DNA of 63,060 bases, the filler included, from Sphacelaria rigidula (taxonomy: Eukaryota), in assembly GCA_964200075.2 (NCBI GenBank). It is 7 parts of 7 records of this genome, joined end to end, with 100 filler letters (N's around TTAATTAATTAA, not from the genome) between each part and the next. Parts side by side here need not be neighbours in the genome. Positions count along the whole stretch, not along the records: positions 27,070 to 35,992 come from CAXNAA020009744.1; 6 more parts are not named here. One strand, given 5' to 3'. Of this stretch, positions 1 to 63,060 are shown one piece after another (within the stretch, counting starts at the first letter, position 1; every line of letters begins with the position of its first letter). The translations under genes were made by a program, and so were the position numbers. Under the pieces are notes generated by a model. That model saw only the letters and a list, made by a program, of their open reading frames with translations, was not told the origin of the DNA and ran no database searches.

Positions 1-357
1 TTTCTTTTTCTCCTTTTTCCCTTCCCCCCCCTTTTTTTCCCCCCCCTTTTTTTTTTCTCTTTTTTTCCGCTCCCTTTTTTTTTTTTCTCTCTTCCTCCAT
101 TTTTCTTTTCGTTCTTCTTTTTCCTCCTATTTTCCTTCTTTTTTTTCCCTTCTTTTCTTCCCCTCTTTTCTTTCCGTTCCAGCTTCGCGCTGTTTGTTTT
201 CTGCTTTATTTCTTTGTCTTCTTCTCTTTGCCACCCTTTTGGCGAATTTATTCCCTCTCGTAGCGAGTGTTTACGTTGGTTAACGTTGGGTACGTTTGTC
301 TAATGACCACATCTCGAGTCTTGGCGAATAGTCTTAATTATGTGCGACAATCAATCA
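1..357 (+). repeat. 3' part of (CAAT)n-tailed retroposon family C with pyrimidine-rich body
   Basis: Ends ATGACCAC...TAATTATGTGCGACAATCAATCA. Related ends at about 10400-10476, 14085-14249, 17548-17671 (minus) and 54600-54856. Confidence 0.55.
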
Positions 358-779
358 GTGTCCGTGTTGCGCATGTATCATTTCCGTCCATCGATCGATA
401 CTGTCACGCACTACCATAACTAATCCAACCATGTCCGCAAGATAGACGTACCCGAGATGAATGGACGGAAATACCTGCTGAGGAGGAACATTCGAAAAAG
501 CGAGCAAAACCACAATGCTGTAAAAAATAAAAAAAATGAAAGAGTTTCGGAAAACGCTTTTTTGTCATTCCAGAGTGCAAACATCTCAGGATCAGAGTGC
601 ACAATAAAAAAAATCACCTCATCAGGAAAAAGTCAAGGGGATACCACATTTTGACCCTTGATACGTGGCTCGAAGAGTACCGGAGTTGAACATACATTAC
701 ACATCGGACCTTCTGCATGATACTAATGTAACGACTGCCTCCCCCACCCCCCGCTCCCTCTGACCTCCCGGAAACACAG

Positions 780-1236
780 GCATCGACGAAGCGTCTCCGT
801 CTCAGTGGGCGCTTTGAAGGACGCGGGGAACAAGACTACTTCCTCAACGTCGAGGCAACGCACGCGTCTGGACAGGGTCAGTCTCGGTGCTGGTGGTATT
901 GCTACGGTAGTTCGTGGCAGCAATCCCCCCAGGGGAGGCGGCGTTTTGGTAAAGGCACGCAGCTCTACCCTTGTCGACATTGCGCCTGCTCACTCTGCTC
1001 CCGCGGAAATATGCGCATTTGAGGTGGGCAACTCCAAGTCAAACCCCGCTATCCTAGGGTCTGAGAAGTGTAGTGGTGGCAACTGTGGTGCTGGTTACCA
1101 CCCCGGTGGTATTCAGAGTACTGATGGTGTTGGCAAAAGTAGAAGAGGGGCAGTAGCACTAGGTGTGTCTGACTTGCCAGCGTCGAACAGCGGTCCTCCC
1201 TTGAGCCCGCCCTTAGTATCTCGACGATCGTGCTGA
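780..1236 (+). CDS. Possible terminal exon of an unknown, low-complexity Ser/Gly-rich protein
   Basis: Acceptor CAG at 777-779 after a C/T-rich tract. Frame is open to TGA at 1234-1236, followed by a long GT-rich UTR-like stretch. No recognisable domain. Confidence 0.35.
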
Positions 1237-4200
1237 CAGCGCACGAGTCTAACAGCGGTAGATAGATATGTGTTCCACGTCAGGTTGGTCGTTTGGGCGG
1301 GGAAGGGGCCGTTTTGGAGATGGAATAATGATCCGAAAAAGAGCATCTCGCTGTTGTTCTTGTCGTTATTATTTTTCAGCGTTCTTTTTCTTTACTTTCC
1401 TTTCCCCCCCCCCTTTTTTTTTGTACTGCCTAGGGGAGAGCGATTTTTATACTGATGGGTTCGAGGGGTTGGGGGGACGGCACAATAACGTGTGTATCGG
1501 AGAGGGTCTCGCGGCTTTTTTGTCTCGCGGGTTATGCGTGCTGTACAGTCAGTATGGAAAACGTAGCCTTTTTTTATTCTCTTCCGGACCGAGTATTTCA
1601 AGCTGTGTTTTTCCCTTCCCCGCTCTCCTCCCCAAAAGTTTTGCACATGTATGCACTGTATGTATGAGTTATAGCCGTAGCGTTAACACGTGTTTGCGTG
1701 TGGATGGTGTAGGTAGGTGTGAGTCAGCCGCCTTTCTGTATGGGTGCGCTCAACCGCCTTTTTTTCGTTTGTGTACCAACAGACAGGTTAGAAGCAGCAG
1801 CTCAGGTTGCTTTGAAATGCCATAGTTGTTGCTACATGTCGCAATACGAATATAATGTCGACAGCACAGTGTGCTCTTGTCGTGTCTCGAAACGTTAGAG
1901 AGAGGATCTGTGCCCTTGAGTTCCTTCGTGAGCTGTCTCGGCTGCTTTAGGGGCGTTTTAACGCGCAAGGCGGTAGCCGCATCCGAAGTTGTGCAAAGGG
2001 GAAAAATAAAAAATTACCATCAATACTATGAGTACCCTCCTAGCAATGCATGTCGTCATGGGCCGGGGAAAAAACTGGCTCTATCTAGTTGGTTAGGTGT
2101 GTATGTCAGCCAAAAAATGAAGTACTTGGTACTACTAGGTTATTTTCCAAGCGAGAATGTGATGGCCGTGGTTCTGGTATCCCTAGTCCGAACGAAATGA
2201 AGTCATCATATTTCTGTCGCGTTCATTTGACGGTATTTTCTTGGTGTACCAAAGTTTAGGGTCTGTGGGGGGTATATGTATTTTTCAAGAGTAATATACA
2301 GAAGGTTATGGTAGACCCAGCTATGTATGGTATGGTCTGCCGTCTTCCAGAAATTTTGTAGCAACCATAATTTCCCCTTCTTTTTTTTTTTGTCGGGTCA
2401 AAACTGTGAGCGTGTCCCATGGTGGAAGCTCAAGGTTAGAGGCCAATTTGACGTATAACCGATGTCTATTTAGATCATGGGAGGGCATTTTTCGAGTGTT
2501 TATTTCTGTTTCTTGTGTATGCGTGTAATTTTGTACTGTATGTGTTTCTGTGTCTCATATTTTACTTTGTGAAGTGAAAGCGGCGGGCGTAGACATAATT
2601 GGTTGTCGTGACTGCGTAGAGGCATCAGAGGTTGTACCCACACGCAACACAGTGAGTAGCACAATTAGAAGAGGACTATCTTGAACTAAAACTAGTAGCG
2701 CGCCCCCGAAGAAGGGTGTGGGTGGGTTTGTTTTTCGTTTTTTTTAGTTGTGTAATATATTGGCGCGTTTTATATCTGTTGTGGTGCGTTTGCAAAGGGC
2801 CACGGCGTCTCAGCGTCGCTACACGCGGATTGTGTGTTCTCCGCGATGATGCTCGCCCTTGTGTGCGTGTGGGTGATGTGGACGTTTGAACGCGGCTGTG
2901 CGGCACACGTACTACTCACTCCGTGGCGCGTTTATCGACATTTTCGTGTGTGCGTGTGTATATGCATTTTTTTTGTGTCTGTTCCTTCTGCCGATTGCTT
3001 TGGTGATTGATGACTTTGGAGTCACTTTACAGCATACTTTTTGTCGGTTTTTGGGCTCAGCGTTTACTCTTGTCAACAAGGTTTGTGTTGTGTGTTGTAG
3101 TTCGTTCTTTATATAGTTATTTGTTTTCGGTGGTCCTTCATTTCTCAGTGTTGGAAAAAAACACGAGGAATGAAAGCTTTTTAATTTGTTACTTGCGCAC
3201 GTATCCCGAAGGCTCAAGTCAAGATTGATTCGTCCATTTATTCATTTTTTCGCATGTAATATATACACATATATGTACACCAATATTCTTCGGTTCGGAA
3301 AATCTGAAATTTATAAATATTTCAGTTTCCCTTTTTTTTTCTCCTCCAATAATTAATCAAAAATATTTTACATGGATTGAGCTCGTTCATTTTGGTGCAT
3401 CTATAGTTTTGATGAAAAAAGAGTGGTCCTCAGCGGGTTATTTCTGATGTTTGGAATCGAGTGAGATGAGGTTCAGCGGGTTTTTTCTAAGCACCTCGCG
3501 TGGCAGCGGTCGACTAATCGCTTGCCGGACGTGAGCCGAGGAGTTCGAGTGTGTCCCGAATGCTTGGGACGATATATGCGCACGCTCGCTTGTTGCGTGC
3601 CACTGGGAGAATCCGGTAAAGCCGCACAGCGCTCTGGAGCGCGACACGTGTCTCCAACCCTGCGGCTCAGTTGGCTTCAGATTTTTTTTTTTTGTTAGTT
3701 GATTGGGGTGGGTTGGGTTTAGTGAGTGACTAATACAAGAAGAATGGTTGCCCCCCCCCCCTCCCTGGTTTAGTGTGATGCGTGTTTGATGTGGCCAGTT
3801 GAGTGTGTGACGATGTCTCCGTTGTTGAGACCGCCCCAGCGGCGGTCCCTCGAAAATGGTCACGCTTTTTGTTCTTGGTTGTGTACCTGCATTATCCTTC
3901 ATTTTTTTCTTTTTTGGAGCGGCGAGGAGAATAGTTCCCACAGAGTGCAGGGCAGTGCGGCAAACGGTGGATGTGCTGAAGGAAAAGGCGGGGGGGGGGG
4001 GGGTAATAGAGATGACAAACTTTCCCCGAAAGTTAACACCATTGTTTTCAGGACGAGGAACCGGAATGTACAGTACAGTAAATATAATTGCAAGATGAAC
4101 ACCACGGCGTGAAGAAGTATGGTACGGCCATCTATGAAAGCTGGCGCAAAAATAAAGAAATAGGTGAACAGAAACAAGGCTGTCATTGCCATCTGAGTCC

Positions 4201-4955
4201 TCGGAGGAGTGCCGATTGCTCGCCTCGGGTAAGGTCTTCCTTCGGGCAAGCCGGTAGGTAGGCTCACTGCACAACTTGGACTGACAAATCACAATACAAA
4301 CAACATCCACCGCGTTGGTTTGTACCGTGCTTGGGTGTCCCACGATACACTCGACGTGTGCCGGCGTACATTTCTTCCTCGAAGCACTGCACTGTTTGCG
4401 AATGGGGGAAAACGCATGACGCACCTAACACATGTCAATGGGAACATCAAAACTCAAGAAGAAATACCGGTCGCCAGTCGAAACCAAACCTGGATTAGCT
4501 GCCCGCCCGTCTAGCTGCCCATCTGCTGTAACCGTTACACGAAGCGATACACCCGCATTACAGGTGTATATAACATGCCATCACATCTACCCACACGTGC
4601 GCAATTTTGGACACACAGCAGTCCACCGTCTACATTACTTGCCTGGGATCCTATTCACGGTGCAATTATTGCAAGATTTTGTTACATTCCCCCCCGAAAA
4701 TTTAGACTTCCTCCCCCCCCCCCGCCTTCTGCGAAGAAAAATGCCCGAAATAAAATTGGACACTAAATCTTCGGAGAAAACTGTAGTGAGTTTTGAAAAC
4801 TACAGTCGCGTAAATATTGACCCTCATCAGAGATGAGGAATTACGTTTCGAAAAATGATTTTGGCACTCCTACGTACTCAGTTTTACTCAACACCCCTGG
4901 GGCCTGTAGGACTTGCCACCACTGCAAATCGTGCCGTTTTTAGCCGGGCTTCACA

Positions 4956-5213
4956 GAGCAATGCTACGGTAGGGGTGCACATTGTTTTCTGAGGTAAGAA
5001 TTGTTAGGAGTCCTTTATCTCATCCGAAACACGACTACTTGTGGAATATGTAAGAGTACGCCAGGATTGCTATTTCAATTCACCAGGGATTTTCCCGAAT
5101 GAATTTGCAAACGGGGGTGCCCTGACCCATATTATTTACATCTAGAATCGTCAGGAGCCCCTGAACCAGACAAGATTTTGCGCAAAAAGCGCACCCCTAC
5201 CGTAGCATTGCTC
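4956..5213. mobile_element. About 258-bp MITE; related copies at 13693-13953 and about 60932-61184
   Basis: TIR GAGCAATGCTACGGTAGGGGTGC / GCACCCCTACCGTAGCATTGCTC. The other copies have similar length and degenerate TIRs. No clear TSD. Confidence 0.75.
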
Positions 5214-5852
5214 CAAACACGGGATTTTACAAATTGGGGATGTTTTTTTTATTGGGGATGAGAGCCCGGAGAATAAAAATCTTCGTATCCACCTTCTTGT
5301 TGCTCTTACCCGCTTTTCATGCGCGTTTTTGCTCCTCTGCGTTTTCTTTTTTATATTTTCTACGTTTTTCTTTTTATTTTCCTGCCCCTAGTTTGGACGT
5401 CGAAAGTTAAGCTAGGCTAGCTAGTAATACGATGGGGGATCACGTGCGGAGCCCTGACTTGACTTGACTTTTGAACAGAGCTCCCTGCGTGGTCCCCGTC
5501 CTCCATCGTAGTACTAGCCTGGCTGAACTTTTGACGTGAAACGTGAAACATGAACGTGTAACGTGTAGGGCTCTGAAAGGAGGACGTCTGTCCGTCTGCT
5601 AGTTTTTCTGCAGGTTTATTGCCCGGGGAAAACGCAAGTCTGCGCTGCGTCCTTTTGGAAATCTGCGCCCGACGATCCCAATTAAGCTTGATCCTCTTTA
5701 ATATCTTCTGCTGTATTTTCTGAAAATCTGCGACATATTTCGGTTTTCTCGCTGTTTTTTTCGCGGCCGTTTTTCTGCGCAAAAAAAACAGAATTCTGCC
5801 TTTTCTACCGCAGATGGAGTAATGGTCTAGATTTGTTGCCCAGGGTGTGGAG

Positions 5853-7497
5853 CAGGGTTGCACATCGGCTATCGATAATCGATACGATTTCGATATATAT
5901 CGGCGATACGCCATATCGGTATCGGAGCGTAGGAAATCGATATATAACAACGTTTTCGTGAGATTGAGAGTAGCGCGCTGATTGAGAGTGGTTTTGATCA
6001 CTCGCTTTAACATAGTCATTTTTTCATTCCGTGCGTGCTTTTCTTTGCCTCCATCACTTGCGTGAGCCCACAGCTACACGTCGATATCCTACTCAAGGAT
6101 ATTAAGGGCGTCAGTGGCAGGCTACTACAGAAAGCATATTGGGTCCCGTGGAGGGGCATTTCGGAACTGAAACGATTAATTCACTATTTGACCACTTTTC
6201 AGTCTCAATCGTATCCTCTACTCTCAATTTCACGAAAACACTGTTATATGTGATATGTATCAATATCGAATATCAATATCGAATATCGATATGCTCGATA
6301 TTTGGCCCCTTTTTCGTCACAACATGAGCGAAATTTCTCGAAACCGTCGTCACAGGAAACGTAGGGGGTGGTTTTCCCCGAACCGCAGACCCCCAGTTGT
6401 AGAGCGTTATTTGCGAGTAAAGTTGTAGAGCGGTTGCGCGGTGTGCAATTGGACGCAGTATCTGTTCGTAGGTTAGGAGGCGACAGAGAAACCGCTGGTG
6501 CCTAATGGGTTTGGTGATAGGATTCAACGGCGGTGTTTAACAACGGCAACATACGGGTGGCATGGCGGAGTAGATACGAGATCACGATCAAGATCAATGC
6601 AAAGCTGCAGATGACAGTAGAAAACAGCTGTCCTTCGGAGTACGAGGATATGGTACTGTTGCTTCACCTTTCCTTCATGTTTGACGAGTGTCGGATTTAT
6701 TTCCCCCTCCATCCATTAGTCTGGACGTTCTAATTGTCGCAAGCTTAGTGTTTTTTTTTCTTGGTTGGTGGCATCCAAAAATTATAACTTCGAAAAAAAG
6801 AGCGCGCATTTGAGTCTGTGCATGTTCGAAGTTTGACTCGTTTCCTTTTTTAATGAATGTGCAGAGTCGAGGTATGCGCTTAGTGACTCGAAACACACAG
6901 AATGGGGGCCGTAGAAATGAAAACAGTATAACCAATACCACACCCGGCCCGCTGTGCTCAACGACCTCTTGCACGATGACGACAGCTATTCGCGAGACAG
7001 CTGTATCACCGTATGCCGCCGCTGCTATGATGTCTATTTGCAGACAACCCGCTGCTGTACATCATGCGCCCACCAGGGTCCACTGCTGCTGACCTCTGGA
7101 AGCTACTGTAGGTTGCTTAAGATACCACACCCTCAGGAGCGATTATCAAAGCTCGATTACGTTCTCTCGACGAGATGGCTGCAACGCCGCCCAGTTCAGC
7201 CCTGGCATCACTTCTGGTGAAGAGTAAGTGAGCTTTGAAAATCTGCCTAGGGGATGTGGTATCTCATGCGACCTACAAAAGTGAGTGAGGCTGTCAGTGT
7301 CAGAGTGTACTGCTCGGTCTGGAAAACTGCGGCTACTGTATAGCAAAACAACCGTATCGTATCGAATATCGCTACTCGATACGTATCGTGTCATTTGCAG
7401 AATATCGAAAAAAAGTATCGGTATCGACGGTTGTGGTTCGATATTCCAAGAATATCTACTGTATCGAACTTTATTCTCGGTCCGATATGCAACCCTG
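5853..7497. mobile_element. Non-autonomous hAT-superfamily DNA transposon
   Basis: TIRs CAGGGTTGCACATCGG / CCGATATGCAACCCTG. Perfect 8-bp TSD GTGTGGAG (5845-5852, 7498-7505). Clustered TATCG/CGATA subterminal motifs at both ends. Confidence 0.88.
5946..6245. mobile_element. About 300-bp MITE nested in the hAT element; second copy at about 25653-25986
   Basis: TIR core GTTTTCGTGAGATTGAGAGTAG / CTACTCTCAATTTCACGAAAAC. Internal sequence is colinear with the copy at 25653-25986. Confidence 0.8.
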
Positions 7498-7593
7498 GTG
7501 TGGAGCGAGGACTGAGTGATGTGCTTCATGTTTCCATGATTTTGATTGGTTCATTTTCCCCCGCCGTATTTGATTGATCCTACGCATCACAGC

Positions 7594-7710
7594 GAGGAGT
7601 CTATATCGTTTATGTGGTGAGGAGTTCTTGTGTTTATGTCCTGAGGAGTTCATGTTTTCATATGTCGAGGAGTTCTTATCGTTATGCGTTGAAGACTTCA
7701 TGTGTTTTGT
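7594..7710. repeat. Degenerate 24-bp minisatellite, about 5 units
   Basis: Recurring GAGGAGTTC(T/A)T...TATG at 24-nt spacing. Confidence 0.6.
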
Positions 7711-7873
7711 AATGTTGGGAGGAGGCGCCCCCCCACTTTTCATTACTCAACTGCACCACTTCGGAAAACCAAATCGACCTCATCTTCTTTTCTTGAAGGC
7801 ATAAGTGTACGGCTTGCACACCACGTTCGGTCTACGACTACGCGGGCACATCCTTCGTGGGATTTCCCCACAA

Positions 7874-8167
7874 TCCGTTGGACAACACATCTTCGTCGGC
7901 GCATCCCTCACAGGATGTGAGCTATCCCATGGGTGCGTTGACTACTACGCACGAACCATCGTCAACCGACGATACACCTTGGTCGAAATATCCTCCGCGC
8001 ACTGCTGTTGTTATCTGCCGCCAACATGTGGGAGAGAACAGCGGCCGAGGATGCCGACGGAACTGTATCGTCGATCGCCAACGGCTCGTTCGTCGTAGTC
8101 AACACAGGCATGGGGATAGCGCGCATCCTGCGTAGGGTACCCCAAAGAATATTCTTCGTCCAACGGA
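7874..8167. repeat. Long imperfect hairpin (inverted repeat with almost no loop)
   Basis: The arm TCCGTTGGAC...CAGGATGTGAGCTATCCCATG...GTTGACTAC...CGACGATACA pairs with TGTATCGTCG...GTAGTCAAC...CATGGGGATAGCGCGCATCCTG...GTCCAACGGA. Centre is near 8025. Confidence 0.75.
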
Positions 8168-8923
8168 GGCGGTGGGCCGTACGCGACGTCTCGAAAAGGT
8201 ATGTAGAAGACTCTTTCTTCGACATGGGTGGTTCGGGTGTTCACTTCCTTCATCTCCACGTCCGAAAATTGCTCTTCGAAGAGTCACCTCGGCTGCTCAA
8301 GGTTGGCTGGTTCCAGCATGTCATTTTCGTTTTTGCTTTTGTTTCGAAAAGTCAAAACAGCAACGGCATGCGGAAACTCGCCAGCCTTGAGTCGCTAGGG
8401 TGAATCTTTGAAGAGCTATTTCCGGCCGTAGACATGCGGGAGACGAACTCCGCAACGACTGACTGTGGAAACGAGTAATCGCATGTCCTTTTGGGTTTGA
8501 AAAACAGGAAGGGCATGTTGAAACCCGCCAGACTCAAGCAGGTGAGGTGTGGCTCTTCGGGGCGACAGACAATTAACGTACAACAGAAGGAGGCCGTACG
8601 GCGAACGAAGCGACAAGCGATGGCTCGAAATGACTGCGTCGCCAGAAAGTGCCACAAACGCAATAAATACAAGCTTTAGTCTAGTCGTAACAACAAATTG
8701 TGCGAATTGAGGTTTAACTCCGAGATGAGGTTCAAGCCTAAAACAGTGCTTTCCCCACACTTTTCGCGATGGTGCCCAATGACGTTTTTGTTGGCCTAAT
8801 GCCCCTCGATCGCGTAGATACTTTTTCAGCGCAATTCACCGACTCTGTGAGCTTACAGCGCTGACCGAAACCGCCATTTTCCCTGATATTACCCCCCTAA
8901 AAAAAGGGGGGGAAATGACGTTT

Positions 8924-9023
8924 NNNNNNNNNNNNNNNNNNNNNNNNNNNNNNNNNNNNNNNNNNNNTTAATTAATTAANNNNNNNNNNNNNNNNNNNNN
9001 NNNNNNNNNNNNNNNNNNNNNNN
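8924..9023. other. Artificial contig linker (44N-TTAATTAATTAA-44N); identical linkers at 17947-18046, 26970-27069, 35993-36092, 45016-45115, 54039-54138
   Basis: Exact 9023-nt periodicity. The 12-mer carries stops in all six frames. Contigs are 8923 nt (x6) and 8922 nt. Confidence 0.97.
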
Positions 9024-9094
9024 CTTTATTCTTTGGTATCGCCACTTCCAGAGACAGCCATGGGTTTTACACTGCCTCATGGGTGTCTAACCAT

Positions 9095-9189
9095 AGGGGG
9101 GTGGGGGGGTTCTCATGTGTTGCTTGCCTGAGTCGTTTGACCATTGACCACGCATCCCTTTCGAGACAGAGCAGGGGGCGGGGGGGGGG
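9095..9189 (-). mobile_element. 5'-truncated copy of the LINE-A 3' end between G-rich direct repeats
   Basis: Matches about 16197-16262. Flanked by AGGGGGGTGGGGGGG and AGGGGGCGGGGGGGG (degenerate TSD). Confidence 0.65.
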
Positions 9190-9740
9190 AGCTTTTTGGG
9201 TTGCTGGCCTCCATTCGCTTAGATATACCGACCCACCTCTATTCGTTCCGCGACAACGTGAAGACAATGCAGGCACCGTTCCAGGAAGGCCATTTTCTCC
9301 AACTGCTTGTCGTTCGTCTCCAACGTCCGTGTTCGCATCGTTTGCTTGCACCTGTTCGTTACGTTCCAGTTTTTTGTTTTGTCAGTCGTACTTTTATTCG
9401 AACCCTTCCTCTTCCTCGGGACGAGTCCGTGGTCTCTCCCAAGGGATCAACACAACCTATCCCTTCCCCGGTACTATACACGCCTCATATTTTGGTATCG
9501 CAGGTTGGGTTATGACCACTCCCGCATAGCGTTGACGCTCGTCAAACAAACTCAATCCAACAAACGACCTTTGCTACTCATGTATATCTTCACGTCTTCA
9601 AAGACGGAAATCAGGTTTTTGGGAGAAAAAACGCAAACGTATCTGGCAGGAACCTAACCCGCTCTCTTCCCACCCTACTGGTGTCGGCTACACAATTTTA
9701 ATTTAGACCGCCGGGATGCGGCGGCCAAAGTGCCGTTATT

Positions 9741-10172
9741 AACAGAGGATGCTGAGAAACGGGGTTGAGTATTGAAATTAGTTTCCACTCCAAAACAGTG
9801 CTTTCCCTGACCTAAAGTAATGACAAATGACTTTCGTGTGGACGTCCTCATCCCCCCCGTTCTCCCTGAAACTATTTTTGGGGGTTTCCAGCCTTCCGGG
9901 CCCCCAAAGGGCATGTGCGAACAAAAATCACATTTTTGCCTCGGTTTTGGCGTGAAAAAAGGGATGATTTTTAGCCCGGAAATAGTGCTTTCACACACAC
10001 CCTCCGGGGGAGCGGAAGACGGGAAACACCTCAAAATAGTTTTAGGGAGGTCGGGGGGAAGGATTAGGTCGTCCATATGAGAGTCAATTGTCATGATTTT
10101 AGGTCAGGGAAGTACTGTTTTGGTGTTGAACCTCATTTTAATGTGCAACCCCATTTCTCAGAACCCTGTGTT
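9741..10172. mobile_element. Fold-back (long-TIR) element
   Basis: Arms of about 180 bp: CTGAGAAACGGGGTTG...CCAAAACAGTGCTTTCCCTGACCTAAA... versus its reverse complement at about 9990-10172. Arm fragments also occur at about 8710-8757 and 26840-26895. Confidence 0.75.
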
Positions 10173-11463
10173 TATTGTTGTACGCAGCAGTCTGTCCCAC
10201 CGGGGGGGAAATGTATCGGAAGAGATACGGCGAATCACGTTCACATCACCGCAAAGATGGATAGGGTGCAGTACTGTATTCCAGGGCGCCCTAGATTTTC
10301 CAGGATATTCGCAGTGCCGACCAAGCCAAGGATCCCGACGACCGTAAATGTGGAGTTTTTCCAGGGTCGTCTTTTCTTCGGCGAGTGTTTCAGATTTGCT
10401 TTTCTTGGGTGCGTCTGTCATGCGACCACGGCTGGACCCATGGGTGTTCAGTTGAAGTGCGACAAGCAGTCAATCACATCGAGGAGTCAGGGTATCGACT
10501 GGAGAGCGATCCAGAGTATTCCAGGGCACCCAGATGGAATACTGACTAGTTGGTGGATTGGTCGATTGATTGTTGCACGTTAACATTGACTGATCCCCGA
10601 GAGATCTAGCCGCTGGTCGCAAGATTGGACGCACGTATCCCCAAGGTAATAAACCAGACGGAAACAGTCGCTGAAGGGAACTCGAGCAAGGGAGAAGATT
10701 GAGAGGGGTAGAACGGACGCGGCAAACTGAGCCGAAACCAGAAACGGCACGAAACAGAACAAAAGAAGGAAAGGGCAAAAATATATGGGAACACAAAAAA
10801 AAGTCCGTACGCATCACGTACACCTTTGCAGCGTTGCCACCAGAGTTCATGTCTGCGCCGTCAAAGCTGTCTCGCATCAGGATCAACTTTCCGTGCTCTG
10901 TTTTTTGGTGAATGGGAACCGATGGCCAACCAACAAATCAATTGAGCGTGTGTGGCTATATGAGATAACATTCCTGTCTACGGTACTGCAGTGTGTCGTA
11001 AATAACGTCTACAGTGCGTCAATGCCGTAGCAGCCCGCTTATAAGAAACCGAAAACCGGGCTTGGCCCGAGTTTTTTTTTATCTGATACAGCGAAGGCTC
11101 TCTTGTGTTGGACTTCGTGTAGCGGTTGCCGCTGAGGCTGAACGCTGCCTGACTTTTGTGGGAAACTTCAACCTGATTTTCTTCCAACGTCACCCCTCAT
11201 GAGCGGGCCGCTTCTGTATGTGCTTGTAGCGCTAGCAAATGTAGACTTGGTTTGGCTATTCCCTCGCGAGAAATCGACGGACTTGCGTGGTGGTTTTGGT
11301 GTGTAAACATAAGAAACCCCTGACGGTTCGTGCTAGACCTTCGGCTCCGATAGAGTACAGGGGCGTGAGTTCTCAGGCAGAGGTGACTTCATGCCCTCAC
11401 GCAAAAAATGTAGAGGGACTGTAGCGTATTTCCCAGTGGATGGGGGGTGTGTATCACCTTTTA

Positions 11464-11637
11464 GGGTGTACTCATGATCATGCATGCCATAGTCATGAGA
11501 CCATTGACCTCGCATCCCTACAATGCCGGGACGGAGCACGCCGGGCTTTCGCCGGACCAGGCTTGCACTCAAACCACCAGTGTTGTGTTCGGCGAGTCTC
11601 ATGAAGGGTGAGCTGCATCCTGTCAAGATTGTTCGGG
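11464..11637 (-). mobile_element. Family B short retroposon (about 200 bp); copies at about 20486-20516, 27161-27360, 29149-29202, 30116-30310 and 62033-62084 (opposite strand)
   Basis: Shared GGGTGTACTCAT...GCC(A/G)TAGTCAT..GACCATTGACCTCGCATCCCTAC..GCCGGGACGGAG, adjacent to G-runs. Confidence 0.75.
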
Positions 11638-12208
11638 GTAGGCTAATATTTTGTGCGCTGAAAAATTGATGAAAATAGTGTATGAAGCAAGAGCTGGCTT
11701 TTACATGCTCTGGAAGTTTTGAACAAGCCACGTTATTTGACGCAGGTTGTTGGTATCTTGTTTTTCTGGAAGATGTGCTTCTGCCGAGAGTAAATGAGTT
11801 CACGCACCGCTTTGCAAATTCTCGCTCACCTTTGCGACGAAGAAACGGTACCATTGTTATTGTTGCTGGCCGTGCTATTGTTGTTCTTGTTGTTTTCAGT
11901 TTAGCCCTTTGCAAACCCATTGACGATTTGTTTTCGTGAATAGGCATCATACAGTATTGACTTGGAAATGTCTGAAAAATGATGCCGCCGATTCACAAAA
12001 GAAACAGAAACCGTCAATATGTTCCAAAAGAGTTTCAGCGAAGACCTTTCGACAGAGGAAAAAGATGAAGCCAACCGCCTTGTCATGTGCGTGATGGTGT
12101 GACCTGTCTCATGCCAGGGATAATAAACCTGAATCCATCAAACACTGCCCTGATCCCAAAGGACAACGCCTGCTACCCCCGTTGATACGGCAGCTCATCC
12201 GTACCTAC

Positions 12209-12394
12209 CTGTTATGAAGATTGTTGATAGCCAGCATGACCTGACCAGATTCTCGACATACGCTTTTGACCCTTTCGGCGCCCTGCTCGCTTTTGTGCTC
12301 TGCTCTCTTCACCGACCCCCTAATCTGCTCCAGCTCCATCTGCTTCGAGTTCAACTCCGAGTTGGTCACGAGCACTTCGTTCTGCATGTCTTGC
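12209..12394 (-). CDS. Internal exon of a coiled-coil protein, probably CCDC42/CFAP73 family (flagellar)
   Basis: Polypyrimidine tract and CAG acceptor (12395-12397), GTAGGT donor, phase 2-2, 186 nt. Peptide QDMQNEVLVTNSELNSKQMELEQIR...RESGQVMLAINNLHNR resembles the C-terminal coiled coil of this family as I recall it. Neighbouring exons not identified. Confidence 0.5.
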
Positions 12395-14363
12395 CTGAGA
12401 CACGACAGAAAAGGCGAAAAAACAAATGCCCCCGAGTAATGAATGTACTTCCAGCAAGGGATCTTATCAGCGGGTCGATTTTTTCAGATTTCCGGGAAAA
12501 TGTTTTATTTTCTCGTTTCTGACTTGTTCTCCCTAGAACGAATTGCTGGAAAGAAAAAAAAACTCTCGACGATAGATTTTCGAAGAAATCTGTAGTCAGT
12601 CTTGGAATGATCTGTGGCCTGACCTGATTGCGAAACTGCTCTCATATTTTTTGAGAAAAAAAAACGTCCAGAACAATTCGGAGATTTCGGGGGAGGGGGG
12701 GAACAGACCCCTTATTGGGACCCCTGGAATACTAAATCTGCGCGATCCATCATTGAACGTGTCTGATTTTTTTTTAAGGTGTGCTGCCAAGGCTTAGTAG
12801 ACAAGACAATATCTATACACCGTAACCCGAAGCCATGCGGTGCTGGCGGAGGTTATCATCCACAGTCGCCGCTTTTCCCCATCATTATTTTCCGACAGCC
12901 GCTCCAACCACCGTTACTAGTCAGCGTTTGATAGTGAAGTAGGTTGGTGTGGAGGGGGAGGCATCATGCTCCAAAACTTCAGCGCTCACACGAAGTATCT
13001 AGCTAGTGATTTTTCCTCGGATAACGGTTAGGATGCTGACTTTTACTCATTGGGAAGCTTCGTACCCCTCGCTTATTCTATCCCATGGATATCACAAGCC
13101 AAAACGACGGTAAAAGCTATCCAAAATCCATTCCGATACCGCATCCAAACTGCCTGACATTCCAATTTAGTCGGACGAGTCGTCGCTGGTTCGAACCACC
13201 AAATCTACGATTTCTGGGGCCTGATTGCTCGAAAGCGAGGAAAACGATGACCGTGGGTCGAAAAGTCTCCACGAAAAAAAAAATCATCCCGCCTACCGGG
13301 GGTGCAACGCTGTAAAGAAAGTCCAAGGATTACGTCGTACGATACGAATCAATTACACTACAAGCAAGTAAATTCGAGACGAACCGTCATCCGTCCGACC
13401 CTTGCAATGTTTACACCGCCACTTTGGCCGTGCAGTAGCAGTGTTGGGTCCATCCGTGTGACAACGCAAACATTTTTTGTTGTTACTTGATATTCACAAA
13501 TGCACAAGTGTACTTACTTGCTGCGAAAAAAATTAGACATCCCACTATTTACAACTGCTACCTATTTGTGTCAAGACTACTGCTGTAATACAATCTCAAA
13601 CGATCCATCTTATTCGGCGCTGGATATCGTCATCACCGTGCACTCGTTTGAATAAAAACCATATCCTGGATGTCATCGTGTGCATGCATGATGAGTCATG
13701 CTACTGTAGGAGTGGCACATTTTGGGCCGAGATCTTTCGCATTCTGGGGCTCTTCAAGTTCAGAGCCGCACAAGAATACGGGCCAGGGCATTCCCGGGTC
13801 TCAAAGTAAGTCGGGATGTCCCAAGCCTATGGCAATGCTAATTGTGACCTCCTCTCACATATTTCGTACTTATTCGGCTTTTATAAGAGATAGAGGTTTC
13901 CCAACAATTCGAGCCTCAGAAAATATGTCTGCACCCCTACCGTAGAAATACTCGCACCCCGACAAACTTTGGCCCGGGAAAAGTAAACTTTGAACGGCAC
14001 CAACGGCGTTCATATTCGGCGAGCCAGACAGACTCTTGGAAAAAGCGAATAGATAGTAATGACAGTGCTTTCTGGTTACATGTATTTATTTTCTTCTTTC
14101 TCTCTTAGTCTACTCTGTTATTACTGTTCCGCTCTGCCTTCTTCTCTGTTGCTTCATTCACTTTTGTTTTGTCTCGGGTGCGTCTATCATGTGGAAAATG
14201 ACCACGGCTGGATCCTTGGGGGATCAGTTAAAGTGCGACAATCAAATCATACTGTTGCCGCAGCGCCCCTGGTGGTGGTATAAATCAAAACGATACACCT
14301 AAATGCCATTAGGTCGGAAATTCTAGGGCCGAAAACACGAGATCTTACAAATTGGGGATGGAT

Positions 14364-14730
14364 TTTTTATTGGGGATGAGAAACCCGGAGAAATAAAATC
14401 TTCGTATCCACACCAAATCTTCGAAACATGTTTTCATTTTTTCACCTACTGATAGCTATTGATAACTGCTACACGCCATAGAAATTTGGATTTCGATCCT
14501 ACGTGAAAAAGTGATTTCGGTAACATTTTGGCGTCCGTTCGGACGCCCAAAAATCCCCAAAATTGGTTTTTCACCTAGGACCCCAACATTTCGGTTATCG
14601 AGGTCCAAATTTGTATGACGTGCAATACTTGTCAAAAGCTATCAGTAGGTGAAGAAATGGAACCATATTCCGAAGATTTGGTGTGGAGACGAAGATGTTA
14701 ATTCTCCGGGTTTCTCATCCCCAATAAAAA
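14364..14730. mobile_element. Almost fully palindromic fold-back MITE
   Basis: TTTTTATTGGGGATGAGAAACCCGGAG...CTTCGTATCCACACCAAATCTTCG is mirrored at 14670-14730. Symmetry continues to the centre TTTTGGCGTCCG-TT-CGGACGCCCAAAA (about 14539). Terminal copies at about 5245-5292 and 26933-26969. Confidence 0.85.
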
Positions 14731-15826
14731 CCGGGCTTTTTGCGGGTTCAACTCTCTCACTGCCTTGAGCAAAGCTTTCCGAACGCTCGAGGCGACTTCC
14801 CCACATGAATGCCGTGAGGCAGTCTACCCGAGCCTGCAGGTATTCGGCACACGAACCCCTTCGCGGGGTAAGTGTTGGGTCAGGTTTCCGCCTTGCTCCG
14901 GGGAAGAAGAAAAAGAAACAGAAAAAACAAAAACGGACGTACGCGGGTTCGATTAATTCCCAGCAGATACTTCCTCTGTCCCATAAGTAAAGTCCGTTAT
15001 GATCACACGGGCCCTTAACCGTGACCAATGCCGTCGGTGATATTTTTTCTGGAATCTTCAGAGTTTTTTAGTTGAATCACGTCTTCTTTTTTTTCTGTTT
15101 GCGCAGCAGCCAGCGTGCGCGAACGGCCGATGAACGATCAGTCGTCCCAGAAATGGCTATTTTTCGCCCCTTTTCCACAACGCAGAGAAGAACCCTGGCA
15201 GCCCGAAAAACGGCAAAAATCGCGGGGAAAAAAGCATAGCTGGCTATTTTTCTCCATTCCATCGCTGGCATACGATAGCTACGCCTAGTCCGAAACCAAT
15301 CGTTTACATTGCAGCCTTCAATCACTTCAAAAAAGCCAAATTCATCGGAATTCGGCCGAAAATATACAGACTGGACGAAAATTGGTCGAAATTTGGCCAT
15401 GTTTGACTCAACGATACTGAAGTTAGAGGTTGTTTTTTTTTGTTTTGTTTTTTCCAGTGGCCATCTCCACAACTATATACTTTCAACGAACCTAACCATA
15501 ACGTCGTGGGCACCTCCGTTGGCGAGGTACGGCCTATTCTCCATAACGGACTTTACTTATGGGACAGAGGAAGTAGATGCGTTCGGATTTTTCTCAGCGA
15601 GTGATCTGCTTTCCGTCATTGAAAACCCAACGATGTGAGTAGCAAAAAAGAGTTTCGTTTGACGAGAGTCTACGTGATGCCGAAGTGCTGATAGTCATAT
15701 TCAAATTCGCGATACCAACTTGCGAGGCGTGCTTCCGGGGGAGAGACGGGTTGATCTCTTGAGATGGTGGACTCATCCCGAGGAAGCGGAGGAGTTGAGA
15801 GTGAGAAAAGATTACACTTTCTACGG

Positions 15827-15880
<54 letters not shown>

Positions 15881-15979
15881 ACCCCAACCACAACCCCCAA
15901 CACGCCACGCCCACNNNNNNNNNNGAGGAAGTGGGGGGGAAAAAAAAATACTCCTTCTCGCGCCCCCCCCCCCCCCCCC

Positions 15980-16196
15980 CCCGAACACCAGCCCGAAACT
16001 GTCCCGAAGTAAATGGTCATACAGCCCCTGATGTGTAGGTTCATGTTGCATGAAGCGCCTCATATGGGCGACATCGGCGAAAACGAACCGAAGCGTGGGA
16101 ATTGCCAGCTGCTCGTTGTGCTCGTTTTTTTCTATTTCGATGTACGTGTAGATTTTGCCTCCCCGAACCAGCCCCTCTTTTTTTTTTTGGGGGGGG
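15980..16196. repeat. Dispersed repeat of about 210 bp, shared with about 62085-62289
   Basis: Colinear GGTCATACAGC.CCTGATG...GTTGCATGAAGCGCCTCATATGGGCGACA...GTAGATTTTGCCTC, ending in TTTTT-G8 in both copies. Confidence 0.75.
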
Positions 16197-17946
16197 CGTA
16201 TTTATGTGTTGCTTGCCTTAGTCGTTTGACCATTGACCACGCGTCCCTTTCGAGACGGAGCACCGTTTCTACTCTTATTGGAGACACCTCAAGCATTCCG
16301 GCGCTCGTTACGTTTCTTCCATACATTGCACAAAAAACTTTTACATATCTTATCCCCGTCCTGTTTCGCCGTCTCTGGCCCCTATCTATCTCCTAGTGTA
16401 GTCATCGTTTTCTCCCTACTGTTTAATGCATCAAACGAGTTCATGCCACCTTCGTTCACGTCCCGCATCTCCCCCTCTAGCACGTCCCTCTCCTCCTTGT
16501 ATAGTTCATATTTTGCCAATATATGACTTCTGTTCTCTATTGCTTTGCCTCAGAGGCAATTCTGTGCATCTACTTGCTCCTCCCTTCGATCACTGGTATA
16601 TCTCTTTCTTGTTTCTGGCAGGTCCAGGCCCCCCACCCGAAATCGCAGTTCCAGATTTTTCGCCGGATCCATTGGGCCATGCAAAGATATTTTCATCCTT
16701 ATCCCCTCTTTCAACCACTCGTATATCTCCAGGTGTTCTTCCTCGTCTACTTTGCGTGTGAGCGCTCTTTCTCCCTTTATTTCGATAATGTATCTTACTT
16801 TTGTCTTGTACCCCGCGTCTCCACCGATGGACAGTATTTCGTCTTGGTTTCCTCCTATCTCCTTCCACACTTTCTCGACTTCTCTGTCCCGCCTTATAGC
16901 ATGCCCTTTCGTACTTTACTTCCACACAACTCTATCAACTATAGCTGGCAATCTCTTTCTCTGCATGTTCTTTACGCTATATTGCCATCTCAATGTCCTC
17001 ATGCCTCTGTTTGTTTCAAGTGAGTAAATTCCCAACTCTGCTCTCGGTGCTGTAATACTCGTCGTTTTCGAGCATCCAAGTATCTTCGTAGCTACTGCCA
17101 TCTGTCATGCTTCTAATTTCTTCACCAACTTCACGTTTCCCTCCCGTACTTTTCCCGCATATCCCAGCTTTGGTACGATCATATTCATCGGGATATATCT
17201 CTGAATCCTAGTGTCTACGTGCAAATCTGAGGACCACGTCCATCCTATCTGTGCCTTACCCTTTTCTAGTGCTTTGTTTATATGTGCGTACCAAGAACAG
17301 TCTCTTGAGATCTCTACGCCAAGGTATGCATACTGGTCTACGATCGGCAGTTCCTCTTCTCCCCACTTTCGCTTGAACTCTACCGGATTTTTTCTTATCT
17401 TCGTTACAGGCCAGTACCGCGCATTTGTGAATATTCGCTGTCACTCTCCATTTCCTAGCGTATCATAGCACACTTTCTTTTATTTTTTGCAATCCTTCTG
17501 CTGTTTCTGAAATCCCCACAAAATCATCTGCGAAGATCAATCCTGATTTGATTGATATTTCGATTGATTGTCACACTTTAATTGATCCCCCAGGGGTCCA
17601 GCCGTGGTCTCATGGTAGACGTACCCGGGAAAAACGAAATTGAAACACGCTCTGGGAAAAAAGAAGGAACACTGATATCGCATCTTTACCCACCTTGACC
17701 CCTTGCTCTGCTGCTTCTATTGCTGTTATCAAGTCATTGATAATTACCTTAAACCAAGTGGGTGATAACGTACATCCTTGTGCAACCCCTTGTAAGATAT
17801 CGAAATATTGCGATATTTCCCCGTCTAGCATCATGGCACTTTTGGCACATTCTGTCACCTTCACCGTTCTCCACATATTTCCTCTTATTCCAGCTTCCCA
17901 CAACTTCTTCCACAGCCCATTTCTCCATACTGTGTCATAAGCATTT
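16189..17946 (-). mobile_element. Degenerate non-LTR retrotransposon (LINE-A): reverse transcriptase, C-terminus and 3' end; 5' part cut by the contig end
   Basis: Minus-strand motifs AYDTVWRNGLWKKL, LQGVAQGCTLSPT, GLIFADDFVG, YLGVEI, RAELG, and a C-terminal Cys/His remnant. Contains stops and frameshifts. The 3' end runs into C8. Confidence 0.88.
17548..17671 (-). mobile_element. Family C retroposon fragment inserted into the LINE-A RT
   Basis: Flanked by CTGAT direct repeats (17543-17547, 17672-17676). Removing it restores DAISGLIFADD. It carries ACCACGGCTGGA and a TCAATC-type tail. Confidence 0.75.
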
Positions 17947-18734
17947 NNNNNNNNNNNNNNNNNNNNNNNNNNNNNNNNNNNNNNNNNNNNTTAATTAATT
18001 AANNNNNNNNNNNNNNNNNNNNNNNNNNNNNNNNNNNNNNNNNNNNGAGTTAACCCTTACCGGGTGTTCAACCGGTGCCCCTCCCGTCTAGCAAAAAATG
18101 AATCCCCCCCCCCCCCCCCCCTCAAGACTTGTCTCACGACCGATGCATCACGGTAGCACAATATATATCGACCATACTATCGTGTCATATATTGATTGGT
18201 CAACATATATATATATATATATATATTTATATTTACATATATTGCACAGCCGACTCGTTAACACCTTGTGTAGGCCATACATATGTTTCTCCGTACTGTA
18301 CCGTTTAGGTTGTGTTTGAATTGAGCTCGCGCTGCCAGAAAAAAACGAGCCTGGTGGAACACCCGTTGGCACGTTATGGACTCATAAGACTTGGCCAAAT
18401 ATTGCACACGAGGCTTTCCTTTTGAAGGCGTTGGGATTACCGTCAAACCTGACCTTGTGTGAGGCAGTCCTTATCCGCGTCCACGCCTGTCTTTTTGCAT
18501 CATTACTACTCTCTGTTCATATGCAGGGATGAACCCGACTGTGTCATTCCTATACCTTGCTCGAAGTCACAGAACAGGCGACGAAAACACACGAAAAAAA
18601 CGTGTGATGTGCGGTATTTCCTGATGACATGATATTCTACTACTCGTAGCGACGCCAAGTTGATTGCTGTCATAAAATGGAATGTTCTGATACACTTCGT
18701 TCTGTCGCCATGTTGGCTTACACGCAGGGCGCAC

Positions 18735-21700
18735 CTCTGCATCGACACCGGGCCCGAAGAAGTTGACGTATTTGTCGATACGCTCCGGTTCCACCCACCG
18801 CTTGAACGGCGTCATCTTAGACTGCCACACCATGGTAAATCCCAGCTCTCCGTTTGGCTCCACACTCTGCCGCAGTGCCAAGAGAAGGAAAACGAGAGGA
18901 AACAGAAAACAAATACACAGTCAGCAAGTCGGCAGGGAAGGGGAGGCAGAGACAGGATCACGAAGGGGAAAAGGCAGAGGACAAGGACAAGTGACAAAAG
19001 CTTCTATAGCGACAGACAGAAAATAAAAAGGGAAATGGGAGCAACAAGATCACCGAGCGGAGTTCCATCACCAACGCGGTACTGACGGGAGCTTTCATAC
19101 ATGAACGACCCGAAATCGTTTCGCGATGCGAAAAAATGTTATCCCGGCATCGACGGAGACGGCCCCGAAAAAAACGAGTCAAATCCAGCTACTTTCCAGA
19201 AAACAGGAAGCGCCGATCGATGTAAAGCGTTCGTGCAAATCAATCTCAAAAAGTAAGAGTGATCAGCCTACAGACAGTAGCGGGTATACCAGCTCCTTCC
19301 CCCACCCCCCCACACCTGTGAAAGGTACTGTAGCTGCGGGTAGTCCGACTGCGGCATGACCAAGCCAAGGGTCTTCACCGTCGTGTCCAAGTGTGCCTCA
19401 TCACCATACCGGTGTCGTGTTACATCGTTCTTGATGGCGCGTATCGTCTGCAAAAAAAAAGGCGCGGAACGCACCCAGGATAACCCCGCGTGCGAAGGTG
19501 ACGAGCGGTGGCGGGAGGTCGCGACAGCATGTGTAAGTGTGCATTGCTGGGGATACGGAAAAATAGCACACGCGCGCAGCGAGGGTGCACGGCACGGATG
19601 CGGCAGAAGAAACGTCCGCGTCTTGCCGCGCGGAAGGGTCGGCCGATAAACGAAAAATGCCAGTAAAATGCCACAAAACGTTCCAACATCAACCTACCTA
19701 CGGTTACATACATGTAAACCTTACACGACCTGCAAAAACTGCTAGGGATTCTCCTCGGTAGAAATGTCAAGTGAGCGAGCGTCATCATCGTGGCTTCTTC
19801 TCTCTGGGACTCTTGGTGGCAACTCCTAACCCGACATGACTTACAAGGCACGAAGAATAGGTCACGCGGAATCGGCCATTTTACGACACAAGAGCGCACA
19901 CACACACACGCATACAACTACCGTGTTCTTCTAGAACAAATTGGTGGACCTGCACTTTTATTGGTGTATCCGTCATCGGCAACGTAACTCAACATACCCA
20001 CATCATCTCACCGCGGGTGTGACAAGAACCAGCCTAGACAACGAGTCTACTCGAAAAACGCACATGAACCGTGAACGCCCACGACTCAACACCCACACAC
20101 ATACACACCGCAGTCGCCTTCTCCTCAAACAAGGCTTCCGCCTCCGGACTGGTCTGCAGAGGCGCCGGTGGTAGCTCGGCGTATTTAAGCGCGAGCCCCA
20201 CAAGCATGATGGGGATACCGTATACGAAACCGATGCCCGACAGCCCCCCGGAGCCGCCGGTGGAGAAGTACTCGAAGAACGACGCTGCCGTGACGCCAAT
20301 GCCAGCGATCGCCGCGGCGTTTGCAAGCGAGAAGCCCCGGATCTCGAACGGTGCTTCGCCAGAGACGTTGATGCCGCCCGAGGCCCACTGGCTGGGCCCC
20401 TGTTGTTCTTGCTCCATCTGAATTTCATGTGAAGAACAGTGGGGCGCGCGGGGTGTAGGAGTGCGTTCGTGTGTTGGTGTGTGTGGGGGATTGTACTCAT
20501 GATCTTGCACGCCGTACGAGCTTGACAGGGCTTCCAGAATGTTTTCGCGTCCGGCGGTGCTGAACTTGAGGAGTTTTAGGCGCTGAAATTTTGACACTGA
20601 CATTTGTTTTCATCACCAACATGCGCAACATTTCTCGGGATGCTAAGAAAGAAAAAAACAGAAAGTTGGAGCGATTTAAATTTCAGCCAAAACTGGGAGA
20701 CAGTCACAATTCTGTAAAGAAAACCAAAAACGGCGGCATTCCCAGAAATGTTGTAGGTACTTGTGTGCAGGAGATCCTGGTGAATATTTGGCCGAAAACT
20801 CCTAAAATTGGGCCCAAGCCTGTCACTTTTTGTGTGTCATCACTGCGCTTGCGCTTGCGCGCGCGCGTGTGTGTGTTTCCTCTGCATCCTCCATGGGGTT
20901 GCGCGGGTTGATGATGAAGATGTGTCAAAGCTTCAGTGTCCAACTCTTTGAAATACCAACGGCATCTCCCCTCTTCGTTCAAAACTCACTGTCAGCTGGC
21001 CCAGCTCGTACTCAATTACAATGTTTCCGTTACACAACGATAGGTGGATCCAACGCTTGGGGAAGGATGTGGACCCAAGTTCCATACTCGTCATACTTTC
21101 GACCTCTTTCCATGGGAAAGTGTCTGTAGTGTTACAGGGTCAATTCGTCTCTCCACTATAATAGTACCCTACCTGCCATTTTGGTAACGCGGATTGGATC
21201 AGCCCTCTCGCATCGCGATAAATATATTCAATTTTTCGTCGTTACGTCCTCACGTCTTTCACGATGGAGACCACATGTCGAAAAGAAAAACACACGTCAT
21301 GTTTCGAACCGGCAACCTTCCTTTTGGCGGCAGTTTCATGGGTACGGGTCAAATTATATCACGTACACACTGATTTCAAGGAATTTAATAAAAAAAAATT
21401 GACTAGTGGCTCGACATTATTCAACGCATTACATAACGCAAACTTGGTTTTGGTATGGACTTCCGTCACGCTTGTGTTCGCGGGCCTACTGCAACCCGCA
21501 GCCGCACTACAGTACCGTGCTGCGGAGAGATGGTATCCAGGACAACAACGGCCTCACAAGGAGTGCTTCGTCTTTCTGTTCAAGGATTGGTGTACCCAAC
21601 GTTCGCTATGGGCGTCGTCGTGTCTGCGGTGTGGTTGCGGTGGCCGAGGTTGGCGTTGCAGTTTCCATTTGCGCCTGGCTTCCTCCTGTATCCTGCACGG

Positions 21701-24700
21701 CTTTGGATATGGGGCATGAGATGAGATGATGCTATCATTGTCGATGTACGTCGTTTCATGCTGCCCGGGCGGTACAACCCCGAGAGAAGGACTATATCGG
21801 CATCAATGCGGCTGGCTCTCTATTGTTGGCCGTCGTGCTTTTGTGCTGGATGGGGTCGTGTTGATCGGTGTCGTATAGACACCGCCTGGCCAGGGTTGGT
21901 GCATCTTGCGGTAAATATACAGTCTGTGCCGCGGCAGAGAGTTGCTGTTGGGAGATGCAATGGCGAACACGACAAACCACCCTACATACGGGACATCAGA
22001 CAGCTACGGTTAACATGTCTCTCTTGCGTGTGCGATCCCGTGTGCTAGAGCACCGCCCCATTTCGGAGGTGTACCGTAAGCTTGCTTCATGATGACTCGG
22101 TGCTTGTAAAAATATGATCAATGTACTGTCCTGGGCTGTAGCCACCTAACCAGACCAGGCCAAGACGAAAACAAACAAACAAACAACTCAATCTTGTTGA
22201 TCTCTCTGCTGCACATGGAGCTTGAGTAACGCACGTGTGTCCACCAACACAAAAAAATCCCGAATCAAATCCATTCAAGAATCATGGACAACACGAAAAA
22301 ATAGAGCTGATTTCAGTTCAATCATTATAAAAGGTCGCTTCATATAAGATGAAAAAAGTCACTGAAAGCGGTCGTTGTTGTCAGTTTCCAGATATTTTTT
22401 CAGAGCGCAACCTTAGGAGCCTTTATTCATGAAAAAAGTCTCTGAAAACTGCGAGCCGTTTCCCGACAGCGAGATTTTTCCGAATCTCGGTGAGAAAAGC
22501 CGTCAGTTTTCATTATTTCAATTTGTCTGGAAAGTGACGTCCCATCACACACTCTTCGCATACCTCGCCCGCTATGGAAGGCCGTCAGTTAAACTGACTT
22601 TTCTGGAAAAAAAGTCACTCGGAAAAGTTGTCCGCCCGGACTTCCTTCAGTCTTTGAGAAGCGGCCTAACGACGCGTACCCATGAACTCGGTGCCAATCT
22701 TCCGATCTTACGTGCTGCTGGTGTGTCAGATAGACGATCAGAGCGCGTTAGGTGTTTGCCCTGGTGCTGTGAACGGGTAGGTGCTGATTGTTCATAATGT
22801 TCATAATCGACTCTCAAGATTTGCTATTGAAAACAACGTGAAACTGACTGTACTAAACTTTCTCCACTGACGAATATGTTGCTTCCGTTAGTTCGCTGTC
22901 GCCATACCAGGAGTCGTTCGGTGTGGATGTATCACCCAGCGCGAAGTGATGTGAAAACAGCCAGACGTTCCGACTAAGGGGGGTGGTGGGGGTGATAGGG
23001 GCGACTCGCAACCCTCGTTGAACTATTGACCTGTTCACAACAACGACTGGTCATTTCAACAATACAGTACACCTGTACTATGTGGTCTGTGTTGCCTTCC
23101 ATCTTTCCTGAGACCGATAGAATAACCGGCAGAGTGCATTTGGAGCGGGACAGATTTGTTTGGTAACCACCAATCAAATCGCTCCATTTTCCCTGAGAAT
23201 GGTCAGGACAGTCGTCTGAAACCTAGTGTTCGAGCGGTCGAATCTCACAGCCAATGACGCCCGTACCCGCGCAGTATTAACATTAATAGTACATGTTACA
23301 GTGCAGTACACTGAACACAACAGAGCAGTACAGTACACGGCTCCGACGCATAGCACCGGCAGGGGTGTCGCAGCAGCGGGCAGCGCCTTGTTCGTTCTAC
23401 GAAGACGAGGCAGCCGAAACACCATGAAGTTTTTTAACAGTGTACAGCTAGCACTGCGTGCCGACCAACATTGTTTTCTGGGGAGACGACACGACGACAA
23501 CCGCAGCTCAAAAAATCCAAACCGTCTTCGCAATGCATCAACACACCAGAGTACAGACAGTAAAAGCTCCAACACATGAGGGAGGGCGTGATTGTGTTCA
23601 CTGCGGTACAGTGAAACAGGACATTCCCATGTTCGAACCCTCCGCCTGATTTTCGACAGGTCCTCAATTTTGGGCGAGTGCCGAGGTTGAGCGTTCGGCC
23701 GTGGTCGCGCTTTTTTCAACTCATATCGATTTACCGTGTTTTTGTGTGGGAAGCCTGACTTGTGATGCGAGCTTCGCCCACTATTGATCAAGAAAACTCT
23801 GTCCCGGTACATCTCCAGTTTGCCGAGTAACTCACGTGTAAGATGTACTCCGGTACAGTCGGTGGCGTGACCAATAGAGCCAGTCAGTCTAGGGTAAAAC
23901 TAGCACTCGCCGTCTCGTGCAAGAGGGTGCCACGCTCAAGAAAGGGATGCGCATGTTTTTCTGTCAGGTACGTTCTCAACGATATCTCAATCACTTGGTT
24001 GTCTCGACAGATGTAGTAGCACTGCTCTTGTCTTCATTCTATCTTGAGCGCCGATGCCATATCTCGCATGTTACATGTACTTGCGCTTCAGTACACCCTG
24101 TACGACAGCTGTTGTGCAGTAGTGTGCATGACCTACAGGCCCAACGCGGTAAGGTATAGTAGAGTCAGCACCACAAAAGTCAACTATTATATGTCAACTA
24201 GGTCACACTTCGAAGAGCTCATGAACTACCTGGATTTTACTCCTTACCTGTCAGAGTACTGATCCGGATCATCAGCTAGCTCATTTCGGCACTATTTCCA
24301 TATTAGGTCCAGACAGCGATGGACGCTGAGCACGCCGTGTAGCGGGAAGGTAACGCTTCGGCTTCTCGGATACTGCTGTCACGTGTTTTTGTGTTTTTGT
24401 ACAGGGATCTGAGGGTTCTCTTCGAATTAGACATTTCAGGTACCTCATGAGTTGTCCGACGTGTGAAAAGTTGTCTCGAAAAGCGGGGTGCTGATGCTGC
24501 GCCAAAGAAAGGTACCAATGGGTGTACCACAACTATTTCGTGTTCTCCACCTAATATACGAACGCAACGTAAAGTTGATCAATGGGGCTGCCACGGCACT
24601 TATCATCTGGGGGATTCAGGTCATGAATGTAGACCAGGTGATTATTCCGTCAACCTCTACACCGCCAGGATGCTTGTTGACAAGTTGTTGACGTGGATTC

Positions 24701-25332
24701 ATGAACGACCCCTGAACTCGACAAGACAGACTGGTTGGGGACAGCTATGCAGATATGAATCCAAGCATGGAAAAAGAAAGACCGACTGTAGGAGTCCACA
24801 AATGCCTGATAAGCGAGATACATGTACACAATCAAGGGGCTCACGACTAGATTTTGGGCTTAGTTTTTGCGGCACTGCATGCTGCGACGATTCGGACGGC
24901 AACAAAGGAGGGATCATATGGCAGAGTCTCGCCGCATAGAAGCGGCTGAAGTGTCATGTCACATACGTGGTTAAATCCAAAACATGTTCTTTTCAGGTCG
25001 TGAAACAGATGCAGCAGCAATGCATGCTCTCCTCACGTGCACACGCGCGCATCCTTCCGTTCGCTAAAGGCCTTAGGAACACCACAACATCTCACCGACA
25101 TGCTGCTGCGTCGCCGAGGGCGGGTTCCTGCCGCACCTCCCCAGATCGCTCTGCCTACAGCACGAGGGAGCTGGTCATTCCGCGCTGACGCGGATAGGCG
25201 TGCGTTGATACCGCTGCTGGTTGTGATTATTGTCCCCGTACGGCTACCACCGGGCGCAACAAACCCGGCGCTTTGTTCGAACGAATTGGCGAACGCAGCC
25301 GCCGCGCAAAAGCACCCTGCCACTCGCACCAT
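18735..25332 (-). CDS. APE1: Plastid-targeted thylakoid membrane protein APE1 (acclimation of photosynthesis to environment 1; DUF2854/Slr0575 family), 3' end missing
   Basis: Exons 25332-25096, 20417-20109, 19447-19316 and 18866-18735, all GT-AG and phase 0. Exon 1 is a signal peptide + SAGFVAP transit motif. Family motifs: GFVYGIPIMLVGLALKYAELPP, KATA, IKNDVTRHRYGDEAHLD, KYVNFFGPGVDAE. Confidence 0.88.
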
Positions 25333-27094
25333 GCTTCGTTTCTCTCGATGGTATGCTCAGGTTGTACCAGAGGATTTCTGCTGTGTTTGCCGTCAATGCG
25401 CGGTTTGACAGCCGAGTCTCGCTATAAGGTACGCATTATACTAACTAAACGTTCCCGCAACACCCCTGAGTTATTTTATAACTTAGGTACGATGAATAAC
25501 GACCTTATTCCATGCGATCAATATTGATGCCGTGCAATTTCGATCTTCGATCGATCCGGTTATCAAGACTCTCAGCACTAAGCTCTGCCTTGGGATGCAT
25601 TCTAGAAATATACTCAATTGACTCATTTTGAAAATAGAGGTACCCACACTGAGTAGTGTTTTCGTGAGATTGAGAGTAGATGATACGATTGAGAGTGGCT
25701 TTGATCATTCGCATTATTAAGTGAGCCATTTATTTTTTTATTCCACGTCCTGACGACGTGTGCTTTTCTTTTTTACCTCCATCATCACTTACTTGCGTGT
25801 GCTTACAGCTACACATCGATATCCTACCCAGGGATATCAAGGGCCTCAGTGGCCAGCTATTGCAGAAAGCATGTTGGGCCTCGTGGAAGTGCATTTCGGA
25901 ACTGAAACGATTCATTCACTGATTGACCGCTTTTCACTCTCAATCGTATCATCTACTACTACTCTCAATCTCACGAAAACACTGTTGTTGTTGTTACTGG
26001 CGGAGGCACGCGTAATAAGATACCTGCGTGGGAACTATTATTGACTGACGTGGATAATTGACTAAAGCCGGGAAATGCCGCCAACTATTCTCCGTTTCCT
26101 CGCTCCACAGCTGCTTTGGAATCGGTGTCACAGTTACTTTACATCCGAAAAACAAAAGAACAGGTCGTCCACAGCAAAATACTTTCATTTTTTTAGTTGT
26201 CAGGACCAGACGGTTCTCGCAGGGGATGTTACTTCCCGGAAATTGGTCGGAAATAACGGGTTTTCGGCTGCGTACAGCGAGTTAGAATTCCCGAAAAACT
26301 GCTTCAAATGAACAGCTAGCTTTTATGAGGAAAACGATCGGGATTATTGGTTCCAAGCTCATGTATGTATGAAAGAGACCGAACCTGGGACTGTGTACTC
26401 TCAAGACCCTCCACGACCATTCAGCCTGTACGAGCTGGGCCAGCCGAGAAGAGGCGGATTCGAAGTTTGCAGGCCCATCCTCCGGCCAATATATATTTAG
26501 AGTTGCAGCGTAAAATTTGGTATGGACAATGCATAGGGCATGAAGAAAAAAATTACGTCGGTACCATAATTTTGTTTTTTGTTTTTCTTCCTCCATGAGT
26601 TTATTAAGGGCATTTTACTGATTCCCGAAAACCGATTATTAACAAAACTCAGTGGGTCAGTTTTTTTTCAATTATGTTTTTCACGGAGTCAAGACGTTCT
26701 AGTATAGTAAAGACCATTTCTTCACGAGAACGCCCTAACCTCTATGAAAAAAAAAACTCATTTTTTTTCAATTCGGCACACCATCTCCGTCGTTCTCCTT
26801 GCTAAGTGTCAAAACACAATCAACAGCCGATTTTCGAAAATAAATGGAGTTGAAAAAAAGAATGAGGTTCAACTCAAAAGCCGTGCTTTCCCTGAAACAG
26901 CCAATCATCTATGTTGAGGATGGTGCTTTTCATTGAGGATGAGAACCCGGAGGATTAAAATCTTCGTATNNNNNNNNNNNNNNNNNNNNNNNNNNNNNNN
27001 NNNNNNNNNNNNNTTAATTAATTAANNNNNNNNNNNNNNNNNNNNNNNNNNNNNNNNNNNNNNNNNNNNTGGTCGGTGGGGCGGCGCGGCGGGG

Positions 27095-27132
<38 letters not shown>

Positions 27133-27643
27133 GGTCGGGTCGGTCGGATGGTCGAGGGGGTGGGGAGTGTATCCATCATCTTGTATGCCGTAGTCACATG
27201 ACCATTGACCTCGCATCCCTACGAAGCCGGGACGGAGAACGCCGGTTTTACGCCAAACCAGGCTCGTGAATCATTCACCAACCGCGAAGCGCCGTGATAT
27301 GCGTGGCGAGTGGCATGAAGGGTGGGCTGTATCCTGCTGAGATTGTTGGGCCCGAAGCGTACGGATTATCTCGCACATGGATGACAGCCTACAATGAGTT
27401 GCTTCATTCTCTGGTATCGCTACTCCCAGAGACAGCCACGGGTTACACACTGCCTTATGGGTGTTTCTCCATATGCCGTCGAGGGAAAGGGGTGGAAGGG
27501 GAAGAGGGGGGGGGGGGGGGGGGCTTTGTTGTTGATGGGGGTGGGGGGGGGGCGGGGGCGGTCATGGCAATGTCTGGGTGTAAATGAGAGANNNNNNNNN
27601 NGGTCTCCCGGCCGTAGGTAGTGCTGTGGGCGGCTGTGGGTTG

Positions 27644-27708
<65 letters not shown>

Positions 27709-27799
27709 CGTTCTCGTGTTTATGAGAGTTGATGGGAGCATGCGGCTGTCATGGCAATGTCTGCGTGTACATTAGAGAAGATGACTATCCGCGGTATAC

Positions 27800-29700
27800 A
27801 TACAAGCTGGTCTTGCCAAAAATGCCAAGAAGTGCGTGATTCCTCCACCGCTACGTTTCACGGGGTAGCACAACGGAGTGAATATGGCATATCTTATATC
27901 CACATGAAGTTATGAAACCAAAGCGAACAAAATTCCGTGACCCGATCTCTCCGGCGATCTCCAGTATGCCGCCTGGTCGAGTGTCACTTCATCCCCTCTC
28001 GGTTGGGAAACAAGACGAGGATGATTCACCAGAGACTCGATGATGCATGTACCCACGATCACCTTGGCGTAAAACTACAGACCAGCTCCACAGTCACTGG
28101 CTTCCAAGAACTCTGGCTTAGCTTCACTTATAGGCCAAGTAGCGCAAAATATTTCTGCATTTGATGATAGCACAGCGGTGGCCAAAAACTAGATGCCTGG
28201 GCACAGTTTTTACTCCAGTGAAGACAATTTCGACGTGAAGCTCATCGTTCAATCGTTTTTTGCACTGTCCAGTTTCGAACTTCATGAACCGACATATTTT
28301 TAAATACCTTTGCATCCATGGTACGAACATCCGCACTGTACCACACCGTTCATTTTGTATCCACAGCTTGAGGCCGAGGTGTTCAATATACAAAATTTTG
28401 GAGGTGTGCCACTAGAGCAAAGAATTTTGAATGATTCATCAACTCGACGTTGAAGACACAAAATTGACGCACCACTGTTGTTCGTACTGTGAGTACCAGG
28501 ATGTGCGTGAAATCTCAGCCTCGAACTTTGAATCAGGGCCGGCCAAAAGCTTTTGAAAAATGATTGTTGTCCTCCTCCACAGACGAGGTTCGGGAATTGG
28601 TCGCAACGCGTACAAAAGAAGGGAAGCGAACCGTCTTTTGATAAAAATCATATGCTGTACATCTCGGGTCGAAAGGGTGGGTACAAGAAGATAGTATGCC
28701 CCGCCCGTTTCGACGCCGGACATGTGTACACAGACTTCATGGATATCTCGATTTATCCACAAAAACCAAACCTGACACAGCATAATATCCGACATACACA
28801 CAAGTTTTCTGGTGCAATCTACGTCTCGCGGAAGGTACAATGACTTGCTACAGAGGCAACGGAGTGAGTTCTCGTCGTTGGGAGCATCTCGGAATAACTC
28901 ATCGTCGCAGGCCCATTGAACGGCACCCTGCATACTCTAAAACGGCACTACACCCACTACGCCATCATCACTTGCAAGGCTTTGCAGCGAACCAGAAGAG
29001 AAGCCACTCTCGAATAAGTGCAGCATGGAGCACGAGAGTAGTGCCGTAATCGTACGGTGGGCAGGAGAAGAAGCGGTGCTGTTCCAAAACGTATATAGGA
29101 CATCGGCAACACAGTGGGGGTATTTCCAAAGTACGGTCCGCTAAAGTAGGGGGGTGTACTCATGATCACGCATGCCATAGTCATCAGACCATTGACCTCG
29201 CATCCGCTAAAGTAGGGGGGGGGGGGTCCTACCACCGTGCGGTCAAAAATTACCCAGTCACGAGTCCGCTGTACTATTATCAAGTAATTTCACAGTATAT
29301 CGCGGAGTTCAAGCATAGTGCCGTCATATTGGGTTGGCAACCCCCACACCATGTCAGGATCCTCACTGTATCTCGAAATCATCAGGCACCAGTGGATATC
29401 TGTCTCGAATACCACGGATAGATGAGATGCCACAGATGGGAGAGGGTAGTTGTGCCAAAAACATTCGTCTACTCTCACCTGGGCAACCTTGTGGCACAAG
29501 TATAGATGCAGCAGATACCCGACATACGACGCGTGGAACGCGACGTTAGGAACGTTGGGGACGATAACTCTGTGGGCCAGCGGATGGGAGTCTTCGTAGA
29601 ACCAGAGCTGAATCGAGCACCGCAACACGGCGACGCCGCAGGCTGCCAGCAGAGTCGAGAAAATTCGCTGCGGTCAAGTTTGTGTGGATAGTTTGCGCGT
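27800..29700 (-). pseudogene. Highly degenerate LTR-retrotransposon (Ty3/gypsy-like) integrase remnant
   Basis: Fragments LWFYEDSHPLAHRVIVPNVP and KLLAGPDSKFEAEISR loosely resemble the integrase N-terminal region and the core SDRD.RF motif. Many stops; boundaries approximate. Confidence 0.3.
29137..29220 (-). mobile_element. 48-bp 5'-truncated family B insertion with an 18-bp target-site duplication
   Basis: TCCGCTAAAGTAGGGGGG occurs at 29137-29154 and 29203-29220, flanking 29155-29202. Confidence 0.85.
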
Positions 29701-32445
29701 GTGGTATCGACAACAACCGACAAGTTTTTTGGGGGGCCAGGGAGAGGGCGGCGGCGAGGGGATGGGGGGGGAAAGTTTAGTGTACACGTTGTACTACATG
29801 CGCGGGGTCAACGATTCTTTTATTCCTGAGTAACGAGGAAAATGAAATAGGATAAGCAACATCACAGGTGATCCACATTTTCAGTCAGTGAAAAGGGGGT
29901 TAAAAGATGCCAACAACTGCGCGTTACCTGGCAAATTTTGTACTGTAGTGTAGTGTCAGACCATAACTGAACGCTGCTTTTTGTTCCACTTATTTGTTAA
30001 AACAGGCACTTTTCGAAAGAGGCGGTCGGTCGGACGTAGTTTCATACGATTTGGATTGAGACCGCATCTCGAAACAATATCTTCGGGTCACAGTCCCGCG
30101 TAGAATTGGGAGGGAGGGGTGTACTCACTATCTTGCACGCCGCAGTCATAAGTCCATTGACTTCGCATCCCTACGAAGCCGGCATGGAACACGCTAGGTT
30201 CTCCCCGGGCCAGGCTGGCGATCAATCCTCAAGCGCAAAGCGCTGTGATGAGTTCGGCGAGTCGTATGAGGGGTGATCCGTATCGTACCAAGATTGTTCG
30301 GCCCGAAGCGCACCCATGATGGGGAGAAAATTGCTGAGGCGCTGCGGCGGCGCGCCGAATTCCAAGCATGTATGAAAAATATTTTGGCGATCGGTGGCTG
30401 GCCACCGAAGTCAGTTGTAGAAGCCGCCGAATGTTTTGAGACCTGAGGCTGCTCATTCGGCGGGAATACCAAGCTGGCACTACACAAATTTGGTCCGAAG
30501 CGCACGAAGGAAAATGCCCCTGGGGATGGCAGGGGTATCACCACAACTGCTATGACTTGATTAATTCATTTATGATGACCCTCTAACGCTTACACTCCAA
30601 GGATGGAATCATTTCATCTCCACTCCAAACGCGATCGGGAGGGTGCTATCTACCGTTTCTTGGTCTGTACTTACGAACGACTATACCCTGGGGGACACGA
30701 CAGGGATCACTAGAGTGCCTATTACTGACGGAAATGTGGTGGGGCGGATCATTGTCTACATTCCTTTATATTTTCCCGGATATGGTTCTAAAATATATAG
30801 GACCAGTCGGTCACATAATAGCTGCTAGAACCTTCATCTGGCGTTTGCACCGGCCTTTGTCACCCAATTCTCACCACAGTTGGGCCCATCCCCACTAATT
30901 TGTTTTAGAATCGATCCCCTGATTGGGAATCTTATTAATCGTCTGCAAATTGTCGAATTCGACACATCACAAGCACAAAAATAGTCATTATCCACAGTAA
31001 AAAAACGCCTCGGATTCGGAGTCTTCACTGAATATCTAGACGGACTGCATTTTTTGTCTCAATTTTGAGAAATAATTTTCGGTGCATGGCACTGGCTTAG
31101 GTGATGGTGGATCTGCCCTGTGGCCCTAAGGTACGATAGGTACTGTACGTTCTGTACTGTTTTACTATTGTATATTGTGCACTGCAAAGCGAGTACACTG
31201 CAGTATAGTACACAAGTTCCGCAGGTATCCTGTCATAGTAAGGTGTGGCGGGTTGGCAACCTCGTGTGATCGCACTATCGCGGGACCCTGCACTGTGGTG
31301 GGACCCCCGCGGCATTGTATTTACTGTACAGTATCTACTATCGCCATTATATAGGGTATCCACCTCTCAAAACAGGGTTTCACCCCCTATCCCGCCCTCA
31401 GCCTTGCACACAAGTATTGGATGCGGTTCCCCCTTCCTCCAAGGAGAAAAAATAGTCAGCTTTCATCAGCTTGGCGGGGGTGGTATTGACCGTATGCAGT
31501 TGGGCCTGCGGGGGCTTCGTTACCGCAACGCCTTCGGCGGCCGCGGAGAGGCTCTAGCCTGGTCGATGCAGCAATACGCGCCTACCCACAGCGGAGGCCA
31601 ATACTTCCGATCCATATACGGTACACATAGTACGATAGAGTACAGTGCCTCGTGTGTCGCCTATTCGTTGTACTTCGTACAAACCGTTACGCCATTATGA
31701 GTGTGACGCTGTTTAACACCCATGGGCAGGTGATCCAAGCTATTCTCATCGCGATTTCTTGGAGGCCAGGCTGTTGCCAAGTGTTATGTCCGAAATGATC
31801 CGATCAAGCTCCTACCGATAAAGGGGTTTCTTTCTGGGTATGAAACCCCGGTTATACTTCGACACGGGCTTCATAGAAATCGCATACTCGTACGGTTTGG
31901 GGGGTGGAACGCCATCACGTTGCGTGACCCTTTAGAACTAGCGTAACTTATACTTACACTGAACATCTTGCTCTGTTGTTGGGCTTCATTCCCAAGCGAG
32001 GCTACCACCTTCGCCTGTTCGTCCGAATCGAGCGGCAATATATCAGGAGTAGGTAAAACACTACCCTGCCCAGGCCTCTGGCGAAGCATACTGTCGTAGT
32101 GTGGTGTACTGTAACGTACTGGCCAGTTCAAGGTGCGCTAAATACTGTTCCGATGTACTATAGTGTACCCCCGGCGGCGTATCCGATTTTCAGAGGAGTT
32201 TTGACACCAGAACAGTACGGTATCAACATTTTTGTCATGTGCCAATCGTGCCCGATTTCGACTGACGCATATTGGCAGATGGCACAAACAGCAGTGCACC
32301 GCATCTCCTGACCTTGTACATAGCAACCACAGCATCGCTCAAGACGCCAGATCTACCCTGAAACGGAGAAGAATTGCGGTCTGGTATCAGACATTGACTT
32401 CGGCAGAGCCGTCGTCATCGCCATCGTACCCCAGGACAAAGCAAA

Positions 32446-35132
32446 ATGCCACCACCTTCGTCATTGGGTGCTGCGCAGCCAGCGTTGCCAATTTCCTTGT
32501 TTGAGTGCGGGGTTTGCTTGAGCTTGGTTTGCGAGCCTGTGAGCTTGAGCTGCGGACACACGTTTTGCAGAACTTGCTTGGTTTCTGCTCTGCAACGAAG
32601 CGCTAAGAAGTGTCCTAGCTGTCGAGCTGTCTGTTACACCAGGTGGGTCCAGCGCATGTATGTTGCAGCGAGTCTCACTCGGTCGTCGCGGTTACTGTAG
32701 TTAATGTACCACGATCGTAGACCGTCTCGTGTAGACACTGACAACAAAACAGTGTCACAGCGTTGCACCCAGGTAAGATGGCTCCTCTAGTTGAGGATAT
32801 TTCACGCCACCACGATAGCCCCAAGCGACTCCGACATGGTGGCCTATAGTAGTTGACGAACTGGGCTGCAGTATCCACAACAACGCAACTGTGTATGAGC
32901 GATAGCAGCAAAACTGGCCAAACGCCCAAAGTGTCTTGTGGATTTTTGTACTGTACAGGAGTTTGCGGTGTAATGCCAGGATACCGAAAAAACTCATCGA
33001 TCAAATCGGACAGTGAAAAATAGAGGTGTGTCCTCTGTGTCAGCTCGGCTCTGCTTCCGATGTGAAGTCCACATGACCAACTGTCCATTTCGTACATACC
33101 CTTCGCCTGCATGCTTGTACGTCTACCGCGTACGACTTTATCCCTCTTGCTGACATGAACGGGGCGTAATCCACGAAATGTCGTCGAGATGACTGGCTGA
33201 TCTTGTGAAGTCTGCTCGACAGTAGGAGTCGTGATGGTACACACAATCGTAATATTTCTCGAGTCTCACCTCCAGGTGTATGGTTGAACTGGTCGGCATT
33301 GTCACACAGTCAGATGTGATCGCGTGCCGCCGCTACTGTCTGAACACGAGGTGAAGCTTGCTTGCAGAGACACCATGTATGATAGAGATGTAGTGGCTTG
33401 GGCTTCTACATCTCGTCTGTACGCACATGAGAGCGAGATGAAGTTGATATCCTCCCTCCCCATATCCAGCATCCACACGTGAAGTCGGTGTGTTTCGGGG
33501 ATGAAATGACTCGAAAACAAGTTCACCGGATACTGAACAACTCTGACACAGACGTGTCTACTCTTTTCCCGAGATTTTCAGACGAAGTCGCTTTTTTGTT
33601 TTTTCAAAGTAGATGGCAACTCGCTCACTGCCGTCCCAACGCAGCGCATCGCCCAGCATACGCCGGGCACAAATGATCTTGTGCCCTCATGAATCAACGA
33701 GTGTACGCTGTGTGTTGCCTTCGCTCCTCTCTCGTGGCATGATGAGTTCTCACAACGCCGCTCTGTATTCGTGACACGCATCAGGCATTCTCGATGGTCC
33801 TTTCACACAAGATATTGTTTGTTCTTAAGTGAACAAAGCGTGGGGTGTTCCTCATTCACGGTCAACATGGTGTTCGTCAACGTAGCGGGAAAGACATGGT
33901 GTGTCTCATACAAACGAATGACTGGTCTCTCGACGGTGTTTCTCCGCTGCCTTCAGCGACAACGTCAAAGTGTGGTTCATCGCCTTTCACATTCCGACGT
34001 GGCGGCGAACAAAATATCCCACCGAAGCAATCCGACAAGAATGCGTCAGATTATGAAGTGATCCTGATTTCCACCGCGGTCCGCACCACTGGTGATGCAG
34101 CATCAGGCTCTCCAAGTCAGCTTGCGTCTGTTGAACGAAAGATCTAAAGGCAACGGTCAGTTTTTGCTCTGCTGTCCGGGTTGTTCCGCGTCCACACAGG
34201 TCATCGAAGGAGTGCCCCCATCCCCCTCCCCCCTGTGCGTACATGATGAACGACGAAAACGTCCTGCTCGACCTCGCGACCTCGTCTAAACTTGTACTTG
34301 ATCCCGCCTCCTACGCGGCTAGCTCCGAAGATAGTAGCGGTAAGATATCCGTGAGATCGCGGCGTTGCCCAGCATGTGAATGATATTCGCATAAAATACA
34401 CCGATGAGTACATACAGAGCGGCTTATTGAATCAGTAATGCGATGGCGACACCCAAATTGTACGCGCCTCGCGCATTGTGAATCTTCGGGTGTTTTCTCG
34501 ACCGAAGATGGCGCTTTTCTTGGAGAAAAGACGCAGATTAACATAATGGGCACTATGCACACTCGTTGCATACGGTTGGTGGTTTTGAACGCGTTGGAGA
34601 AAAGTGGACTGGTGAGTCTGCTCGAATTAGTGATGCTGATGAACTATTCAACTATTCCATATATATACTTGGCTCACCACACCCTGGACAGCAGATAAAC
34701 TGCATTGTGAAAAGTGTACTGCGTGCAGTATCGACTATCGCGTCTCGTGAAGCAGACTAAAGATTCCATACTGTAAGCAGTAAAATTTTTACAGTCAGAT
34801 TCTTTTTTCAGGATATGGTTCTTACACGTATGTGTGGCGTTTTTATTTTTCATCTTTGTCCTCTCTGACCCAACAAATCATGCATCCATGACCAACGGCA
34901 GGGCGGAAGATCAGCCACAAAATGTGATGATCTCGGAAGTTGTCAAGGCGTGCTTTCCCGAGCAGCTGGAGAAACGGATGAGGGAGACAGCAGCGGAAAA
35001 GGCGAAATTCGAGCTTTGTCTGCCGGCGTTTTTCTACAACGTGCCCATGTTCCCGGGGGAGACGTTGTCGCTGCACCTCTTCGAGCCACGCTATAAGCTC
35101 ATGATGAGGCGCATCATTGACACCAGTAGGAG
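32446..35132 (+). CDS. RING finger + LON substrate-binding domain protein (LONRF-like E3 ligase), first two exons
   Basis: Exon 1 32446-32642 has a C3HC4 RING (CGVC...CGHTFCRTC...CPSC) and a phase-2 donor AG|GTGGGT. Exon 2 34902-35132 is in phase and encodes FPGETLSLHLFEPRYKLMMRRI (LON N-terminal motif). Further exons not found on this contig. Confidence 0.88.
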
Positions 35133-38100
35133 GTGTGTACGGCCTGCTAGTCTTGAATCGATGGAGCGAGATAACCACGACTAGACCACATACTTCGTTG
35201 GTCGATGCCTCGAGCATCTGCTTGGAGATTTTTTGTCGTTGGATATTTTCGAAGGCGAATGCAGTGCATGCGTCACGTGCGTCGGGCCGAAGAATACTGC
35301 TTCCGGACCGCCGTCAGAGTTATGTTTTTGCAATGTAATTTATTTATTTTTCATCTTGCTCACGGGTGGGTTCCCCCGCAAAACGCAGTATTGGACCAAT
35401 TCTCACTCCCGAAAGTGTCTCTGAAATCCATCATGTCTTGCTTGTCCCACGAATGCAGTACATGCCGTCTATTTTGCGATCGTGCTCGCATCGCTCGTTT
35501 CCTTTTTTTTCAAATTGAAACTGCTACACTTTTTTTTTGCTGTATGTAAAAATGACTGGCTTTTGAAGCACTCCAAGCTCGATTCTCTCCTTCGTGTGTG
35601 CTTCTTGTTTTTGTGGGCGCGTCCATGTTGTTTGTTCTTGGACAGCACAGACGGTATTGAAGTAGCTCCTGTCTGTATCTGCTACGACTGGCTCTGATTC
35701 AGATAGTGTGTGTGTGTTTGTTTTGGAGGTTTCGCCTTCTCTCAAAGGGTCGGTATCCGCGTGAGACCCCATTCCCCTTTGAACCTTCATGCCTGCACAA
35801 TATGTCGGCCAGGAGGTTCATGAATTCGCTGAATTCCGTCCGACCATGTTCACCGCTTCGAAAATATTTGCCTCGGAAATGCGACCACGGCTGAAACGCC
35901 GTACCAAATCTCTCATTCACCTCCCCCCCCCCCCCCCCCCCCCCCCTCGCACATAAATACCGCCGCGTTTTTTTTGCTTTTGTGATTGCTTTNNNNNNNN
36001 NNNNNNNNNNNNNNNNNNNNNNNNNNNNNNNNNNNNTTAATTAATTAANNNNNNNNNNNNNNNNNNNNNNNNNNNNNNNNNNNNNNNNNNNNGATTCGTC
36101 ACGAGTCGACTCATTATACAAAAACCAAGTAATTTCCTGACGAATCATTATTGGTCCGACCCTTGCAACGTTTGATCTTGATTTTTTTCGGGGGGGGGGG
36201 CGCCTTCGCGATTTGTTTGCCTGGTTTTTTCGGAGCAGAACTTCCTCCTCAGGGCCTCATCTTTTTTTCTCTGTCCGGTCATTTCTAGTCTGGATTCCAT
36301 TCGTTCTTCCCTATCCCGTTGTGGTTTCTTTTGATTTCGTAGGACGTAATCCTTTTACTCGTTTCAGTCTTATGTTTTCGACTGTTTTCACGTTTCATGA
36401 GCTGGTTTTTTCGTGTTGTTGACGTGAAGGGTCCTTTCTAGTTTTCCTTCATGTTTCAGTTGCCTTTCTCCTTTCTCTTTTTTTTGCTGTGGACCTGGTT
36501 CATTCCTCCAGCACTATTTTTCGGATTCCTATTTCCTCTACATCTTTCCGCGGAGTTGATCTAGGCCCGCACTTCGTTTTTTTCCCGGTACTGCATTCCA
36601 TGGCGATTATTGATGTCTTGGTGTTGTCGGACCTGATTCCACCCTTGGTTTCACGTACCCCGTTCGTTCATCGCGTTTCTTCATCCTCGAACGCTGATCC
36701 GATTTCAGGGTGCCCGACCCCTTTCGAACAGAGCACATCATTTCGTGGAGAGAGCAGCGTGGTACCAAAAGGGTGGGCACCGAGTACCTGCTTGAACACT
36801 GTACCATGACGCACAGGTTGATTCAACATGTAGGAACCCCGCCGTGTCCAGTAGGTCAGTTGCTGCTGGTCGGGGAAAGAAACGTCTACGCACCACCATC
36901 AGCCAGTAAGCGCCTTCTTGGTTTTACCTAGTTGATCAGCTCTTGTAGCGAGTCCTACACTACCCGGAATTGTGACTCGACCGAGGGTATACGAGCGCCG
37001 TGACCAGCGGAAATTGGTCACCGGCTATCTCCGTGATTTCTGTTCCCGGTGTAACTGGCATCCCGGGACATAAAAAGCACTCGATATGATCCGAAAAGGC
37101 GTAAGAGATTTTTTCCCCAAGAGATGAGGTTTTTCCCTGGACACCGGGTTTTGTCCATCCTTCCGATTGCATGACGAGTATTCCCGCGGATGATCTCAGC
37201 CCCGAACTTACGCGGTTTTCTCGTCGCTACCGTGATCTTCGGCTGATGGCATACAAAGTGGAGGAAGTTCCTCCGGAGTGCATCGAGCCGTGTCTTTCCC
37301 CCCCTTCCATTAGCAGCGTGCACGAAGCAACAGAGGGGGATGTTATAGCGAATATCGACCTCATGTGTAACAGGCGCTTTGGAGTGCGTGTGGCAAGTGC
37401 AATAGGTCTGTTTCCACTCGCATGCTCATGTTGTATTCCGATTGGCCGTCCTTGACCGGAGCCCACCGCCCACACAACTCCGACCACCCAGCAACTCCCG
37501 TTCAGCTACCTAGCCAGGACTAATCAATAGCTGTAGAACGTGAACTGGCGAACTCTTTCGTTGGCCGGTTGCTGGGGATTGGCAGGCAATCAATCGATCA
37601 CGCATTGGGGAGGTGTTGACAGCGCGTGCACTCGACACCTTGCTCGCCGAAAAACTGATGAGGGGCCTCCTGTCCTTGCACCTCCCAAAAACTTGATAAA
37701 GCCAACACTCGACTCGTTTTTTCTTCCGGATTCAATCGACGGGTGTCCAAGTCATCGTGCGCCGTGAAACATCATGAGGACGCGAGCTCGAACCCCACTC
37801 GTCAATGTTTTAAAAGATGGAACCCGTTTTGACGGGGCATGAAGGAACCGATGCGTGCGAGCTGTGAGTTCGGTCAAGTATACCACAGGTCGTGTGCGAC
37901 TTCTCGGCCAATTCGAACACTGTCGTGTAACGCAAACCTAAAGCGCCATGATTAGCGTGTTCACGTCGCAGACACGCTCCAGCTCATGTCTCCTCACGTT
38001 GGACGAGTATGGCACATCCACGTGGAAACGTCACTGTTTCCATGACGACTGGCCCCAGCGGCAATATTCAGCCACGAGACGAAAAGGGTACGGAGACTTG

Positions 38101-38870
38101 TCGACTGCATCCGATTAGTTTCTACCGTATGAGTTGTTCAATGACGACAACGGCCATGATCAAACTCCGGTCCCACGTATCATCCGGCACGCCAATAGGT
38201 GACAGTTTTGTCCGAAGGAGAGCGGGCAGGACTTTTTTGTATGTTCTGCTACGGTACCGCCAATGATCACCCAATGACATCCCCACGTCTCAGGGCATCC
38301 AACGCATCATCTAGCACACCTGGGGGCTACCGCAGCGGGGTTCGGGGGGAGTGAATGCCCAATTGAACGCATTTCGTCAGTTATAATCTCACAGGTTGCT
38401 CTGTGACGGCAACCACAAATCTTACGCCACACAAGCTACCATCTACATTATCGATCAACACCCGTCAGATCTTACGCTATACAAGCCAACGTCTACATTT
38501 GCGACCAATATCCGTCAAGTCAAGGCATCCTCTACTCCTTTCACACGTTTACCCATTCGGAGAAGACTCTACCGAGACGCAGGCAGACACCCGTAAGTAC
38601 ATGTACTCCTGATGAAATCGCTGCGGTTTTTTGGGGCCACCATGCAGCATCGAATTTTCATCTCTCGTCACATGTACAGTTACCCAGGCCCACCGGTCGG
38701 GAACAAGTACCATCGCCCATGAGCACCAGGACTCGAGGAAAACAGCGGAGGCTATTCAAAATCAAACCGTGGGCGCTTGCCGAACATGTCGACCTTCGCG
38801 AGAAAACCTACTACGGTACTACTGCTCGAAGTGAAGTGGGCGGTTGTTCCGGACCGTTTACTGCACGTTA

Positions 38871-39430
38871 CCGCTGTTCCCGGGTGCGTCGCCGCTGTTC
38901 GCGGGTGCGTCGCCGCTATTCCCGGGTGCGTCACCCCTATTCCCGGGTCTTCGCCGCTATTTCCGGGGTACGTCCCCGCTGTTCCCGGGTGCGTCACCGC
39001 TGTTCCCGGGTGCGTCACCGCTGTTCCCGGGTGCGTCGCCGCTGTTCCCGGGTGCGTCGCCGCTGTTCCCGGGTGCGTCCCCGCTGTTCCCGGGTGCGTC
39101 GCCGCTGTTCCCGGGTGCGTCCCCGCTGTTCCCGGGTGCGTCGCCGCTGTTCCCGGGTGCGTCGCCGCTGTTCCCGGGTGCGTCGCCGCTGTTCCCGGGT
39201 GCGTCCCCGCTGTTCCCGGGTGCGTCGCCGCTGTTCCCGGGTGCGTCACCGCTGTTTCCGGGTGCGTCACCGCTGTTCCCAGGTGCGTCGCCGCTGTTCC
39301 CGGGTGCGTCCCCGCTGTTTCCGGGTGCGTCGCCGCCGTTCCCGGGCCCGTTACCGCCATTCCCGGGCCCGTTGCCGCCATTCCCGGGCCTGTTGCCGCC
39401 ATTCCCGGGCCTGTTACCGCCATTCCCGGG
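38871..39430. repeat. 21-bp tandem repeat, about 26 units, encoding (PGNSGDA)n on the minus strand
   Basis: Unit CCGCTGTTCCCGGGTGCGTC(G/A/C). It explains the overlapping long ORFs on both strands. Confidence 0.95.
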
Positions 39431-41192
39431 AGTGTTGGTCGCTGGCGACGGCATCGGCGTCGGACTCGGCACCGGGGTCGGCACCGCGGTTGGCGCTGAG
39501 GTCGGGAGAGGGTTCGCCGTAAACAGGAGCAGCTGTACCTCACAGATGCGCGTCGCGCTCCTGCAGAAGACGGGGAAGGTCTGCGACGGGGTCCACACAG
39601 GAGTGAAGGTGCCAAACACGGGCGGGGTGCGAAGGACGACCTGGCCATTGACGGTCGCGACCAGGAAGGGGTTCAATTCGGCCACCTGCATACCCCGGCG
39701 GTAGATCGTCACGCTCACGATGTCTATCCTCACCTGCGATACGCGGACAAAAAAACAGCGGCATTCGCGACGAGGGCGAGTCGTGAGCGGGCCGGTAACG
39801 GTCGGGATTAGTATCATCGTCTCCCCACTGCTTCGTCGGGCGTGCTCGGCTAGTTCAAAACAGTGTCCACCATCAGCACGAGGCATTTCGACGGCCGCTA
39901 CTTTCCCCAATCGCTGACCCCAATGAGCGGGAGCAACGACGACCCGACCTGTGCCCTGCTCTTCGCGCTCGTGATCGTACTGAGTCCCCCCCATCAAAGT
40001 TTTCACGAGAAGAGGTGGCACCGCGGCCCACCATGCTACGCGCAGAAGTGCACGACAATAACGAAATCGGCGACACAGCTATCAGACCCTGTACACGCCG
40101 TCCCGCCAACATGGCCTCAACCCATGCTCGAGGGCCACAGTACATGCTCCCGTGAGACAGGAAACGACATCGAGATACTCTTGGCGTATGGTAAGCCCGC
40201 GGTGGGCACCACGTTGCTCACATTGATCACCCCCCGGAGCTGAAGACCGCGGGACGTCCCACTCCCCGCTGAGGTGGCGGCTTGCTCTTCTCCGGTCGTT
40301 TCCGTCAGCCTTCGATTCAAAATCACCACGACGGTGACCTGTCCAACCGGGATTCCAGTCGCGTCCACCAGGAGGACAACAATGGTCCGGCCGACCACCA
40401 GGTCTGCGATTTGGATAATTCCGCCGCCGATCGCGAGCCCGGGGATTCCTACCGTGCGTATGGGCAAGTGACAGTGACGACACGGTCGGCCAAAACCGAG
40501 AGGGTTTCCACCAGGTCAGCTGTGTAAAACGAGCACATGGTACACCCCGACCGGGCGATGGCTGGACGAGTACACCGCTGAGCGACCGGACCGAACGGAG
40601 TCACTGGGCACGGGAGCATCACTGGGCACGGGAGCATCTTACAGAGGGATTGCCAACGCAGAGTCACCGATCGACGGTGGCGTGGCACCATGTTTTCCCG
40701 CAACCCGCAAATTACACGCTACTCCTCGCGACACGTGGCATCACCGTGGGACAAACGTTCATTCGACACTCCTCCTTTTTCACCAGGGATCGGAAGGATG
40801 ATAAAGCCTTCCTCCGACGGGGCTGGCGTTGGCTGCGTTGTCGCAATCGGCGCCGGCGTCGCTGTCGGCGCCGGCGTAGCGGTTGGGGCCGGCGTGGCGG
40901 TCGGGGCCGCTGTTGGTGTAGGTGGCAACTTGATTTTTCCTGCAGGGGAAGTGGACGGAGTTCCCGCACACGCAGCGGCAACATGGCGCGGTGTCGACGT
41001 GGGGGCAACGAGCGCGGGGCAACGCATAAATCTCAAGGGATTGCGGTGTGTCGCACCACTGCGGCAAACATGGTGCACCTACCGCTTTTCTTCGGCAGCA
41101 TCTTCGGAACGTGTGGACGCTCGTCTTGTCTCTACACGCGCGGCACACAGTGACGAATTGCACTGCTGCCGTCAGCGCTGGCTACGGCATGG
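38957..41192 (-). pseudogene. Probable pseudogene of a secreted/surface protein with C2-like domains, Pro-Thr linkers and (PGNSGDA)n repeats
   Basis: Exon 41192-41083 has an in-frame TAG and is cut by the LTR. Exon 40939-40784 encodes PTATPA repeats (phase 1-1). The exon from 40519 is frameshifted near 40465. The exon from 39733 encodes a C2-like PFLVATVNGQVVLRTPPVFGTFTPVW, then the PT and PGN repeats. Confidence 0.6.
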
Positions 41193-44100
41193 TGTTGGAA
41201 GTTCAATTAATGACAGTTCGGCGACTTTACATACTCGAGATTAGCGGGAAAAACAGAAACGGCTCATCGTTAGAATCAAGATCGTCCGAATAACCGAGGT
41301 AGTGCAGTGTGTGGGGTATTCATCGTAGGATCATGAATAGCTCATGTACTGTAAAGCTCGTATACATGAGTCAATATCGAAAGGTCGAGTACCAAGAGTC
41401 TGAGGTATGGACAGTTTGGATGGACAGTGCCCAAGAGTCTCATTAATAGAGAGTGGAATAGCCCCACGCTATTTACTCTCCAAAGCGACCCACCCCAGGC
41501 AAGCCCATCAGCTCGTCATCTGTTTCTGCCTTCATGAGGAACCAAGGGTTTTGTGTGTTGGATCCAAGTGACGCCCAGATAAAGCGGCAATTCCAAGCAT
41601 CCTCTCTCTCGCACAAACGAGTGTTCAACCAACACTGTGCAGCCCCTGCGAGCTCTCTCGTTAGAGCTGGGTTCACAAGTTGAACCGATTGTTCGTGTCT
41701 ACTGACAGTTGAGCAGTGTGGATTTTATACACAAGCCACGACAGTGATTTGTATGTCAACAGGTCACTCGCCTCGTTCACAGGTACTGTGACGGGTTGAT
41801 CAGCCTCACGTAGCAGGTTAGAGCCTCACAACGTCATTAGGCTTTTTTTGTGTGACCCAGTGTAGTACGGTAGTCTTTTGCACCAGCAGCCAGGACGCCC
41901 CATCGAGGACGTCGTACTACAGCAGGGAAGCAGCGTGGTGCCTGTAATGCCCGAGAGGACCGCGTGCTCAGAGGACCGCATCAGAATTTGAACATCCTCA
42001 TCATGGCTGGGGTTAAGTTTGGGGTTATGGTCAGGGGCGTGGTGCCTGCGGGGACTGGCCCGATTGGTTTTGAAAAACATCAATCCCTCGGTGTTTCGAA
42101 CCACGGCGCGGTCCTATGAGCACGCGGTCCTTCCACGCACTACAGTCCCGCCAATCAGCTAGGATGTCAAGAGAAACACTGAGGTGTGGATAGAGTAGTT
42201 CCGTCGCGAAGACGAAGAAGAGGTGGAAGAAATGATGAGGTGTGAACAGAAGTGACACAGATTGTAACGGATGAATTGATCTGGAGGGCTATCCGTTACA
42301 GAAGTCATCAGGGGGTCTCAGTGAGTCCAACGGGCAAATTTCCTCGAGTGGAAACGGTCCGTTTGGGCTGTAGTCTCACCGACACACCCGAGAATTTCGG
42401 AAATCATCAACGGCAGAAATCGACCCGAAGAAATTCATGAGCTAAGGCAGCGACGGGATGTAGGTATCCCGCAACCCAGTGCCGAAGTACGTCGAGAGTA
42501 AGCCTTGTAGCCACACGTTCTAGAAGCCTTCCAACGGGGGCAGGAACAAAAACGTCTGTAAAGGAGATGTCGACAGTAACAGCAAGCGTCTCATCAATTC
42601 AGGATTCCACATGAGGAATAACGTACTGACGCCCACGTGCGAGAAGTCGGTAATGCAGAGGAGGTACCTGATGACGATCGCAATAATGAAGTGCTGTTTC
42701 ATGTATTGTACCTGACTACAACCGGACCTGTCAACAGCTTTTTGCGGAGTTTCGAACCACAGGGCGCCAATAGAGCTGATGGTAAAAAAGGCTCAATGCA
42801 ACGTACCAGATTTCGTCCGAACAAAGACGTCGAATTCTGATGAGGAAGGACAAACTGATAATAGTCGACTCAAGTACGATGCTGAACGAGATCTTGATTT
42901 CAGCCCGTCACAGATCGAATCCACCGTGTGGAATATCGCTCAGCTCGTAGCAAATCAGAGAGAAACGCTGTAGGTGGAGACAGCGTATTCATTAGAGCAT
43001 CGTTTGGAGAATATTCTCGGGAGAAAACAGTACGCAAAATGAGGTGTTTCAAGTGTAATGGGATAGGTGATTATTCGCGTGAATGTAGATCTAGACAGTC
43101 AGGGTGGTTTGCACTGCACAGAAAATCCAACCATGATACAGAGTGTAAAGTCAAAATAGGACCAATGGCACAGGGTGTAATAATGACATGACGCGGATAA
43201 TAGCAATGTGGAGCATCCATTCAATAAGCAAGTAAACGCGGTTACCCTGGACACAATGTGCGTATTCAGACCCTACAAATGCACAAGCTCTTCATGCAAG
43301 TGCATCATCGGCTACGGCACAAGTGGTGGATAATTCGACTACAAGCGGGATAGGATTTACCTTCTTCACAGAGCCTTTAGGTAGTAGCAGTTGAAGAGTA
43401 GCAATATCAACATCGTTTTTCAGTAATAGTCGACTCAGGGGCAGCCACCCACTGCGTGGGCAGTGATTTACCACCTGGCATAGAGCGGAAAATGTCAGAT
43501 TACGTCGAGTTCAATCCCCCAGTAAGTGTCGAAACGGCAGCAGGGCACCTGCTACAAAAAACAGGTCAGGGCGTTTTACACACGATAGTGGTAGATACCC
43601 ACGGCTACGAGCGGTCTGTGCGTTCGCCAGCCATCGTGGTACCCAAACTAGAGCAGCATTTATTTTCGCCTTGCGGAGCACTCAAGAAGGGCGTGGATAC
43701 TATTTCTTTAGCAGATCCGCACGTTGGTTTGGGAGATTTTCAAGTGCCAATGAATGTTGGTGACAACGCGATATAGAAGAGTGTAAGCGTGAAAATCATC
43801 CATGAGGGTGATCCGAGTAGCTCAGCGTCTACAGATATAACAGCAGTAGCATCAGGGAAATCAGTGGCAGTAGGCACAGCTCTGCTAGTCGGGAAGAGAG
43901 CAAGAGTAAACCAGGATTCGCGTAGGAAGCAGAGAAGGAGCAGTCAAAGTAAGATAACATCGGTCAAGTCTAACGCAGTAGATCAGAATGGGAGATGACA
44001 TTCTACAAGAATGGCAATTTTCAACAGCGTAGTAAGAGGGCGCTCGTCTTCACAACGTACAGCAGCGTATATCAAGGATATAGAGGGGATCAAGGGTGTA

Positions 44101-45015
44101 GTAGATTCACCACTATTAGGCAAACAGATCCGAAGCATAAGAAGGCATGTTTAGCGGGTGATGACGGGATATCAAAAGTAAAACGCCCGTGTACATCAAC
44201 ACCAAGGTGGATAGGCATCTACGTCGAATAGAAGGGAGACAATTGCAAGGTATTTTCATATCCAAACCACCCCGAGTATTGCAAGCGGCAGGATCTTCAA
44301 TTTTCAGCAACAAGGAATTACGCACCGCGGACAGATTCGAAAAGCACTCGATCGTCATAGACAACAGCGACGACGTCGGCACCGAGAAGCAGCAGACAAT
44401 CTTCCCACGAACCAATGTTGTGGGTATAACATAGAGTAGTCAAGGGTTGAGAATAAGCATCATCAACGACGGCTTGGTGTAACAACGATCGAGTGAGGAC
44501 CGTGAAAGGAGAACAACTTCGACGACATCAACGAAGTAGACACGAGTTTTCGATTTTTCTCATGGAGGAAGACATAAATGTAGTACAGTAGAGTACAGTA
44601 AGGCGCAGTAGAGTACAGTGAGCTACAGTAGCGTACGGTAGCACACAGTGAAGTACAGTAGTACAGCATACACGTTGGGTAAATTGAATTTGAGTATTTC
44701 ATTCTTCATACATATATTTGAAATATCATTTCGGAGGGCGTGTTGGAAGTTCAAGATATAGCAGTTCCGAATATACTTACTCGAGATTAGCGGGAAAAAC
44801 AGAAACGGCTCATCGTTAGAATCAAGATCGTCCGAATAACCGAGGTAATGCAGTGTGTGGGGTATTCATCGTAGGATCATGAATAGCTCATGTACTGTAA
44901 AGCTCGTATACATGAGTCAATATCGAAAGGTCGAGTACCAAGAGTCTGAGGTATGGACAGTTTGGATGGACAGTGCCCAAGAGTCTCATTAATAGAGAGT
45001 GGAATAGCCCCACGC
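41193..45015 (+). mobile_element. Degenerate, internally deleted Ty1/copia LTR retrotransposon
   Basis: LTRs start TGTTGGAAGTTCAA at 41193 and 44741 and are near-identical over about 235 bp; the 3' LTR is cut by the contig end. Purine tract GGAGGGCG precedes the 3' LTR. Gag knuckle CFKCNGIGDYSREC, copia protease region (VETAAGH...IVVPKLEQHLFS) and an RNase H-like GNFQQRSK remnant. No RT or integrase seen. Confidence 0.85.
44581..44667. repeat. About 10-bp minisatellite (GAGTACAGTA-like) inside the copia element
   Basis: About 8-9 degenerate units. Confidence 0.6.
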
Positions 45016-45287
45016 NNNNNNNNNNNNNNNNNNNNNNNNNNNNNNNNNNNNNNNNNNNNTTAATTAATTAANNNNNNNNNNNNNNNNNNNNNNNNNNNNN
45101 NNNNNNNNNNNNNNNCTCCCCACGCCGTACCGACAAGGCCGGTCATGGCCTTCGTCGGAGGACGGGGAACGGAGTAAAAAAAACAAAACATAGTTCCTTC
45201 ATATTGAGAAATTGTTCTCATACTGTCGATGGAAATTATCTCGACCTGTCGCGCTACGATGTCACGACCCGTTTTTGCCGCACATCG

Positions 45288-45359
45288 CCCACATACCGAT
45301 ACACTAAGCTACCCACATACCGATACACTAAGCTACCCACATACCGATACACTAAGCTA
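45288..45359. repeat. 24-bp perfect tandem repeat x3
   Basis: CCCACATACCGATACACTAAGCTA x3, about 450 bp upstream of the ATG at 45811. Confidence 0.9.
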
Positions 45360-45810
45360 TTCTATAACGAGTATTCCTTCAGTGCCGAAAGGTGGTGCGC
45401 GCGTCCCAGCAGTACCAATTATACCCAGACGAGAAGCCAAAAGCATCTGCAGGCGAAGACACCATGCACCACCAATCGCAATTTTCGGACAGCATTCGCT
45501 CCATCTTCAGAAGGAAAATTATGGCAGATGCCGTCGCGATGGGGAGTAATAGATGTATTACATCTATTACGCATATTCAGGGCTTTCATTTAAGCTACCG
45601 TGGGTCGTTGTTGAACTCCTGATATATCAAGAGATATTTTCACATACGATCGGCACCAAATCACACTTGTTCACGAGTACTGGTTTGGATTTTTTGCTGT
45701 TCGTAACGAAGAAAATGGCTCACTGTTTACGTAATTTAATTCAATGCGTTTTAATTCATTCAATGCAGACGTTACCCCATCGGTGCGGGGCCCAGAAGCA
45801 AGCAGCAAGG

Positions 45811-46150
45811 ATGTCGTCGATCTCGCGCTCCCTTCTTCTCCTTACAGCATGTTTCATTTCAAAATCTTTCCTGGGGGATGCTTTTGTGGTATCCCCACTG
45901 CTTCACGGAAACTTCCCGCTTATTAATCATGCTTCTGCCGTTCCAAACCGCATTGACTCACCACATGTACAGCCAGCACGCGGCATGACCAGCGCGGCAA
46001 GGATGATGTCCATGAGCAGCGATGACCAAGAAATAGAGCGCCTGCGGCGAGAGAATGCGCGCTTAAAGGAGAAGCTTGAAAAATCCTCCCAGCAGAGGAG
46101 CAAACCACCGGCGGAGAAGAAGGAGGGCTTCAACCCGCTGAAGGCCTTAG
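45811..46150 (+). CDS. First exon of an unknown plastid-targeted protein with a coiled coil
   Basis: Signal peptide MSSISRSLLLLTACFISKSFLGDA followed by FVV (ASAFAP-like), then a transit peptide, then EIERLRRENARLKEKLEK. Donor G|GTATGA. Confidence 0.7.
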
Positions 46151-46874
46151 GTATGATCAAGCTTGCACTTCAACTTTCTGTGACAGCCAAGCGGCGTAAC
46201 TGTTGACTGTTGTACAAGCGGTGTTCAGCTTGATCGATAAATTGATCGATTTCACAGAGATTTCCGGAAGAAATCACACCCTGGACAGTATATGGCCAAT
46301 AGTTGCAATAGACAGGAATGCACTGCGTAGACATTAGGCCTGCTGCATCTGTTGATAATATATTATCCGGGGTGCGGAAGAAATCAAGTTTTTTTTCGGA
46401 TTAGGATCCAACAACTCCTCGATGGGAGCTTGCAAAAACTTGAGAATGGAAGCTGAAAATTTCAGGACAAAAAACTGACGCGACGTGCCTTGACGTGACT
46501 TCATTGTTCATACGAGCTGGGCCAGCTTAAAAACGGACATTTCGTTGGTCACCGATAAACTTTCAGTTCAATGAATTAGCCGGGAGTAGGGGCCCTTCTT
46601 ACCGTGGGGGATCTTCCCCTTTTTCAAAATCCCCTTCCTGCAAAACGACCACTGATTGATCGCTGTGATATCACCCCCCCAAAAGGTGCCCAGGAATCCC
46701 CTTTTAAAAAAAGAATTTCCGGACACCTTCAAGGGGAACATGCATGTCCCGTTCCTAGGGGCACATGCAAAGGCCTACCACACAACCCAACACAATCAGA
46801 GCTGAACCCGTGGGACTTGGTGCCCCCGCAAACCAAAAACACACAGCCGTAAGTGCTCATCAGCTGAGCACGTT

Positions 46875-47983
46875 CAGTGTTGTTCCTTTTCAATAATATG
46901 GAGGCGGCATTTTTGGAGATTAGATGCTCCAACGCAGCACACCTGGCGTCTGATGATGCTGAAAGTTTATGTATGCGTGGGTTGAAGCCGCAGCTAGGTG
47001 TTGACGCAGCAGCTTCAGCGACCCAAGGCGTTTTGTGCGCTGCGTGGCTTGAAAGAATGATTACGCACGCTGCGGTGAGTCCGAAAACTAGAACACTTTC
47101 TGATCGCGATTCTAAAGGGTAGCGATATGAAATCCGCGCAGAGGCAGGGGTAGATCTTGACATCCTTTTTGTTAACGTCTGCCCCCTGTCGGTCGAGGTT
47201 GGCACCAAGACAGGAAATAACCCCCCAGTTCAGGTTCTCCACGTGTTACAGGCAGATGCCCCTGGGTGTTATACGCCGTGTCGAGCAAGACGCGGCCTCA
47301 ATACGCAGCCAAAGAGAAGAGCGTCTTCTGCCCAGGACCACTGCGGACCTGTTCGGGCAGGGAGGCAACGTATCCTACTTCACAGTGCCAGATTTAGCGT
47401 GGTGGTTACCACGACGATCTGAGAATGACAGGGGCAGTTGCTGTAGTTTTCTCCTGTCAGAATCAACCGGATATTCTTCGGTGGCATGCTCCCACGTGAA
47501 GGTATTTACCCTTCTCTGACAGGCTTACGATAGCCCTTTTTCGGAGTTTTCACTTGGTTCCAATAGGACACAGTGCGAGGTGCAACTTGAAACAATTCCC
47601 CGAATGGATCGCGGGTATTCTCGCCCTGTCCAAGCGTGGTTCGCATCGTACAGCCAGTGCTACAGTACTCGTTGTACTGCCACCAGAAACACACAATGTC
47701 AACTTCGTCGGGTATTGCCGTGGCGGGATACACGTCGTGCCTTGGACTCTTCTCCCTTTCACAGTGATATGCATACTTCCCCATCCGGCTGCCAAATGCG
47801 CGGTGACTGGTCTGTGTCGCCAGGTACCCGTACTGATGTAGCGACCTCTCTTCCAAAGACATCTGCCCCTGTTGTCTCGGTATACTCTAGGCCTTGGAGA
47901 ATGACCGTCTCCAATTGACGCCACGGATAATGAATTATAAATTGAGCAAAACGACTCCATATTATTGAAAAGGAACAACACTG
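46875..47983. mobile_element. 1.1-kb TIR-bounded element (hAT-like CAGTG ends)
   Basis: Exact 29-bp inverted repeat CAGTGTTGTTCCTTTTCAATAATATGGAG. No TSD recognised. Confidence 0.65.
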
Positions 47984-48559
47984 CGCTGTGCGTGACCATG
48001 CTCAAATCTGTTCGGAATTCATTGAGAAATGGTGGTTTGTGTGAGACGCGCGCACTGCACACGGCACAAACGGTCAGCAACGACGCGTTTTCGGTTGTTT
48101 TCGGCACGCATGCGGCCGCCATTCGTCCAATACGAAACGGATTTTCGTCACACAAAGACTTCCGTGTGTAGAATAGCAAGGGCTAGGGCTGGAACTAATG
48201 GGCGTGAGGGATTGGTATCTGTTCGCGTTTTTTTCGGGGCTGGATGCTAAGGAGTTGTGTTGCCTTGTTGGGTCTTGTCTGTAGCATGACAGAGACCTTG
48301 GATTGGTGACCGCTTTCAGACCCGCCGCATTTCTGCACCTGCGTGTTTATCTGGGGTTCGATCTGTACGAAACTGCTTCCACGTAGATAAGACTCAAGAC
48401 TTGTTGTGAGGGCAATCCCCTTTCAAAAGGGGATTTTGATAAAGGAAAATCCCCTCTGTCAAGAAGGGCTCTACGCACATCGCTGTGAAGTGTACGCTCT
48501 GTCGTGAAAAAAAAACATGATGTACGGCCTCAACAACGGAACCAGATTGTGCAAAAATA

Positions 48560-48630
48560 TACCTATCGGAACTTGAACTCATGACCTTCGCTCTTGTGGA
48601 TGTCTCTCATACCAGCTAGACAACGGGGTG
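48560..48630 (-). mobile_element. tRNA-derived (SINE-like) head with Pol III A/B-box-like motifs
   Basis: Minus strand reads CACCCCGTTGTCTAGCTGGT...GGTCATGAGTTCAAGTTCC. It does not form a full cloverleaf. Confidence 0.35.
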
Positions 48631-48882
48631 CAACGGTGTCACACAAAAAGTGGAATGTACGCCTCAATTTGAGGAGCTTTGAGCTGAAATCTTACACGTA
48701 CCTTCTACACGTCAATACGCGAATACTGACCGCGGTAGACAAAATATTAATATATAGTTGTCGAGTCATGACGTTTTTTGAATGTTAGTCAGAATCGTAA
48801 ACTGGCTCTAATTTGCTAGAGTTTTCGTATCTTTTGGCTGCCGCGGTCCGTTTTCCCGTCTTGATAATAAAAAGCTTGTGTC

Positions 48883-49626
48883 AAAATTTCACACCCTGGA
48901 CAAAATGTGATCAATAGTTGCAATACTGCGTGAAGTACAGACTTATTACGACTATTGCCAAACAAGTCCGACAGGAGTTGCAGTAAACCTGTACGTTACG
49001 CGGTAGAATTATTCCTACTACAGTAGTGGGCGGTCTAACTATTAATTTTGTGGCATTTTGTGATTTTTTCGTCATTGGCGATTTTCTTGGGCTCTTTTCG
49101 CTTGCCACCCCTCATCACATCGGAGCTCTCAAGGTATTTGTATCTGCTCCACAATCCAAGAAAAAAAAATATCTGTACTCAATATTGAGTGACTTACGGG
49201 CTGACCGGTCATCGGGGGCCCTGCCACGTTTCAGCCCATATTCTTAACTCTTCTTACTCTTCTGTATTTTCGATCGATCGAGTCCGTCCCGATCACATTT
49301 GTAAAAGAATGTACAGTTTTACTTTTCTGAAGTTCTGCCTACTCAGTGTACTAGGGCCGAAAAACTGTGTTTCACGGTCAATAACACCCTCCTAATGAAC
49401 GGGGTATTTACTCGTTTCGCCCGATAACACCAAATAAAACTGACTCGGGCACTGTGTTTTCGAAGATGATCTCTTTTGTTGTACCAAAATCTACCGATGC
49501 TAGCAATTTCGAGTTCTATCGAAGAGTATTACGCGAGGAAAACCCCAAAACACCCCTCAATAGTTAGACCGCCCAGTACTGTACACTGCAACTGTTGACA
49601 ACATATGGTCCAGGGTGTGCAATTTT
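48883..49626. mobile_element. Small TIR element hosting the Tc1/mariner-like MITE
   Basis: TIR of about 40 bp, AAAATTTCACACCCTGGAC...CAATAGTTGCA / TGCAACTGTTG...GTCCAGGGTGTGCAATTTT. Similar ends at about 46271-46300 and 34678. Confidence 0.65.
49021..49581. mobile_element. Tc1/mariner-like MITE
   Basis: 23-bp TIR CAGTAGTGGGCGGTCTAACTATT / AATAGTTAGACCGCCCAGTACTG with TA on both sides (49019-20, 49582-83). Confidence 0.85.
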
Positions 49627-49668
49627 TCAGTTCTAGTTTTTACTTGTGCTGCTTTGGCCACCCCTGCT

Positions 49669-49799
49669 GGGGGGGCGTACTCATTTGTTGCTTGCCTTAG
49701 TCATGTGACCATTGACCACGCATCCCTTTCGAGACGGAGCACCGTTCCTCCTGCTGATGGAGACACCTCCAACATTCTAGCGCTCATTACGTTTCTTCC
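49669..49799 (-). mobile_element. 5'-truncated LINE-A 3' end; further copies at 53969-54038 and, degenerate, at about 62972-63003
   Basis: Colinear with 16189-16320 and begins at a G-run. Confidence 0.8.
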
Positions 49800-50618
49800 G
49801 CAGCCGAGGCCTGCCAGCGGTCTTAATCCCTTGGGAACCCCCCCCCTTCCGTCCCTGGGTCAGACGCCTCATTATTTCAAGCCTTGACAAGAAAGAAAAG
49901 GCGGAAAGAGAAAAGACCGACGGCAACCATTTTCACGGCGGAAGGCCAGAGAAGAATCCACCAGCATACGTCATGCGCGCACCAAAAATGTCATCCCGGT
50001 GCAGTCAGATAAGTTTTTTCCAGTTAGGGACGCAACGAGTCAAGTTTGGTCAAGCTTGCGCACACAACCAAAATCAGCACTTGGGTGCCTGAAGTCTACA
50101 CAAACAAAAATGAGCATCACCTTTCTATTTTCTATATACGGAGTCCCGTGCGGCACTGGGGCACATTTTTATACGGGTCTGAAAAACACGAGTCAGGCTA
50201 ATAGTTTTGCGTGAAAGCTGTGAATACTCAACCATACATCGTTAAAAATATAACACCTCGAAATCCACACGTTTCCATTGACAGTACCAAAAGGGTTAAC
50301 CCGCGGAAAGACGACCGAACCAACGATGGTGTGGCAGGAAAAGAGGTTAGAAACACTAGCCCGGGCCTTGTGTCGACGCGGATCCTGAGTTTGGCCGATA
50401 GGAGGTATGGTAGTCACGAGAATCAATGTAGTTCGTATCGCACGAAACTGCGGAGGATACCACCTCCACCCCGACTGCCCATACTGGAGTGGGCAGAAGT
50501 CCGCCAGGGATCTTACCCCACGAAAAGTTCATTCAACAACAACGGCGAAGACACGCGCCCGAGCCCCGTATCAACGGGGAGTCTGAGTTGAAAGTTAGGA
50601 GGCACCGCGATCGCGAGA

Positions 50619-53600
50619 TTGGCGTTTGCTTCGTTTCGGAACAACTTTGGCAGCAACATGAGGGTAAATCCTCAAGCCCCGGCCTGGACCCCGGGGCTAT
50701 GCAGCAGCGGAGACCACAGTTGGGGTAGCCTAGACAAAAATGGAGGGGCTGTACACTACGTGGGTACGCACACCAGAAGCGAGGAAGGAGTAGAGTCGGA
50801 CAGATCAGGAAAGTTGCACCTGCCTATGAGAGAAGACACACGCCGGGCTAACAAACAGAGCCGGAAAGTCTACAGTGCGAGCATGAAAAAAGAAGAAAAA
50901 GAGAGGAGGACAAGGAGGAGGAGGGGTCCAGCTAGGCGTATGCTTGCTAGGAAAGCAGCACGAATAGCCCGGGTGAGGCAGCGGAGTCAACTTGTCAAGG
51001 TAGCAGCTTACAACGTCAGAACTCTCGCTGTGAAAAGAGCAAACGGATGGGGGCGAGACTACGGCATTCTGTATGAGGCTTCGAGACTAAACATCTCGGT
51101 GGTAGGACTACAGGAGACACGGAGGGTAGGACGAACAGGCTGTACAGCAGCAGCGTCCAGAGTCGTACGCTGTGGGAACGAATTAGGTGGGCAACTCGGG
51201 GTGGGGCTAGCGATCAAAGAGTCGATTTTTGCAACACTGCCACCTATATCACTGAGTATATTGACGAACGCCTCATGGCAATGCGGTTTGAAATCTCGGG
51301 GCAACGCGGAGCGATCAATTTCATAGTTGCGTATGTACCAACCGAAGTCGCCAAGGATGAAACCAAATAAGCGTTTTGAGGTGTTCTGAACCATGTAGCA
51401 CAGCGGATCCCGTCGACGGAGTGTGTTCATGTGTTGATGGGCGCTAACGCACGAACGGGGAAAATATTCGGATAGGGCCTACAGGACGAAGGAATCCTAG
51501 GAGGCCTATGGACGTGATGAGCTGAATGATAACGGTCACCCACTCCTGACTTTCGCAGCGGACAACAAATTAGAGAACACCTTCAGCACGCGTGAAGACG
51601 GAATATCACACACGTACAGCGGTGTTCCAGGGAACTGCGCGAGTGACTCCAAGCGCATAGACTACGTACTCACCCGGAAGACACACCGAGGTAGAGTGCG
51701 CAACGTAGCCGTCACCCCCAACCCGCACCTCCGGCCAAAGCTGACTCGGATCACAACAGGGTGGTGGCCACTGTCGACCTCGGTGGCCGCCTCGTCCACA
51801 ACCATACCGTACGAACAAAATCAAAGCAGCGGCAATTCAGTAGACATCAACTGCAGATCGAAGTAGCTCGGTAGTGCATGACCGCGAGGTTCCTACACAA
51901 CCTCGGGGAGCGAGCATACCAGCTACCCACCACCATACCGGCGGCCGCGAAGGACTTCACCGAAGCTATCCTAGAAGCAGCACAGGCAGTATTCCCGGCA
52001 GAGACACGGATACTACGTATGCCGGAATGATGTAAAATCCCGGACACGACAGCAACTGTAAAGGCAGCGCTTGCCCACCGATGGGAGGCACGCCGACTGA
52101 TGGAAGACAACCGGACCCCAGCAACGTGGAAAGCACTCGGAGGCGCGTGTAAGGGACTGCGTAGTGCGATAGACGATGGCGTCCATGTACACCTACAGGG
52201 GTGTGTAGCGAGGCTAGAAGTGACCTACAAGGATCGCGACATGTGAGGCCTGTACAAACACCTCAAGAGGTGGGTGGGTCTTGGCGGGAGGCAATCAGGG
52301 GAGCAGCAGTTGATCAAGGACGAGAACGGGGTTCTACTAAGGAGCAAAATTGAGATCCTGAAGCGATTGGCAAGGTTTCTTCGAACCCTGCTCAACACCA
52401 ACTCGCCCACGCTGAATCCAGTCATCATTGGGGAGGCGAAGCAGCGACCGATAGTATTACCCAACCGGAGATTCGGTAGCGTTTGGGTCAGCGCCACCGC
52501 TGGAGGACACCATACGAGCAGTCCAGGGAATGCAAAACTGGAAAGCGCCGAGACACGCCTCCCTCCTTGTAGGACTACTCAAGATCGACGGTCGCGCCGA
52601 GTCTATCCTTATCGAACGCTTCCATGCCATCCTCGTCGAGGTGTGGAACGGAGGTGAGGTCCCGCAGGAGTGGAAATATGCTACGATAAAACTGCTCTAG
52701 AAAAAATCCGACCGCTCCAACTGTAACAACTACCGAGGAATCTCAGTGGGGTCGCACCCAGGGAGAGTGCTTTCAAAGATAGTGGCCGACCGCCTCAGCG
52801 ACTACTGGGAAGCCCATGGGATACTGCAGGAGGAATAGTGCGGCTTCCGACCTGATCGATCCACTGTCGACATGTTGTTTGTAGTGCGCCAACTCCAGGA
52901 ACTGAGACGGCAACGCAGAAAACCGCTATATATGTGCTTCGTCGACCTCCAAAATATCCATGATTCGGTCGACCGAGAGCTCCCATGACAGATGCTTGCC
53001 CGAGCTGGTATTCCGGATGAGATTACAGCAACTATCCACCAATTCCACGATGGCATGCAGGCCCGCGTACGCGTCGACGACGGGGAGCTCTCGGAGTGGT
53101 TTGAGGTTCCTCAGGGACTACGGCAAGGATGTGTGCTGTCTCCGCTACTGTTCAATATTTTCGCTGCGGCGCTTGAGACGCTTCTCGTACGATTCAGCGA
53201 GGACATCATCCTCAAGAACATGTTATATCTCGACCAGGAAGTGGTGAGGGGGACGGAAGCGCTTCTGGAACGCGTACGGAGAGCGGTGTGGGGAACTGTA
53301 TGCCGATGACGCGGCTATCGCCTCGAAGTCCCCCGGCGACCTGGCGAGGATGATGACCGTTATAGTACGCGTTTTTTGGGGCCTTCGGAATGGCCGTGTC
53401 GGAGAGGAAGACAGACACTGTACTAATGCGAGTACCGAAAATTCGCCACAGAAGGGGGAGTCACCAACACCACCTCCCCCGCCACTGGCCATCGAAGCAG
53501 CGGGCCAGAAGTATGCACCAACCACGAAATTCCGATACTTGGGCGGGCTCGTCACCGAAGATGGCGAGCTCAGACAAGAGATCAACAATCGGAGAGGAGC

Positions 53601-53968
53601 CGCGTGGGCATACATCAGAACGTTTTCCCGAGAGTTCTTTGGCTGACCGAAAGCACCGTGGAGACTCAAGGTCTGACTGCTTAAGGTGGCGGCGATGGAG
53701 GCCCTACTGTACGGATGCAAGACGTGGGCCCCACGCCGCGAGCACTACCGGTTGCTGAGGACGGTACACTACCGGCTCCTGCTGCGAGTTATCGGGTACC
53801 GCCGCGTGCGTGCCACATACCGATAGTGTCTGTACGCCCAGGCCCTCAAGAAGACTGGGTGCCAACGTGCTGAAGCCATCGTTCGAGAACGGCGACTGCT
53901 GTTCGCAGGAGCCCTGGCTGGACAACCGGACGGACGACTACCGAAGCGACTGGCATTCGGAGCACTCG
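50619..53968 (+). mobile_element. Degenerate RTE-like LINE (apurinic endonuclease + reverse transcriptase)
   Basis: EN motifs AYNVRTL, GLQETRR, GVGLAIK, IDYVL and SDH. RT motifs [46 protein letters not shown] and FRYLG. Many stops and frameshifts; 5' boundary uncertain (may extend to about 49800). Confidence 0.9.
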
Positions 53969-54199
53969 TGGGGGGGGGGGGCGTACTCATTTGTTGCTTG
54001 CCTTAGTCATTTGACCATTGACCACGCATCCCTTTCGANNNNNNNNNNNNNNNNNNNNNNNNNNNNNNNNNNNNNNNNNNNNTTAATTAATTAANNNNNN
54101 NNNNNNNNNNNNNNNNNNNNNNNNNNNNNNNNNNNNNNCGTGAGTTGACGCGGTGCGGGAGTACTGGCCCAATCCGCCAGACCAAAATGTAAGGCGCGT

Positions 54200-54280
54200 A
54201 CCAGGGGAGAGATGGGCTGATCCCTTGTGACCACGGACTCATCCCGAGGAAGTGGAGGGGTTCAAAGTGCGAAGAAAACA
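54200..54280. repeat. Dispersed repeat fragment shared with about 15735-15820 and 57572-57650
   Basis: Shared GGGGAGAGA.GGG.TGATC.CTTG.GA...GGACTCATCCCGAGGAAG.GGAGG core. Confidence 0.55.
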
Positions 54281-54377
54281 CAAATCAAACGCGGCGAATT
54301 CGACATATTGTATGCACGATAAAGAGTGTGCCATGAATCAGCAAGTCCGGATAACAAGTGTAAAAAGCACGGCTCAC

Positions 54378-57300
54378 TTGCGTAGCATTGGAGTCTTGCC
54401 CAACACCAGATGTCGCGACGGTGTCCACCAACTGTCCAGAATCCACATCTTTCTGGCTCATGGTGTACGTCGCTGTACACTTGAATTCCGCCTTGGGACT
54501 CAACAGCTGGACCGACCCCTGTTTTCAACAGCAGTAGTAACACCGATAGCGAGGGGAACGTTTCACAACTTTCGCATCGCCTCCCAGAATATCAACATCT
54601 TCTCCTTGTTTTGTTCTTTCACATTTGTTTTTTGTTCCGTCTGTTTTTGTTTTATTTTGTTATGGCTTCCGGTTTACTCGTGATTCCGCTTCATGTTCTA
54701 GTTCTTCTTCCACTTTCCTGTTCCATTATCAAGCGTTTTCACGTTGTTCTCCTTAGGTCCGTGCACTATCTCGTAGATAATGAGTACGACTGGAATCCTT
54801 GGGGAGAAATTAATGTGCGGCAATCAATCAACCAATCAATGAATCAACCAATCAATCCCTGCCCCGATCTCTGCTGTTGCGAAGACTCACCAGCTTATTG
54901 CTGTTTCGAAATGGTTCGTGTAAGTCCCCCTTCTGATGCTCTTCGTACGCCAAGACAAAACATGAGCACTCGAAAACGCGATGAGCTCGGGCCCAACATG
55001 TTTCTCGTGCGTCCCGTCACAGTGACGGAGGTTTTCGGTCGCAGGCGACATTTGCTGCAGTATTTAGCATCTCAGGAAAACGCACTGACGGGGACACCCG
55101 CTCACGGCAGGCGATGCAAAAATTGTGTACCACTCATACGTTGGCAGTAGACAACATTTGGACGAACCCTTGAAACAGTTCTTGACTCCAAATGCGGCTC
55201 TCCTCCTAAATCTGCATATCAGCATCTACTTATAAAATGAAGTCATGAAAGTTACGCCCAAGCATGGGGCATGAAACACAAGTAGGTGAACAATCGTGCG
55301 AATTACCTCCAGCACCTCATAACCGAAAGTTGCTTTTATTCGCCGCTGCATCGGCACATCATCCGCCCTCTCAAGTGTCACATGCTACGCAAGAACGTCT
55401 GCGGAAGCCCTCCAAAAAGTGCGTAAGTTGGGCGGGGGGTATATGATCTCAAACGCTGTATTCGTGGGATATCTTGTGTCTCACATTCGAAGTTAGCGCG
55501 CCCTCGAACCCATCATCGCATTCCAGAGTGTCGTGCTGGATCGAAGCGGCAACGAAAATAGTCCCAAGTCGGACATTTCCGGTATTCTGTATGGTGATGG
55601 CGTAGTTCATCGTTTCTCCGGCGTCGCCGAAACCGTCGCCGTCCTCGTCCGCAAAATCGCCAAGCTCAACTGTTGTTGAATCCATATGTGGGGCGTTGAC
55701 AGGAGGATCAAGGTATTCGGTGTGGTGTACGTTGCATGTTCTGCGAATCCCGATTGGGGCGAAGCCTGTGCTCCAAGATTCTGCTAGTACGCAGGAAGTG
55801 TTGGAAATTTGACAATGGCAAAGGCAAATACAATCGCTATTATACCCACTAGTACCGCCAGATATCGACAATCATGCGCTTGTCGGGGAGGCATTCCGGT
55901 CGGAATCCTGACCCACTTGACGGGAAGATGCCTCACCAACATTGGTATTGCCGCTAACTATTGCATGGCTTAGGCGGCCCTCCTCCACATTCCTTTACAC
56001 TTGAAACATAGAAAACGAAACGCATCCTTGAACAAAATATCACAATCAACACGTCGCACATCCGTCGAAACTCGACATATACAAGAACAAGTAGCTGTCG
56101 CTCATTCTCACCCACGAAGACCCCTACGGCTTGTTCGAAATCCTGTGCGACCGTGGCCTCTTTGAAAGTCACCCGACCGTCACTAGCCTCTCCTCTAGCG
56201 AACAACGTGGTTGTGATTCCTCCAGCGTCTAGCTCGTCTTGAGTCAAGGACAACATGGACGAGCAAATAATCTCGCCGTAGGGTGCCAACACCAATGTCT
56301 CCGTCAGTTCAGGCGCGCAGTCCGACTCCACTCCGGATGTTTCCAACAGCGGAACAGTCAGGGACATCCTACGGAAAGCGTGACCGTGCACGTTGTTATT
56401 ATTCAAAACTATATACCACGCTTCGTATGAAGCCAAAGTTGGAGCTCTTCGCACAGGACGTCGGTACGTAATGTTAGTATGCCACTTGGTGCCTTCGATG
56501 GATGACAGTATCAAATATCATATCAAGTCAACTCCGTGTCTGATAAGCGTCTTTACCTTTTTTACTGTTGGCTTTTGTGCACGCGCAAGCCTTCGCAGGC
56601 GGTAAGTCGGGTAGTCAAAACCTCGGAATGAGCATCTCGAAAAAGGCAAAAATGAACCTCGAGGTTGACGGATCAGACAGCCGGGTTCGGTAGCAACTTC
56701 GTTGAGATTCATGAAGCATATTCATTCCATGCGAGTGTGATCATGTGTCGCCGCCGTGACTGTTTCGTGCGAGCAAGGTCGGCACGCTCACTGTTAACGG
56801 CCATCACACAACAGCTGTTAGATACGTGTCCTATGTGCTATGGTAAAATAGGGGTGGAGAAAGTCATGAAGATGGCGTCTACAGTTTTTCCGACGCGCGA
56901 AATGCGACGCTACCTTCAACGGGACCTCTAGATGTCATCTCTGCGGCTCTTCAGCGTCGCTCAAAAGAAAAACTCGAGTTCAGGTGAACATTTCTTGAGC
57001 TGAATTGCGCAAGAAGACCGTGTGGTGTTTGAACCAGGAACAACCATTACTAAGCGACGAGAAACCTCAGAACGCCTCCAATGCTCACTCTGTCAGCGAG
57101 GTAGTTCCAGTGTTTCGTACGGTGAAGCTGAAGATGACGCTGTCTCCCGCGTGGAGCACGGCAGTGGCGCTGACAAGGGATGCGGAGGCATCTGCCATGA
57201 AAAGCACGACGAAAGTTGCGAAGGTGTATACGAAAGATGTGACAGGCAGTGCTTGCAGGGTAAAGCTTCCATTAGTCATTTTGATTCTAGCACACGGCAA

Positions 57301-60300
57301 TTGCATGGGGTTGAATACTAGTATGGATGCTGCGGCAGGGTTAAATCATGGGCATATACCGAAGCTAGAACACGCACAACCCTGGAAACTGCGTAGGCGA
57401 CAGTAGCAAACCAAGGAGTGATTTACATTTGGATCCATTGTTCTATGTGCAAACGGTGTTGTTTCACTTGTAAACCCTCATGGTTCGACAACCCTCCCTC
57501 GACACCCTGTGACTGGTTTGCGATATGCCTGGCAATCCAATACTCGAAAATGGAGTGCGGGCAGGTACTGGAGGGGAGTGGGGGAGCAGGTTGATCCCTT
57601 GAGACGACGGACTCTTTCTCGAGGAGAGAGTGAGAGGTGTTGAAAGAACGATCAAAGATCCCCGCGACTCTATACTACTATGTGTACGTTCAAGCTTGCG
57701 TATACTTTACAATGATTTGCCATCATAATTGAAACGTCACGTATCGCTACTTAATGCCCATGCCCACTGGAGTTTCTTACCTAAACTCAGAGCGGGGTGA
57801 ATAGTCCACTGCACGAGGTCGAAGTCTTGCGATGATATCGTGTCGGCTCCTCCGGCGACCGGCGGCAAAGCGATTACCGTGGCTAGGTTGGTGATGGAGA
57901 CGACGTCTACGTCTGCTTGGGTGAGGGTGTATCCTCCCGTGCAGTATATGGTCGCGTCTTCCGGGCAGAATGCGCTGGAAACTGCAAACAAGTAACGTCC
58001 AAAAACGCCTCACACGGTGATTACATCATGATAACATCGAAAAAGTAATGATCAGCAACTCTCTTCAGGAGATGGTCGAAGGCTCTCGAAGGTGACATCT
58101 AAGATTTGAGGTCTCGTGATGATTATATGATTAAAACTGCCCTCTCTGATTGGGTCAGTCGGATTCCATCGGTATGATTACACAGTTTGGCTTCCATCAG
58201 TCTGATGTACGACATCGGCGCAATGTTGTTGCTAGTTCATTCTCACACATCACGTATCGTGGTTGCTCACTTCAATTTCTTCACGCAGGTACGAATGGCA
58301 CGCCACGTGAGGGAGCTAGCACGTAGTACGCAACTCCCAGGCAAAGCACCCCGCCTTCCGTCCCCCCTCCCCATTGGTAGCCTACTTGGGTCGCAAGAAA
58401 GCGAGAATCAGATATCCAAATATCCAATGTCCGAATCGAAGGTCATTGGCCTACATGGATACTTGTGGCACACGGCATGGCCGGCCCCCTTCCCACGCCA
58501 CAGGCTTGACAGAGAAAACAAGTTGTTCGCTGGTTTGGTCTACTGGTTGGTTGACTGGTTGATTTATTGTCGCAGATGGACTAGTCCGCTGCGAGTTCAG
58601 GCGCGATCACGAGGTCGACGTGCCCCAGGAAGAAACTAATCTTTTGAAACCGAAAAAGGGGAAGAATAGGCAGAGTTGAGTGAAAACACTAGATGAGAAA
58701 TTAACGGCGCCAGGCTAGGAACCGATATTGGTCCCGAGGGAAACCCAGACAGGCTACTGTGAGGGCTGCAAGTCAGGAGGCCGTACGGAGAACAAGGCCC
58801 CGGGGGCATGTTGCGACTCAGCTAGCTGGATACCGCACTATCAGGGCAGGAACTCTCAGCCCACCGATTCTGCAAGAGGGAGCCAACATCAATAATAATA
58901 CTAGAACAAAAACAACAAGCACGTGCCTATCACGAGGAGGCATGTTTGATCAGTCGAAATTATCTCACTTATGCCGCATGAAAGTGAAGATCCAAGCCTC
59001 ATTTCTGCGATGTCAACGTCAGTGAAACAAACGTTCCCGGTGTTGTTGACCTCAATGGCGTATACGAGGGTGTCTCCCTTCCTTGCCAGACCGTCAGAAG
59101 ATTCTATCAGGTGTTTGCTCGACAATCCTGATACATAGCAGCACAGTAGGAGTCGTTCGACGACAAGGGAAGGACGTCAAACAAGCAGCTCAATTAGCCT
59201 AATCGTCCCGGGCTGTTGCTTCTGAATCCCTTGATTTTCTCATCTTCCTGTCCTCTCTGGCAACTTAGTACTGCGAGATGTGATCAGCACGAGGGGTAAG
59301 AGTGGGACCGATAGTGACCCTGGGGGACAAAACCACAAGGTGCGCTGTAGCCTGGACCGAAATGCAGGTATCCCTCAGTGTCGACGAGAAGCGACTCGAA
59401 AGTAGGGAGATGTTTCCCAGTGTCATCTTTTGCGAGGCACTGAATCAATGACTTCTACTGTTCAGGGTAAATGAGTGGATGCCTTGTACATGTCAGAGGC
59501 TAGAAGAATGCAAATTTCTCATGGCCATGCCACGAATTACCGCATGGACCATCACTACAGTATGAAACTGAGCACAGGAAGAGATCTTCAACGGTAGTGT
59601 CGTGAAATGCGGCATCAACAACCTGCACTTCCACGATAAACGTTGTGAAGACTTGTCCCATGAAAACACCGCCAAGCTTGAACACCGTTGCTGTTGATTG
59701 AACGCCAGGACATGGACATCAGTGCTCCAATTAACACCCAAGAAGTAACACTATACGCTGGAGAATCATGGCGCCAAAATATGTGATCTGTTGACGTGCA
59801 CAAGCCCGTCCAGATGACGCACTAATAGATACTCCGTGCAACGCATGCCTACCGCAAGGCACTAAGCATTGTTCTCGTTCTTCAGGAGTGCAGAAAACTT
59901 TAATCCAGACCCAGAACCTTGATGGAGGAATAAACAGCACGCAACGTTTTACTCGCGTCGTGAGATTGTGCCAGTAGTGCGGACCATCAACTCCACGTAC
60001 CTATGGAGATTGCAGGCGACAAAATAAGTTCCTGGGTGTACTCAGCCTGACTGATTGACGTATTGCCCAAAGCTGTCGTGCTTGTAACAATTGCGATGCT
60101 CGTCACCTGAAGCAATGCGTCGAGAGGGGAGCAGGTCGGGGTTGTCTTGATATGTTGCAGTAATTGTTAACGGTAAATATCTTGTCTTGTCCTGTCGTTG
60201 TGAAACCCGGTTCGTTGGAAAACATCGAGGTAAGGCGTTGTGGATCGTGGTATATGCGGACGCACATCTCGTTGTGGTGTGGCGCTGGGGGAAGTTGATG

Positions 60301-61719
60301 CTCGCGTTTCAAATCCTCCCGATATCTAGGGTACTCGTATGGAGGAAAGAATCAGGTCCGCCGTGTATCACGCTGCTTGACACAGGTTCGTACGTATCAA
60401 TATACGACTCAACATCTGCAAGCAACCGTGCAACGTGTGTGGGGATCCCCGGAAACCGTCGAGCGCATGTGGTGCAAATTTTTCTCCCGGCTCAAATCCT
60501 TCGGAAGTCTACGGTATGATTCCGCCAAACAGGCGTCCGTTGTGCCTTGCCGTCTGACTCAGTTTCGTACGTGTATCTGCATGCAGTACGATTCAACATC
60601 TGCAAGAAAACGTACAACTTTGTGAAGCTCCTCGCCATAAAACATCACTCGCATCTGGTGCAAAAGGCGAGGGAGTCCTACGTTGTCACTTGTAAGTCGA
60701 CTGCTGCAGGAATTGCCGACTGTATTGTACAGGGTTATGTACTGGTGTACCTCGCCAGCATCGATATCCTCTTGGGCAATATAGTATGAGCCGCTGCATA
60801 CAGTAACTTCACCAGGATAGAGTCGTGCTTGTGACTGCAAGTTGGGCTCACAGGACAGAGACTCCACCTGTGGGGATATCGCCGTTTAACGATGAGAGGG
60901 AACGGTTGCATTCAATCCTAGGGCACATTTTGAGGCACGCCACGGTAGGGGTTGCATATCTGGGCCCTAATGCTTCCAATTGAGCGGATCCTTAAGTTAG
61001 GAGCCATCCAAGAACATGGGTCAGCTCATTCCTGTCTTGGAATTCAGCGGGATATCCCTAGCCCATTGGAATACTATTCGTGGCGTCCCTCACATATTTT
61101 GTACGTCGTTTTTTCGACGAGGTAAAAGGATCCTGACGAGTCCAACCGGATGATGCTTTGTGCACCCCTACCATAGCACCACCCTTTGCGGTCATGAAAA
61201 TTTCGGATAATGCTTAGGGCGTGAAATGGTATGCACAGCTCATATTCGAACTCAGTTTCATCGCTGATGGTGGTGCAGGCAACGGAATGTCAACCTGAGC
61301 GGGAGTCGAAAAAGACAATGCATGCTTAATTCACACTGTGACTACGTTCAGGTTTCAGCTGGTATACTATTGTCGACACAGCGTATGGCGACTTCGGAGA
61401 CGCGACGGTTGATTTATACACATGTACGCACCGACCGCACGGCTAGTTAAAAACTAAGCACTCACTATGTGTAAAGCTCGACGCTATTCGGCAGCTTCTG
61501 TTGTCGATTCTGTCCTGCTATCCCTATCCCTACGACTGAACGGCAAGATCAGAGCGAGTTATTCCCACGAGAACAGTGTGCTCACCTTCGAGTCCTCTAC
61601 GATGAAGGACCAAAGGGTCAGACTCCCGCTGTTTGTGAGGGTGGTGTTGAACAGGATGCGGTCTCCGGCCGCGGAGATTGAATCGTTATCCCCGACAGGC
61701 GTGTAAACTGCAGTTCTAC
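54378..61719 (-). CDS. Multi-exon protein with tandem DUF11/DUF7507-like (Ig-like, bacterial surface-protein type) repeats; partial
   Basis: Eight phase-compatible GT-AG exons: 61719-61586, 60867-60751, 60106-60001, 59127-58969, 57981-57781, 57191-57089, 56368-56112, 55669-55485, plus 54518-54378. Repeat motifs G(D/E)xxx(Y/F)xxx(V/L/I)xN(T/S)G and LxPxxxxxCxxxYxxxQxDxDxG. Confidence 0.82.
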
Positions 61720-63060
61720 CTGAAAGCCATGATCACGAGAAGTGTCAGCAGTTGATGTGTATATAACCTAGGGACAATTGACTGATAACGTTCATAAGCT
61801 GAACAAAACTTCAGTACTTCGTCTGCACCACCATGTATCCCAAATATATTTCTGGTCGTCAACGAAAAAGGCAGCGGCGTGGTGAGAAAGGAGACGGAGG
61901 GATTGCTAAGAAATCTCTTCCGGTACCCCAGGAGACGATTCACCACACCCTACCGCAGCACCACTATTGTCCCCGGAAGAAACGTCAACAGCGACGGATG
62001 ATATTTCCTGCAATAATCCCCATCTGAAACCCTGCGAGGTCAATGGTCTTATGACTACGGCATGCATGATCATGAGTACACCCCCAAAATCAGCCTAAAA
62101 CTGTCACGGCGAAAAGGGTCATACAGCGCCTGATGTTGGTTTCAGGTTGCATGAAGCGCCTCATATGGGCGACACCGGCGGAAACGAACCCAAACGTGGG
62201 ATTTCCCAGCTGCTCGTTGTGCTTGGCCTCTTTCATTTGGATTCACGTGTAGATTTTGCCTCTCCAAACCAGGCAATTTTTGGGGGGGGCATTGCAGAAA
62301 GTGTCGGATACGCAAGTACCACGCGACACGGGGTACAGCAGCCACTCATATGTACTCCCCCTCGCCCGGAGCGACTATGTTGGTGTTGTCTCGGAAGCAA
62401 TGCCATAAAGCCACTTAATCATTTTGCCGCCACTCCACAGAATAATTTATGCGTGATGAGTTGACAGTTTCACTACCAGGCTGAAAAGTATCTCTTGGCG
62501 AAGTATGGAAGGGAAAACGAACCGTTTGGTAACTCTCCACGCCAAATGTTGAGACAAACACGTTATGCCGCTGTCATTTGGCATAGGCATACGAAGGCCA
62601 TTAGATGCTGTCTCGCGTACTGGCACACAACATGGCGTGAGCTAGAAAAACACTGGTTGTGCGCTCATGCACAGCATCTGGTGTCGCGCTAAAACTTCGA
62701 AAAAGACAGCACGACAATATGGAGGATAATTTGTTCACAGTCGAGGTTACGTCTTCAGCGAACAGCCGAAATCTATGATTGTGGTATGCAAAGTCAGTAC
62801 ATGCGAGAGGGTAACTCATGTCCGACTCTGTGCCAATCAGGTGCACACACGTTTGGTTCAACCTGAGCTCTTGGCTCTATGTGAGAGTCTGCTGCAGTTT
62901 AACACCCACCGAACCAGTAACAATGGGTGTACAATCATTGATACAACTGAAAAAAAAGTCAAAGCTGATGAGGGGGGGGGGGGGGGGTACTCATTTTGTT
63001 GTTTCCTGATGTGTGGGACCTTTAAAAAGGGTGTGGTGCGCTCGGGGGGGGGGGGGGGGG

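Follow-up and report, generated by a model that had tools for sequence, protein, structure and literature searches.

Footprints of a C-tailed LINE and its probable non-coding partner at G-runs in the Sphacelaria rigidula genome

The 48-bp insert found between two exact repeats in a 63,060-nt stretch of the Sphacelaria rigidula genome (seven parts of assembly GCA_964200075.2 joined by filler; hereafter the window) is confirmed as real and as one case of a genome-wide pattern, and the evidence supports reading it as a retrotransposition footprint. It is likely that this insert, the 3' tip of a non-coding element named family B, was copied into a run of twelve G's (G12) by the protein of a LINE, family A, via target-primed reverse transcription. 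Copies of the two families have one polarity, a shared 3' end and variable 5' truncation, duplicate 7-18 bp of target running into G-rich sequence, nest beside one another and, in most callable copies, carry an excess of G on the tail side.

A duplicated target around a truncated family B copy

An earlier note on this DNA had described the locus as an 18-bp target site duplication (TSD) around a 48-bp 5'-truncated family B copy, and the sequence bears this out. The 18-bp repeat TCCGCTAAAGTAGGGGGG is exact, its two copies are spaced exactly 48 bp apart in the window, and the downstream G-run extends to G12 (Table 1). The non-G 12-bp portion of the repeat occurs only twice in the window, both times at this locus, while 5 mononucleotide shuffles yielded no close 18-mer repeat and, for 12-mers, 20 such shuffles yielded 0.6 close repeats per window. 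The TCC microhomology noted at the 5' junction also holds: TCC at 29203-29205 is compatible with both the family B element and the target sequence and, since the CTCGCA-TCC continuation is present in 41 of 47 B copies, the insert measures 48-51 bp and the TSD 15-18 bp. The six G's on the tail side are all accounted for by the G12 target, so that an oligo(C) tail cannot be demonstrated from this copy alone.

The locus was also searched for in four other sequencing runs (X3 to X6). In both X3 and X5, contigs cover the unique left flank and continue for 23 nt into the insert, which is below the 31-nt bridging threshold, with 0 differences for X3, a run possibly related to the source of the assembly, and 8 differences in 510 nt for X5. 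The length of the focal G-run slips, as seen in one X3 contig (Table 1), and in each of the four runs the loose contig ends at the focal tail position consist of G-runs. An empty allele would give a joint that bypasses the insert; none was found in X3-X6, but since the unique flank is not covered here in X4 and X6, this is no evidence that such an allele is absent.

Table 1. Coordinates of the family A and family B features in the window
Feature	Position	Strand	Remarks
Family A 3' fragment	9108..9173	-	nested insertion: sits in the G-run that borders B-short copy 9024-9095 at its 5' junction
Family B copy, 170 bp	11467..11636	-	
Family A LINE copy, decayed, 5'-truncated	16197..17942	-	C-terminal half of RT to 3' end, aa 821-1359 of P0002
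Family B fragment, 25 bp	20492..20516	-	weak match, E 0.0055
Family B copy, ~308 bp	27168..27475	-	both sides G-rich
TSD copy, element 3' (tail) side	29137..29154	+	exact repeat; 12-bp unique part + G6
5'-truncated family B fragment, 3'-terminal 48 nt (51 with the TCC microhomology, to 29205)	29155..29202	-	49/51 nt shared with B copy 11467
TSD copy at the 5'-truncation junction	29203..29220	+	exact repeat; first 3 nt (TCC) common with the element
G12 run, inferred pre-insertion target and primer strand	29215..29226	+	2 bases shorter in one X3 contig
Family B copy, ~193 bp	30120..30312	-	
Family A 3' fragment	49676..49805	-	...GCVVNGHMTKASNK-stop, then GTACG, C7
Family A 3' fragment	53982..54038	-	at a G12 run inside a decayed, different (RTE-like) LINE
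Family B fragment, 48 bp	62033..62080	+	followed by C5

G-runs on both sides of A and B copies

The genome (244 Mb in 27,214 contigs) contains 2,955 exact A end motifs and 1,574 exact B end motifs, and GGGG adjoins 2,295 of the 2,955 A ends. An unselected sample was assembled from 60 systematically spaced contig stretches and the window, giving 596,304 bases with 65 A/B ends. Among the 59 of these ends with intact end and flank, 45 show 7 or more G's among the 10 nt next to them (background 0.6%), and none is C-rich. Extrapolation from 55 ends in 534 kb leads to about 25,000 ends genome-wide, a figure good to an order of magnitude only as the sample favours contig starts. As for the window, the earlier note had counted about eleven A/B copies abutting G-runs in the same polarity; the polarity stands, all A/B 3' ends having at least GGG on the tail side, while the count comes to 10, three of them weak (GGG only at 11467, interrupted G's at 20492 and 27168).

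Enrichment of G on the tail side alone could be explained as the element's own tail, and the opposite side of the copies is thus more informative. From pooled loci with 177 A/B ends, 164 of them intact, 128 copies could be evaluated (36 were left out owing to contig ends, N's or library size). A GGGG is present no more than 29 nt from the 5' junction in 90 of the 128 copies (30/45 unselected ones), against a background of 8%, and CCCC in 3. The same holds for the 5' ends of the short form of family B (B-short): a hand count found GGGG within 17 nt, across differing spacers, in 85 of the first 100 listed, and CCCC occurs at 1 of 175. The presence of GGGG at the far junction across unrelated spacers indicates that G-runs are the target, and not merely the tail, as the note had proposed. 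In addition, G outnumbers every other base at all of the first ten positions that follow the unique part of the TSD, the targets being G-rich purine tracts, such as GGGGAGGGG, that reach beyond the duplicated part.

TSDs were called on the non-G part only, with permutations as the null. Duplications of 7-18 bp were found in 18 of the 128 copies, compared to 1.05 by permutation, with two calls doubtful (L119 and L014); a stricter caller, relaxed because it missed interrupted G tails, gave 11/128 compared to 0.53. In 13 of the 18 copies the target side continues with three or more G's (background 1.5%). Among 20 young A copies chosen only for their consensus end, 7 of the 18 evaluable ones have a TSD, against 0.18 by permutation. 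Calling TSDs across copies was a check put forward in the note. Against the reading, a TSD with a unique part was callable in just 3 of 45 unselected copies, the focal copy among them; age and all-G duplications may be responsible for this low rate. Nesting is recurrent, another A/B end lying within 50 nt after 17 of the 128 copies.

The 18 copies with TSDs also bear on the oligo(C) tail that the note had presumed. The tail side holds more G than the target supplies in 14 of them, by two or more in 12, and intact relatives of the LINE end in C8 and C10, which together support such a tail; the remaining four, including the focal copy, which by itself gives no indication of a tail, have no excess, and homopolymer slippage blurs all these counts.

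Family A is the 3' end of a C-tailed LINE

Family A corresponds to the 3' end of a LINE with a single ORF coding for an endonuclease and a reverse transcriptase (RT). At one locus (L078/L091) an RT domain is followed by the A end and then by C21. The A end codes for the final residues of the ORF, followed by the stop codon, GTACG and C's, the stop lying 5 nt upstream of the C-run in the window copy at 49676 as well as in two intact metagenome relatives. It follows that the G-run side is the 3' end of the element, and the polarity assumed in the earlier note is thereby fixed by the orientation of the LINE ORF. The intact relatives, on two metagenome contigs, have open frames of 1,253 and 1,426 aa followed by C8 and C10; the 1,426-aa frame (L177) terminates at the family A terminus, and L175 has an intact ORF as well. 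The homologs P0002 (1,360 aa) and P0003 (1,328 aa) are single ORFs with Exo_endo_phos (PF03372) and RVT_1 (PF00078) domains and no ORF1, and the best PDB match is L1 ORF2p (E 6.6e-21).

Genome copies of family A align piecewise to aa 284-1360 of P0002. They combine a fixed 3' end with variable 5' truncation, ranging in length from 25 to more than 2,000 nt, and the best short-end copies are 85-94% identical to each other. None of the copies scored in the Sphacelaria genome is an intact LINE; the sampled copies are decayed, and most matches contain stops. The copy at 16197-17942 has an unrelated repeat inserted near 17545-17650, and its 5' side stops at an N gap. No stable shared 3' RNA fold was found (z 0.14, -1.31 and 0.26). 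In a quick RT tree, computed without bootstrap, family A clusters with proteins of Ectocarpus sp. CCAP 1310/34 (SH-aLRT 100), apart from the genome's other LINE group, of which one copy ends in (CAA)11 as Ectocarpus RTE does. P0006 is 61% identical to family A and terminates in a similar RVVNG motif. The RTE-X label was assigned by elimination against the entries of the Ectocarpus table (PMC12477816), the tree holding no named RTE-X sequence.

Some further features of these LINEs were recorded. A G/R-x-VVNG-like motif near the extreme C-terminus of the ORF is kept in many homologs (P0001-P0046), distant ones included, and overlaps the 3' stretch common to family B. In young A copies (L255-L274) and in the unselected sample, 5' truncations cluster about 60-72 nt from the 3' end, close to the limit of A/B homology; this applies to 13 out of 20 young A copies by our own boundary calls, and the cluster may mark a stall site of the RT. 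Several distant metagenomic relatives (among L181-L231) end in (TC)n, (CA)n, (TG)n or (ACA)n, often at a contig end, so tail repeats seem to vary widely among distant members.

Two other candidates were rejected. The endonuclease ORF at 50592-51326 was ruled out as the parent of family A: the RT belonging to it (52503-53162) has 28% identity with P0002 and groups in a different clade. The known end of the decayed RTE-like LINE in question (50592-53960, plus strand) carries a G12 run with a family A fragment. A second C-tailed family, suggested by C-runs about 1.0-1.2 kb after the RT in L064, L070, L076 and L081, was likewise dismissed; homology runs past the C-runs in L064, L076 and L081, which are therefore internal.

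Family B shares only its 3' end with the LINE

Family B is non-coding and occurs as a form of about 300 bp (B-short), with a fixed 5' end represented by 175 exact matches, and as a long form (B-long) of about 560-575 bp, the long copies measuring 546-573 bp. It matches the LINE only in its last ~52-55 nt (75-81% in alignments that span this stretch in full; 45 of the 56 columns aligned with A are identical), and no other LINE similarity was found beyond this terminal stretch. Six of ten long copies (L004, L012, L025, L026, L131 and L150) carry a direct repeat of about 50 bp, one copy at the 5' end and one just upstream of the LINE-like 3' tip, stopping ~55 nt before the 3' end. A SINE with a tRNA-, 5S- or 7SL-derived head was considered and discarded: four B-long loci gave no match to Rfam families, and relaxed ARAGORN matches to tRNAs appeared in 3 of 10 copies at inconsistent positions and with inconsistent anticodons. 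As a separate observation, a DUF2854 exon (E 1.1e-13) lies at 20037-20609 (minus strand) of the window, and the B fragment at 20492-20516 falls in the same open frame, upstream of the domain.

Proposed mechanism and alternative explanations

We infer a course of insertion in which family B is mobilised in trans by the family A protein, and which includes a G-strand nick, pairing, early termination and a microhomology join. The LINE protein would bind the shared 3' ~55 nt of A or B RNA, and its APE-type endonuclease would nick the G strand within a G-rich tract. The freed ...GGG-3'OH would then pair with the C-run of the RNA and prime the cDNA; this C-run was probably transcribed from the donor copy's own tail, rather than added by a polymerase. 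Synthesis would halt early, in the focal copy after 48-51 nt, and the matching TCC triplet would allow the cDNA to join at a second nick, 15-18 nt upstream, giving rise to the duplication. As each new tail is itself a G-run, copies would land beside older copies.

A broader reading, which we advance tentatively as a real possibility, is that the RTE-X LINEs of brown algae form a G/C counterpart to L1, one in which the site is picked by pairing between C-tail and G-primer and not by the endonuclease, and in which insertions seed new G-run targets, so that the family feeds its own niche and explains a fifth to a quarter of the long G/C homopolymers and many of the short-read assembly breaks observed here. 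The G bias might instead be set by an endonuclease preferring G-rich tracts, or their structure, with tail-primer pairing incidental and the C tail produced by copying and slippage at the target. This appears rather unlikely, and it differs from the pairing reading only in which step selects the site. The targets speak in its favour, being G-rich purine tracts past the duplicated part with G commonest at positions 1-10, as do the distant relatives with (TC)n or (CA)n ends, since tails then appear to mirror targets in the wider group. On the other hand, a tail-side G excess is present in 14 of 18 copies, and the L1 endonuclease is described as promiscuous in vitro, with priming proposed as the filter (PMC12809410). 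Sequence alone cannot separate endonuclease from pairing as the selector of G-runs, and for L1 as well the respective parts of the two in target bias are, according to the same source, still debated (PMC12809410).

Both explanations just weighed take B as a LINE partner. It is highly improbable that B is, instead, a non-autonomous Penelope-like element (PLE) of the Chlamys type. Chlamys elements do insert at (C)n (PMC8557442, PMC9977147) and are listed in Ectocarpus (PMC12477816), and the ~50-bp direct repeat near both ends of B-long, seen in 6 of 10 long copies, looks like a pseudo-LTR; however, this repeat ends ~55 nt before the 3' end, the terminal ~52 nt of B match the LINE 3' end, the RT element that shares this end has an APE domain, Rfam gave no match in four B-long loci, and the 3' end listed for Ectocarpus Chlamys-1 is (A)n (PMC12477816). 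It is also highly improbable that the focal event stems from repair, with 18 bp duplicated locally around templated sequence, or from misassembly at the G-run. In favour of such an origin, the insert is short and shows microhomology, and 13 of 49 element ends lie within 150 nt of a contig end; yet the insert begins exactly at the family 3' terminus, no fewer than 25 called copies show this structure, and the X3 and X5 contigs cross the left flank 23 nt into the insert, short of the 31-nt bridging rule and with X3 possibly related to the source.

Comparison with known systems

The earlier note knew of no well-described LINE with G-run specificity. This part of it has to be abandoned, as Ectocarpus RTEX-1/2 and RTEX-N1/N2 are listed with (C)n 3' ends or C-rich TSDs (PMC12477816). 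In Supplementary Material 3 of that work, RTEX-1_Ec32 is entered as 'single EN-RT ORF; (C)n 3'' and RTEX-2_Ec32 as '(C)n termini/TSD'. RTEX-N1_Ec32 is a non-autonomous, tandem element of 607 bp whose 60-bp 3' end is 83% to RTEX-1/2, RTEX-N2_Ec32 is non-autonomous and 188 bp long, and all of them are given C-rich TSDs (PMC12477816). RTEX itself is a Repbase clade (PMC5753468). The G-run/C-tail specificity is thus already catalogued for Ectocarpus, as table entries only; a mechanistic study of C-tailed LINEs was not found in listings of the open-licence literature.

Compared by their descriptions rather than by sequence, family A and RTEX-1/2_Ec32 both combine one EN-RT ORF with a 3' end in (C)n and a C-rich TSD, and differ in the host and in the state of the copies, decayed in Sphacelaria against 4,100 intact RTE-X copies in Ectocarpus (PMC12477816). 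Family B, again going by descriptions, resembles RTEX-N1/N2_Ec32 in being non-coding, with a 5' head of unknown origin, a C-rich TSD and tandem arrangement, and in having a ~60-bp 3' end in common with the LINE (83% in Ectocarpus, ~80% for family B). It differs in occurring in a long and a ~300-bp form, the latter with a fixed 5' end, and in the ~50-bp internal direct repeat, which the entries of the Ectocarpus table do not mention (PMC12477816). Families A and B very probably correspond, as a system, to RTEX-1/2 and RTEX-N1 of Ectocarpus. In conclusion, the focal copy is a well-preserved example of a system that is general in the Sphacelaria genome and whose specificity is known from a related alga.

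With human L1 and Alu the system has in common an APE-type endonuclease and an RT, a homopolymer tail that meets a complementary run at the nick, TSDs of variable length, and 5' truncation with microhomology. An A tail and a T primer (consensus 5'-TTTTT/AA, as given in PMC12809410) are replaced by a C tail and a G primer in family A, which moreover has no ORF1 and whose partner B shares a specific 3' sequence, not just the tail. Chlamys elements are similar in inserting at (C)n and in leaving short 5'-truncated copies (PMC8557442, PMC9977147), and differ in their GIY-YIG endonuclease and PLE-type RT, as opposed to the APE domain and LINE RT of family A.

For the debate on endonuclease versus pairing, a LINE that has a C tail, targets G-runs and is represented by intact ORFs provides a clear-cut comparison from nature. 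If pairing picks the site, a tail swap on the intact ORFs (L175, L177) would retarget insertion.

Homopolymers, contig ends and further repeats

The proposal that these insertions contribute to the many G/C homopolymers is upheld in part. A/B ends account for 35 of 177 runs of G>=8 and for 27 of 110 runs of G>=10 in the sample, which is a minority share, and some of these runs are pre-existing targets. The system has thousands of copies and is found at many long G-runs and contig breaks, and is relevant to the assembly and annotation of brown-algal genomes.

Many contig breaks coincide with A/B copies and their G-runs: 13 of 49 sampled 3' ends are no more than 150 nt away from the end of a contig, and the majority of the listed B-short 5' ends are also close to one. 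Runs of C or G as long as 40-63 nt occur at 15830-15885, 27091-27130 and 27646-27708, with lengths that are possibly unreliable in short-read data. Scaffold gaps, for example near 17946 and 54039, are N-runs with an internal TTAATTAATTAA linker, an assembly joiner. The window also contains a 21-bp tandem array at 38871-39437, with about 26 copies and open frames on both strands that have no Pfam match, and four dispersed repeat families, located at 5215-5292, 14333-14411, 14683-14730 and 26914-26969; at 10385-10471, 14157-14245 and 17562-17648; at 9397-9553, 15650-15807 and 54168-54273; and at 15979-16197 and 62081-62290.
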